DNA from: Blasia pusilla
Lineage: Eukaryota
NCBI GenBank assembly: GCA_050084515.1
Contig: CM114271.1
Location: 37,386,001-37,450,000, forward strand
Direction of reading: 5' to 3'
DNA length: 64,000 bases
Part shown: one piece after another, positions 1 to 64,000 of the stretch
Layout: the number at the start of each line of letters is the position of its first letter
Numbering within the stretch: position 1 is the stretch's first letter
Position numbers and translations under genes: made by a program
The notes under the pieces: model-generated
The model's input: the letters and a program-made list of their open reading frames with translations, nothing else
What the model was told of the DNA's origin: nothing
The model's database searches: none

Positions 1-1790
1 ACATGTCGATGTCGCTCCTCAGCAACTGCAAATCTCGATCCCAACTCGATCGTGGAGACAACTCCTCCAATCAGCAAGTCATACTCCTCTCGTACTAAGG
101 CTGCTCAAAACTCCTCGATAGACAGTGCGGTCCCAGCGGAACAGTGCGGCGTTGCAGGCAGCATGGAACGGCTACGAACGGCACGGCCCTCGATGGTGGG
201 ATGCGGCACTCGGCGGCATACCCTCCTCAATCAATAATAATCCCACACTCTTCTCCACAATGACGGTGCGGCTCCGCGATCGAGACGGTGCGGTGCGGCC
301 ACGAGCGGCACAGCACGGCAATCGGCGGCGCGTTGCGGCTACGGGCGTCACGGCACGATACTCGATCGTCGTCGGGGCGGCTACCAATCACAACATAGCA
401 GCATGAAATCAAAACTCAAACACCATAACCGGAGGTCATCTGCCATCACTTGTTGATGAAGAAATTGCGATGACGGTGGCGGCCGAAACAAAGTACGTGG
501 TGGCGACGCAAGTCAAGGAATCAACGAACGTCGTGGAAGACCCTCCACTCCGTAATGGCGGCAATGGCACCCAAAGGGTGGACAATGGATGGTGGACCGT
601 TGACAATGACGGTTGACCGTTGATTGTGATGGTTGACCATCGACGACAAAGGTTGACCGTCGATGGTGATGGTTGACCGTCAACTGTTGAAGGTGACTAT
701 GATGGCGACGGCCGCCGCCGGTGTGGCGGCTGATTTAGGGTTTGCACAATTTAACCCTAAAAATCGCCTAGCAATGGTAGCTTTACAAGATTGACCATAA
801 CTTTTTGGTCGCAACTCCAAATTGCGTATTGTTTGTTTTACAGTGTGCACAGCTTCAGGATCTACGCGAGTATCAAAAAATATTTAGAATCGGATATTTC
901 AGTAAAAACTGACAGGGAATGTCGTAAAGCCCAATGTCTCTTTCTCCTACACAAAATTCGGTAGCGCTCCCGCACTGATTTCTCCCAACGAAAATGTAAC
1001 ATCTGTAAAAATACAAATCAGCAAGCTACATGGTGCTCCCGAGAGCACCAGCATGGGGCAACCTGCCCCCATACTCAATCCCTATCAAAAATTGGGCAAT
1101 GCTTCCGCGCGCCACTCTTCCACACAAAAAATCGGCAAATGCAAAGAATAATGAAAGCAGCCCTTGCTCCGGTGAGCACTCCCATGAGCCGCTGAATGGG
1201 GAACACGGTCCCCAACCTGCAAAAACAGCGAGTGACCATCAAGCTCCCCCATGAAGCTCTCTCACTCTCTCATTCTCTCATTCTCTCTTTGTAAAGTAAG
1301 ATCCAATCTCTCTCTCCACCATCTCACACCATAGCTCTCAAAGGTGTGCACTCTCTCTCATGTCAAACCAAACCCACTCTCCTAATGAAAGGCTTGGGTT
1401 ACACTCACAAGGCAAGGTACCATAGCTCCGCCACCTCATGCCAAGAGGTTCAACAAAGAGAGAATGAGCTCTCAAGCTCTCTCTCCTTGAGGTATACCCC
1501 TCCCCTCTCCCAAGCTCTCTCCATGGTAACCTATTCTCCCAAGTCACCTCCTTGGATCTTGACCTGATGTAGGAGGTCAAGGGCCACTTACCAGAAATAG
1601 TAATTTGATCATATACTCAAAATGGTACTTACCTAAAAGAGTAAGTTCCTCAATATGGCTCCAAATGAGCCGAAACGAAGGGGAAACCTGCTATCTCAGG
1701 TTTCCAAGGGCCTGAACAGGTCACCCTCGACCTACTGGGCGTGTCCTCCACTACTCATGAAGGCGCTCTATTAGATTCCACCGATCTATC
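1..1790 (-). mobile_element. Degenerate LTR-retrotransposon-like segment (unclassified, possibly Ty3/gypsy RT/RNase H remnant plus internal/LTR-like sequence)
   Basis: Minus-strand translation near 400-570 gives AIAAITEWRVFHDVR*FLDL and TSGYGV, weakly like Ty3/gypsy RT-thumb/RNase H. The segment also holds a 20-bp tandem array, a telobox inverted pair and a CT-rich LTR-like stretch at 1250-1560. Confidence 0.3.
591..690. repeat. 20-bp tandem repeat, 5 copies (GGTTGACCGT core)
   Basis: ggt(t/g)gacc(g/a)t starts at 591, 611, 631, 651 and 671. Confidence 0.9.
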
Positions 1791-1859
1791 CTAAAAGACG
1801 TGACAGCATTGGAGATATTTTGGTACTTCTTGTCTCGTTGTTTGGATGCCATGAGTTAG

Positions 1860-1935
1860 CATGGGATCATGCGTGTTTGTGTGTGTGTTCGGTGACAGCG
1901 ATGTATGTTGTGTAGCGATGTGTATGGGCAGGACA
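1860..1935 (+). repeat. Remnant of repeat B (3' terminus) of the DNMT-retroelement family
   Basis: gtgacagcgatgtatgttgtgtagcgatgtgtatgggcaggaca matches the B1/B2 ends at 26281-26325 and 26894-26938. A second partial copy lies at 2164-2217. Confidence 0.65.
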
Positions 1936-1937
1936 TT

Positions 1938-2163
1938 GGAAAGCAAAATTATAAGTTTGGCTTGAAAGAAGCAACCTAAAATTACTTTATCTTCAATAGA
2001 GGTTGAGTACAAATGAGTAACTAATGGAGCATGTGAGGTAGTGTGGCTTCATCGATTTCTTGTTGAGATTGGTGTTAGTAACTTAAGACCTAGTGTAATA
2101 TATGTTGACAATATTACTAACATCAAGCTTGCTAGTAGCCTTGTGTTTCATGCTCGAACAAAG
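1938..2163 (+). pseudogene. Ty1/copia RNase H fragment
   Basis: Translates to ...KKQPKITLSSIEVEYK*VTNGACEVVWLHRFLVEIG...VIYVDNITNIKLASSLVFHARTK, the canonical copia RNase HI pattern (KKQxxVALSSTEAEY...DN...NPVFHARTK), with stop codons. Confidence 0.9.
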
Positions 2164-2349
2164 ATTTGTGTGCATGACAGCCGATGTATGTTGGTAGCGA
2201 TGTCTATTCGCATGATAGATGTCTATGACATATGTATTCTCTCCATGCAACACCTCAACTTGTCTTGCTTTAATAAAATCTTGGCTCTTACTTGAATTGA
2301 GACCCTCTTCATATTACTATATTTGGAAGGTCTTGCAATGATAAACCTA

Positions 2350-3245
2350 CCACTAGCCAACTTAATCCAAATCTCTAGACCCTTCAATACAACCAAATCA
2401 TGCATGCTAAATACAAAGGACTCATATGACACACTAATAATTGATGTACATGATTTCAATCTCCTCTTGTCAATTAGTGTTCAATCTTTGGCTCCCAAGT
2501 CTCCATCATGAGTACGGTAGGACTCTCTAATGTAGGTTTAGGTTGCTATTATGAAATTATGCAATGTTGGTTGACCACCAACACCACTTAAGTGCTCACA
2601 TGCAACCAACTCCAACATCTTCACTCTTAGCACTACTTGGTGATGAAGACCATGTATCATGCCTACTACAATGGATGCCAATTCTTGATACCCAACAGAT
2701 CTATAGGTGTCTGTCCAAATCTCCTTTGGCCTTGTTCCCAACCGTCTCATATACCTCCTTGATACGCAACGCGCTCAACACTTCTAGAGATATGACATGT
2801 CTTGACTGCATTATACATTGCTCAACGTTGGATGGACTGATCAACCACTCCTCAATCATCCAATTAACAATGTTAATTGGATGTCCTCCCCTTATCTAGC
2901 AATCGATCAATCCTAACATAACAAACCTACAATCACCAAATGGATGTCACCCACCAAATCTAGATCTAGCGCCCCCAATATTGAGATACACCTAGGCAAG
3001 GATATACTTTGGTAATCCTTCTTTCATGGAGTTCATGAGAGATATGGGAATCTTTGCCTGGAATGAGCCAAATGTTGTATTGAGACTTGCCTCAAAGTTT
3101 TATCTTGCTCCACATGCAAGTATTGTTATACACGTAGTCATGCTTATAATATGGTCACCAATCCAATATTGATCCCTTTAAGGAGATCCAATACTCTCAC
3201 AACCCCCCTCTTCATATTGCTACAAAATTGGTTTGGTATCCAAGG
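2350..3245 (-). pseudogene. C5-cytosine DNA methyltransferase domain remnant within the retroelement
   Basis: Motifs occur in canonical order: motif I VRVLDLLKGINIG (3162-3194), motif II YLHVEQD (3102-3122), motif III region ISIL, motif IV DIHLVIVGLLC* (2913-2948, equivalent to DLxxxGxPCQ). Motif VI (ENV) is not recognisable. Many stops and frameshifts. Confidence 0.75.
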
Positions 3246-4739
3246 ACGTCAACGTAGTGTTCTCCACTACCTCAAACATATTTGTCTCGTCTTGACATGA
3301 TGTAAAGGCCTCACTCCAAGCCATTTGCACATCGTGTCTGCACTCCATCAAAGAACCCCAATTCAGGCTAATAAAGACACCTCCCGTCCAAAAACAAATA
3401 TTGTTATTATAACTCTCCTCTACATAAGAGAATTGACTATAAGCATCTCACCTCTATAATCATGACGACCCTTAATTGCATCACTTAGCTAGATGATAGT
3501 GCTACAAAATGATGATAATATTGCTATCTCTCCTAGTTTCTTATGCAAATAAAGACTCAAGAGCTAGCTTGTTCATCAATAGACTTCCATCATGGCCTCT
3601 AAGGGTGTTGTCCCATGGGTTGCATCTTGGAGTTGCACGCAACCCCAAGAAATGGTTGTCTGGTAGTTCTCACTAATTTTAGGTTGAATACATATCCTGT
3701 TATTTATAGAACATGGCCTACCACTCATAGAACAACAACCTTGGATAATAGAACTACAAAGGGGAAAAGAATTTTAGATAGAGAACAATCCATGCTTTGG
3801 AAATTTTTAGTGGCTAGGAAGGGTGTGAGTCCATACCCCTTTCTTGCACCCAACATTTTTTGGCGCATAATTTTGGCAACCTCGCACAAATTTTACGTCT
3901 CTAGCGTCAAATAAATGATTTTTGCTAATTTCATTTCATTGGATGAATGTTATCTTGTGTAACAATCGGCGTTGCTAAGCGATATGAGCCCATGGGATAA
4001 GGCCCGAAGAGGCCATGTCCTAATGATAGTTTAGGATGAATCCCATTGGGTATAATATCACTCCATCCAATCACTCTTTCCTTGGCCCACACCAATAATT
4101 CATCTATAAGATATTTTAGCCAAATCCTCACCAATATTTAATGTTGGGAGCTGAACTCAATTATACATGACCCATTTATTGAAGTTTGAGTCCAAAATAG
4201 ACATTGCTCGAAATTAAACAAGAGCTAGGCGGCTAGGCCAAACTGCATAAAACTCGCATTCCCCCACATCAAGTTTGGGCTGCTCCTGAAGCCAACAAGA
4301 CACTCTACGGACACTAAATTATGCTTTGTAGACTAACCAAACAAAAAAGACCACCTCAGTTTTCTAAAAACATTTCTCCAAGTACAACCATAGTGCACTC
4401 AACAACAAGTCTAGCTAGCATCTGCATTGGCCTCGCGATCGTAGTATGCCATGACCTCATGGTCAACATCCCAAGCATACGCGCCAAGTAGAGGTCCACC
4501 ACTTCCTTCATAACTACCTCTAAATATATAGGAGGAAAAAACACCATATTGACTACAACATAACATGGTAGCCAAAACAAAATTAAACCTCAACATGCCT
4601 TCCTCCGAAGGTCATAACATATGAGGCAAAAAACCATCGGGTGCAATATATGGCTATATACATCCACACCAAAGCCATCAACACAAACTCCCTTCAGCAT
4701 CAGTAACGAATGCTAAGGTGCTAAAATACATCGCCAACA

Positions 4740-6290
4740 TCTAACCTTAGGCTAGTCTTATCGGAACCCATGGATTGAGTCATCATAGCCTCAGACAATG
4801 TAAGGATTGAGTTAGCCTAGTATATCTATTCGCTTCTCCTTGTTGAGAATCCAACTCCATTTATGCTTCTTGCATAAGCATGGTAATTGTCTTTGTATGT
4901 TCGACCCTACACATGCATTAGTGATCGTCCTAATCTCTAAGTCCTTGCTCCATATGATATCGATGACCAATGTTAGATAATCTCAATGCCATTGCTACAA
5001 ATTTCTACTACAATAACTTTATATGCGGAACCATTCCAACCTTGCAACAAGGTTCTCCCTTAGTCCATCTAGGTGGTGGGCCTTTGCTTCCTCCACGAGC
5101 ATACCCTCCACCTTGTCTTAATCTAGGACTACTTACTCCAAGATCTTTAGCTCTCCTCACTCCTCGAGCTCAATCTTACATCCTCTTTTGTACTCTCTTT
5201 GCCCTTAGCTCAAATGTAGGTTGAATCATCACTTACAAGTATGGCCATATTATTGATATTGGTCATGATGGAAGACTCATGGCTAGGGTCCATCCTATCC
5301 AATCCAAGGGATGGTACTATGCACTCACTACCCTAATATGCACGTGTAGTATTTTTGGTCATAGTCCCCACCACATGACCAACAAACTAGCCAACAAATC
5401 AACCTTACTTCTTGTTGACCCCCATTTGACAATATGGATCTTAACTCTACACGCTTGTAGTTAGAATATTGGGTGGCCTCTATAGGCCACCAAATATGCG
5501 AACTTCCTCTCTCATCATCTTTGGTGCATGATGTTGCACCAATACTGGAGTCATCCCTCGCAATACCTCCATTGAATAGCTCAAATTTTCCACACTTTAC
5601 TCTGCTATGTTACTCTCAATGCACTTAGCCACCTAAAAATCCTCTTTCAATATAGATCAAGTTTTATGTAGAAGTGTTGTATGTCTGACTTCTCTCTGCA
5701 AGTTATTTTCCAATATCCCATACCATGCCTAGATCGCATCAGGGTACTTCACTCCTCGGGGGATGCTAATTAACCACCTCAAATTAGAATACGCCGCATG
5801 TAGACTGTGTCTCTTGCCTGCTTATGGAGGTGGTGGATGCACCAATGTTTCTTGATTTATACCCCTTGATAGTTATTTTGCAACTCCATTAAGAACTTAA
5901 CCATGGGATTGAACCTCGGCTAGACAGGACTAGATGATGCAACCACCTCTCTAAGTATCACCTACGGTTGAGGAAACACCCTCTCCTAGTTCCTCCTCGT
6001 CATCATAAATGCCTTAGTCCATGACACATAATTTGGGTCATAATATTTATTTGCTCAAGACCTATCTTAATCTCTACAACAAATTGGGTGGAGAACTTGA
6101 GGTAATTGTCCATTGAGAGCCTCTCAATCTAGGTGCTGGAATATACCATATCATGGAAGGGTAGTTCTCCGGAGTTTCTTCGCCTCTATGAGTCACACCT
6201 TCTCTTGAAATCTTTTATGATATCATGTAACTCAATTGTACTTATGGCCCTAAACACGTATGTGATCCTCTACCATATATGGTCTTCAAT
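4740..6290 (-). pseudogene. Retrotransposon gag (capsid plus two degenerate Zn-knuckles), copy 3
   Basis: Collinear peptide similarity to the gag at 23396-25000 and 45608-46620. Confidence 0.75.
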
Positions 6291-6595
6291 CTTTTATAAC
6301 CATTCAACGTCCTCAATGATGTGATCACAAACTCCTTCTTTGAGTCCTCTCCTCTATCTAAGAATGACACAAAGGGGTTTTGAGGCGATTCCTCATATGA
6401 AGATCCTTGATACTTCACATTAGTTTATATGAAACCTATGTCATCACTCTCATCATTTACCATCTCAAGTCCTCGAAGGGATGTCGTCATGATGCTTATT
6501 ACCCTCTTGCACGATCAACTCTCAATATCATTGAAGTGATTGTTAATCTTTGAACTCTAAATAGGCAAGACTTGAATATGCATTTTCATATGATC

Positions 6596-6622
6596 GTGTG
6601 TGTGTGTGTGTGTGTGTGGGTG
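6596..6622. repeat. (GT)n microsatellite
   Basis: gtgtgt run seen directly. Confidence 0.9.
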
Positions 6623-7551
6623 TAGCATGTTAATACACAATGTAGGGCGATGACACTCTACAATCTACATCCTAGAGTGTAGCATAAAAAACAAACACCT
6701 ATCTAAGGCATCCCACATGAGTCTATGTCACTGATTCATACATTATACTGCTTCATGCTTCTGTGCCTATCCACATGACAACTTGCACAACCAAAACCCT
6801 CAAAAACCCTTCACAAGTGTAAGACTATTATTAGAATGGATAACTTGAAACACAATGACCAGGCTATTCAATAACCATCAATAAGTCATCACCAATGTAG
6901 TTGCATCATTAAAACCTCCTTTTATTAGCAAGTCGTATGCCTCAATGTTGATATGGATCACTACTCCTCGACAATGCAATGTGGAAACAAGCAATTATAT
7001 TTTTTCTCTTGGCAAATACTCATTGCCTTTAAGCCAATGCAACTCTATGTGTAAGACAATGTGGTGCAATGCTACAACAAGCACCACAATGCGGAAAAAG
7101 AGGCATATTATAGCTATGGTATAATGATAGCAACATACAATACATAATTGACTTCGGGAAACTACCAAATATTATTATGCTATGCATCATGGAGCCGTTG
7201 GGAAAATGAATAGTAAAAACTCATAATTTTTCTTGTTCACACAATCGTTGTCTATGAAGCCATCCATACAATTCTGTATGTGTAGATGGTGTCTAAAAGT
7301 GTAGATTATAACCACCTTTTTTTATAAGGAGGTAGGAGGTAGAAGGGAAGAGAAATTTGGAGCAATGGTTGGAGTTGGGGAAGTGGAAGCGAGGGGAAAC
7401 AAAAGTGCAACAAAAATATGAGGAGAAAAGTTGGAGTTAGGGAAGTGAAAACATATCCTAAACGTCGGATCAACGGAGGGTAACGAGAAAGAAAGTTGAT
7501 TATCTGATCGCAACTTTGCTATCCTTACTTTTTGATTGACCACATGACATT

Positions 7552-8137
7552 TATCTCATCTTATTTTAACGTACGCAGAGTTCTATCGCGTCGACGGCAT
7601 AGAGAGCCAACGAGTTGTTCGGGTGTAACTTCGTCCCGAGATGTCGGATGAGGTCACCAACCTCATCCTATATCTTGCTCAATAGGGAAATCCTCATCCC
7701 GAGATGTTTTCGGCAATGTTATGTTCCCAACATAACATTGCCGAAAACAACGTTCCCAACGGGTTTGTTTTGTAGGGAACGTCATTTCTGGAGATTTTCC
7801 TATTTTGGTTTTAGTCCGTCAAGTGATTCATTGACCTAGTCAACGTTCACCCGATAACCTGTGCATGCAGATTATTGTTGGTAGGGCTATTTTTGGGGAA
7901 AGAGCCTTTTGGCTCTTCACAAGGATATAAGAGTGAGGAAGATGGCTTTCCCAAACCATCTTTCTCATGTTGAGTCTTAGGAATGCCTCTCTTGCATAAA
8001 CGCATGTGGATGTGTCGGAGTTAGGATGGTAGCATCCGGATTCCCTCATAACGGAGGGTGGATGTGGTTTGATATGCCGGTGTAGATTCATGAGTGGAGT
8101 TTAAGGCCGGGTGAACCATTTTACTACTCTGATTTTA
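7552..8137 (+). repeat. Terminal repeat A1 (5' end)
   Basis: Aligns with 26328-26798 and 43722-44205, e.g. agagttctatcgc...gggtgtaacttcgt...gatgtcggatgagg, aagagccttttggctctt, and tgtagattcatgagtggagt...ttactactc. Confidence 0.9.
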
Positions 8138-10088
8138 CATAAGAAAAACACGAGGGAGCAGGGAATTCGTTGTTTGCAGGTGAGAAAGCGAGTCGCCTCA
8201 ATGGGGAGTCCCTAGATATGCTCGTTGACATGTTTGTTGTTTTTCTCCATCCGAAGGGTCGTATGGGGAAGTGCTGCTCAAATTTTCACGGGTAGCGGAC
8301 TAGAGTAGAGCAACAACAAAATGGCGGACAGGGTGCTCGGGTGTAGCACGTCTCGTGGAGAACAGCGGGAATGTCGGGAGAGAGAGGAGGTTGGGACGAG
8401 TTAGGAGAGCAGAGGGGGCCGATTCGCGTGGCCGCCAAGTGTCACACAGAGGGATTCTGGTGGATAGGGCGCTTAGGGACGCGCATCAGGGGAAGGCGGT
8501 CACGGAAGGCGCGAGGAAGGAAGGGGGTCGCAGCTCCATAGGGATTCGTGCCATGCCGAACGCCGTGTGGCATGTCCATAGGGCGACGTGCCCATAGGAG
8601 TTATAAGGGCTCCCAGGCCGCGGCAAGGCAAGGCTCCAAGGAACCAGGAGGTGCGGATGGTATAAGGTAGGAGGAAGGTGCTCCAAAGAAAGTGGGACAC
8701 CTACATAGGGCGCCGCGCATAGTTGGGGACCGGGTGAGACAAGGGCCCGGAAGGTGTGAGGTGGGTTTGGGGGTAAGAGAGTAGAGTGAGGGTTGGCTGC
8801 ATAGGGACGCGAGCCGTTCCAGCTGAATGGAAGGTATTTCGAAGGAGGAAGAGCGATTGCGGACAGAGGGCCGAAGGAGAGAAGGTACGTGGGAAGAAAG
8901 GAGGGGCTCATGGCATAGGGGCGCGTGCCCAAATGCCAAGGGGCCACAGGGAGTTAGACGTTTTGACGAGCCGGGAGTGCATGAAGTAGGAAGGTGCCGC
9001 CCACTAGCGACGGAGAGAGGGCACAAAGTTGGGACGCCGGACATACATGGTAGGCAAGATACCTAGTTGAGCGGTCACTAGAAGGAATCCGCCCAATAGA
9101 CATTAGAAATTATAACTACATGTAATTGCAAAAGATTATTTATCACTAATAACTCTAATTTATAATTATCCAGATCTTAGTGTCAAAAGACTTGTTATTT
9201 GGGATATGTAGTTATTAATTGATACGTTATGATGATGATCTTGCTTGTTTGTGTTTAATGATGTGGATCCTAGTCATCTTGTGACGTGGAATTGAATGTA
9301 CAATACTTTATGATGACGTGGAAAAGGATATTCCTAGACACGTGGTATCTTTGCACTAAAGTTAGTTGTTATTTTGTGTCATATGAGTAAAGACAATACA
9401 TTTAGTTGTATAATATATTCACATATCTACTTATAAAAAGTTCAGGTGTCCATGTATAATATTTTGTTCCTTCTAGTGATATCTTTGCACTTACTTCCTA
9501 CGGATTTGATACTAGTTTTAGTTAATTATGGAATTGTGCTCTTGATAAATGTACTTCCTTTTCTTGATTGAAGTTGTAAAAAGTAACTAGAATGACCTTT
9601 GAATGAGTGTATGTAGTCGTAACAAATGACTAGGATGATTTTTTAAAGACTATATGTAGTTCTATATATAATACTAATCGTTGTACAATTGAATGTAGTT
9701 TTTCCCATACATTCAAAAGCATCACGTGCATCTTTATATCTACTATGAGACCTGAATTGTTTTCCTCCATACAATGATGAGATAATCCCAGAGGTTGAGA
9801 GAAATGCATGCACTTCCAATCACTCACAAATAAGGTGGTTTAATTGAAACATTGTTGACTTATCAGATAACTAAAACAGTAAGAACTCAAATCATTCAAT
9901 TGACTAAAGCCACAACACATATGAAGAAGAGGATTATATTGCCAAACTCCATAAGTAGACCAGAAAAAACTTATTGAAACATGAGAGAGAGATTATTCCA
10001 AAATATCTTCATATTATATAAAACACTCAAAAACTTCAAATACATTGCAAATTATGTTTATTAAAACAGAATCCTAGAAGACACTTCT

Positions 10089-10556
10089 TGTTGGATTCTC
10101 AACATCCACTTCTCTGAGCATCATTAATCTGATCGGCCCCCTTCTATGAGGAGAAGCCTAGATTGATGGTTCCGACTTAGACATCGAAGCAGTCATAGTA
10201 ATATGATGTAGGTGGTTTTTGGAGTAGCGTTACTAGGATTATCTAAACGTGTATTAATGCGCCGCGCGGGTCCGAGGGCGCAGCCCATGGCAAATTTGGT
10301 CTATTAATAGAAACAAAGAAAAATATGTTAAAAACCCTAGTTTCATGAGTAGTGAAATAGTCAGGAGCCGCAACAATAGTGTATTCTCGTATGTCGAGTT
10401 ATCTCCATGTTCAGGTTCCATCGAAGCTCTTCTATGAGCCACGGACGGACTAGGCCACTTTGTATCTTCAAGTTTTGTAAAGATTTCAATGATTTCGTCA
10501 CTTTCTGTTTTCTCACACTTCTACCATAGCTAAAACCGCAATGCAAAATATATTCA
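10089..10556 (+). mobile_element. Copia solo LTR nested in the CACTA element
   Basis: Begins TGTT and ends TTCA. Similar along its length to the 5' LTR at 40738-41297 (ggccccctt...gacttagacat...caacaatagt.tattct...tttgtatcttcaag). TSD not recognisable. Confidence 0.6.
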
Positions 10557-10568
10557 GTAGAACAAAAA

Positions 10569-13500
10569 CTAGGACGGAGGAGATGGGCACTTCTTCACAG
10601 CTTTCTCATACCAAAGCACTGAAGTATTGAGTACATGTTTCATGTGTATCTGTGGAGGATCATCTTGCATGTTTGGAAATGGTAGCGAGGCTCCTTGATC
10701 ATTCACAATGATAACATCCACCTTCACACATCCAAGAGGAATTTCCTTTCCATGGAAGAAGTCCCTACCCACTATCCCAAATATTCTTCCTAATCCCACA
10801 TGTAACCAACATTTTCGCCCCATTGCTAAGAATACCTCATCTCCCACTGCCAACTGCACAAAGAACACATATTTACTATCAAAATCACATAATTAATTTC
10901 TTTATCATTCACTTTCAAATAAATTTCAATGATTTTATTCTGTACCTTCATTATACTCCAACCATTTTGCGGAATGTTTGAAGAAACTGTAAGTACCGAC
11001 TTATTATCCATGTATTTCTACAATGAATAGAGATTAAAAAAATCAATCTTTTGATATCATTCTATAGTAGCTACGTATTGTCCCAATGTCCAAACTCAAA
11101 CAAAAAATCAACAAGGAAATATCAAAATACTCACAACATTTTTCTCTTTGCTCTTGAATCGTTGCGATCAATTTCTTCTTTGTCTTGCTTCCTCTTTGTA
11201 GGATCTTCAACATGCTCTCCAACTTTAGGAACTAGAATACTAGGTGGATGAATGTGGGTGCTTTCCATAGGATCAGAAAGCTCCTCTACAACGTCATCAA
11301 GGATTTTTACAAATACCTGTTTTGATGCGCCTACATCAGAAAGGATCTTGGTCTTCTCAACGTCTTCTATTATTTCTGGTAGAGCTTCTTGAGCTTGGCT
11401 AGAAGTGGGGAGAGGACTCACAAAAGTAGGCTTAATCTTTTGCCCTATTATACCAGCTGAGGAAGAGTCTACACATAAAGGTACCAAAGGGGGTTCAAAG
11501 ATAGGGTGCAAGGATGAGGTGGTTTTACTTGGATTAGTAGGTGGGGCACAAGAAGCTCCAACTTTGGTTAAGTGGATCAGCATGGCGATCATTTTCTCTA
11601 TGTAAGACTTGATCGCCATTAATTATATCTTTGTTGACTCACTTGCTTTATCAACAAGATCTAGTGTAGTGGTCAAGGTGGAGACCCCACTCAACAAGAT
11701 TAAAGAATTAAATTAGATCTCTGATTTCAGTAGGAACTATAATACTACAATAAATGAAATAGCTGAAATAAAAATAATTTAGAAAATAAACACTCTTCCA
11801 CATAGTTAAGTGATTTACCTTTGTTCTCATAGTTTGGAAGCTTGGATTAGGTTTTATTGTTCCCAAAGAGCCTTCAATGTCTTGCAATGAAGGACTCGGC
11901 CCCTGCTCTTTCTTCTACAAGATAGAGGAAAACCAAACTATCATAGAATGCAAGCAGAAAAACATGAAATAACAAAAAAAAGGACTTTACAACAATATTT
12001 TTAAGAGAAAAAGGCAATGAATGTAAAATATGGTTGTAAAAAATGTTTTATTTTACTTAACTAAACTCATCAAAACATTGTTGGCACCTACATGTTCATG
12101 CCTACCAAGAGGATTTGGGTTTTCCGCCTTGGATCTATTCACCTTAATGCGTACTGATCTTCCTTGTCTCATTGGAGATAACCAATACGCTTTTAAAGTC
12201 TCCCACAAACATGAGCTCACATATGGAGGAATGGGACAATGAGCCTCACCTCCTAGCTCCATCCATAGCCTCTTTAGGCGTACCCTCTCTCTTTTCATTA
12301 TCTCTTGCAATGAAAAGAGCCAAAAATTCTTAGAAAGTGCATTCCCCACATACTCATATCGGGAGTCAATCTCCCTACGAATAGTCTTCACGTCATGCTC
12401 TTGTTTCTTACTTACATCCAGTACACTAAGGTCAAGGTGGCATTGAACCAAGACCTTCACATCATCATGCCACGACGCCTTTCCTTCACAACCGTAAACA
12501 ATCTCACCATCTACCGTGACCTCAACAGTTAGCTTCAACCCTGCATGCTCTTGGACCTTGCTTGCTGCTTTCCAAATATAATACTCTTCCTTCCTTCGCA
12601 TTTGCTTGATAGATCAGGCTGCAAACAAATGTGTCACAGAGATTGAAAATTAGTCTAGAATGTCTTGCATATGTAAGATAGCTTCTAGTACACTCATCCA
12701 TATGGGAGCACTACTCAGTAAAAAAATTAGAATAATGAAGAAGATTTGGCACCTAACTCATGATCACTTACCAATAGGAGGTTGAGGGGTTGTCCACTCT
12801 TGTGCTTGTCGTATGGATTAGACATAGAACTTAGAGTTGGAGGGGGTGGGGGTGGGGGTGGGTAAAAGTTTGCTTGTGGGGGTGGCCCTCATGGGCTTGG
12901 AATTGATCCCATGGTTCCTATAGACTCCAAATTTTAGATTTCATAAGTATATTGATCATACTTAGAAGAATAGAAGCAATCCATAACTTTGTGCTCCAAT
13001 CTCCTTACTCAAAAAAAAGGTTGCGCACAATGAAAATACAACATTTAACGGAATATGAAAGGAAGTAGAGTCTAAGAAATACAGAGCATGGACAATCAGA
13101 TAATTAGAGTACTTCCTTTTTCTCACTTCTCACCGTTCATAGGAGGGTCCCATTGGGATTGCATTGGGTATTCATGGGGATACCCAAGCAGTGGCCACGG
13201 ATAAGCCCCCATAGGAGGAAGAACATAAGGGTTTTGAGACTCCTTTTTCTTTTCAATTGGACTCAAGTCTTATAAAATAAGAATATATATGTGACATAAA
13301 AGATTATTAGAAAGCATCCTTACATTTCAATAGTGGTCATTATAGATTGGAAATTAAAAGGGCATAATCATGGCACCCATATTGGAAAGATAAGGTTAAG
13401 ACTTACATATTGAAGTCCTTTCTTGCCACACTTTTTCAGTTTGAAGGGAGATTGCATTGGTGCTGTCAGGATTGGCATTGAGTCCTCTAGACTAGACTAC

Positions 13501-13670
13501 TCAAGGGTCACATCAAAGTCTGGATCTAACTCCAAGTCATCCCTCTCCATTTTGTCTCCAATATCATCATCGGAAAAAATCTCCATGTATTTTTTGGTTC
13601 GTTGCTCAAAGGTCAATCAAACCTCCGACGCTGATGATCCCACTCCCTCACTAGCATAACAGTTTGAGGC
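10569..13670 (-). pseudogene. CACTA accessory TnpA/Ptta-like multi-exon gene
   Basis: Spliced fragments on the minus strand. 12053-12601 (WHDDVKVLVQCHLDLS...MKRERVRLKRLW...CPIPPYVSSCLWETLKAYW) resembles plant Ptta/En/Spm transposase. The last exon 10569-10860 (FHGKEIPLGCVKVDVIIVNDQGASLPFP...VLW) resembles the TNP1/DUF8039-type C-terminal domain. The 5' limit is approximate. Confidence 0.65.
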
Positions 13671-14595
13671 ACTACGAGATATTAAAACAACAAGGCTATA
13701 AATACTCCTCAATGCCAACTCTAGTATCAACATTCCTAATACATAGTGAAATGACACACACATACAAAGGCACAACCTATCCCTATTACAACAACTACTA
13801 ACTCAAGTTTATATCAACTTCAAATCTCATATTAAGTTTAGAATAATCAATGGCTATCGAAGTATATTTTTCACTTTATGCAAGTAGAGGGAAAGATTTA
13901 GATAAGGAGAGGTTTAGGGTAGCAATACCATCGATTTGTGCCAAATCTATAGAACGCTTCCCTTACAAATGCATATCTCTCTTTATCTACTTATGATTAA
14001 TCGAGCAATACAACTTGAACTTTGAGCCCTTACGCATACACAATCATTCTCTGGAATTTAATTTGTGAGTAAGAATGCACGTCCCTTCCCCCCTCCCCCT
14101 CCCACCAACAATTATTGATCTCCACTTTGCTAATGTTGTCGGCCACTTGGCTAGTGGCTCACTTGAGATACAATGAGAGCACAAAATTGTATATAAGATT
14201 ACTTTTAAAAGAAAATCTATTTGACCAATCTCCTCAACCAACAAAAAGAGTTACCCTTTTCTTAGCAATAAGGAAAAATGTTTCATAATAGATCAAAGTT
14301 CAAATCATAAACAAATGAAACAAGAGCTTATAATCAAATATGAGAAAATCTAACACAACATGATCAAAATTCACAAAAGAAAGAAATTAAATGGGAGCTC
14401 AAAATCACAACCGAGGAAATGGTGAAAATTTTGAGTCAAGCTCTAATAGGGTTACCAACCAGCACTTCACATAGTTCTGAATGTGAATATAAAAAAAGTT
14501 TGATCGCATTATTGGCACATATTCTCGTGAAATAAAATATTCACAAGATTATAATGAAAATCATGACTCGGATTGGTAGAGAAATCTGGTCTCAC

Positions 14596-17460
14596 TCAAG
14601 AAGATGAATAAGTATCTGAGCCACTACTTTCTACCATCTCTTCTTCAAAGTATAAACTTGTGTCATTCCAAGGTACTTCTAAGTCTTTTACATGGGTACC
14701 ATTGTTGGTTACGTCAACAAATGTCATTAAGGCTTCTTCTCTAGATACAATACTTGCCCCAACTAATGACACTTTTGGCACTTGCAAGCTAGCTCGACTT
14801 GGCCCAAAAACCCTGAAAGATGGATCTTATCATTCGCTGAAAAATCAAAGCCTCCTCCTACCCTTCTAGATCTAGTTGGTTTCTGCATTACTACTTTCCA
14901 ACCTAGCTTTACTTCAACATATGCATAGAAAACCTACTCTATTTGACTTGGAAAGACAAGTGGCTTGTGATTTATTTGTACACATTTTGCGAAGTTGGCC
15001 AACTATAAACTATTATTATCAAAGATCATACTTGCATCTTGAGTACCCCAATTTGAGGAAACCCATTTTCCTCTCATGAGCACTACTGGATCCTCTAACA
15101 TCCCATAATCCAATACTAGGATATCTGTCAAATTTCCCACATAAGGATACTAAATTGATTGGTCAAAACCATTTGCATTTGGAGCCAAGAATACAGAGGC
15201 AATACCTGAATCATACGTTCTATAAGCACTACCCTCATCAACCCTGTAGTGATTTTCATATGCCCTCATCTTCTTATATGAAATATATGTACGAGAGGGA
15301 GGCACACTCAATTGTCATGATAAATCATCTACTTCCTTACCATCACGAATCCATTCCCTTATCTTACAACGTATTCATTCAGGAAATGGGACGTCACACG
15401 TAATCTCATCTCTATAGATTCTGCAGAAAAAAAAACCCGAGGCGTGTTATGAGGTGTTCACTTTCAAGGTAGAATCCTCACTTGGATTAAAACTTTCAAT
15501 AACTAGTTATAATATTAGAAAAATAGAAGATAAATACTATCAAAGAAAAACTTACTTAATCCAAGGTGTAAAAAATTTGGTATTCTGCAACACATAATGA
15601 TTTGGTATAGCAATAAGCTCAGCACTCAATTGATATTTAGAGCCAACACCCTCCAAGATCTCACCAATTACGCCTTCCTCCTCGGACGCATCCCATACTC
15701 TTGTGCTTGTGACTGAGCAATCATGCATATATTGTGTTATAAATCCAAGTGCCTCATCCATAATATATCTTTCGGCCATGCACCCTTCAGTTTGAGCGCG
15801 AGATCGCACATATCCTTTCAACACTCCCAAATATCTCTTGATAAGGTACATCCATCGACATGAAACATGACCACATATGCTGAGTTCCTCCACTAAATGG
15901 ACCATAAGATGAGTCATAATATCAAAAAATGATGGTAGAAAGTGGATCTCCACAAGGCATAAGGTTTGTGCCACGTCTTCTCTCAAGGAATTCAGACCAC
16001 TAGGATCCCAATTTTTAACGCAGAGACGTCAAAATATTTGTGACATGCGCATGATGGTCATACGAATTGGAACACTCATGAGATTCTGCAAACAATATGG
16101 GAGTAGTTGTTGCATGAAAATATAAAGATCGTGGGACTTCAAACATCCTAAATTTTTCCTTAACTTATGTTTTTGTAAGGCACTTGCATATTCGCTAGGG
16201 GCTTTTAAGGCTTGAACTCTTGCCATGAAGATTCTAGCCTCCTCTGGTGTCAACACATAATTTGCCTTGGGTTTCAACTTCACTCCTGCTCTATTGGGTT
16301 GAGATTGGAGCCACAAGTGTGGCATGATCCCTCTTACTTCCATGTCAACCCTCACCTTGGCTGAATCCTTTTTCTGAAGCACAAAGCTGGTTTTCAAGGT
16401 ATTGTCGGCCACGTTTTTCTCGCAATGCATCACATCTAGTGTGTGTCTGATCGACAAATCCTGAAAATGAACAATGTATTTTTAAGGTTGGTGTAACCAT
16501 ATGGAAAACAAAAACAGGAGAATGTAAATAGGCTCAAAGTTGTGAGGCCTGCCCCATAGTAGCTCACCTTCCAATAAGGTAGGTCAAATAGTACGCTCCT
16601 TTGTGCCACTCTATATACTTTGAATGGATCTAGGAGGGGTTGGTCACCCCTCCTTTTCCTGGTCATGGGACCCTCATCAATAGACCCGCAGCTGATGCTA
16701 AAACATCAGAGCTTGATACCCAACTTGGTGCCCCACGACATTTAGTCCTCAAGCTGAAATGACATGCCATTCGACTCCTATATGGGTGGTTCCTTTCCAC
16801 ATAGCGCCGATGACCTTGAAATATGGGCTTATGTAAGGGTTTAGAGTAATCTAAGTCCACATGTGGTCCACATATTGAACAAGCAAGCTTTCCTTTCGTG
16901 GCTTCACCAGAAACTACACCCAATCCTAGATAATCATTAATAGTCAAGATGACCATGGCTCTGAGAATGAAATGTTTATTAGGAAGTTGACTACTACTAT
17001 CATGAGCCAAAACACCGTTCCACAACATTCCTAACTCTTCCATGAGGGGAGCTAGATAGACATCTAATATGTAATTGACTCCTTGCCCAGAATTGTGAGG
17101 GCTAGCTGGAGGAAAAAATTCTTGGTACATAGCCAAGTCGGGAGATTATAATCGATCAAAACCACCGGCCTAGTTGACCAAACACTATTTTTATCACTAA
17201 ATGGATTCACCCCATCTAATGCTAATCCAAGCCGACAATTACGAGGCTCATGACAAAAATATGGCCACAACTCATCTATTTTCCTCCATTGTTTTGAATC
17301 CCTTGTATGCCTCACTTGTCCATTGCACTCTTATTACTGGTTGTCCAAGTCATTAACCCAACAATAGTCTTGCATCTATATATCCTCTTTAGCCTTGGAA
17401 TGATTGGAAAGTGTCTAAGAACTTTTTATGTTTGTCATTATTGTGTGACCATAGAACCTA
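14596..17460 (-). pseudogene. tnpD: CACTA TnpD/Tnp2 transposase (Transposase_21, DUF4218, DUF4216), frameshifted
   Basis: Hallmark peptides RHFPIIPRL, EPRNCRLGLALDGVNPF, DVYLAPLMEELGMLW, RHTLDVMHCEKNV, LKSHD and FLPSFFDIMTHLMVHLVEELSICGHVSCRWMY. GT-AG introns at 16461-16567 and 15421-15555. Confidence 0.95.
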
Positions 17461-18976
17461 TCTGCTGAAAAATACCACAACTAGATAGACACCCCATAAA
17501 CTATCGCGATTTGCTAACGGATAGTGCCTTGATAGTCACTTCGAACATGCATGGCTCATTCCTTTCTACAAGTACTATCTACACAAAGAACCAACTTAGT
17601 TTTCATATTTGGAAAACCAAAAGAAGAGAGGTTATATGAATGAAAGGATTGTTCTTATTGTCCAAGAAGACCCACTGGTGATATGGGACTTTGATTTGGA
17701 AAGTTTGCAATATTTGATTTGTACAAAACTGTAGCCAAAGTTTGCAATATCTGATCTGTTCATAACCGTAGCCAAAGTAAAGGTCATGTAAAGTGCACTG
17801 TCCCAAGCAGTGGTCCTTAGCCATTACATAGATGTAAGTATTTAGCAATTAGAAGTAGTTTGAGTAGCTATGAATATCAGTCATTCTACGGATAGCTTCC
17901 TCGAAGTGAAGGAATGCGAGTATAATAATGTCACGATGAATGCAAATGAAAAGATAATGCTTTCCATCACCACGCATTTTGGAACTACAATGTCTATGTA
18001 GAGGGATGTTTAATGATACCTCTTGATGGAATAAATGAACGAATAAATATTTTCTTATCCATGGGTGACTCACGTAGTCACAAGTACTCATTAAGTATCG
18101 TCTGTCAAAGCCTTGCGACCATAGATCATTCTGCCATTCCCACAAGCACAACTGATAAGCCATTTGAAAAAATCTAGTGGAGATGGTAGAAGGTTTCCAT
18201 AATCAGGCGAACCCATCCAAATCTTCAAGGCCATGGAATTCTGAAGCAAAAAGATCTGTGAGGGCAGATCCACACCCAAAAATATGTGTGCGAGCCAAGA
18301 TCAATCCCATATGCACATCTTTAGCGATCCGTGTCCAAATAAGTGGAATGACCCACTCAAACTCTCACACCTGAAAGCTTCAATAGCCTCCATTGAAATC
18401 AAGAATTTGTTCAATTACATTGAAATTCCACTCAGGAAATCACCGAATTCCATAACAGCAAAGACCAACAAACAAATAGACATTTTTGAATCATCATCAC
18501 TACCACAACCGCGATAGAGATATTCGTAGGGAGGCCACCTTGTATCAAACTAACAACAAAGTCCAAGTCTAAAAAATAGGGAGTGGTGTGAAAGAAAAGA
18601 GAGATTTTTGAAATCACACCGGTGGAACTTCAGTAAGGAAATGGGCAGACCATTCATGCACTGATGGATGCGGAGCCAAAGAGTGGTAGGTTTTCACTCT
18701 AATAGCAAAGGGAGTCCAACATCCATGAATTTTTCTAGCTCCGGAAGTAGGAGCCAATCATGGACAGTGTTTTGGCAATCTGAAAAGAAGGAAGTGGTAG
18801 AAGTTTGGCATGGGAGATCAAGCAGAGACATGAAGCCAAGAGATGTCAGAGACATGAAGCTGAGAGATGTACAAAATCATTCGAAGCCGTGCTCGCCTTG
18901 AGCTTTCAATGTAATTGATGCAGATTATCGGAATGCCCGACCATTCTCCCAATCGAGCTTCAAGGACAAGCAAGTA

Positions 18977-18978
<2 letters not shown>

Positions 18979-19055
<77 letters not shown>
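18979..19055. repeat. (GA)n microsatellite
   Basis: Perfect AG run. Confidence 0.98.
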
Positions 19056-19060
<5 letters not shown>

Positions 19061-21820
19061 AAAGGAAAAGACAGAGCAGAGGGGTAGAGGGACAATACAA
19101 CGATGGTCTTGGCCACGTCCATGGGAAACTTTGATGTGCAAGGAAAACCCAAGAAACGCTCTCACCGGAAAGGTATGTGGATGGTGGAGGAGCTTTGGAT
19201 GATGCAAGCATTTTGCCGCAAAGTTTTCAAGCAACAAGCAAAGGGAGGGATCAAGGAGAAGCACAAATCTGTTCAAAAAAGGTGGAGATGGATAGAGGAC
19301 CAATGTTAGAAGCAAAGAGTGAAAAAGGAGTGTTTCTCAATGCCAGCTTCTCTTCCATACCATGCAAGACCCTCTCGAGAACTTCATTTTCCTCGGCCAT
19401 TGAATTAGAAGAAGATAGCTACTGCAACAACGAAACATGGAAGATGTTTGAATGGATTGGAAGAGTAAGCCAAAGTTTTCGCTCAAGAGACCTGAAAGCT
19501 ACAACAGGGAAATTGAACACCCTCTCTCTCGTAGATCTCACGCTATTTGCTCCAAACTACTCAGACTCCCGAAATGAATATAAAGAACATATACAACGGG
19601 TAATACAAGTACAATGCAAGGAGCCCTGCCGTCTCTATGAAAGTAGCTCTAAAGCTCCGGTTGGAAGATGTGCTCTCGCGAATGAGTGATTCGATTGAAA
19701 GGTTTCTAGATGTTGAGGTCTCTACTTGAACATAAGACTTTCAACAGGGAAGCAAAAGTCATAGGAGTCATCCATCAAGGATTTATTTCCGATACGCTTG
19801 GCTTGAAACCACCGTGCCTCAAGTTGTTTCACCGTACTACAATGGAACAACGTCATATAATAATACATGTGGACTGTCAAAATTTAGTGAGATGCTGGTG
19901 GGTCACTATGGGATGTGCAAAAATGGGCAAAACAAAGTTTCAGGTTAACCGAGCCCCATGGTCAATTCTACAATTGTAAAACTGTTCCACTCACGAAGCG
20001 CTAAAGGGGAGTTGGGGACGGATCGACGAGTTCTAGAAATTGAGCTACATGAGGGTGAGGCTTACCTATCTTTCATATCGATGAAGCTCTCGATAAATTA
20101 AGAGAGTTTTGAATCGCCAAAACGAGGCTTTCTTTCCACAAAAATCACAACATTTAGGGAAAGATACTTAGTTTCACAATTAACTTTTCATCTTTAGGTT
20201 TTTCTTAACAATAAGATTGATGTTTACTGTCTCCCTCTAGGTCATCTCTTGATCACGTTTGATGGTTCCTCTCAAAGTAATACTAATTTAAAAGTGATAT
20301 GTGGCTGCTAATGATACTTCAGTCATTGGAATCTCCCAGGAATCCATCTAGACCCACCTCGGAAAAATCAACGAGGGAGAGCTAGCTCTTATTGCAGTAA
20401 TGAGGAAATTACAAAACAAACCATAGGATTTTTAAGCTTAATCAGATGGGTGACTGAGTAATTCTCAACACAGGGACATGAGTACATAGAAAAATAAACA
20501 AAGGGGACCGACATCCACATCCACATGCTTCACCTTCACCCAAATCATTTTCAAATTGATACATGCAATTGAAGCTTCCCAAACCGATCGGCGCAGGTGT
20601 TTTGTTGGCCAAAACATGCTTTGCCATAAAGCAATGAATCCGATTCACACGTGGGGATCTCGTCCAATAAGAGTCGACGCAGATAGCAGTGTGCACATAG
20701 ACACTCAATATACCAAGGAAGTTACGTAGCTTCATCTTTTCTTCAACCAAGAACATCTCGACATCGATTCAAAAGGTAACGATTATGAGAAGTCAATTCC
20801 ACCCAATTAGCCATCGTACGGGCAAGTGGGATCTGACAGCAAGAAGAAATATAAACTACCCCCTAATTTTCACGAAGACTAGTTTCTTTCTCTGCGAGAC
20901 TCCTATGGAAAGAAAAATTTACGCTCAATCAAATCTGGCACTATCCTATTCGATACGCCTGCACTCTTGAGAGGAGGTGGAATTGGCGAGTTACTTCATT
21001 GTCTATTGTGCGGAGCAAAAATACTAGCGGGAATGGAGAGGGCGGAGATGAAGAAGTTAAGGGAACGAGCTAGGAGTTATAAGTATCTCAATGATGAAAA
21101 TGACTATGTTGTGTAAGTAGTCAGTCCCGTGACTAAGAGATCGAACAGGAAACGTCGCCGATTAGACTCTTGGAAGGTGTGCGATTAGGCAAGCAGCAAT
21201 ACGATTGGTTCTTCAAGCTGGAGCTAGAGATTAGGGAGTGACTTAATTGAGTTGAAATGATATGAATCGACACTAAGGATGCAATTTGCATGACGTATAT
21301 TTCTTGATAAATCAATCCGTAGTCACTCACATGAAGTTAGGTTAGGTTCGACTTTAAGAGATGTTGCTGCATTAAGAGAAAGCATCTCTTAATGCAAAAA
21401 TAACACACGTCGACGACGACAACGATGACTACACACAACTTAAGCTCAACGAACCCTAAATGCAAGAATCTCACTAGAGACACACTTACCCTTGGATGAT
21501 ATCGATACGAATCCTCACGATTTGCCTCAAGGGTGAACTTGGCATTGCATCCAATTCGTTGGCAATGCTAATTTTTGGAACCTTTGCACTCCGTCACAAA
21601 AATGACACTCCTCCAAGTCTACTACACATCCGAAGATTCTTGCCCTTTGCACGATGCATCAAAATGGAAACCGCATAGTTCGCCAACCTTCTCCGCATGT
21701 GACCTCTTAGGACTCTGCTCGATCTCTCTCCACTCTTATGCAAGCGGCAATTCTTGATTCTTGTACGACCTTCGCATGAGCCGGTCCCTCCTTGCCCTTC
21801 AAAATCCAGCTCTCGTAGAT

Positions 21821-21941
<121 letters not shown>

Positions 21942-23395
21942 GGCCATAGTTTCCTTCCTAACGTAGAGAGCTCAGTTGATCAAAACCTAATGCTCTTGCT
22001 AGATGGTGTCCTCAAGAAATTTATCAAGAAACCTCTGTTCAACCTAGAGTACGCGCTTACAGCGAGAAACAAGCTCCAAGAGTTTAAGAAAGTACCGAGA
22101 GGATTTGGAATGAGAGTTTCGAGAAAATGATGTGGCATAATTTTCCAACTTGGCAATAGTTTTAATATAGCAACTATACTTTTAACTACATCAAATTATT
22201 TCAAATACTACTAGTCGTAGTCTAGTTTTATTTTCAAATGGCATCTTGTGGATTAAATTTTAATTAAAATTGATTTACCATAAATACCACGTCTTAGTTA
22301 TTTTGCACTAATATAGTAATTTTTAATGACATGTCATTAGTTAATAATAATTACATTAATTTGTTTTATTAAAAAAAAATCGTGTCATACCCTCTAGTCA
22401 TTCTTAATAACTGACTAATACTAAATTATGCCACATATGACTACTTAGTTATATGTAGTGGTGTTTTAGTCTTATTGGACTCTAGTTATAAGTGGCTTAG
22501 TGCTAAAAACACCATATTCTTTCTAGAAGGTGACTGTGGTTGACGTGGGTAATGTGGTAAGAACATGGTTGAGGCCATCGCGCAAGGATAGAACCAGACG
22601 AGATGAGGCGTGTAGACCTACGTGGTTAGGAGCAGAGATGCAAAATTTGGGCTACCTTGTTGGCTTGTAGGAGAGATTGTCATGACTTGATTTTGGCAGA
22701 CATGCTAGGATTTGCGGCGAGGGTTGTGAGGGAGATATAGGCGCCGATGCTAACGGAAGGTTTGACGTGTTGTTCGAGGAGAGTGTCGAGCTACGGAGGT
22801 TGCCATATCACATGGAAGAGTGAGTGTTGACAATTCAGTAGGTTGGAGGGCTTGACCAAATTACCCATTTGAGTCCCTTTTCCCAAACTTATCTTGTGTG
22901 ATTGAGAGTGTTGGGTATCAGATAGTTGTTGGTGTTAGATGGGTGTAGCGATGGTGATGAGTGTAGACCCCTTTCATGTGAAGCATGTTGGTGGACATAC
23001 GGCGGTTGCCGAGTAGGGGTCGTGTGTATGACCCGAGAGAGTCAGTAGTTTAGGTGAGTTAGTTGGGAGGCTCATGGAAGCCCGAGTGTTGAGTGTGCGT
23101 GAGGCCAGGTGTGTCATCACGAGATTGGCATTAGCGCGTGTGAGGAGTATGGTAGACTCTTAGTGAGTTTGAGTGCTTGAGCACGTGAGACAAGGTTGTC
23201 ATCACGACGTTCTTCTAGGGTTCAAAAGAATGGGGTAGTACGAGCAGTGGTAGTGGAGTGACATGGAGTGGTGTAAGATATCGAGGGGTTTCGAATGAGG
23301 AACCACCCCCACTCCCATCAGTGGCTAGATCGTCATTACTAGACAGTGGGTCACGTGATAAGATCACAGACGGGGATGGTGATACGAGGAGAGAG

Positions 23396-25730
23396 ATGGA
23401 TCACATGGGCCACTGAAACATACGTCGTCTTTTGGGTGCGGTAGGCACCATAGATCTTGATGATTTTATCTAGGAGTTTGACACATGGTGCGACTTCTGG
23501 GAGATACAGACCCCTACGCGGTTCAACCGTTTTATGGCATGGAAGGGGTTGTTCTTGCACTTGGAGGGTCTGCGAATGGATGATTATATGGAGTTCCAAT
23601 CTCTATACTCTGTAGAGATAGATACCTTGAGGGTGTATTGGGCTCCAGGGTATGTGTCCACTAGTGGCCGCGAGGCGTATGGTGGGATAGTGAGAGCGGA
23701 GAGACCTTCACCATAAGCCCGGGGACTAGATGGAGAGGATGGCAGTGAGAGTGGTGAAGTGGCAGAGACCTCTCGTGGTAGAGGACCATCGAGTTCCAGT
23801 CCTACAATGGAGTTCTTCCGACAGTTGAAGAGGAGCTACTAAGGCGTGCGGACCGACAAGCTGAAGAGTCTACAGGATTTTCAACGGAGATCGGGTGAGA
23901 GTTTGAGGGAGACATTTACGCGCATGCGACACTTGATCATTACCACATATAGGGTTATTGAGGCACGATTAGTACAGTATTGGTACAGGGTGTTGGACGA
24001 GGAGCTATAGAGGAGAGTTTGGGATGCGATGTTGCTTCACACGGTGAAGCCCACATTGAAGGTGATCTTCCATTTTTCTGAGCGGATAGAGCTCAATATG
24101 AGTGAGGAGCACGTGGTGACCACGGGATTGGATGGGTTGACGAGTAGGAGTAGATCCACAGGTGTCCCAACATGCACCAATACCACAGAAGCGGGCCGAT
24201 GGGCCCAAAGAGCAAGGGGGTATCATGAGCCGATGAGGCAATCGCCCGTACCGATATATGTTTCCCAACAGGGACAAGGGTTGGCTTGTTGGATGTGTGG
24301 TGAATCACATAGGCAGAGGGACTGCCCACAACATGGGAGAGGGCCAAAGGCGCCTCCGATTGCTCAAAAGCCCCATCATAGTTGCAATGTGATGATTATC
24401 ATGGATATGGTCATACTAGAGATAGGTGTTTTGATCTTTGTCGAGAGGTACGTCCAAAGGGAGGCAGAGGACTTGGAGGCAAGAGAGTTGGTGGAGATCG
24501 AGTGGTGGATGATCGGGATGATAGAGTGCCATCAGCAGTCATAGGAGATGGAGGACGAGCACCCGATGTAGCGCTCCTTATGCGCATCGATCAATTAGAG
24601 CAGAGGATTGCTGCCATGATGATTATGCAGCTAAAGGAAGGCCAGGAGATGAGATTAGCTAGTGTGGTGCCAACCTCCACATCTTACCACAATGCTGGTG
24701 AGGATTCTGCGGGGATGGGATTTATGTGTAGTGTGGCTCAAGATGAGGCTGCTGTGGTAGGGACTCGGGATGTTGTGAGAGTAACCAAGCCATCGAGAGA
24801 TGGGGTTGAGATTGACCCACATGAGGGGACCAATGGACCGCATGCTAGGGTTTCTCAGTCGTTCATATTATCGGAGTTACTTCATGCATCGTCGATGGTG
24901 CCTCAACGACCTGTAGTGCCCACGGATGAGGCAAGTGCGTTGATGTCACAAGGAGTTGGAGAGACGACTCCTATGCCACCTCAGGTGTAGCCAGTGTTGA
25001 CCACGTTGTTGGATGTGGCCACTAGGATGAGTCAGACTCCGTTGTTTTCTGCCATGGAGTTGGCAACGTTAGGAGTTGGATCAGCGGAGGTGTTTTGATT
25101 GGCCGCCACGTTGTGTGAGCGTGGAGAGGTGATTTCCTCTCGTACAAAGGTAGTTCATGAGGTGGTACGGGGACTTGCCCTCAGAGCAGGTGCTCGGGAC
25201 GTCCCCCCACTCAGTCATGGCATGTTGCGGCGGCAAAGTTGGTAGATATGCCGGCTAGGCCAGCGATAAAGCGAGCCATGATCACACCCGGTGTGGTGTT
25301 GTTGGATAACCAAGAAGGAATGTTTCGCTTGGTTAGTCCCACAAGTACGATGTACCATCCGCATCGCGTCCTACTTGATTCGGGGGTGCAACCCTTGATG
25401 CTAGGGAAGGCAAAGTGTTTGGCGTTGGGATTATGGAAAGGCGACATCGAGCATTGTCCCTTTTAGATACAGACCTCTATGGGGGGTGTATCACCCACGT
25501 AGTACATGACTTGACAAGAGTTGGTGGGTAGATTCCAGCCAGAGCATGAGTCGGATAGTGCGATGGTGCACACTCGGGTGATTACGACATTGGCAAAGTT
25601 GTATGATGTGTTGGTAGGGAGTACGGTGTTGTATCCCCTTGGTTTTAGCTTGGATTTTTGGGAGGAGACAGTTTCTTATCAACCACCGTGGCGATCAAGT
25701 GATGGGCGGGTGAGCGATCTACCAGTGTAG
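23396..25730 (+). pseudogene. gag (two CCHC-type knuckles) plus aspartic protease, copy 1
   Basis: MAWKGLFLHLEG..MDDYMEF; KLKSLQDFQRRSGESLRE; CWMCGESHRQRDC; QCDDYHGYGHTRDRC; protease VLLDSGVQPLMLG (about 25368-25406) and YDVLVGS. Several stops and frameshifts. Confidence 0.9.
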
Positions 25731-26003
25731 TTTGTAGGGGGTAGTGATGGTTGATCACATGAGCATACGGCGACCGCGTTGGGAGCATTCACAGGTGATG
25801 TTAGAGGATCAGGAGGGTACAGGGTGAGGAGCACACATGCAGAGGACATTCCCGTAGCGGATAATCCCACAGAGAGACATGATAGGGTGGGTGTCTCTTC
25901 CCATGATGCGGAGCTTCGTTATTATTTTTTGGGATAAGCGTTGAGATGCGTGGAGTGCAGACGAGCTCGTGAGGCATGCGTGGAGCCGTGTCTATGTTTG
26001 AAG

Positions 26004-26115
26004 GAGGGTACGAGAGTGTTAGATCTCTTTGGAGGGATTAACATGGCGGGTTGCTGTAGTGTGGCAGTGTTGTAGGGATAATGGCACCGATGGTGCTAGA
26101 TATATATATGATAGT
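26004..26115 (+). pseudogene. N-terminal remnant of C5-DNA methyltransferase (motifs I-II), copy 1
   Basis: EGTRVLDLFGGINM followed, after a frameshift, by VAVVWQ...RYIYD. This is the SAM-binding motif I (VLDLFxGxG) and aligns with copy 3 VRVLDLLKGINIG...QYLHVEQD. Confidence 0.7.
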
Positions 26116-26186
26116 AGATCATGTTGGGTATATAGGTGCTTACTATCTAGAGTTAGGGGGACCCAACTACCAACTAGGGGGGCGGT

Positions 26187-26938
26187 TGTGGGATCTCGAT
26201 GTATATGCGGTGAGTGTATTTTGTTTATGTGTGGATCTACCCGTATGTTGGGAAAGATTGGTGTTGTGTGGTGTGTAGATGTGAACAACGATGTAGGTTT
26301 TGTAGCAATGTGTATGCGCACGACAACTGTCACATCTTATTTTGACATAGATAGAGTTCTATCGCATCGACGACATAGAGAGTGGCTGTTTGGGTGTAAC
26401 TTCGTTATGAGATGTCGGATGAGGTTGACGATAGGTCTGTTATGTCGAGAACGTCATTTATGGTGATTTTTCCTATTTTGGTTTTAGTGCGTCAGGTGAT
26501 CCATTGATCAAGTCAACGGTCATCCGATAACTTGTGCACGTAGGTTACCCTTGGTAGGGCTGTTTTTGGGGGAAGAGCCTTTTGGCTCTTTCTAAGGGTA
26601 TAAGAGTGAGGAAGATGGCTTTCCCAAGCCATCTTTCTCATATTGAGCCTTAGGAGCGCCTCTCTTGCGTAGACGTGTGTGGGTGTGTAGGAGTTAGGAT
26701 GCTAGCATTAGCGGAGGGTGGATCTGGTTCGATATGCCGATGTAGATTCATGAGTGGAGTTTCAGGTCGGGTGAGCCGTTTTTACTACTCATATTTTAGT
26801 CGTGGGATCTTGGTGTATATGCATGAGTATATTTCGTTTATGTGTGGATCTATCCGTATGTTGGGAAAGATCGATGTTGTGTGGTGTGTAGATGTGACCA
26901 ACGATATGGATTGTGTACCGATGTGTATGCGCATGACA
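26187..26938 (+). repeat. 3' split direct repeats B1 (26187-26325), AC spacer, A2 (26328-26798), B2 (26801-26938)
   Basis: B1 and B2 are direct repeats of about 139 bp ((t/c)gtgggatct...gtgtggatcta.ccgtatgttgggaaagat...atgtgtatgcgca(c/t)gaca). The sequence between them matches A1. Confidence 0.9.
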
Positions 26939-26942
26939 CATT

Positions 26943-28700
26943 GAAAGAAAATCTTAATTAGAGATTTAAATTGTAAGAAGTTTGTAGTTATAACTTCATG
27001 CAACTCAATTTCACTACTTTGAAGAAGTAGTGGATTAATCATAGCAAATATTTTCTTCATATTAGGATCCATTCTATTTTCCATGCTAATGGTATAGTGT
27101 TGAGAGATTTTCTTTGAGTAAAGGCGGACCTTCTAGCTACAACAATCGTTGATACAAAATGAATTCTCTAACAAGTTTTCATATTCAATATAGAATCACT
27201 ACATACACTCTCCATTCTCTTACGATAAGAATCACAAATGGTTGTTCCAAGGCGATCACTTCTTCATAACACTTAATATCAAAATTTCTAACTATGAAGA
27301 CTCTATAAACTACTTTGCATTTGTATACAAGGAAAATGGAAAAAATAGTACTAAATTCCACTCAAGAAGTTTTATTTATTTATTTATATCCATAGGTTCC
27401 TAAATAAGGACATCCAAAGTACAATCCTAAGTCCTTCTCTAAGTGATAATAAGAAGTATCATCGAAGTTGGTGATTACATAACTTGGTTCATGAATGCCT
27501 CTTCGAAGTGATAGACTAGATAATGAGTAAACCAATATTTATCTATGAAAATAGTAAACCCTTGAAAGTCCCTCCTCTCTATATACTCATAAGAGATCCA
27601 TAAGAGTACAAAATAAGGCCAATCTTATCTTATGCCACATGGGTTTCTCTCGAGGCTTAGCCAATCCCCTTTAGACAAAAGTAGATTACCTTCTTATTTT
27701 TTTTTTCTTAAAAAAATCATCAGAAAACCAATCCATATCTTCCCAACTACTCCAACAACCATAACCTTGACTTCTTCATCAACCATGATTATCTTAGTTT
27801 TATTTTCATTAATACATCAATCTACCCACTATTTTATTTTTATATTTCTTATGTCTCATTTATGACATCTTTTCCTAGAGTTAAGCCCACACAAATGAGA
27901 CATTATTAAGAGGTTTAAACATGAAACTTTATTTTCCTGAACTAATAACTAAATATTTATAGAAACTCTCTCTTATACTAGTAAGAGTGAAATGTACACC
28001 TCCGATCAATTTATTACACGACAACGGACTTGAAAATTCCCTAGAAACTACTCATTTTTGTTGTTTAAATCTGATCTTCTACATATCGGGAAATGCTAGA
28101 TGGAGAACCTCTTCTTGAAATCTCATGCGTATTATAAGAAAACTTGGATAATCCTTGAGTCTAAACTGCATCATCATATTAAATTGGTTGAAAGTCATGA
28201 GTCTATTTCTTTTGGGTTTTTTTGGTTATGCAATTGTAAATTATTAAATCAATTTGTCAGGGTAGTAATTGGAGAACATCTGCGTCTATTTCTAGTGGTG
28301 GTTGTTCATAGAATCACCAGATGATGAGACCAAATTTTCCCTCTTAGTTATTCTCTCCTAGAATGGATTTGTAGTCATATTTGGATCCGTGGCATTTGTA
28401 CCAAACATTTTACATTAGACCATCTTTGTTTGTTGCCTTAGAGAGGCGGTTAAACACACATGAGTGACGAGAAATAATTATACAAATCAAGAGTGGTGCA
28501 AGCGTCAAGATTGTGAGAATAAACATTTCAAAGCTCTCAATCTCTTGGAAGAACGAGAGCGCCACACGTTTGATCTTGCTAGAGGTAGAGTTATAGTAGC
28601 ATTGCTTGACTTTGAGGTTGATCGACCATCTCGTCCACATGGCTAAGCAAAATCCTTCTACCTCAATGCATCACATAGGCATGAAGATATTAAAAAAATG
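26943..28700. mobile_element. Highly decayed LTR-retrotransposon debris (copia RT-like on minus strand about 27000-27600; other fragments)
   Basis: AT-rich sequence with faint copia RT-like peptides (..YEEV.. region) and no intact ORF. Confidence 0.35.
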
Positions 28701-29550
28701 TTACTGTTCAATTTGTTTAAACTCCCAATTTTGTTCTCCTCATCTAGGCTATCTATCCACGTTGCTCCACACGAGTTGAACTAATTTCTCCCTCCCCCCT
28801 CTCAAAAGCCGCACACCAGTCATTCTACATATGACCAAATTATATCATGCTAAATCTCTCACATCATCGTCGTATCTTATTGTTGTGCTACCTATCCCCA
28901 ATTATATGATCGCTAAGGGCCTCACTAGATCGGGTGGATATTTGATAATACTTTTACATTAAACTATATAGATTTGTGTGGTATAAAAGGTTGGTGGTGA
29001 CCGAGGCAATCTCGAGAAGTGTAGTCGAAAGTCCTGTTCCACGTCACGGCCTAAGATCTTGCGGAGTCCTGTGGCCAAAAGCAAGCCCCCCACCCAAACC
29101 CGAGTGACAAATGGGGCGGAGGAGGCCGCGTATTCCACGTGCCGTGTGGAAACGAGAACACGGACTCAACTGAACAGAATCGGAAGGAAGGCTTCTTAAC
29201 CATGGGACCCAGGCCCACCCACGCCCCGGTTAGTCCGATGAGTGACGGAGGGCTTCGGCGCCGTCGTAGACACGACGTTGTGGTAAGCTTCTTCTTGTTC
29301 CGGCGACTCGCGCTCGCGGAGGAGGACGGGAGGAGGAGGAGGAGGAGGAGTGGGGCGAACGAAGCTTGGAGTAGATGGATTGCGTGGACGCTGGATTGTA
29401 GAAAAATGGAAGGTTGCTAGGATCGAAGCGGCTATGGAAGGGTGGGCAGGAGGGGAGGATGGTCAGGTCCGATGGGACGCTCGAATTTGCAGTGGAAATC
29501 GCGGTGTGTCGGTGGAGATTTAAGTGATTTAGGGATTCGAGTGCAAGGCG

Positions 29551-32500
29551 ATGGCGATGAGTCTCGCAAGAGCTGTGCCTGCAGTGGTGAGTGGTGGCGG
29601 CCAATGGCAGGACGTGGATCAAGGGAGAGGATGCGGGGAAGGGACGGTTGCATGCAGCTGTAGTGCTTGGGGAGCGAGGGCGTTTCACAAATCTGGTAAT
29701 GGAGAGGTGGCAAAATTAGGGATTCCCAGCACCAATTTCACCTGGACAAGGGGAGTTGTTTATCATGGTTCAGCTTACAGCAAGCGCCGGGCACAACTAC
29801 CGCTCAGGGAAGGGGGATCTCGGGGCCCCGTCTGCTTGACGCGTGGGGTGAATGGTGCCTTCTGGGAAGGTGCGGATAGTGAGAGTACTGCAAATGTCCA
29901 CTTCACTTCCGCAGACGCATTTTATGAGAAGGTATGATTTGTGCGCAAAAGGCAGTGACCTGTGTCAGCGCTCAGCTATGAGATATTGAATGAACGACCC
30001 GTGGAGGGAATCATTGAGGCTGAAAGTCGCTCTGTTCCTTTTGTTTCTTAACTGTCTCGTGGATTTGGTGAATGGCTTGGAAGTTGCGGGTTTGGCAAGA
30101 TTTTGAAAGCTCACGCTGTTGTTGGCTAAGTGTGGAGTTCCGATTTCTATGTGAATTTTCTTCTGGATGGGTTTTCTAGCGCCTCTTTACCTTTACCTTT
30201 ATTTCGTATTATTTGGGGACTGTACTTGGGATTTCTAAGGATTGCACGAGAGAAGGTTGGAATCCATGTAGTGGACTTTTAATCAAGAAGTTTGGAACCC
30301 TCCTTAATGTGGACCGAGGGGTTCCAACTTAGGGGATTGTCAAATGATATTCTTTCGTCGCATGACTAGCTTTGTTGGCGGATTTATGTCTACCTCGGAT
30401 GTGAACGTTATCCTCGGGATTGTTTCGATGTTGGATTAAACTTACTTGGAACATTATTGGGACAAACTAGGGAATCTCCCGAACTATTCTGCTCATCGCT
30501 GACCTTGGTTGAACACTGTGGTTGGCACTACAGTCTGTTAGCTCACGAATCCTCAAAAAGAGGTCTCATCTCACCTGCTTAAAATGGGTTCACGCCCATT
30601 TTGTCTTTCGGACACACACCTTCTAATTGTGTGTTGCCATGTGCTGGACAACCATGGGTTCCAACTTTGGGATGGGAATATCATGCAATGGTAGCAAGTC
30701 TCTCAGTTTAAATTCTCAAAATGCCTACATTTAGGATATACTCCAGGTAAATGCTCATGGTCGCCTCATGCATAGTTTTTCCAGGTGAGTATTATATGAT
30801 ATCTCAAGACATCAAATGCTGGAATTGATTTTCCATCTAAACGTCATCCAGAGTCATAGAGGGAATTCTTGATTCTGGAGTCGTGATATTTGTTGGTCGA
30901 ATGTGGAAGTTGCCAGTCTCTCTATGATTGGGTGATATCCAATTTAGCCACTTGGATGTAAATAATGATGCATCTACCATTCTTCAGAACTGTACACCAC
31001 TAGTTCAACAAAATCACAGGTTCATAGTTCTGTTGGGTTGGTCAAGAGTTTTCCCCAAGTATAATCACCAAGAAACCTCATTGGAACTCAAATCTGAGAG
31101 CAGAGAATGTTTCACTCTATTTCTTTGTCCTTGGTGAAATATGATCAAACTTTTGTAGTCACATAAAATGACTGCTGAACTATGTGGTTTGCAAAACAAA
31201 AGGCCATGTCTGGAAAACTCTAATGTGTAGCAGTGAGGACTGGGTGGCAGTTTCCTTTTATCATATTTTTATCTTGTCTCCAAATCTCTAGTTCTTCATT
31301 ATGCTATAATGAGCTCTTACCCTATTTAAATTGACACCACAGAATTTCTACAATTGAATCCTATATTACAGTTGTCTTCCAGGTGAGAAGTTTAGCTTCA
31401 TGCTGATGTTGGATGCAATATTGTGAACTGAAGGTATATCTTTTCATGAAGATGACTGGTAGATTTTGAGAGTCACTCGAAAGCTTGAATGGTCTTAATA
31501 ATATGCAATTTTTGTCATCAAATTCAAAAAAAATCTGGCCATGATTCTGTATAACTTTCACTTTAAGAACTATTTGTTGGATATCAGTGTGAAACATGCA
31601 CATATCTCAGTGTGAATCATGCGCATATCTCAGCGTGAATCTCGAGCTGAGATCTAGGCTTTACCGCACAATGCTTCCACATGTTTTGGTCTGAATGTTC
31701 TGAACCCTGATCAAGGTTTAATCTCTTCATATGTTTCCACTTGGGTCATGCTCTGTACAGGATACCTCTTCACACTTGGTAGTCCTCATGACATACACTT
31801 ATTGTAGTCAACTGTGGAAATAATGGAATGAACTGATCAATGTTTCTAACCATCTGGTGGAGGTGTGTGTCCCGTAGGATTTTTTTTCCACAACCTCATT
31901 GGATGTTTCTTACATTTCTTATTGGTCTGGTGATTTGCAGAAAGAGCAGTCCGTACTTCTGAGTTTGATCCAAGAAATTGAGCCCTTGGATTTGAGTACA
32001 ATAAGCAAAGATGCATCCTCAGATAGTACTGGAGCAATGAAGAGAACGATATCTGGAATGCTGGGACTCCTTCCATCAGACCAGTTCCAAGTGTCTATTG
32101 AGACTACTCCGGACCATCTTGCACGCTTACTTGTGTCCTCTATGATGACTGGGTAAGTTTGTAATTTATGCCCAATTTAAGAGAAGTTTGTTTCCACATT
32201 TCTTCCTACTGTTTGTATTGAGTTTGCCTCTTCACAAATGTGTACACGGAAGAGTTCACATGTCAGATTTGTACTGCACTCAAGGCAGTTGTCCTGGGGA
32301 TCACCTGGTTAATGAGAAGAGTAGGCTCTATGTAGACAACATTTGAAGCTTTTTGTCAGTTGGAGTCAAACTTTTCGAGACATTATGTTAGCACTTGCTG
32401 CGCTCATATTTTTCTCAGCCACTCTCTACGGAATTGAGAATTATCCAATTATATTAGTTTTTCTATCAAAAACTTTATGCTTGTTCCATGCAAGAAATTG

Positions 32501-34376
32501 TGTAGTGTCATGGATCCCATTTTTCTCAGCCTTATTCTCATTTATCAGTAAAAGTGTTATGTGAATAATGTTCCCTCTTGTGTTGGCAAAGCATGCATGT
32601 TCGTCTTGCGAGTTGTATTTGTTGACAAGCACCAGTTGTTTGCCTTGGGCAATTTAAGTGCCACTGGATGCATTTTGGCAACTTGGAATGAGATTTGGAT
32701 GAGAATTGATCATAGTGTTAGTTGAGTCGATGTATTACAAGATGAGACTCTCTTTCATTGATGTAAGTTCAAGATTAGAGCATAAGAGCACACCTTGCTC
32801 CAGTAGCATGTGAATCAGTCTAATTTGACAGGGTTTTGGATCGCAGGTATACATTACGCAATGCAGAATACCGACTTTGCTTGCAAAGAAGCTTGGATCT
32901 TGCTGATGAAGGTATCAGTGATTCAGATATTTGCAAAAGGCATGGACAAGATGTTGCACATCTTAATGTCCGTGAGCCTAAAGGAACAAGTATACCTCTT
33001 GAACAGATTGAGGTTGTAGATGATCTAGGAGCTATCGAGCAAACCCTCCTCCCAGCTGAACTTGGCCCAGTATCTTCAGAGGTGGCCAACTACATTCAAC
33101 AACTACAGGAAAAGCTTTCAGCTACTTCAAAGGCAAGCTGCTACTATAGCCTCGAGTTTAAGAGGGTTCCTAGGAGAGTGTATTTTGACCATGGGATAAT
33201 AATTGTATCAGTGTCCAGTATCAATATCTAGTCATTAGCTCACATTGGTAAAGCATTACTCTGTTCATCAATTCCTATTGGCATAAGAGATGCCAGAGAT
33301 GGCTCATTATTGGTGATACTTGTTTACACAAGTTGTTGAGACTTGAAGCTAGTCTTTGAAGTAATTTTGTGAAGACCCCAGAATGTGGAGAAACTGCCTG
33401 GATCATGACACTTACTGGCCTGTCATTCATCCAGGAACTTGAAGAATGCAAGAACGCAGTTTCATCATTGGAGATTGTGAAGCAGGAGAAGAATGACTTG
33501 CTCGACTATCTGAGGTCCCTGGAACCTGAGAAGGTCTATCTCAGATTCATTCATATTCCTTAGGATCCTTTTACATTATCGTTTCCTGCGCATTCGGGTG
33601 CAGGAAAAAGTTGATCCACTTTCATAGGAGCAAGTTGCTTTTTGGGGTTGAAGTCAATCATTAATCTGGGAGCTTTATTCTGTGAACAGGTAGCAGAACT
33701 CTCACAGCCTTCACCGGAGGTCCACGAAGTAGTTGAGCACATTGTGGCTGGACTACTTGGAACCATGATTCCAAAACCTTCTCAAGTACCACCATTCACA
33801 ACGAGTTCAGTGGCAAGTCCTTGGGAAGAGTGTCGAACCTCAGAAGTTGTCGAGAAAGTCCCACTGCAGTTCCAGTCAACCGTCACATCATCCCGGGATT
33901 ATTTGGCACGACTGCTGTTCTGGTGCGTACTCAGCTCTCTCCTACTAACCAGACCAGGAGATCTAACGTTGACTTGCACGTTGTTTCTAGTTACTGTGAC
34001 CCCGAGGGCTTTGCAGGTTGTCACCTCTGGCTTCCAAGATCGAGTTTTGCGTGGTTCCATCTTTAACTGGTAAGGATTCTCTTTGTTGCCAGAGGGATAC
34101 GGAGGTGGCGGATCCTGCTTCAAATATACTCTTCTTTTGCAAGGGTCATAGATCATCAGGAGATTGGTCCAGACCCTCATCATCTTGACACTTAATGGTG
34201 ATTGTGTGGGGGTCATTTTTAGAAACATCTAATCATGTGAACTGGGCATGGACAGGTGTACGCTGTTGGGTTATCACATGAGAGGGTTGGAGTACCGACT
34301 CGAGCTTAGCCGGACACTTAGCCTTTCTGGAGAAGATGTACTTAATGTAGAAGAGGATACACACGACTGTCAGTGA
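29551..34376 (+). CDS. DUF760 family protein (Arabidopsis At2g14910/At5g14970-like), about 443 aa, likely plastid-targeted; exons 29551-29931, 31941-32152, 32847-33132, 33435-33533, 33690-33922, 34256-34376
   Basis: Conserved blocks LIQEIEPLD, AMKRTISGMLGLLPSDQFQV, LLVSSMMTGYTLRNAEYRLCL, EKNDLLDYLRSLEPEKVAELS and RDYLARLLFWCTLLGYHMRGLEYRLEL. All splice phases are compatible (1332 nt). The start codon of exon 1 is the least certain part. Confidence 0.92.
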
Positions 34377-34799
34377 GCAGCAGACCCATTCTGTGAATAT
34401 CTGTGGGCCTGGCGATGTGGTTGTTATATTACTTCACTTTATCCTTACGGCTAGAATGGTAATGTCCGAATGTGGAAAAATTAGATAAGCTGGATAACTC
34501 GCACGGAATATGGTGTAGCTGACCTCATTTCAGTCTGGTTTGAAGTAAAACATATGATGGTGCCATTGCGGTTACTCTTTACAGTGTCCCACCATGAATG
34601 ATATTGAATCCTCACTGAACAACGTAATGAAACTGTGGACCTCGTTTACGTCCGAGCAGCTTTGTACAGAAACCTGGCAAAGTTGTCATGGAGTACGAGG
34701 GTGGCAGCCTTTATGGACTGTGCAACATTTCGGGGAACTCACTAGATAGAATCTCCCAAGTCGGTGTTGGAAATGACATTATGAATCAATTATATATAT

Positions 34800-37603
34800 A
34801 TGCACGATAGCACTGCGGGCCGACTTCCCGCAGTAGCCGGAGCCGAGTAGAGGCTAGTTCGAGGTTGGAGAGATGGATTAATACGGAATCCGTCCAACCT
34901 GGCTTATCTGCGTTATTGAATAAGAGGGCAGGTTCTATGCCTGGTGTGGGCAGTTTTACTCACCCCTAAAACTTTCTCCACCTCTAGTTCCGCAAGGAGA
35001 TCATTCCCACTTCCCAATTCTATATTGTCATCACAGAGCCAGCAGCCGTCGAGGAGCAATCTTGCCCGTGGTAGTTTTTTTATGAATGGACGAGCATCTA
35101 CCTCTGTGGGAGTGGGCCTTTGACGTAAGGAATCAGTGTCTGGTCTGGTCTAGTCTGGTCTGGTCTCTTCGCGATCGAAAGCAGGGGAAAATGAGGAAAG
35201 TTAACCACCACGACAGAATTACAGATTTCTCCGTACGATCCTTCTGCGAGTGGGGAATGTCGTGTCTGCTCAGCACTAATTGCGCGCTCCTGTCATGATA
35301 TTCGTGGAAATAAATCACTACAGTTTCCGGTCTTTCCTGATCGCTTTGTAGATGTGTGTGCAACTCTCGCTATCTGGTTGTGCAACCGTGAATCCCTCGG
35401 AACCGTAGATGTTTCAACCCGAAATCAGGTCACTTCCAAGTGAGGCGAATTCGTTCGTCGCCCTCGCGAATTACTTGGGACATAAGTCGTTGCGGATTTT
35501 GTTACGCTGCGTGACAGTGGAGTCTAAGAAGCGAGACCACATAATTCATTAAAGGCGACTTTGCACTTTTGCATTAAAAACCGCGATCACAAAGCGCCAT
35601 ATATATTGTGACCAGCACCTGCCAAGGCGAGCACAAAACGTCGCTCGCGCATCTCGAAATCGCAACTACCATGGACGACGCGCATCTGAGCAGTCTCACG
35701 GGGAGGGCATTGTCCTGACACCCTGGATCAAAGTCGTTCGGAACCATGTGCACGCAGGAGTTGCGCTGCCATTTACACTCAAACCATGGGAGTATTGAGA
35801 CGGAACCGTATCAGCCTTAAATGACCGTCTGAGCTTAATGGCGAGTCGAGCCCGTGATATGAACTTGACAAACTGGATACCATGACGAAGGTGGAGAGTC
35901 AAGGTCAACATGGCGACAACTGGAAGTGGATCTGGAATCAGAGATAAAGCGATCCCTCCTTATCGTCTCCGGGAAAAGGAAAGTCAAGGTTAGCAGCGAT
36001 GGCCCAAACCGAACCGAACTGCAAGGATCTGTTCCAGTTATCCTACCACGTCCAATGAACAGCCGAAGCTACTGAGTCCCCACCGAATTCTCTCTCGGGT
36101 CAATGTAAAACAGTGCGTAGCTCGTAGAAGTGGTAGTAATAAAGCTCGACTGTGGATCTGCCTCTTACCCTCTCCATGATCATGCAGTGACATTGCGTCC
36201 GATTGTGTAACTACTCTCTAGCTCGATTCCTTCTGGATCTTTCTCTCTCTCTCTCTCTCTCTCTCGCCCCCTTTCTGACTTTCTTTTTCTTTCTGAAGTT
36301 GGCATTGTAGAGCTACGAGGAGGAGGAGGAGGGAGAGAGTTCACTAGCTGGACACGTAATTGGTGGCGGACCCATCCACAGGTAGAGTGCGCCACAATTG
36401 TTGGCGTGCGAGCCCGGTTTGGCGGCTGATGTGCAACGAGTCGTTGTCTGGTCGATCTGGACCTGGTTCGCTGTTAAGTTCGTTCACTTGGGGTGCATCT
36501 AGCTATGAGGCTAGCTAGATATTAGTCACTGACCGCGACGATGCTTCTGCTGATACGATTGATTCACTGACGTTGCCGACGCCGGAGAGGAAGCGGACTA
36601 GTTTCAGAGTCTTTCCATGCAGTTATCGCGGGAGGGAATTCCAGAAGAAGCCATTTAATAACGCCATTTCTCCAGTGCATTTATCATGCACACATAGATC
36701 TCGCAGGTGTTTTATAACGGGCTGGCCATGGGGATCCATATCCAAAAGTGCACTTGCCAGCGTCGACGGAAACGCATATTATTAAATAAAACAGGGGCTG
36801 GGCCCGGCGCCGTGCCCTGCCTAGGTTTCGCGAATCCTTCGGGGCTCGGACTGGTTGTGTAGATCAGCAAACGTTTCGAGAATCGGAGGGAGGAGAGATG
36901 GGGACAAGGACGGGTCCGGCGTCTGATGGCTTCGCTCAGCTGGCAGGTAAGCAGACAAGACAGCCCGGGCCTGCCGCAAACAAACCGGATACTCGTACGT
37001 AGAGGTCTTGCTCGTCCTCCCATTTCCTACTCGCCATTTGCGGGCTCGTCCTCCGGTTCCACTCGACATTTGTGGGGAGGGACTGAGAGGGATCGTAGTC
37101 TAGTGTCTTAGGGGACATTATTAGGTGGAGCGAAGTGGAAAGCGCACTGCTACGATATGGGATGGGATCTGGTACAGGGCATGGCAGGCAGCAGGAGCAG
37201 AAAGATAAGAAAATGGCATGCGGAGGAGGTACAATTGCCTTTTTCTAGTACGAGAGGGAGTGTTTACTGGACAGGGAAGAAGCGAGCAGTGAGGGAGTTA
37301 GAAGTCGGATGTGAAGCGAAGGAGAGGGAAATGTGAGAGGTGTTGTAAAGGGGGCGAGTTGTTGATCCACGGCAGACATCGATGGGGAAGTGGATGAACG
37401 CAGGCAGGAAGACAGACAGACGACTACGGACGAGGAAGGCGTGAGCATTCACATGGAAAGCGGGATCGTGATCCGTCCGGCCACGCTGTCAGCAAGCACT
37501 GCAGCACTACAGACAGACGAAACTCACAGGGTACGGTAGCGAAATGCAGCACCGGCATCTCTCCCCATCACATCGATCTCAACCGTCTCCTCCGCGAGCG
37601 AGC

Positions 37604-37635
<32 letters not shown>

Positions 37636-39600
37636 AATCGCAGATAATTCTCGTTTCCTCCGCGCTCGCTCGCAGCTGGGATCGGCTTTCCCTTTCTGGC
37701 AGAATTGGAGCAGGCTGTACTAGGAGGGAGGCTACTTCCCATCCACCGGGGCCCATGAGAGCTCTGGCATTAATCTGCAAGTGCCCTAGAGAGGAAAGGT
37801 GGCCCGGCATGTGGCCCCACAACTCCACCTCGGATGCATGCTCTGCATCAGATCTGCCCATGGGCCCTTCCAGTTTCCAAGTGGCGATAGGAGTTTAAGT
37901 CAGTCAGTGGCTGCGAGTCAGGTCAGTCGTTCCGCTTTCGGAACTACTGTGGTGCGATCTGCATCTGAAGAATCTCTACGTCGTAACTGCTTTTAGACTG
38001 TCATGTCATCGGTCCTACCCGTTTTAAATTACCGTGCGAGAACGAACGACCTAGTCACAGGTCGTTCGAAACTGAGTCCGCCCGCGCGCTGGGCTGGAAC
38101 GAACGAATGGAAGAAAAGTTGCGTTTGTTTAGTCGCAGCGAGGATGTGGAAGTCGAGGGGGACGGGGGCAGGCGATTCACTGTGTTTGAATCCGTAGGGT
38201 GTATGTATGTCAGAGAGGGTGAGCGAGATCTGGGCCGACCCGCATACGCGTCGAGCGCTTCTGCAGAGAGCGAGCTCTACACGTACCAACGGCCACGCTC
38301 ACATTTGCCCTCTCGCACACCTTTCACGAGCTTCGAGCACACTACTACTACTCTCTCACGAACTATCGCATCGCATCCTCGCGTTTCAGACAGTTCCGGA
38401 ATGGGATGAGAAGCTACAACAACCAGCCACCGTCCCTCCCTCCCTCCCCGAATCCGGACATGAGAGTTCTTTGGAAACTTTTGCTGTTTGCGTGCGTGAC
38501 AGTGTGTGCGCGGACCGACGAGTTGGAGGCAAGTGTTCTCCCTCCCTCGTTCCGTCGCTCGCTGGCCCGTCGTCGTCGTCGTCGTCGTCGTCGGTCCCGA
38601 GGGTCAGGCAAACAACACAACACACTTATTGAGTGTTGGGGCTAAACAAAGAGAGGGAGGGAAGAATCCTTGCCCTGCAGCAGCTGAAATCCGGCTTGCG
38701 AATGCTCCGCTCACACCATCGCCAGCAGCCTCGGGCGGTGTGCCGTCTCGAGGGCGATGCGATCCCGCATGTCTGGATAATCGGAGGGAGGGAGGGGCGA
38801 GCCAAATATAGAGGAGCTCCAAGTCGCCTGGCGCGCGAACCGCCCGCCCGCCCTAGTACCGACGCAGGAGTGGTATTAGGGCTCGTGGAGTGATGGACAT
38901 GTGACGGGCGGGGCGTGCGAGCGCATACGGCGGTGAGTCAGTGAGGCAGTGACGCGATCCTCCTCCCTCTATCTTTACATAGCGTAGCCAGCCAAGATAA
39001 GTTCCTTTCTCCCCACGCACGATTCCGCGCGTGATCCCTCTCCTCCCCCTAATTTAGACAGACCCGCTCTCTCGTATCATTTTAAAATCGCCGCACAGTT
39101 CCCCGCTGAGTTAAAATTCTCCATCTGGTGTCCCACCCACCAACCAGCGATCTAGGCTGACATAGTGCGGTCCTTAATGCCCCCCACTCTCCCATGTGGG
39201 AGCCCGCAAAGTTGACCCGCATCAGCAAATCCACAACCCACGGACAGACGGAAGCGAAGCGAAGGGAGACTCCCGGCTCCCGGGGAAGGATCCCGTTGAG
39301 GGCCTCGGTCGTGGACACGTCCCTCGGTTCTCGGTGTCCTAGGATACGAAGCACAAGGAAAAGCAATCTGCAGCCATCCAACTTTACAGCACAATCATCT
39401 CCTCACGGCTCCGATGCAATCCAGCTGTACGTCTCCTAATGTTATGTTCCTGCCCGAGTGAGGCTGCCGCCGCCCGTGCAGAGCGAGTAGTCCGTTGGGG
39501 CCGACGCTGGGAAGGGCCGCGCGGTTTTTCTGTCAGGGCCCTCCTTGCACGGCATAGGGACCCGTTCAAGGGGATCTCTGCCCTCAAGATCGTCGTTAGG
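34800..39600. promoter_or_regulatory. CpG-rich, non-TE region with TATA-like motifs and CT/GA/CGT microsatellites; no recognisable protein
   Basis: High CpG content compared with the flanking TEs. catatatatt at 35598, (CT)n at about 36242-36265, (GA)n at about 37603-37630, (CGT)n at about 38568-38593. Confidence 0.4.
36280..36597 (+). ncRNA. Candidate miRNA-like fold-back
   Basis: Arm 36280-36308 pairs with arm 36570-36597 using many G:U pairs on the + strand transcript. Confidence 0.3.
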
Positions 39601-40737
39601 GGAATATATTCTTAATTCCGTGTCAAAACTGCTTCGTAAGCGTTTGTTTTTATTTCTTATTTTTATCAAATTTAGGGTTTGGCTTTGGTGAATAAATAAA
39701 ATAGGTTTTGTTGATGTCGATCCATGGCTTCCTCTTCCTCCTCCCATTATTTTAGGACGATCAAATTCCTTCTCCTTTTCTTTTATGAGTGTGCATCTTG
39801 TGGCATTTTGGACGTGATCCATGGAAGCAAGGTTCCCACCAATCTCTCCCAATATGGAAATCCTCAACTTGAGAGCCCCTAAAAACAGGATCTTAACTCG
39901 GTCCCTCATTTCAAAAGTGTGATTTTCTAGTGTGTCACACATGCCAACTTTTTTTTTATTGGTCTTACTTGTATCGACCATCCATCACGATGCAACATGG
40001 ATTGGGGAAGGCTCCTATTGTTCAATGTTTGGAAGTTAGGCTTATGAAATTCTTCCCACCCATTCGGATTTACAAAATCTCACTACTTTAACAAACTTCG
40101 TTTATGGATTAACTCATTCAAAACCTACTTACATGGCAACTTTTTGGATTCGCAAAATCTGCTAGTAACTTGGATCAACTGCTTTGTCCACATCCAAGCT
40201 TAGGAGAAAGTGGTTTTTGTTGGGTCTTGTTGTGCCCACCCCATCTACACCCCAATCAAGCATAATGCGGAAAGATATTATTATTCCAAAAATTCAAGAC
40301 TTTTGGTAGTGAGTGATTGTATATTTTCTTGATCCATCAAGGCCCGTTGCCCAAGCTCAATTCCACAAGCAACTAGTGCATCTTCATGGGAGCTTATTGC
40401 TTGTGGTGGCATGAGGCAAACAAGTTTCTTATGAATAATATGATGTTCCAAGAAATGCCTCGTCAAGTGGAGAACATCATTAGTCCAACCACACTAGCCT
40501 CAAAAAAAGAGGTAACCCATTAGATTACATCATTGATATTAATACTTAATCATGAATTACAGGAAACTGTTGATGAGAACAAAGAGCATCCCTCTCTTCC
40601 ACCATGATTATCATCTCCTAAGTGGATGAAGAAAATTTTGGATGCTAAGGGTTCATCAAGTGCTAGGGAAGTAGGTACTACACATGTCCAAGAAGATCCA
40701 AGAGACTAGAAGAGAAAAATAGAGCTTTTACACATCT

Positions 40738-43400
40738 TGTTAATATTTTCTTAACAACATTGCGTTCGACGCATGCGTGGCCCTTCCCTCTCTCCTCTCC
40801 TCTCCTCTCTTCTTAAGAGGTGAATATTCAATATCCAGGTGTTGACTTTCACCCTTGATATGAAAGGCCCCCTTATATGGAGAGAATCTTAGATTAGTGG
40901 TGATGACTTAGACATTAAAGTAATTATAGTTATATGACATTGATGGTTTATTGAGGAGAGTTTTGTTAGGATAACCTAATTCTATTTTCAATCAGGATAT
41001 GTGGCATACTAATATGTCGTGGTAGTCTGAGGTGCAACACCAAGCATACCCACTATAAAACACAAACAAAATTCTAGTAATTATAGAATAGAAGAAAATA
41101 TTTCAAATACACTATTTTTCAAAAAGCTTATAAAGTTAGGAAATGCAACAATAGTCTATTCTTGTACATCAAATTTTCTCCAAAATTAGGTTCCATGAAA
41201 GTTTTGCTAGGAGTGCTCGAACACGAACACACTAGTCTATTTTGTATCTTCAAGATTCATTACCCATAGACTGAATTTTTTTCATATGTTATTCACATGA
41301 TATGAGAGTAATAGGTTATCCATAATTTTCTATCTATAGATCGGGTGTGCGCAAAAAATTTAGGGATGTTTATTTCTTCCTCTTTTTTTGCTTATCCTCC
41401 TTCGTTGGATGAGGGGAACTAAGATAGGTCTAACTCTATCATTTCAAGTTTAAGATAAACATTGTTTTTGAATTTATTTGGAAGATTATCACAAAGGTTG
41501 ATTCAAATCCATGAGCTATGCTAAGTTTTGCATCCACGTTGTCATTTATTGATCTTGTATTGCTGCTAGTGTGGAAATGCAAGAATATTGACGAGAATGT
41601 TGATGCCTTCAATATTATTGTTACAAATGTGATCGATTTAGTCATGACACCTTCAACATTTTACCAATACTTTTGAGGCATAGAGCACTCTTAAGAATCA
41701 ATATATAACTAAGATTGAGACTCTGATGAAGAATTTGAAGAATCAACATATATGTGTGAAATTTCCATAAGATGAGAGCATAAAACAATATTGATTCTTC
41801 ACTGGGATCTATAATCTTTAAGATCATATGGCATCGGTGGGAATTTAAAAGTCAAGTGAAGACCTTTCTCATTATTGCATAAGAATTTTTTCCTCCAAAA
41901 TCTGATTGGTTGGTCATACCATTGAATATTCAAGTAAGATCTATGATATTAAGCTTAGAACAATTTGGAAATGCAATTGTGTACAAGATAAAATATGCTT
42001 CAAAGACAGAGAAGGAAACGATGCTATATTATTACCAAAATCTAGAGATGAAGGAATAATGATTCAAGTTCAAAGTTATAGAAGAAATTTCAAAATACTT
42101 GTTACCAATGTTCTTATTGTGATAAAAAAGACGAACTAGGATGATAAGAACCGTTGTTTAAAACCTTGGAAGGATTTTGGATTTTTTATAGAATTCGGGG
42201 AATATGAGGTAGATGCTTGGATAATAATCAAATAATTAGTAATAAAATAAAATTACTCTATCAAGTCTAAAAGTGAAGATTTATGAATATTTACCACTTG
42301 AGCATCAAAGCTGCATATGACCAATTCGAAGCATTTGTATAGCTCCTTACAAAATTGGGAATACTCAAAAGTTCCTACTAGAAGGTGAAGGCATAGTTCC
42401 CTTAGTCTCATGAAAGGGTGATGAATTTATTTCCATTCTCGAGTTTCCATTATATTATTTGTACAAGATTTGACGCAAAGATTTATTTCAATCATAATAT
42501 TATATGACTTTGATTTAAAATTTTGATTCAATAAAGCTTGAGTAATCATGGAGAATGCCAAGGGAAGATTAGTGTCATAAGATATCCAATGTGGAAACAT
42601 CTATGAGTTATGTGCTTTCACAATAAGTGTAAATATAAGTCTTGCCATTAGTAAGCTATGACATAAGATATTTGATCACTTAAGATTCACTTTACTTTGT
42701 TAAATGTATAAATCTAGAATGGTTGCTAATTTGCCCCCAAAAATGTAGAATGTCTAATACATGTGAAGCTTATATCATGTGCATGCAACATTGATAGGTA
42801 TTTCCACAAGAATCAAGAAATAGAGCAAAGATTCCACTTCAATTAGGACCAACCTTGATTCAAAAAAGCAAGAAGTGCATATTCATAGGATACAATGATG
42901 AGTCTCATCATGCATGTGGTGTCTTGAGGCAACGAAGATTCTTATGACTTCTGATGGTTTACATCCATATTAATTATAGATCATTAATTGAACCAATTCG
43001 GTGATTAGAACAAAGTACAATTTTCATACTCAATCTAAGTGGAGGAAGCAATTCTTGGATGATAATAATCCATAGAAAATTGATGATTCAAAAATAGCAA
43101 CATATATGAGAAGATCCAAGAGTCTAGAGAAGAGAAAAAGAGCTTCCATATCTCTTATCAATACAATCTTAATTATGGCAAATGTAGGTCTTCTACATAG
43201 CTTCATAGGTCTTGAGATTTGGAATGGTAAGATTCTATTTTCATCTCTTAATATGAAATGCACTCGACAGACTTTGAAGGCATTCGGAATAACTAAGTGG
43301 GTATGGACGTGATCTCGTTAATGGAGGTTGATATGAAATTCTATACGGAGGATGTTGAACCATGAGTGAAACTATCACACTTTAGAATCAAACAAAGAAA
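40738..43400 (+). mobile_element. Decayed Ty1/copia retrotransposon (5' LTR 40738-41297, degenerate Met-PBS, gag/pol remnants)
   Basis: LTR TGTT...CACA followed by TGATATGAGAGT (9/12 match to TGGTATCAGAGC). gag-like STLKNQYITKIETL...DESIKQY. RT-like VGLLHSFIGLEIW...LKAFG near 43180-43290. A related linker fragment lies just upstream (40690-40737 resembles 43108-43155). Confidence 0.7.
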
Positions 43401-43721
43401 TTTTTTGGCTCAATCAGATTTTTTCCGAGGGGAAATAAATCCAAACCCAAACCATTTTGTGATAGACTTAGGATGGTTACAAAAACATGTGTTTTACTAA
43501 ACTATTTCTTCAATTTTCCTCACTTACCTGAAGCACAAAGATATTCTTTTGAGTAGAAGTTTACACTTCCTTCAAAATTCTTTGTGGTTCATCCCTTCTC
43601 CACTCATGGAGTTACAAATGAAACTATCTCTTCTTTTCTTGTATCAACACCAAAAAGAAACCCACTTGTCATCTTCTAAGTATGGACATTTCGATAAGAT
43701 AACACTTGAATCTTAGGCATT

Positions 43722-46700
43722 TGTCACATCTGAGTAGCCCATAGGCCGAGATCTATCGTGGATAGGGCGTAGGAGCCAACGGACTATCTTGAGTGTAACT
43801 TTGTCCCACGGTGTCCGATGAGGTTGAGGATAGATCCATTGTGTCAGGAACATTGTTTCTGACAACTTTCATGTTGAGGTCTTTCACAGCCGGCTGACTT
43901 GTTGACCGGGTTACCGCCCCTACAGTAACCTTTGTCTTGATGAGTTACCAAGGAGAGGGCTATTTTTAGGGAAAGAGCCTTTTGGCTCTTCCCAACCCTA
44001 TATAAGAGAGGAAGATGGCTTTCCTAAGCCATCTTTCTCATGTTGGGCCGTTGGAGCACCTCTCTTGTATGTGTGTGAGATAGCACTAGGATGCTAGCGT
44101 CCGCATTCCTTGATAGCACAAGGTGGACGAGGCTCGATATGCCGATGTAGATTGAGGAGTGGAGTTTTAGGCCGGGTGTGCCGTTTTTACTACTCTTTAT
44201 TTCTACATGAGAAAGATGTCAAGGGGCTAGTGGGAATTCGTTGTTTGCACATAGGCAAACGAGTTGCCTTGGTCGGGAGCCTATGGAGACGTTGGTTGGC
44301 GTCGTATTTGTCATTTTTTCTATTCGGAAGGCCGTGGGCGGAAGCGCTGTCCGTTTTTCTCAGATTTTGCTGGGACGGATTGACGCGGGACAACAGCTGA
44401 GTGTAGTGTGCGGTGGAGCGTCGGGTGTACGTGAGTGAGGGTGTCGAGAGAGAGAAGAAAAGAGAGTTAGGGCTTGCAGCCGTTGGGGGCGCTGACGGGC
44501 GTTTAGGTTGGCGGACGGTGGGCAGCGACGGCGCCCCCCATTTATTGCCCCCTCCCCAAAAGTTGGGGAGGCCCATAGGGGTGCGGGCCAGCCCCCCCCC
44601 CCCGCATTTAGGGCCCAAGGGGCCGCATAGGGCCGTGGGCCAAGTTACCCCCCGGCGAACGTGGTAGGACGGACGAGGTCGGTCCGGCAAACGTGGTAGG
44701 GCACGAACAGACGTGGTCAGTCGGGCAGACGTTGTTGAGAGTCCCGATGTGGTCGGGGTCATGTTCACGTGGTCGGACATGGCGTACGTGGTTGGAGTGG
44801 AGCCCGACCAGGGTGAGTCAAGTTACATGCCGCGTGTGGGGATGGACGGAGATGTTTGCGTGACATGATGTTTTTGGGGCGCGATAGGGCGTTGCGAGAG
44901 TTGACGATGGAGGGGCAGTGCGCATGTTGCTGACGGGTTGTCCGTATCTGTTGACGGGAGGATCGACGTGTTGGTCGAGGAGAGTGTTGTGTTGCGGAGA
45001 TTGTCATATCACGTGGAGGAGTGCATGTTGACGGTGCAGCAGGTTGGAGGGCGTGATCAGGTTACCCATTCGAGTCCCTTTTCCCGCACTTGTCGTGTGT
45101 GATTGAGAGTGTTGGGTATCGGGTAGTAGCTGGTGCTAGGTGGGTGCAATGATGGTGACGAGTGTAGATTCTGTTCATGGGTAGCATGTTGGTGGATATA
45201 CGGCGGTTTCCGAGTAGGGGTCGCGTGTATGACCCGAGAGAGTGTCGCTAGGTTAGGTGAGTCAGTTGGGAGGCTCATGGTGAGCCTGAGTGTTGAGTGT
45301 GCGTGAGGCCGGGTATGTCATCACGGGATTGATGTTAGCATAGGTGAGCTAGTGAGGAGTGTGGGAGACTCGCGGTGAGTCTGAGTGCTTGAGCGGGTGA
45401 GACAGGGTTTGTCATCACGGCGTTCTTCCAGGGTTCGGAAGAACGGGGTAGTGCGAGCAGTAGTAGTGGTGTGATACGGAGTGGAGTGAGATACTGAGGG
45501 TTACCACTGAGGAGCTACCTTGACATCCATCCGTGGCTGGATCTTCATCACTGGACACTGGGTCTGGTGACGAGATCGCAGACGGAGACAGTAGTACTTG
45601 GCAGGAGATGGACGACATGGGCCATCGGGGCATGCGTCGTTTCTCAGGTGCAGTGGGCACCATCGACTTAGATGATTTTATCTAGGAGTTCGACACATGG
45701 TGCGAATTCCAAGAGATCAGGACCCGACACGGTTCAACCCTTTCATGGCATGCAAGGGGTTGTTCCAGCACTTGGAGGGTCCTCCGATGGATGACTACAT
45801 GGAGTTTCGATCACTATATTCAGTAGAGATCGATGCCTGGAGGATGTATTAGGCTCCAAGGTATGTGTCCACTGGTGTCGCGAGGCATATGATGGGAGTG
45901 TGAGAAGAGAGAGACCCACACCATCAGCCCAGAGACTAGATGGAGAGGAGGGCAGTGAGACAGGCAATGTGGTAGAGACCTCTGGTGGTAGAGGGCCACC
46001 CAACTTCAGCCCCACAGTGGAGTTCTTCCGACAGTTGGGGAAGAGCTACCAAGGCGTACTCATCGACAAGCTGAAGAGTCTACACGATTTTCAGCGACGA
46101 TCGGGTGAGAGTCTGAGAGAGGCATTCACACGCATGAGGAGGCTGATCATATCATTGCTACGTTTGGAATGACTGAGGCGCAGTCAGTCCAGTATTGGTA
46201 CGGGGTTCTGGACTTCTCTCACGCATCGATCAGTTGGAGCAGAGGATTGCTGCCATGACGATGATGCAGCTTAGGGAAGGCACAGAGCTGCGAGCAGCTA
46301 GTGTGACTCCAACTTCTACCTCTTACCTTGACCCGGGTGAGGATCTCGCCAGTATGGGATTTATGTGTAGTGTAGCCCAGGTTGAGGCAGCTGTAGTGGT
46401 GACTCGAGGTGCTACGAGAGGCACCGAGCCATCGAGAGGTGGCGTTGAGATTGACCCACCAGAGGGGACCAATGGGCGGCAGGCCAGGGTTCCACAGTCA
46501 TTCACATTGTCGGAGGCACTACACACACCACCAATGGAGCCTCGACGACCAGCGGTGCCTACAGCTCAGGCACCTACGTCGACATCACGAGGAGTTGGAG
46601 TGACAACTCCTATGCCAGCTCGAGTGGAGTCAGTGTCGAACATAGTGTTGGAGGTGGCCACCAGAGTGAGTCAGACTCCACTATTTTCCGCCATAGAGTT

Positions 46701-47707
46701 GGCGACGTTGGGAGTTGGACCAGCTGAGGTGTTCCGGTTGGCCGCCACGTTGTGTGAGCGTGGAGAGATGACTGCTTCTTGTTCAGAGGTAGTTGAGGAG
46801 GTGGTGGACTTGCCCTCAGAGCTGGTGCTCGAGACGTTCCCCATAGAGTCATGGCATGCGGCGGTGGCAAAGTTGGTAGATATGCGAGCTCGACCGACCA
46901 TAGAGCGAGCAGTGGTGATACCTGGAGTAGTGTTACTGGATAACCGAGCTCGAGTATTTTGCTTAGTTAGTCCGAAGGAGACAGTATACCACCCGCAACG
47001 CGTCCTACTTGATTCGGGAGCGCAACCCTTGATGTTAGGGAAGGCGGCGTGTTTAGTGTTGGGGTTACGGAAGGCCGACATTGAGCCTTGTCCCTTCTAG
47101 ATACCGACCTCGATTGGGGGCGTATCACCCACTCAGTATATGACTCGACAGGAGATTGTTGTTAGAGTCCAGCCAGAGCATGCGACGGATAGTGATATGG
47201 TGCGCACACGTGCGATTACGACACCAGCTGAGTCGTACGATGTGTTGGTGGGGAGTACAGTGTTATATCTCCTAGGATTCATCCTTGACTTCTGGGAGGA
47301 ATCCGTTGCTTATCGGCCAGGATGGCGGTCAGGTGACGGCGGATGAGTCAATTATCCGTGCAGTTTGCGGGATAAGGTGGTCGATCACGAGGCGAGTCTG
47401 TGACCACGTTGGAAGCTTTCACAGGTAGTGTTAGCTGGCCATGAGAGTTTTTGGGATAGGGAGGATGTCCTAGTAGCAGATAGTCCCACGGAGAGACAGG
47501 CCATGGCGGGTGTCTCTTCCCATGTTGGCGAGGCCTCTTCACCATTGTGGGGTACGACTCGAGAGCTACAGGGGAGTGTTGACGACCTCGTGAGGCAGGC
47601 GTGGAGTCATGTTTTTATCCCGGAGCAGCGAGAGTCACGTGGCGATCGGGCTCTTGGAGTGGAGACGTTGACCCCACTGGATACCACACCTATTGTGTGG
47701 CAGATTT
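43722..47707 (+). mobile_element. DNMT-retroelement family, copy 2 (5' repeat A, leader, gag with Zn-knuckles deleted, protease; 3'-truncated just before DNMT motif I)
   Basis: Starts TGTCACATC after CATT. Repeat A 43722-~44205. Leader 44960-45600 aligns with 22760-23390. Ends at LDTTPIVWQ(I). Confidence 0.9.
45608..47707 (+). pseudogene. gag-aspartic protease polyprotein remnant, copy 2
   Basis: MDDMGHRGMRRFSGAVGTIDLDDFI*EFDTWC; GLFQHLEGPPMDDYMEF; KLKSLHDFQRRSGESLREAFTRMRRL; VLLDSGAQPLMLG (about 47002-47040); YDVLVGS. Confidence 0.9.
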
Positions 47708-47709
47708 AA

Positions 47710-50520
47710 ACAACGTAGTTAGGCTTAATCAGGCTCAGTAATTCTTCAATGAAGAGTCACAACTATTCACAATTCTTGATTTCTTTACTTTGCCGAGATT
47801 TCTTGCAACTTATTAGCCAACTAAAACAAAGAAGGATTTGCTAATTGGTCCTTCAATCTTTTATTTCCTAAATGGATCGATCTATATCAAATTTCCATAT
47901 CTTTCTTTCTAAATGTATGACTCTTTCTCCTGAGGCTACTGATTCAAATGCCATGCTATTTCGATCCTTATCAGATTTCTTCGTTAACTCTCTCACAAAC
48001 TCAATCTTATCTACCATCATTTGATAACTTTCTTTAAATGTACTATGATCCTATATTGCTCTTGGGCTTAAACCTACCATTACACATCCCCATTTTTCTT
48101 CCAACTCTACCATAGCCATCTTCATCTTCTTCAATGATGGTTCCTCTTGAATGTCTTTTCCCAGAGGTAAAAAAGGTTAGGATTGGTACTTCATAATTTT
48201 TTGGTACCTCATTTGATTCAAACTACACAATTTTCAATGTGACTTCCCAATATTGGAACCCATCCTTGGGATCCTTTTCAAATTGCTTAGCCAAAATCAA
48301 GTAAACAACATTGTTTACTTGATTAATCCATAAAATTGAAGGACACAAATCTGCGTTTTGAATCTAAGAACTCCTAATTGCATTTCCATCACCAAGGAGA
48401 GCCCCTAATATGCCTTTGGTTAATCAAATCCCTATAGCATGTCTATGCAAAAGCCTAAGTGATAAATGATATAGATATCACCTAAGCTACATACTAGAAA
48501 ACTTTTCCTAGCTCTAAACTCGACTTCCTCTTCTAGAATCATCATCTTGATGTTCAATGTTTGGCCCGAGGTGATTCTTGGATGTTCGTACGCATAGATC
48601 ATAACTTAGGATTGCTTCACGTTGATTTCTGGCACTCCCAACATCTCCACCGCTTGAGGATGTAGGAAGTTGTACGTCGCTCATATGTTAATCAAAGCAA
48701 CCATAAATTTTCTCACAATTAGTACCTATACTAGAAATTGACATTTACTAGCATCTTGATGCGAATCGTTTGAAGGTTCATCACCTTCCCTTAACTTATT
48801 TCCTAAAGACTCCCGATCACTCGCTTTGAACGTAAAGACATTAGTTCCCATTACCTAGTCAAGATCCTTACATTTGGTGGTTGATCAAACTCGTTAAGGA
48901 GGCAATGCGATATTTCTTAAATTGGTTCCCTTTGCTTTGGGAAACTCTTGCTTGAAGTGAACCATCTCTCCGCAGACATAAAATTCTCTAGCACTAAGTT
49001 CTCTTGAGGTTGCTCCTTGCTTAGAACTTGGAGCTTGCTCGAGTTTGAACTCTATTGCGGTCTTGTCTCTTTGGGTTTCCTCTTGTTAGCCTCTCCAAAC
49101 AATGCTTCCGCCTTCATAGATAGGGCCATCTTGTCTCTCTTCTCAAAACTCAAGTCGTCCGTCACAAGTTGAGTGGCCATATCAGTAGCCACCTTTAGCT
49201 TCCCAAAATTTTTTGTCGGCTTTTCACTCTTCTCGTGCGATTCTCTTTCCAACTTAGGCAGTATGGGTTTCATAAGTTAAAGGCTTGGTTGACATCATTC
49301 ATGTCATCAATCACCCCCAACGTATCTTAGAACTGAGTGATGAAGCTTGTGATCAAGCCTCCCAACTACATCTATCATAATCGATTCCTAACATGGGTTG
49401 CTTGATTATCGGGCGCTAAACACCTCCTCATTTTTTAGGTGAGCACCCCCCAATCCAGCTCCATGGTATTTTGGTCCTACAAAATTCCTTATACTATGTG
49501 AGTGCCTATACCTCCAACTTTAGAGAGTCATCGACTCCCCACCTAACTTTCAGAATTTGATAAGTTGCAAAAATGTGCCCCACCTTAGTCACCAACTGAT
49601 TGAGATGCTGAGTTGATATCCATCTTGCCCCTATATACAGATAACTATGTCCTACCTCAACCAACTAACACCTTGGGGATGGTGATGAATTTCTTAGCCA
49701 TGCTTTCACATATCCCTCTCATATGAAGAGTGATTTTACAAGTCTAAATCTCGTGTTGAAGTACCTTATTAAATTTTTTTAGGCACCTCAAAGGTAATTG
49801 TATATGCTTAATGATATCCTTATCTCAAGATAGGTAATAAGCATCATTCTTGAGATTCTTTAGAGTCATTTTTTGATTCAGATGACCAACCCACAATATA
49901 CCATGATATACCTTGGTCTTGAAACTCTGAAAAAATTACATATATGTCTTTACTTCCAATTTTGGATCCCATCTTCCAATATGATATGCCGGACACTTAT
50001 CCCCTTCTTCAATACCACTAGCCATACCAAGGCCATTTCGACGTCTCTAAGATGGTCTTGGTAGGTTATCCTTACCAAGTCTCTCCAATTAATTCCTAAC
50101 ATCCAAGTTCCTAAGTTCTTGTTAGGCATTTTTCCAAGATTTTGAAGATGTTGCTACCACATTCTCCTTTCCCAACTTTTAGCTGAAAGTTGTATCGAAT
50201 GTCACCAAAGACTTTTCATTTGCATCATATTTTTTGTGATAACTTATAAAATTTTGACTTGAAGTATAATTGAGTGTGATCATGTTGTTGTAAACCTTAA
50301 AATCTAATTTTGGACTTTGTAATGGGTATATCTCTCACTAGATTCATCAAGAGATGAATAATTGGATTCATCTCTCTTCCAAAAGTTGGCCAAATATTCT
50401 CTAGCTTGGATAACTTAAAAGATACCAATTCACCTCCTTGATTAAGAAATCCTCAATTGGAAAATTGAGTAGGAACAAGTTGTTTGAAAAGCCTTCCAAT
50501 GGAGTATTACTTTATCATCT
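47710..50520 (-). mobile_element. Decayed Ty3/gypsy fragments (gag-knuckle-protease 47710-49270; RNase H/integrase-side debris 49330-50520)
   Basis: FYVCGEMVHFKQEFP (knuckle-like, about 48940-48985), VALINI*ATYNFL (protease-like, about 48660-48700) and LGKENVVA (RNase H end, about 50150-50180). Confidence 0.6.
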
Positions 50521-52812
50521 AAAATGTGGAATGCTTATTATGTTTGAAGGGATGAGCTCCAATCATGATAAGAGAGAGGAAAACAAGAATTAGCTAGCAG
50601 CAAGAAATAAGAAAATTGAATGAGATCAATATGAGTGAGAACTTTTTGATTTGTGACTTTTCATCAAATATTTATCTAAATTTTTTCCAAGGTTTCTAGG
50701 TTGCTACATGATTTGATGTGAAATAAAATGATGTTCCAATGAATCAAGGAGTTCTAAGAGATATTCCAAATCTCACATTCTCAATTTATCGTAAGTTGAG
50801 ATCTCTTGAAATTTTTTTAAAGGTATTAAGAAAAGGAAGACCAATTTGAATTGGATGCACATAAATTCTTTTACCACATACTAAACGATAGCAACTCCCA
50901 AAAACATGCCATGACACGAATAATAATATGGTCTATAGATGTAGAATAACTATTTTACAAATTTGGATGAGTGGAAGGGGTTTAGGAGGAGATTTCAAAG
51001 TTAGGTAGTTTCTTTTCACGATAAATTTGAATGAGATATATGAACATATGCTATTATTGGAAAAATAGGGTTGTATATAAGGAGAGTCTTTCATAGTCTA
51101 AGTTTATGTTTTTCGAAGAAGAAATATGAGGTGCCATATAACTTTTCCTTGAACGGCAAACAAGGTCATAAAATTATATGGCCGTAAAACACATTATAAT
51201 TATGGCCTATATATGTACGCATCGAATTTAATGCCTCAAAGCTATTCAATCTTATTTCTGGTGGAATACGTTAGGATCAGCTTCAAACACTCAGACATGA
51301 AATGCATTTGCCAATTTCTATGCTCCTTGACTTAGCATATATGAAAGCAACTCATTTGCTTGATCGTATGAGACTAGCATAAGATGATGGGCAATTTCCT
51401 GAATTTTTCCCTCTGCCTATAGATCTAGACAACCACAAATTACCTCCATTTTTTTCCTGATTTTGACGATGTAGTCATTGTGTCGTCAACTCTTGGAAAT
51501 GCCATTGCACATGTCACTACATCTTATTTCCCCTAGACTTCACATAACTCAGAGGAAGTTCCAACAATCCCCACTATCCCAAAGGACAACTTTGAAACAA
51601 AGCTTCTTGCAGGATCACCAAACAAATGAAAGTGTGCCTAATTCACCCTGGCTTACTCTAAACTCCAGGTGTGCCACTATATAAGCAACACTTTCATTAT
51701 GTAAATCTTCATGCTATTTTACTTGTCCTTTCCTTTTTTGAATTCTAACATTATTTTATCTTCTCGTTTGGACAAGATTCCCATACACTTTTGGACGTCA
51801 TTATGATTCTCATCAGATTGAATATGATTTCGATCATAAATTTTGTGTTTCCATATGCTTTGCATACATTTTGAGATCAGTCTTCTGTTTGCAAAAATTA
51901 CTATGATAATTTCCATCAAATTTGTTTTATGTGTATTCTTAGGCATGTACATCTACTTTCTCTTCCAGTATGCCACTAGGCAAGATATAATGTATGCAAA
52001 CTTATACTTTTGACAACTTTATACCTCAATGCATATCATTGAAGGATTTTTGCTATTTTAAGTTTTCTACTCCAGTACTCAATAACATACTCATGGTTCT
52101 AAATCCTATTTCTTATTGTATTTTATAATCAAGCCTTCAAATGTTGATTCACGTTTTCTATACATTGTTTCATTTCAATCATAATTATTCTTCCAATTTA
52201 TATACTCTACTTTCAACATCATATTGACAACCCATAAATCTTGTTCTATTTTGCATACTTTTATTTATAGTTTCTTTCCAATTAATGCAATACTGTTGCT
52301 GAATATCTTTTCTATTGCATCAAGACGTGGACCATTGCATCAAGCACGTACTAGTCCTTCCACTTCAAGAGTTCAATTTAATGACACTCCTGGGTCATTT
52401 CAACATGACACACATAACTCATCATCTGACTTTGCTGATCAGCATGACTTTCCTGATCAGCATGGTTTAGGAGCAGTTGAGCATCTTGAAGACCAAATTC
52501 TGAAGATGTCAAATGAGATAGAACATCTCAACAACTTGTTGAATTCTTCTCTAGAAGATAGTCGGGATGAGAACTCTGAAGTTGAGTGCATTAAAAAGCA
52601 ATTGAAAGAAGCCAAAGACCAATTCTCTGATTTTGCAAAGGACATACATCCTCTACTAGAGAACAATCCTAAGTTGTAACTCTAGTTAGCTTTGATCCAA
52701 TCCATGTTGCGTGACTATAGAGGATAAACTCAGTAGAGTAGAGATGCAGTGCCAATGCACCATCAAGCAGGTACTCGTGTATCTACTTACTAGAGTACAA
52801 GAGTGCTCCGAT

Positions 52813-52939
52813 TGCCTACTAAAACATACACTTGCAGATTTTGAATTGCCTTCCTAACACTATAAGGCTAAACTCTGAATGCCTACTGAAACATACACTT
52901 GCAGATTTTGAATTGCCTTACTATCACTACAAGGCTAAA
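52813..52939. repeat. 67-bp tandem duplication (2 copies)
   Basis: tgcctact(a/g)aaacatacacttgcagattttgaattgcctt...aaggctaaa at 52813 and 52880. Confidence 0.9.
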
Positions 52940-53000
52940 TTATGACCTCCTCAAAAATTTGATTTCTCCTTCACTTCCTTGCAAATATTTTTTGAGTTCT

Positions 53001-53361
53001 TTTGAAATATATTCAACCTTTCTTGCAGACTTTGATTCTCTTGCAATTCATTGGATCATTACAATGTTTTATTTCTTTGAATAAACTTTATTTGATATTT
53101 TATTTCACTCTATAACTGTCAAATACTTAGTAATATTGAAAAGCCGCATCAAATCAATGATAAACTATTCTTCAAATAAATTTTAATAATTTTGCAAAGC
53201 ATACTTCACACTATGCCAATATTCTTAACAAATCTACATATCAAAGTTTGAGTGAAGTTTAAGTCTGCAAGAAAGGTTGAATATATTTCAAATATTAATA
53301 TCAAATATTTGAATATATTTAAACTTCAAACTTCTTGCAAACTTCAGTTAAACTTCACTCA
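53001..53361. repeat. Inverted repeats: perfect 32-bp pair (53001-53032 and 53261-53292) plus imperfect palindrome 53249-53361
   Basis: tttgaaatatattcaacctttcttgcagactt is the exact reverse complement of aagtctgcaagaaaggttgaatatatttcaaa. tgagtgaagtttaa pairs with ttaaacttcactca. Confidence 0.9.
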
Positions 53362-55693
53362 GTCCTAACATTCATTCCAAACTCTGTATAATATAATTTT
53401 TTTTTGCCACGATCATATCTCCTGAATGGTCCAAGAGATTTTCAATGCAGGGGACATACCTTGTGGGACGGAAGCATGTCCCAGGAAATATCTTGCAAAA
53501 ATTTACGATATAACACCCACACGATCTGCCTATTCAAGCTGCATACTTGTTTCACATTTATATTGTAGTGGAAGGAAGAGAGCTTACTTAATATACGTGG
53601 AGAAATATTATAAAAGAGAAGAATCCTCATGATAGAATGTTAAGATGTCTCTTTTAAGAAAATTGGGAATATTTTCGAAATAGTTTTTAAAATAAAGCAT
53701 GCATAAAAAAGAGAAATACTCCGTAAACTGTAACACGTGTCATTGTACACACGTCCAAAGACATCGGGGGAGCTTCGAAAGTTTTGTTTCAAAGCTCCTC
53801 CTACTTTTGACGCCATGGCCATCTAAATATATTATATCCTCTTCTAGCTATAGCTAGATTATGGATGCCTTCCTCTCGCTGGAAGGCTTGACTCCAAAGT
53901 CTCCCCTTTAGCTTGCCTCCCACTATTCATCATAATAGACGTATTCCCCAAACAACTCAACACGGTCTCTTGCATACCCTATACATACATGCTCCCTCTC
54001 ATGGGGGCAAATTCCAAGTTCCAAAAATATCACATGTCCAATTAAAGAGAGAGAGAGAGGGCAGAGCAAGTTTACTTAGAAAAGAAACGACTGCCATATG
54101 GAATTTATTGTTGTAATTTTAGTTTACAATCTGTTATGGATCGACTCATGAGATCATGCTGGGATGTGCCACCGCCTTTGCCTTTAATTTTTATTAAAAT
54201 TCTTTTTCACAATTTGTGTGTGGGGGGGAAACTTCATCGATCTTGCTTGCTCCCGTTTCCTTCCTAGTTCCATGGATTCTACCTCCCTCGTTCCCTAATT
54301 CGCTCCCTCCCATAGCCAAAGATGGAGTTTCCACATGTTTGAGGAGAACAATTAAAAATGTGACCCTCATCATTATTCTTTCGCTCTTTCTAGATTTAGA
54401 AGCTCACTTTGGGTTAGCCCTTGTTGGAATCGGATGCAAAACAGGAAATATACACTTTAATAGAAACTGGGATGCAAAAGAGAACAAAACAAATAAAAAA
54501 CGAGATCTGCCTTAGGGTTAGCCTTGAGGGTCGGGAATAAAAAAAACAACGAAACAAAACTCGATCTTTAATTGCGATTCTAGGAAGATACTATATGCCT
54601 TAAATACTCGGATGGGTGCACGTCTCAGCTCATTATGGAGAGGGTGCTCTTTTGCATCCCAAAATGCATACTTTTCGTGGGGTCAAGAATCCCATGAACT
54701 TTATTTTAGGAGTGCATGACATTTTATGGGACTTACTAAAGAACTTGAGTTTGAACTTGGACACCGTTCTTCATGCTCGAATGGACTTGTGAGGGAGTCG
54801 TATATAGGTGCCCTTATTCGTCTTACCTTCCACTTCTTTTATCCTTGTCTTCTACCTATGTGGTCTATTAGTACTAATTTAAAATCCAAGACTTCTACTC
54901 TTCGTTTTGGAGCGTATCATGTTTGTTATCATTAGAGTGGCCTTGTTCTAAACCCACACCAGTTGCTTAGCCCATAATCTTCCCTTTGCTTAGCGCTTCA
55001 TTTTGGGTGATTGGCTTTCGTAACAAACGCTTAGAGGCCATTGTCTCTACAAAAGGAGGTTGCACCTTAACAATGACCCCATTAGAAGTCGAACTCAAAT
55101 AAGTGCATTCTGGTTTCTTGATTTTTTTAAAAAGGGGTTTTAATTCACACAAGTTTTGATACTCATGTGTTGCAGCATTAATATTTGGTACGTAATATCA
55201 TGTTAAAAATTTAATGTTATTTATTTAAAATAGACATGTATAGATGAGAATAAAAATAATCAGACTCAGAAATATTTATGACCATCGAAGGGTCCGCTCT
55301 ACGAAGGAGATTTACAAGTGAGAAATTTTCTTCCATTTTTAAGAGTATTTTCTAATCCAAAAGAGCATGTATTAAAGACGTTAAATCATAACACCTAGGA
55401 GAGTAATGAATGATATGAGAGATACCTTGGCTTTGATGCTTTTACCTCGAAAAAGTCAAATAAAGAAGACGGGAGATTATATTATATCAAAAAGTGGATT
55501 ACAATAAGAAAAAAGAGGTCAACCACTTTCAAGACCATGTTGGGTCGTATTAAGAAAAAAAAGGACCTTTTATATCGGAGGACGTTTTATTTCCTTTATG
55601 TTAAGGTGGTTTGGTTGTGTTCCATAACAATTCACACATTTTCAAATCTCCTTTCCATATGTAACGTGTTCTTTCTAGTATTATTAAAATAAA

Positions 55694-56735
55694 CTAGTAA
55701 AATGCCCAAGCGATGCATAGTCAGCATAGCATTCAAATTTTAATTAAACACTTTTTTTATCAATTAGTGTGATAGGTTTACATTTTTGTTAAGTAGCCAC
55801 ATGTCATGTGAAGGGGAACATCATAATAGATAGTCACATTATGCACTCTGCAATGCTTCATTTCCTCCTAAAACTCTTGAGAAATTCTATGATTACATGT
55901 CGATGTGTACTTCATGTTTGAGAATCTAGAGTAGGAAGGATGATGATAGAAATCAAGGCAAGAAATCATCATAAGTTACTATTTCTATATTATTAATCGT
56001 GTAAAGGGGATTTCATGTTTGGAGAATATTCTAGTGGTTTAAAGAAAAAAGTTAAATATGATATATTCTTGTGAAGAAAGAGAATAAGATGAATCTTTAC
56101 ATGACTTTGTATGAATGGAACATTTGATATTCTTCTTTGTGTAAAAGTGAATGAAAATTATATTTATTGCAAAATGAATATTCTGAAAGAATTTCTATCT
56201 CATCATGGAATGAAATAACGTCTATTTCCTTTTGTATAGTGGAGAGAACATTGTTAATTGAGGAATTTTAAAAAATTACCAATTAATTTGGTACAATCTC
56301 GTGACAAAGTTCACTTATGCATATGGTAGTAACATGCATGTCTGTTATTGCTCATCTTTTTTTGGGGTCCGTAAGTGGAATTTCCAAATAAAAAATATGT
56401 CCAACATTGTGAAGGTTTCGTAACTTGACGTTGAGATGTTGGGTGAGAAGAATGTGATGAGTTAGCGATCGATAAAGTCATGCAAGGGAGGGGTAGAAAG
56501 ATCCCACACAAAATTTCAGGGGAGAAATACAACCTCTTGAAAAATCCATAAATTCATTTTACACTACACTCCTACTTTTGGAGCAAGGTTTGAGCACATT
56601 GACCTTGGAGTGGTTTCCATTGAAGTCTCCAATGAGTTTCCAATGCCAAATTGATTTCAAGTCCTTAATTGATTCTTTCTAAATGCTTATTCTTACCGAT
56701 GCACCATATCAATGTTGTTGCATAATTTTATAGGA
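55694..56735 (-). mobile_element. Possible non-autonomous Helitron remnant
   Basis: a|CTAGtaaaatgcccaagcgatgcat resembles the reverse-strand 3' end of plant Helitrons (CTAG plus an adjacent degenerate hairpin). The 5' A|TC end at about 56735 is speculative. Confidence 0.3.
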
Positions 56736-59700
56736 TTATTATTATCAGTATTTACCAAGTGTTGTAGGATTTGAGATTTTTTCCAACGACTGAAATCCAT
56801 ATAGCACCTCCAAAAGCTTTGAGATGGGTTTTACGGTCTCATTAATAGATAAACTCTACATAAAGTGAAATTTCCCTTCAAATTTTGGTGCATGCCTAAA
56901 ACGCTTTCTTCCCGCACAAGGAAAAATTTGGATTTATCCATTGATTTATTGAAAAAATTCCTTCTAATTGAAAACACAAGGAAAGACAAGGGAATTATTT
57001 CTTTTTCCAGATTCGGAGTTCACTAGCCCCATCTCTTCAATCAGTAAAAGAGAAGAACAATAAAAAAGTGCGTTCTAATTCTTATTTTGTAACAAAAGAA
57101 AAGACAAGAGAGTGATTTTCTTTTCCTTGGATCCTAAATTTATTAGACCCATCTATGATGAATAATGTATTCATATTTAATTTTACAAAGTTGTAGCCTA
57201 TAGACTTAGGATGTGGGACACCGGAGAAAAGAAAATTGGGTAGATGTGAATGGATGTGGATGCTGACTGGATCAGTTGGAAAATTTAATTTACTGGGGAC
57301 TTTGGACACCTAGAAAATATTAAAAATCGAAGTAAATAAATGAATATGAAGGTATTTGGAGAGTGGCGGGATCACATGGAAGGGAGATAAGAGGGAGAGT
57401 TAAGTGGGGGGCGGAGAAAAAGATTAAAGCAAGTCTAAAAAGTGGATAAAAATGGGGTAGTTTTTTTGGTTAGTTCGTGTTATTGGATTCCAACGTTTTC
57501 CCTCGCTTTTCCCTTTAAAATATTTCCATTGGAATCTCCTGCATGTCATCTGACGAAGGAGTCCTCTTGGAACTTTTTCCGAGTTCCACGCAATCGCCGA
57601 CAAACCCATATGGAGCAACTATTTTCGACCTCCACGTATCGATAGAAATCCTCTCGCAAGTTCCACCTCTCACTCATTTGGAACAACAACAAACTTGTTA
57701 TGAATGAGCGATTCCATGCCTTCAAGTGGACAAAGACGTCTTCTTGTGGACATGGGGTTGTGGAATCTATGTGCCAACAACCTCAAAAGTGTAGGTATTT
57801 CAGGTATCCTCCAAGACGTTTTCCCAAGCACGTACACGGAAGCTTTCATAGCAATTCTCTTAGAAGTTCAACGGTGATATATGGAGCAACGGTCCCCGCC
57901 CTTCAAGTATTCATTGACCCCTCTTATGCCTTTTCCCAAGTTCAAAGGACGTATCAACAAAGCCATATAGAGGAACGATCCAAAACCTTTGAAGTATTCA
58001 TAAAGCGTACGTAGAAGCACGAAGAGGAATGACAAAAACGTCACTAGAGAGAGAGAGGGACCGAGGAGGGAGGGAAGGAGGTGGGGGGCATCGCTTTTGC
58101 CGTTGTCCTATGACACTCCCAGACGAAGACTCCCCACCCCCCCATTCTAGGGAACCGTCACCCCCACTCTACCAAGTCCCTAAGCCCCTCGCCCACCTTC
58201 TCTCATCCAAACCAGCTAAGCTTAGGGTTTGTCCACATGCCAACTTCCAAACCTTATTCTTTTCTTTCCCCACAAGAAGAGATCTATATATCCAGCCCCT
58301 CCAGCTCATCAAAGGTGGCTCGAAACGGAAATGAAAGAATAATCCTTTCCGCCTTCGCCTCCTCTCGCGTACGTACCCCTTCCTCCCCTCCCTTCTCTCC
58401 TCCTGAGAGCTTCAGGGAACCGAAGCCAGCACATCTCCACATTCCTGGCCCTTTGTCAGGCCCACCACATGCCATGACCTCCTTCCTCATCTCCTCTCCA
58501 CCTCCGACCTCCGACTCCTCGGGTCGTCTCCGTCAGTTACCATGGGTCGATGGATGGACGGATGCCCGACGGACCACTCGCCTTCCCCGCAGCACAGCGC
58601 AGCACAGCACAGCTCAGTACAGGACCAGTCGAGTCCCATTGCTCCAGTGCAGGGCGGAACCTGGTACGTGGCTAAGTTAAGTAAATCTACTCAACTCAGT
58701 ACATGGGCGATCAAGTGGCCGCTTACCGTAGGTACGTGTGGGCTGGAGGATTCCCTCCAACTCGTATATTACCGAATAAGAAGCGAACAACCGGGAGCAC
58801 GCTACGTGCACGCATACTGACGCGCTCGTGTTGCCGCACGATTCCGCCGGAACCCGTGGTTGCACAGTATGGAGACGTTAGTAGTATGTATGTACACTTG
58901 ATCCGGTTTAGCAGTAGCCCGCACACCCGCAGTCGCGGAACTCGATATGAACTCCGTGTACGGGCGTTTATTCAGGACGTAGGGGGTAATTGTTGCCACT
59001 ACAGGGCCGAGGTAAGGTAAATGTCGGGCAGACTGCTTACTGGGCCGTTCCTCTGTATGTTAACTTAACCCTCCACCACGACGAGGTTACTACTCTTACC
59101 GCTTGTGCGTCCACCGCGCGACGTTAACTGAGTACAGTTGCGGTCGCATCTTTAATGGTCGTCGATACGATCACCCAAGATTGTCGGTTTTAGCTTTTAT
59201 CCTTTCTTTAATAAGGACATGTGCAGCGATGAGATGGCGATCCGATGAAAATTTTACATATTATGAAAAAAATAAACGTCAGTCTAGAAACGTCTGATTG
59301 GTTGGATTCGTTAGCAGTATGACTCAACATGATTTTAGTCGTTCTTTCGTCATATCTGCTATTCTAATTTTGAAAGATTTGACATTTTTATAGACTAAGA
59401 TTGCTGTTTATTCCATGTCTTTCAAAAGCTCTGTAAGGAAAAAAAAATTTAGGATCTGCGTGTGAGAAATATATTTGAAAGTTTCTCACTTTCTTTCAAG
59501 TCTATGCATTTTCAATAAAGAAATTTGATTAATATCGGGATTGTAAGAGTTATCGTCGCAATGATTCGTCCTCGAACTTCTTAGACCTCTTTTGCTGTTT
59601 TATTTGTCAATCTTAAATGTTTGAATCCGTAGTAGTTCGCATTAAGATATGTGACCAATCTCATCATACAAGATCTCATCATACAAGACTTTGTACGTGT

Positions 59701-61349
59701 AATATGAATGGAAGAACGGGTTAGGGAATAGGATGAAATTCCAATTATTAGAGAAGTTTAGGAATCATGAGATTCAATTCGAGCAGTCGCACGTGTGAAC
59801 GTAAATGGACCTGGATGAATGATTGATCACATTTTCCCGTGATTCTCTAAAAATAAAATAAAAGAATCTGAGAAAGCGATATATTGGAGAAAACAGGAAG
59901 TCCCAAAACTAAAATAAAATAAAAACACCGAATGAGTTAATGAGAAATAAACTCGTGAGACTGACTTTGAGAAAAAAAAAGTGGCTAATTTAGGAAGATT
60001 AGGGCATGTGAATAGAGCGTAGCTCGCTGGGGATGTAATTAGGGGGGTGGGTGAAATTTAGCCGGGCCCAGAGTGACGGGACCTTTCTTAAACGCTACGG
60101 GATGCTTTCCGCGTGGCGCTTCCCGTGTTGTTGGCCGCACACGACCGCAACTACGCATGCATAGTGACCCCCCTCTCAATGGTCCCAAGAACCTCCCGGA
60201 CTTGGCCCATATCTTCGGTATCAGGGCTTGTTGAGCGGCGTCCCGTGGAAAAATTTGTAGGTATCAGATTTCCTCTTACGGGTACCTTTAACAGGAACGG
60301 TTCCATCCGTGGGACGCCTTATTGTCCATTCCGATCCTGGGATAGGAACGCAGGCGCACTAACATGGCCTAATATCTAAAATATTAATGCTGGTGAGATG
60401 GAGGGCATTCGTTGCCAGTGGCAATGGGAAGTGAAGAGTGCTAATAGTGCTGATTCCTCCACGACGACACGTGTCACAGTTTTTAAGTATCCAATAAAAT
60501 CGAGTATGAAGGGTGGCGAGGGGTCGTTAAGTTAAGGGATGGCAGGGAGGTGTGGAGGGAGAGTTTCCTGAGCTTGATTTAGGGGCATGGTTTAACCAGT
60601 GTGCCAGGAGCATGAATTAACCTGTGAGCCGCCCTTTGAGAGGGGTGGGTATAGAGAATAATTAGTAAACACTAGTGGGGTACACATGGATACTGTAGAT
60701 GGAGAGAAAAAACACCAGGAAGTGCTTGTAGGGTGGACGGGGGGGTTCGTAATTACTTTTTCATGTATGTTTTTTAAAATTAAATAGATGGGATTTACTT
60801 TAAAAATAAATTTCATCTCATTTAATTTAAAAATTAAAACTTTCCCTTAAAATTTGAAAATATAAAATTTTGACCAGACTTATTAGGGAAATTTCGTTTC
60901 AATTAAAAATGGTGAAATCGAAAAACTATTCATAAAGTCAAGGAGGTGCCAAAAAATTGATGTTCTCATCTTTTTATGATTTCCTTTTGCGTCTTTTCAA
61001 TCTTCTCAAGATTCTTTTAAACGTGCATCACACTGGCAGTTCTCGGAAGAACAGCATGTAGTAACACCATTCCATTTCAATCATATAGTTTTTTAACCCG
61101 TGCTTTTCTGGTATGTGTAAGGTGGTACGCCAAATTTTGAGATCTAGAAAAATATTGTTCGAGAACAAACAGAAAAAATTACTCTTAATTTAAGTCGCGT
61201 TAACCTTAAAAAAAATTCTCTTTGGAAATTTCAGATTTTTACCGGATCAAAGATGATAAAAGACATTAGGATAATATACTTGAAATATTTGTAATAGTTG
61301 AAAATAAATAGATAAATAGAGCTCACGAAAGTTGAAAGAAAGAATCAAA

Positions 61350-64000
61350 GCGTAATATTGTCACCACAGTAGCGGAGAACCACGGACGACGTCATGGTCG
61401 ACTATGGTAAACTAGAGTCCTTTCCCAAGAAGATACAACTTGAGTTAGGGCAAGTCAAGTACAATGGAAGTACGTTTGGAAGGAGGAAACGGAGAGCAAA
61501 ATTTCCGTGGATAGGTTGGAGTCTAAGTCGGGAGGAGTTAGTCGAGAGCGAGGTGCCGGTAAAGACACGCCGTGCGTCTGTTTCGCTGGGAACAGGAGAG
61601 CAAGTACAGTAATAGTAAAGGTAAGAGGCCCTGGATGAGCGGGACGCGACACGCAAGTGCAGGGTGTCCATGTGCATTCATGTCACATCGTCACATGGCA
61701 TGCGTATGATACTCTCTGATGCTATGCGCATGCCAGCTTGCGACGTCCCGGTTGTCCCCATTGGATCCTGCCAGGTCCAGGAAAGGTACTATGGATCTCT
61801 GTCGGGGATGAGATTTACGGTTTACCACGCAAGATTTTAACCCCAAGGGCACGTGGACAGCCGGAAGGTTAATATACAGGCAGGTCAAGAGGACGCCACC
61901 CGTCGGTTTCTCGCTGTGGAGGCTGGGTTCGGAATCGACAGTACAAGGGCTGCTGGCACCACGGGTGGGCATTGACTGGGTGAAAGTCCAAGCGATGGAA
62001 CGAGGGAAGCGGAGGGATGAGTCCGATCCTCCGAGTCCGAGTCCGAGTCCGAGTCAGAGGAAGGATTCCCAATTTCCCACTTCTGTAGTCAAAGTAACGC
62101 AGGTACGTCGCGCGGTTCTGGTTTCACCGGGAAGTGGGAACCGGTACTTAGTCAAGACGCTAATAATTCTCCACACATTACGAGCAAGGGCACGTGTACG
62201 CTTCGGACGGGAGTAAATGTGCACGTCAATCCGAGTTGGATAATTTCTGGCACCACGTGGATGTGTCAGCTCTCGCCGGCACGTTCACTGCGCCCGGCCG
62301 GCAGTCGAAACTTGCCGGCATATTTGTCAGTCGCGCGAGAGCGATCTAGTGGCGCGCAGTGTTGCGGCCGACCATATCACGGGAAGAGGTCCTCGAGGAC
62401 TCCACGAGTCCACGACCCAGAGCGGGCGAGTGCGCAGTCGGGAAAGTTTCCGACATCCCGCCTTCCGTTCCGTGGGAAGATTTCGCATGACGGGATACGG
62501 GCACTCCGACGGGCCAAGACGACAAGGGAGGTGGGGGCGTGTGGGACGGGGTGGTGGGAAAGGGGGACTCGAGAGGCAGGAAACAACAACTGGCAAGCTA
62601 TGGATGGCATAAACCTACATGCATGGACGCATGGATACACGAATACATACATACATACATGGCATGGGGATTGTGGGCATGCCGTAGTAGATCGGGAAAA
62701 GCGAGCGGGCGTGCCTTATCCCGTTAGGCATCGCGCCACCGCTTTGGTACAGTAATAAGTAGAGCAGGGCAGGGCAGGAGTGACGACGGGGAGCGAGGGA
62801 GCGGCGGGAGCGGGTACAAGAATCCGTCCATAGTAGGGGCCGGCCGGGCAGGCGCGCGGTGACAGACAGAAGAGGCAGTCTAGAGCGAAAGAAAGGCGAG
62901 CGCAAACAATCGCCGAGGGCAAATCGCGAGCCCTTTCTGCCCTCGAAGTCGAGCGGAAGTGCAGCAGCGCTTGCTGGGAGGGCGAGGAGTTGAGGCTCGG
63001 CACAGTGCTCGGCAGCTGCAGCTCAGCGCACAAAAGACAGAAGAGACCAGTAGAGGAGTAGTGCTGCGCTGCTTGCTGGGCTGGCTGGCTGGCTGCGCTG
63101 GGCTGGCTGGGGTTGTTGGTTGCTTGGCTGGACGTCCCCCATCTCCTGCATACCCTGCGCCTTTTCCTTGCTTCTCCCTCCCATCCCATTCCATTCCACA
63201 GCCCGACTGCCTGACTGGACTGGACTGGACTTCACTGCCTGCCTGCCCGCCCGCCCGCCCGACTGCCTTCCTCTACTACTCCATCTTCCCCTAGCTCTGG
63301 ACTCCGGTGGAGGCGGAGGAGGAGGGAAGAAGAAGGGAGAGAAGAGAGAGGGAGCCAGACAAATTCCTCGCGGAGGAGCTTGTTCGATTGCGATTGTGTG
63401 TTGAGAGGACTTGTGTTGGTGTTGTTGTTGTTGTTGTCGTCACAGCCCCCTTAGGAACGGAGGTACTTCTTCTTCTTCAGCTTCTTCTTCTTCTTCATCA
63501 TCGTCGTCGTCGTCTTCTTCTTCATCCTCCGCTTTCCTCTGGTTTTTGCTTGCATATTGTGCTCTTCTTCTCATCCTCCTCCTGCGGCTTCCGCTTCGTC
63601 GGTTTCTTCTTCTGCTCCTTCTTCTTCTTGTTGCTTAGAAAGAATAGGGCCGCGTGTCGTGTCTCAAGCACTTCCTTGCTGCTCGCCGTGCTGTTGCTGA
63701 ATAGAGTGCACAGAACTGCTGTCACTGTCGCTTAGCGACCCACACTCTTCTTATCTGGGCTGAGTGTCGACCATCGGAGGTGAACCGAGCTGCTGATTCA
63801 GTTCCCTGTGTGTCCCTGAACAATTCTGTTTCTTACAGGTGCTCGTAGGACGAAAGCTAGTGGCAGGCAGTGGAATGTTGTGACAGTTGAAGGACGGAAA
63901 AGAGCACGCGCGATCGATTCGTCGGCGGGCATCGCGAAAGAGAGGCTCTGAGTCTTGAGATTATGGCCGGAACAGGTGGGCTGCCTCCTATAGCATCATC
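61350..64000 (+). promoter_or_regulatory. Probable promoter and long 5' UTR of a gene continuing beyond the window (possible ATG at 63963)
   Basis: CpG-rich with several ACGT-core motifs, a pyrimidine-rich low-complexity leader at 63170-63630, an acceptor-like ttcttacag ending at 63838, and attATGG opening MAGTGGLPPIAS. Confidence 0.35.

Follow-up and report, generated by a model that had tools for sequence, protein, structure and literature searches.

The window, the 64,000-nucleotide stretch of Blasia pusilla DNA that was analysed, very probably carries three copies, old and no longer active, of a Ty3/gypsy-type liverwort retrotransposon family, whose intact members encode a DNMT3-type cytosine-5 DNA methyltransferase (DNMT). 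Searches with tblastn using the Marchantia proteins P0001 and P0010 as queries revealed that gag and protease are common to the copies A, B and C (Table 1) at the protein level. An earlier note on this DNA had likewise described three copies with a common gag; its copy numbers, however, do not match the order of its own list. Copies A and B are 76-80% identical at the DNA level, whereas copy C is similar as protein only. All three copies are dead relics, and of the Ty3/gypsy order, the window retains gag, protease and DNMT, followed by no more than the beginning of the second reading frame (ORF2).

In copy C, the DNMT relic matches the family DNMT profile with 51.9 bits at positions 8-115 of 367, and the segment is 47% identical over 93 amino acids to residues 883-974 of P0001 of Marchantia polymorpha. 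A phmmer search of 2541-3203(-) against 1.84 billion representative proteins gave 18 matches with E<=1e-3, the best of which has an E-value of 1.7e-15; PF00145 was found in two of the three top matches scanned (P0016 and P0017, not P0018). The match lies far beyond chance. The peptides quoted in the earlier note are located where it had placed them, namely VLDLLKGINIG at 3162-3194(-), YLHVEQD at 3102-3122(-) and DIHLVIVGLLC at 2916-2948(-) in copy C, VLDLFGGI at 26016-26039(+) in copy A and LDTTPIVWQ in copy B. Its assignment of motifs I to IV to copy C is supported by the extent of the profile match; however, motif IV is degraded and reads GLLC-stop instead of GWPCQ, with the cysteine kept, the proline lost and the glutamine turned into a stop. 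Motifs VI to X of copy C are undetectable, with nothing aligned past profile position 115 of 367, and intact motifs IV (PCQ), VI (ENV), VIII, IX and X are absent from the relics of the window, copy A having motif I only. The PF00145 search of the window proposed in the earlier note returned no match: among nine frames of the three copies, in which stops were filled with X, PF00145 was absent at E<=1, eight of the nine frames gave no Pfam family, and there was a single sub-threshold match to DUF3382. Pfam searches of stop-filled frames are too insensitive for copies so decayed. Because the window frames are blank in Pfam, the identification of the DNMT rests on intact relatives rather than on a direct PF00145 match.

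The remainder of copy C follows the same order. In tblastn, its gag is matched over 5564-5809(-), its protease over 4281-4454(-) and its DNMT over 2889-3194(-); the protease also gives a weak family-profile match (i-E 0.039). By eye, LDTKPIL fits the motif L.TTPI.W, which is conserved in P0001, P0005 and P0015. The start of the RT-bearing frame is also matched by tblastn at 2268-2417(-), and the copy is truncated near 2230, past this start. A 5' repeat was searched for in copy C and none was found; with the proteins of the intact locus L033 as tblastn queries, copy C stays undetected, being too diverged.

Copy A corresponds over 23423-25874 to residues 12-805 of P0001 (tblastn E 1.5e-146). Beyond motif I, the rest of the DNMT, RT, RNase H and integrase are all missing, and copy A is an internally deleted gag-protease derivative. 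The insertions in its leader include a CACTA-type transposase on the minus strand, with PF02992 and PF13960 matches at 15555-17145(-). Copy B corresponds over 45608-47703 to residues 1-875 of P0001, of which 202-396 are missing, and matches the family profile at 46213-47706 with 239 bits; its protease region gave 15 matches among longer proteins, 13 from Marchantia and one from Sphagnum, the best being P0001 (44% identity, E 8e-101). Copy B ends 7 residues short of DNMT motif I, in line with the earlier statement that copy A keeps this motif and copy B stops right before it.

Table 1. Features of the three element copies in the window
Copy	Feature	Position	Strand	Evidence or remark
C	whole copy	2230-6530	-	gag, protease, DNMT and ORF2 start in collinear order
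C	gag remnant	5564-5919	-	tblastn P0001 169-250, E 2e-7; P0015 79-163; profile match 5573-5815
C	protease remnant	4263-4457	-	tblastn P0010 97-154, E 5.8e-5
C	linker LDTKPIL	3223-3243	-	directly upstream of DNMT, in other frame (frameshift)
C	decayed DNMT3-like domain, motifs I-IV only	2889-3212	-	profile and pairwise match
C	start of RT-bearing second reading frame	2266-2469	-	41% identity over 68 aa to P0010 708-772, pairwise E 8e-9
A	whole copy	7552-26938	+	extent as first listed in the earlier note
A	5' terminal repeat A1	7543-8137	+	leader follows, to about 8388
A	nested foreign insertions in leader	8389-22752		the corresponding part of copy B spans about 500 bp (44458-44954)
A	gag, two CCHC knuckles, aspartic protease	23393-25874	+	broken over three frames; profile matches
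A	CCHC knuckles	24287-24325, 24388-24429	+	motif positions
A	protease DSG	25371-25394	+	motif position
A	DNMT motif I relic (KEGTRVLDLFGGI...)	26004-26078	+	family-profile positions 8-21
A	3' terminal repeats	26185-26938	+	B1 26185-26325, A2 26326-26798, B2 26799-26938
B	5' terminal repeat A and leader	43718-44458	+	similarity to copy A repeats
B	gag (knuckle region deleted), protease, linker	45578-47706	+	tblastn P0001 1-202 and 396-875
B	protease DSG	47005-47028	+	motif position
B	linker LDTTPIVWQ	47677-47703	+	motif position

The ends of the element are split direct repeats: A1 is followed by the coding region and then by B1-A2-B2. The 5' end has A alone, and two equal LTRs are not present. 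Within copy A, 7762-8137 is 83% identical to 26434-26798 and 7543-7654 is 79% identical to 26319-26425, and B1 and B2 align over 141 bp with a score of 104. The leader of copy A (7768-8388) shares 67% identity with copy B (43839-44458), whose 5' repeat is 69% identical to 26328-26796 of copy A. The A...B-A-B layout was also found in three of the eight loci examined (L047, L060 and L054); L045 has an A pair only, and in L033 no terminal repeats were found, as its contig is probably without the element ends. By eye, the four bases CATT flank copy A on both sides; as they also precede copy B, they may belong to the element rather than to a target-site duplication.

Intact relatives are found in Marchantia, Calypogeia, Sphagnum and Closterium as well as on many metagenome contigs. 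Their first reading frame encodes a Gag with two CCHC knuckles, an aspartic protease and the DNMT3-like domain, and after an in-frame stop the second encodes RT, RNase H, a DDE integrase and a PHD finger. In L033, an uninterrupted ORF1 of 1369 amino acids with protease and PF00145 is followed by TAG and, in the same frame, by ORF2 with RT, RNase H, integrase and PHD finger. P0041 and P0064 each combine protease and PF00145 in one protein, and P0010 shows the order protease-DNMT-RT-RNaseH. In P0010 and P0015, gene models from Marchantia and Sphagnum, the predicted splicing, judged by eye, clearly bypasses the stop region. All 15 long loci examined have ORF1 ahead of ORF2, with gag-protease-DNMT before RT-RNaseH-integrase, which supports the earlier proposal of a C5-DNMT between protease and RT. 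An in-frame stop with CAA or CAG precedes ORF2 in 12 of these loci; the exceptions are L047 and L060, which have no stop in that frame, and L076, where the stop stands in a different context. Most of the relatives have decayed too: of 80 metagenome loci, only 5 retain at least 300 amino acids of DNMT without a stop. In a second type of element, the DNMT lies between RNase H and integrase instead of after the protease. The two types correspond to two DNMT clades (support 100/99) and are 43-44% identical in RT-RNaseH, 34-46% in integrase-PHD and 35-41% in the DNMT. Assignment of the family to Ty3/gypsy follows from the protease-RT-RNaseH-integrase order and the Ty3-like RT (L033; all 15 long loci), and Ty3 Gag-Pol (7q5b) is matched by the family profile with E 8e-16. 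A DIRS element was considered and ruled out by the DDE integrase (Integrase_H2C2, rve); no phage-integrase (tyrosine recombinase) domain occurs among the Pfam matches of the relatives.

As the earlier note had expected of intact family members, the relatives match the C5-methyltransferase profile: PF00145 was found in 30 of 32 aligned members, and P0001 scores 35.6 bits against a curated cut-off of 22. Among solved structures, the family profile ranks DNMT3A first (E 1.7e-24), followed by DNMT3C (3.6e-21), DNMT3B (1e-20) and tobacco DRM (7.7e-12), and DNMT3A aligns collinearly over motifs I to X. This ranking and the collinear motifs point to a domain of the DNMT3 type. The ESM Atlas returned generic DNA-methylase clusters only. 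The cysteine and glutamine of PCQ and the glutamate of ENV, for which the earlier note had suggested looking, do not vary among 30 diverse domains, whose identity goes as low as about 33%; for the catalytic cysteine and glutamate, this constancy speaks for catalysis rather than for a purely structural role. Purifying selection on the domain is indicated by the one unsaturated pair, L033 and L035, with a dN/dS of 0.136 at a dS of 0.26; the other three of the four pairs are saturated (dS above 1.6) and were set aside. The domain is probably catalytically active as a DNA cytosine methyltransferase.

The family is abundant and sense-transcribed in this organism. Using a likeness of at least 80%, 33,772 of 12.43 million genomic reads (0.27%) fall on 22500-27100, and about 380 RNA reads per run map to this region, nearly all oriented as sense transcripts would be. 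The ends of reads at copy A reveal that other copies continue into the DNMT: 31 RNA reads extend past 26040 and spell out STGLALVLQAG, which directly follows motif I in the DNMT. RNA reads join the linker, motif I and the downstream DNMT. Read depth is 0 after about 26965, beyond B2 of copy A. The members of this organism are known from the three window copies and the reads, and the intact architecture is taken from relatives. A host DUF760 exon in the window, with 80% identity to its counterpart in Marchantia polymorpha, 70% in Calypogeia and 67% in Riccia, places the DNA in a liverwort, which agrees with the land-plant host assumed earlier. For this host-gene stretch, a search of sequencing runs listed no RNA run, a blank that carries no weight as evidence.

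How intact elements might use the enzyme is proposed only tentatively as a joint sequence of steps. Since the Gag-protease frame ends with the DNMT, the enzyme would be made in Gag-like amounts and enter the particle, and its placement ahead of the conserved stop suggests large-scale production together with Gag. Inside the particle, the protease would free the DNMT, which could then methylate the new double-stranded cDNA or the DNA of the insertion site. Pol would be made via readthrough of the stop between ORF1 and ORF2, as suggested by the conserved stop alone, and the PHD finger on the integrase might help to choose chromatin. The window copies themselves perform none of the proposed methylation steps.

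There is a sizeable, though less than even, chance that the family is real and that its DNMT does not methylate its own cDNA, but instead acts on RNA, guides targeting by binding DNA or chromatin or methylates host nuclear DNA; in the last case, it might blend in with gene-body methylation or limit copy number. The PHD finger on the integrase indicates that chromatin reading is part of the biology of the element and would fit such a role. The KnitGypsy-Dnmt3 enzyme of Klebsormidium nitens gave no methylation in yeast, a result its authors called inconclusive, and RNA methylation was raised by de Mendoza et al. for a LINE-borne DNMT (PMC5890265). However, all 30 sequences keep the catalytic cysteine and glutamate, the solved structures nearest to the domain belong to the de novo DNA methyltransferases DNMT3A, DNMT3B and DNMT3C, and de novo CG methylation in yeast was shown for the SymbioDIRS-Dnmt3 enzymes (PMC5890265), all of which speaks against this alternative.

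It is rather unlikely that the bryophyte family gained its DNMT3 independently of KnitGypsy-Dnmt3 and resembles it by convergence. De Mendoza et al. take KnitGypsy-Dnmt3 to have gained its enzyme 'in the K. nitens lineage' (PMC5890265), and the two DNMT positions in related elements, together with the two clades, imply that the domain moved or was captured more than once. On the other hand, as far as KnitGypsy-Dnmt3 is described there, both have the domains of a Gypsy element, a DNMT3-type domain and the unusual A...B-A-B repeats reminiscent of DIRS, relatives occur in a second streptophyte alga, Closterium, and the two element types resemble each other in RT-RNaseH, integrase-PHD and DNMT alike. 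A host DNMT3 pseudogene or chance motif beside retrotransposon debris, with the fused Marchantia proteins as gene-model chimeras, would account for the blank Pfam result and the spliced models P0010 and P0015, but this explanation is rejected as extremely improbable by the RNA reads across linker, motif I and DNMT and by the recurrent domain order, which is seen in single uninterrupted frames on unrelated contigs (L033, P0041, P0064), in every long locus and at the same relative place in the three window copies, and the phmmer result speaks against it as well.

Retrotransposons that carry a methyltransferase invert the usual picture, since methylation is a host weapon against such elements. 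It is possible, if doubtful, that Gypsy-DNMT3 elements form an old, streptophyte-wide lineage that persists in liverworts, including Marchantia, and in mosses, is abundant and transcribed, has a Gag-like DNMT dosage and inserts its cDNA pre-methylated. In that case, part of the methylation in bryophyte genomes could stem from enzymes that the elements carry. Liverwort and moss elements bring the question of what the enzyme is used for into testable organisms, and named copies are present in Marchantia polymorpha. For this species, host methyltransferase mutants and good transformation are available. The only streptophyte case described before, according to the text of the 2018 study, is an alga whose enzyme assay was inconclusive, and the presence in bryophytes questions the capture in the K. 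nitens lineage published there (PMC5890265).

With host DNMT3 and DRM enzymes, the present domain shares the catalytic fold and the motif order of DNMT3A/B/C; however, it lies inside a transposon polyprotein in hundreds of copies, is not rearranged as in DRM and has no PWWP, ADD or plant DNMT3 companion domain adjacent. The family resembles Ty3/gypsy elements (Metaviridae) in its CCHC Gag, aspartic protease, RT-RNaseH-integrase order, Ty3-like RT and C-terminal reader domain of the integrase, but adds a DNMT3, uses a PHD finger as the reader and is bounded by split direct repeats, not by two equal LTRs. Chromoviruses carry a chromodomain at the integrase end, where the present family has the PHD finger. 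SymbioDIRS-Dnmt3 of the dinoflagellate Symbiodinium is described as a retrotransposon with a DNMT3-type domain and A-coding-B-A-B repeats as well, but it uses a tyrosine recombinase (PMC5890265). In the present family, the integrase is of the DDE type with an H2C2 zinc domain, and the RT is Ty3-like.

Among described systems, KnitGypsy-Dnmt3 was accurately cited in the earlier note as a Klebsormidium Ty3/gypsy DNMT element. According to the text of de Mendoza et al. 2018, it is a Gypsy element with DNMT3 in its Pol polyprotein ORF (PMC5890265). No K. nitens sequence appears by name among the 66 matches, and no flowering-plant protein among the named ones; the two elements are likened by description, not by sequence. 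As described there, both combine Gypsy domains with a non-rearranged DNMT3-type methyltransferase inside a polyprotein, conserved catalytic residues (with a Ka/Ks below 0.2 for KnitGypsy-Dnmt3), a DIRS-style repeat arrangement rather than plain LTRs and a streptophyte host. They differ in that the present family lives in a liverwort, with relatives in mosses and Closterium, and accounts for 0.27% of genomic reads with a partial element, compared to few copies in K. nitens. In addition, its DNMT ends the Gag-protease frame before the conserved stop, whereas the text on KnitGypsy-Dnmt3 gives 'Pol polyprotein ORF' only. No report of Gypsy-DNMT3 elements in land plants was found in full text, and the supplements of PMC5890265 and PMC12344493 may list bryophyte sequences; a 2025 paper and a 2026 preprint, in the text accessible, mention 'streptophytes' only, citing the 2018 work. 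The present family is a real land-plant member of this already described Gypsy-DNMT3 kind and, since the kind is known, less novel than the earlier note implied.

Self-comparison of the window revealed a plus-strand pair of segments (22753-25991 and 44954-47612) that are 76-80% identical, as well as shorter repeats at 7762-8137 and 26434-26798 (83%), with a further one at 43956-44349. These belong to two copies of a retrotransposon family, copies A and B; a third, copy C, lies on the minus strand (approximately 2230-6530), is far more decayed and is detectable at the protein level only. Mapping with Marchantia polymorpha proteins shows that the window itself displays the order gag, protease, C5-cytosine DNA methyltransferase (DNMT) and reverse transcriptase (RT) frame (see table). 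Pfam finds no domain in the stop-filled frames of any of the three copies; the earlier note was thus right that ordinary tracks miss them, and the peptides it quoted are all present at the positions it gave. The window holds only dead copies of the family. An open frame adjoins the truncated end of copy C; judged by eye, this may be a Ty1/copia element's RNase H terminus, and Pfam gave no matches to it at E<=0.01.

Features of the window and their coordinates
Feature	Position	Strand	Remark
Copy A, protein homology	23423-25874	+	P0001 (M. polymorpha protein) 12-805; tblastn
Copy B, protein homology	45608-47703	+	P0001 1-875, without residues 202-396; tblastn
Copy C, gag	5564-5809	-	tblastn, Marchantia proteins
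Copy C, protease	4281-4454	-	tblastn, Marchantia proteins
Copy C, DNMT	2889-3194	-	tblastn, Marchantia proteins
Copy C, start of RT-bearing frame	2266-2469	-	homology to Marchantia proteins
Open frame beside copy C	2017-2295	+	
Copy A, repeat A1	7543-8137		5' repeat
Copy A, repeat A2	26319-26798		
Copy A, repeat B1	26185-26325		141-base unit
Copy A, repeat B2	26799-26938		141-base unit
CACTA-type DNA transposon	15555-17145	-	probably 11131-17145
Dinucleotide microsatellite	18818-19336	-	
DUF760 (PF05542) gene exons	32824-34073	+	host gene

The claim that the family carries a DNMT segment was confirmed. A phmmer search of copy C 2541-3203 (-) against 1.84 billion representative proteins gave 18 matches at E<=1e-3, the top one at 1.7e-15, and two of the three top matches scanned contain the Pfam DNA methylase domain PF00145. 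A direct comparison of copy C 2916-3194 (-) with P0001 883-974, the part of that protein from DNMT motif I up to and including PCQ, gave 47% identity across 93 residues. The proposed PF00145 check failed on the frames of the window and succeeded on the relatives, with matches in 30 of the 32 members of a larger family alignment. The copy noted as retaining motifs I-IV is copy C: compared with a profile built from 30 family DNMT domains, it covers only positions 8-115 of 367 (51.9 bits), and its PCQ site keeps the catalytic Cys but lacks the Pro and has a stop in place of the Gln. With this profile, motifs VI-X of copy C are gone or unrecognisable, and copy A matches positions 8-21 only.

The best preserved frame, with three stops in 496 codons, is copy B 46219-47706; a search for relatives among longer proteins with this frame yielded 15 matches (13 from M. 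polymorpha, one from Sphagnum fallax and one other), ten of them with a precomputed PF00145. The top match, P0001, is 44% identical across the whole query (E 8e-101). The Marchantia protein P0010 has the order DNMT, RT, RNase H, and in P0064 from Closterium and in P0041 the DNMT follows the knuckle/protease part. Scanning metagenome contigs turned up 355 segments encoding relatives, and 80 of these were kept as loci. One of these, L033, appears intact: ORF1 (976-5082, 1369 aa) contains the protease and PF00145 and ends at a TAG, after which ORF2 (5086-8226, 1047 aa) continues in the same frame with RT, RNase H, integrase zinc domain, integrase core and a PHD finger. ORF2 homology follows ORF1 homology about 280 bases downstream in all 15 mapped long loci, so that the predicted position of the DNMT between protease and RT is borne out in these loci. 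A PHD finger ends the integrase of this family (nine of 32 aligned members), as in L033 (8053-8190, ORF2 residues 990-1034) and the metagenome proteins P0060 and P0072. In chromoviruses, a chromodomain occupies the integrase position at which this chromatin reader stands here.

The stop between the two frames is itself conserved. In 12 of the 15 long loci, an in-frame stop codon (TAG or TAA) with CAA or CAG after it is embedded in otherwise conserved coding sequence (L033 at 5080-5095, L003, L009, L012, L013, L021, L023, L031, L037, L044, L045 and L054), which suggests that Pol may be made by stop-codon readthrough; the arrangement presumably resembles the leaky-stop signal of tobamoviruses. 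L076 has the stop in a different context, and L047 and L060 have no stop in the ORF1-ORF2 frame.

A second architecture, with the order RT, RNase H, DNMT, integrase and PHD, occurs in P0060, P0072 and other metagenome proteins, which represent a sister group of elements; the DNMT lies between RNase H and integrase in P0060, P0061, P0063, P0065, P0066, P0072 and P0081. Compared with L033, these elements are 43-44% identical in RT-RNase H, 34-46% in integrase-PHD and 35-41% in the DNMT, and their DNMT domains fall into a clade of their own (support 100/99; midpoint-rooted tree of 31 rows). Given these shared domains, the two DNMT positions and the distinct DNMT clade, the DNMT appears to have moved to another site within a single group of Gypsy elements that bear a PHD finger.

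As to the kind of METHYLTRANSFERASE, the best solved match of P0001 is to DNMT3A catalytic domains (E 1.7e-8), in an alignment that is collinear between motif I and the region of motifs IX-X. The family profile matches DNMT3A (E 1.7e-24), DNMT3C (3.6e-21), DNMT3B (1e-20) and tobacco DRM (7.7e-12) among solved proteins and, through its RT, Ty3 Gag-Pol (E 8e-16). An alignment of 30 domains picked from 59 (33-100% identity to P0001) shows no variation at the PCQ residues C and Q or at the E of ENV. Only five of the 80 metagenome loci retain at least 300 consecutive DNMT residues without a stop. L033 and L035, the sole unsaturated pair of four compared, have a dN/dS of 0.136 at a dS of 0.26; the other three pairs are saturated (dS >1.6).

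Repeats delimit copy A, in which A1 matches A2, and A2 is flanked by the B unit; what follows A1 is not the B unit but sequence that also occurs in copy B. This layout shows that copy A is a single element with about 14 kb of nested insertions in its leader, among them a CACTA-type DNA transposon (Transposase_21/tnp2, DUF4218), and its interior, from just past DNMT motif I almost as far as B1, is deleted. The arrangement A1...B1-A2-B2 recurs in L047, L060 and L054, whose repeats are 91-94% identical; in L045 the A pair alone is seen, and four other metagenome loci examined showed no A/B repeats. The microsatellite in the window, one frame of which translates as an extended SLSLSL series, is ordinary.

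Reads were placed on 22500-27100 at a likeness of at least 80%. Of 12.43 million genomic reads, 33,772 (0.27%) fell here, only 38 of them at least 99% alike, with depths of 250-1600 across the element as against 0-3 on either side of it. A pair of RNA runs contributed 377 and 388 reads, which over gag and protease have almost solely the orientation that a typical stranded library would give for sense transcripts. The linker lost from copy A, DTTPIVW, is encoded before 26002 in 840 genomic reads and 18 RNA reads, in agreement with copy B 47680-47700; past 26040, 31 RNA reads continue as STGLALVLQAG, the family sequence after motif I. Since RNA reads carry on past motif I into the DNMT, transcribed DNMT-bearing copies exist in this organism. 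Relative to the read majority, copy A has A for G at 169 places and T for C at 143, with 68 and 39 reverse changes. In copy C (2230-6530), G+C is 40% and the CpG ratio 0.38; for copies A and B (22753-25991, 44954-47706) the values are 51-54% and 0.70-0.76. Methylated transposons suffer C-to-T change, which deamination of methylated cytosine is expected to produce, and both the base differences of copy A and the composition of copy C fit long decay of this type. The only clear host gene seen encodes a DUF760 protein, whose exon at 33690-33926 is 80% identical to M. polymorpha (79 residues), with lower identities for Calypogeia fissa (70%) and Riccia fluitans (67%). The host is a liverwort, and not M. 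polymorpha itself.

Homology, domain order and repeats thus support the interpretation of a retrotransposon family with its own DNMT in a land plant; that this DNMT might methylate the element itself is a proposal only. Gypsy elements that carry Dnmt3 have been described from Klebsormidium (de Mendoza et al. 2018, PMC5890265), and the accessible text of that paper makes no mention of Marchantia, liverworts, Physcomitrella or Sphagnum. Citing this 2018 work, a 2025 paper and a 2026 preprint mention 'streptophytes', as far as their text is available, and full-text searches of the accessible literature returned no report of Gypsy-DNMT3 elements in land plants. The family is a land-plant member of this already known kind: likened by description rather than by sequence, and within the accessible account of the Klebsormidium elements, it shares every feature compared. 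Its repeat layout, furthermore, is the same as the 'A-coding region-B-A-B' layout given for SymbioDIRS in the available part of the same paper (de Mendoza et al. 2018, PMC5890265).

Follow-up and report, generated by a model that had tools for sequence, protein, structure and literature searches.

Element layout and repeats in the window

Positions 7552-26938 of the window, by which we mean the whole analysed stretch of 64,000 nucleotides, are occupied by a single element (copy 1), in which two repeats, A and B, stand in the order A1 ... PPT-B1-AC-A2-B2 according to self-BLAST, alignment and direct reading, PPT being the polypurine tract. A second copy starts at 43722 on the same strand, and a third, degraded copy lies on the opposite strand. 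The features are listed below with their strand and the basis of their assignment.

1813-1935, plus strand: B-like end of another subfamily, ending in GGACA and followed by unrelated flank (blastn)
2268-5919, minus strand: third copy, degraded, with pieces of gag, methylase (2916-3194) and RT (tblastn)
7548-7551, plus strand: target-site duplication CATT, 5' copy, of copy 1 (direct reading; same as 26939-26942)
7552-8137, plus strand: A1, the 5' repeat of copy 1, starting with TATC, a decayed TGTC (self-BLAST, alignment)
about 7655-7761, plus strand: foreign insert of about 100 nt within A1 (alignment)
8137-8150, plus strand: decayed self-priming primer-binding site of copy 1 (10 of 14 positions match 44205-44218 of copy 2, counted by hand)
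8138-8276, plus strand: first part of the copy 1 leader, common to copy 2 (44232-44349)
8300-22750, no strand assigned: about 14.5 kb in the copy 1 leader with no counterpart in copy 2 (homology ends at 8276 and resumes at 22753)
15555-17330, minus strand: CACTA-type transposase remnant in the leader insert (Pfam Transposase_21 and DUF4218)
23423-25874, plus strand: copy 1 gag, zinc-knuckle region and aspartic protease in three shifted frames (tblastn; residues 12-805 of the Marchantia protein P0005)
26176-26184, plus strand: polypurine tract, or G-run, AGGGGGGCG, directly before B1 (direct reading)
26185-26325, plus strand: B1, ending in ...CACGACA (self-BLAST, direct reading)
26322-26331, plus strand: internal palindromic joint of B1 and A2, GACA (26322-26325), AC as a 2-bp spacer, TGTC (26328-26331); abutting putative integrase end-sites
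26328-26798, plus strand: A2 (self-BLAST)
26599-26604, plus strand: TATA box within A2
26630-26641, plus strand: CATCTTTCTCAT in A2, 31 nt past the TATA box; predicted RNA start and self-primer
26799-26938, plus strand: B2, directly joined to the end of A2 and ending in GACA (self-BLAST, direct reading)
26939-26942, plus strand: target-site duplication CATT, 3' copy (direct reading)
43722-44202, plus strand: A of copy 2, starting with TGTC (alignment)
about 43999 and 44030-44043, plus strand: TATA box and self-primer sequence, both within the A of copy 2
44205-44218, plus strand: ACATGAGAAAGATG, the primer-binding site of copy 2, complementary to 44030-44043 at all 14 nt
45608-47703, plus strand: copy 2 gag-protease (tblastn; residues 1-202 and 396-875 of P0005)

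The two B repeats are 87% identical over 141 nt (E 1.6e-42, self-BLAST of the window). A1 and A2 agree at 83% over 378 nt and at 79% over another 112 nt, A1 being longer by the extra stretch of about 100 nt, and the A of copy 2 is 73-77% identical to both. When B1 was searched against the window by blastn with word size 7, the only matches were B1, B2 and a 41-nt piece resembling a B end at 1895-1935. No B adjoining the 5' A of copy 1 or copy 2 was found in this search, and in both copies the A passes into the common leader, which is not B. The preliminary description of this locus had stated that both plus-strand copies begin with A alone and that the 3' end of copy 1 reads G-rich tract, B1, AC, A2, B2; the former was upheld by the B1 search, the latter by self-BLAST and direct reading. 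It had also equated the half-sites of the B1/A2 joint with the outer ends of the element, and they do recur there, as TATC at 7552, TGTC at 43722 and GACA at 26935-26938. What it had overlooked is the 4-bp target-site duplication CATT on both sides of copy 1. CATT is found at both 5' flanks in the window, which slightly weakens the argument from the duplication for copy 1. As to the surroundings of the elements, the CACTA transposase remnant and pieces of a DUF760 gene, both recognised by Pfam, mark the window as plant nuclear DNA. A search for terminal inverted repeats of the nested CACTA element found none.

Coding content and lineage

The coding part of copy 1 consists of gag-protease only, with methylase, RT, RNase H and integrase absent in tblastn. 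Copy 2 breaks off at residue 875 of P0005, short of the methylase, and no 3' repeats belonging to it lie in the window. A piece of methylase is kept by the minus-strand copy alone. The gag-protease of copy 2 contains a DSGA motif. Its open reading frame at 46177-47097 (P0001, 307 aa) ends in ...RVLLDSGAQPLMLG, the C-terminus being also shown as ...LLDSGAQPLMLG. P0001 gave 13 matches, from liverworts (Calypogeia and Marchantia), at 36-47% identity with a best E value of 5e-62, and aligned along its length with liverwort gag-protease-methylase proteins. These matches are fusions of gag, zinc knuckle, protease and C5 methylase (PF00145 in four of the eight scanned), and one of the proteins, P0007, continues into the start of a Gypsy-type RT. 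The relatives P0026, P0027 and P0037 passed the protease cut-offs of Pfam. The open reading frame at 46177-47097 itself gave no Pfam match, and no RT, integrase, recombinase or protease was found by Pfam in 246 of the 248 window ORFs of at least 70 aa. The element had been described as protease-encoding, and this holds by homology to the liverwort proteins, without a Pfam match in the window ORF; the lineage assignment of the window element likewise comes from homology search and not from Pfam.

A methylase-RT query brought up 49 relatives, among them a Closterium protein (P0035). The integrase domain rve (PF00665) was present in 20 of the 49, usually together with RVT_1, RT_RNaseH and Integrase_H2C2, and P0023 has RVT_1, RT_RNaseH_2, Integrase_H2C2 and rve in a single frame. 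No relative carried PF00589 or a phage-type recombinase among its precomputed domains (0/49). Among solved relatives, DNMT3A/B/C match the methylase best, and the DNMT3-like domain lies within the polyprotein, as PF00145 in the Marchantia relatives and in two of the related loci introduced below, L046 and L061. The coding capacity of autonomous members of the lineage comprises gag and protease, a DNMT3-like cytosine methylase, RT and RNase H, a DDE integrase and a PHD finger. Taken together, the liverwort fusions, the presence of rve with no recombinase and the affinity to DNMT3 assign the window element, on homology, to Ty3/Gypsy and to the streptophyte Gypsy-DNMT3 lineage, whose members elsewhere carry the DNMT3-like methylase. 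Copy 1 is an old, decayed and non-autonomous representative with gag-protease only. Contigs of other copies from the same organism span the same internal deletion (record 1 of sequencing run X1), and copy 1 therefore belongs to an amplified non-autonomous subfamily.

Elements of this kind have been reported before. The repeat structure of DIRS elements (A-coding-B-A-B) combined with Gypsy domains is given for KnitGypsy-Dnmt3 of Klebsormidium nitens in the legend to Fig. 4c of de Mendoza et al. 2018 (PMC5890265), and the KnitGypsy element is cited as 'Gypsy-DNMT3' in a 2026 preprint. Going by the published description (PMC5890265), it resembles the lineage studied here in having a Gypsy-type pol, a DNMT3-like methylase and a streptophyte host. 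The same DIRS-like repeat order with Gypsy domains was found in L046, L061 and L008, while the window copy differs from the KnitGypsy-Dnmt3 type in having no methylase, RT or integrase. The window element is thus an added decayed, non-autonomous member of an already described kind. The unusual hybrid suspected in the preliminary description is a real combination of traits, yet less novel than it seemed there. Target duplications, end sites, priming sites and a mechanism do not appear in the main text of PMC5890265. Apart from that paper we found no prior description of the split-repeat Gypsy-DNMT3 layout, supplements aside, and the junction anatomy and integrase evidence presented here were not found in print in the main texts covered.

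Repeat order and priming sites in related loci

The layout was followed through 80 metagenome loci, collected in one contig scan with the gag-protease-methylase alignment. The A and B repeats of L008 and L046 served as queries against all 80, and loci sharing flanks were merged. The loci fall mainly into two families, C (mostly 52-73% identity to P0005) and D (approximately 30-34%). Seven stand between these or apart from them (L040, L047, L065, L066, L072, L073 and L079), and L027 represents a further family, the third beside C and D and the fourth if the window's own is counted.

There were two immediate observations. Firstly, all 25 distinct 5' ends consist of A alone with no B upstream, as do those of both window copies; the partial 5' A copies of L005, L020 and L041 were left out of this count. 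The second observation was that the 19 distinct complete 3' ends are of two kinds, B-A-B (11) and B alone (8). In L001, L017/L042 and L027 the sequence reads B-A and then reaches the contig end, and these were left out of the 19. The end of L027 reads PPT-B-GACA-GT-TGTC-A. Several loci had shown no repeats on the first pass (L027, L030, L062, L065, L067/L068, L079 and L053), and a search specific for B and A revealed B-only ends in them or, for L027, an end cut by the contig. An ordinary pair of identical LTRs was found in none of the 80 related loci. The preliminary description had asked whether A...B-A-B is the rule and had named ordinary LTRs in most copies as the finding that would speak for a single rearranged locus; the counts come down on the side of the rule.

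Four sequencing runs of the same organism gave 715-7601 contig pieces each that were at least 80% alike. The runs share 5-9% of words with the window; sequencing depth was left out of account. Both joints are bridged by contigs from other copies (80-95% alike), B1|A2 in X1 records 4 and 5 and X2 records 10-12, and A2|B2 in X1 record 6. Joints that skip about 605-649 nt reflect ambiguous placement on B1 or B2 and were excluded as evidence for B-only copies. As a separate observation, the start of the B-like end at 1813-1935 coincides with the loose-end consensus in run X3.

The order A - leader - body - PPT - B - A - B is the inserted form of the lineage and a rule of the family. A one-off rearrangement, whether through nesting of a solo LTR or because B was duplicated locally around an ordinary 3' LTR, could be entertained as long as only the single 3' end of the window subfamily was at hand; it can hardly be upheld when 11 distinct insertions from two other families share the layout, when L027 repeats PPT-B-GACA-NN-TGTC and the start of A before its contig ends, when contigs of other copies in the same organism bridge both joints, and when the target duplication flanks A1 and B2 and not A2.

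The borders of the repeats point to the expected starts of reverse transcription. In 21 of 23 3' ends B1 is preceded by a G-run, i.e., in the window and in 20 of 22 related loci, the exceptions being L007 with none and L017 with five G only. At the border of A and leader, the first 10-16 nt are exactly complementary to a stretch of A lying 27-33 nt past the TATA box. This complement measures 14 nt in copy 2 of the window (44030-44043 against 44205-44218) and 15-16 nt in seven of the eight family D loci; in family C it reaches at least 10 nt at the expected place in 8 of 13 loci, and no complement of that length was present there in the other 5. The self-primer sequences differ among the three families, and the complementarity is kept. 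In copy 1 our script found no exact complement of at least 7 nt, and no primer site of tRNA type (TGG...) followed A1 in the sequences inspected. In Tf1/sushi (Tcn1-like) Ty3/Gypsy elements the primer-binding site is reported to complement the start of the element's own transcript and not a tRNA, and self-priming has been predicted for some plant lineages, with plant target duplications of 4-5 bp (PMC6317226). The conserved complementarity seen here would fit the pattern of Tf1-type self-priming, with the RNA start predicted from the TATA box alone. The lineage thus resembles Tf1/sushi in its predicted self-priming and in a 4-bp duplication that falls within the 4-5 bp range (PMC6317226), and differs in that Tf1/sushi elements have two ordinary identical LTRs.

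Plus-strand synthesis should accordingly be primed at the G-run directly before B1, and minus-strand synthesis at the end of A. As B starts after the PPT and A ends at the self-priming site, canonical reverse transcription would give an LTR composed of B+A and a cDNA of the form B-A-body-B-A. An LTR of this composition had been put forward in the preliminary description, and the two borders, found in three families, strengthen it. At the A2|B2 joint the end of A meets the start of B without extra bases, with a difference of 2 nt in L004 and L076/L078; the joint looks like two cDNA ends connected head to tail. B1 and B2 differ by majority in one CpG column alone and do not separate in a tree of B copies, although 14 of the 16 inner branches of this tree are open and what it shows is the absence of a B1/B2 split. 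Such a lack of separate lineages is expected if both repeats derive from one template.

Integration and a proposed origin of the permuted copies

Among the related loci, L046 has A1 (6379-6668) and B1-A2-B2 (15048-15693) enclosing one frame with DNMT, RVT_1, RNase H (RT_RNaseH_2), Integrase_H2C2, rve and PHD, which ends 50 nt before B1. L061 combines split repeats and rve in the same element (Pfam), and L008 split repeats and an integrase match (tblastn). Perfect 4-bp duplications (CATT, AAGG, TACA, GGTC, TTGA and TTTT) flank six of the nine elements with both ends, where about 0.04 would be expected by chance; the B-only copies L030 and L062 account for two of the six. The duplication is imperfect (three of four positions) in L007 and L068 and absent in L061. 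The inserted units end in TGTC...GACA, which is of the TG...CA type, and such ends together with 4-bp duplications are the signature of a DDE integrase. The lineage thus inserts by a DDE integrase (rve) and not by a tyrosine recombinase. This argument is drawn from relatives in metagenome plant DNA and from liverwort and moss proteins, copies 1 and 2 of the window having neither RT nor integrase.

DIRS-order elements (PAT, Ngaro and TOC-like) insert by means of a tyrosine recombinase. They are not known to duplicate their target site, and a protease is generally absent from them. The preliminary description had seen the hallmark of this order in the repeats, leaving the choice between the two enzymes to be checked, and the likeness is evident: DIRS elements are described with this very layout, A1 ... 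B1-A2-B2, in which an internal B|A joint mirrors the outer ends as they would be when joined, and PMC5890265 describes SymbioDIRS-Dnmt3 in the same terms. That a closed circular cDNA was inserted at the B|A joint by a tyrosine recombinase is nevertheless very improbable. PF00589 was absent from the 246 window ORFs of at least 70 aa that were searched, from the 22 of 29 L046 ORFs of at least 70 aa that were scanned and from the 49 relatives; rve and Integrase_H2C2 share the frame of the RT; 4-bp target duplications are present; and gag, protease, polypurine tract and self-priming site are all of LTR-element type. The relatives depart from DIRS elements in their DDE integrase, their 4-bp duplications, their protease and an RT, RNase H and integrase that are of Gypsy type by Pfam. 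The rve integrase and the 4-bp duplications therefore place the element outside the DIRS order.

The B1|A2 joint reads ...CACGACA, a spacer of always 2 nt (AC, GC, AT or GT) and TGTCA... in every family. As CACGACA-NN-TGTCA is kept in four families that show no likeness elsewhere in A and B, its halves are taken to be the integrase sites. We are highly confident of the descriptive part as a whole, i.e., the lineage, the layout as a family rule, insertion of the integrase type and an LTR composed of B+A.

In LTR elements as commonly described, the integrase sites are the very tips of the linear cDNA that is inserted. In the lineage studied here integrase sites, priming sites and repeats do not coincide, and the inserted copy is therefore a permutation of the reverse-transcription product. 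We propose that the cDNA ends would be joined head to tail, in a 2-LTR circle, in a concatemer or by an end-to-end template switch, and that the integrase would then cut the palindromic CACGACA-NN-TGTCA within the leader-proximal LTR. The cut would release and insert the circularly permuted unit A-body-B-A-B, with processed CA ends and cohesive overhangs of 2 nt. In the inserted copy A2 would retain the R region for the next round of strand transfer, and B2 would provide the right-hand integrase site. The B-only copies (A-body-B) may be dead-end products, arising from recombination between B1 and B2 or from cutting at both sites, and the window copy would have been mobilised in trans. We consider this full explanation likely, namely a non-autonomous Gypsy-DNMT3 copy and a permuted insertion by integrase by way of a head-to-tail joint. 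To the head-to-tail step taken singly we give little better than an even chance, with a circle or tandem joint as the putative intermediate.

The preliminary description had proposed a symmetric two-LTR circle opened at the internal site. Since such a circle has two identical cut sites, insertions beginning with A-B-A-leader should be about as common as the observed form, and none was seen among the 25 distinct 5' ends and the two 5' ends of the window. The counts do not support the proposal in this form: either the process has a direction or something other than a symmetric 2-LTR circle serves as intermediate, for example a template switch from end to end at one end or bridging in the style of DIRS. 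Reading the inserted copy as a permuted provirus would need a way of choosing one of two identical sites.

The absence of A-B-A 5' ends is accounted for, with no choice between identical cut sites, if a Gypsy element with an integrase dispenses with the head-to-tail joint. A transcript from A1 to B2 would be copied and its tips regenerated from B1|A2 by bridging in the style of DIRS, giving a linear A-body-B-A-B cDNA that integrase inserts directly; linear single-stranded cDNA intermediates have been reported for DIRS-1 (PMC7192593). This route gives no reason why, in three families, A should end at the primer-binding site and B start after the PPT, and the canonical two-jump scheme, with the primer site after A1 and the PPT before B1, cannot copy B2. 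Nor were lineages seen that are specific to the B1 or the B2 position, a weak test if poly(A) is added near the start of B2. We regard this route as unlikely beside the head-to-tail joint that we favour.

Cleavage by retroviral integrases of the palindrome at the LTR-LTR joint of 2-LTR circles has been reported (PMC1180852, PMC1905944). The permuted insertion proposed here is alike in that a DDE integrase cuts a palindrome of abutted end-sites and thereby regenerates insertable ends. It differs in the position of the palindrome, which in retroviruses arises from the joined cDNA ends and belongs to a side path, whereas here it lies within the LTR and the A|B joint stays inside the inserted copy.

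The proposal may extend to a whole integrase-bearing LTR lineage of early land plants and their algal relatives, with a circularly permuted provirus, obligatory head-to-tail joining and one internal palindrome opened; we offer this tentatively, at somewhat less than an even chance. Integration from the circle junction was once proposed for retroviruses and later dropped in favour of a linear precursor. The permuted provirus, if true, would be a natural and obligatory version of that route, and if the head-to-tail joint is the true intermediate, the lineage would offer a natural system for the action of integrase on internal palindromes and for the fate of circular cDNA. LTR finders built to look for a pair of identical repeats with a duplication at the flanks would probably pair A1 with A2, omit B2 and fail the duplication test, and a family abundant in bryophyte-like genomes, with thousands of contig pieces, could be mis-annotated and mis-dated. 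If the head-to-tail joint is real, split direct repeats would be a solution to end replication that evolved outside the tyrosine-recombinase elements.

Sequences within and between the element copies

The following features were recorded in copy 1, the decayed Gypsy-DNMT3-lineage element with the layout A1 ... B1-A2-B2, and in the DNA on either side of it.

Window 1813-1935: B-like end of another subfamily
Window 7655-7761: insert of about 100 nt in A1
Window 15555-17330, minus strand: remnant of a CACTA-type transposase (Transposase_21, DUF4218) in the leader of copy 1
Window 18938-19112 and 21783-21983: two repeat arrays (period about 8 nt) in the foreign DNA that copy 1 contains
Window 31878-34070: a pair of exon-like ORFs matching DUF760, a plant protein family

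The insert of A1 has no counterpart in A2 or in copy 2, and contains a near-perfect hairpin with the arms TTTTCGGCAATGTTATGTT and ACATAACATTGCCGAAAA; it may be a tiny foldback element. Terminal inverted repeats were looked for at the CACTA-type remnant, and none were found. The two arrays consist of the same repeat and are separated by 2.8 kb. The DUF760 ORFs probably belong to a host gene situated between element copies. The B-like end is 85% identical to the final 41 nt of B1 and terminates in GGACA, followed by unrelated DNA. Its start matches a loose-end consensus from X3, a sequencing run of the same organism. A fourth related element probably has its 3' tip here, at the edge of the window.

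Predicted RNA start and 5' flanks

A DNA palindrome closely follows the TATA box in A2 of the window (26612-26641) and in A of family C, a group of related metagenome loci (A 150-180), and in both the predicted RNA start lies within its 3' arm. In family C the sequence of the primer-binding site is repeated in the 5' arm.

Both copies are preceded by CATT (window 7548-7551 and 43718-43721), although other elements have different duplications. Either this agreement arose by chance (1 in 256), or it reflects a target preference of the subfamily of the window copies.

Domain composition of related elements

Two domain orders are present among the relatives. The type seen in Marchantia and L046 reads protease-methylase-RT-RNase H-integrase, and the related protein P0031 reads RT-RNase H-methylase-integrase. 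The integrase carries a C-terminal PHD finger in the metagenome locus L046 (13841-14998) and in P0031. Two further metagenome loci, L007 and L024, retain gag-protease-methylase without RT and integrase, and each has one B at the 3' end. They form a second class of non-autonomous derivatives.
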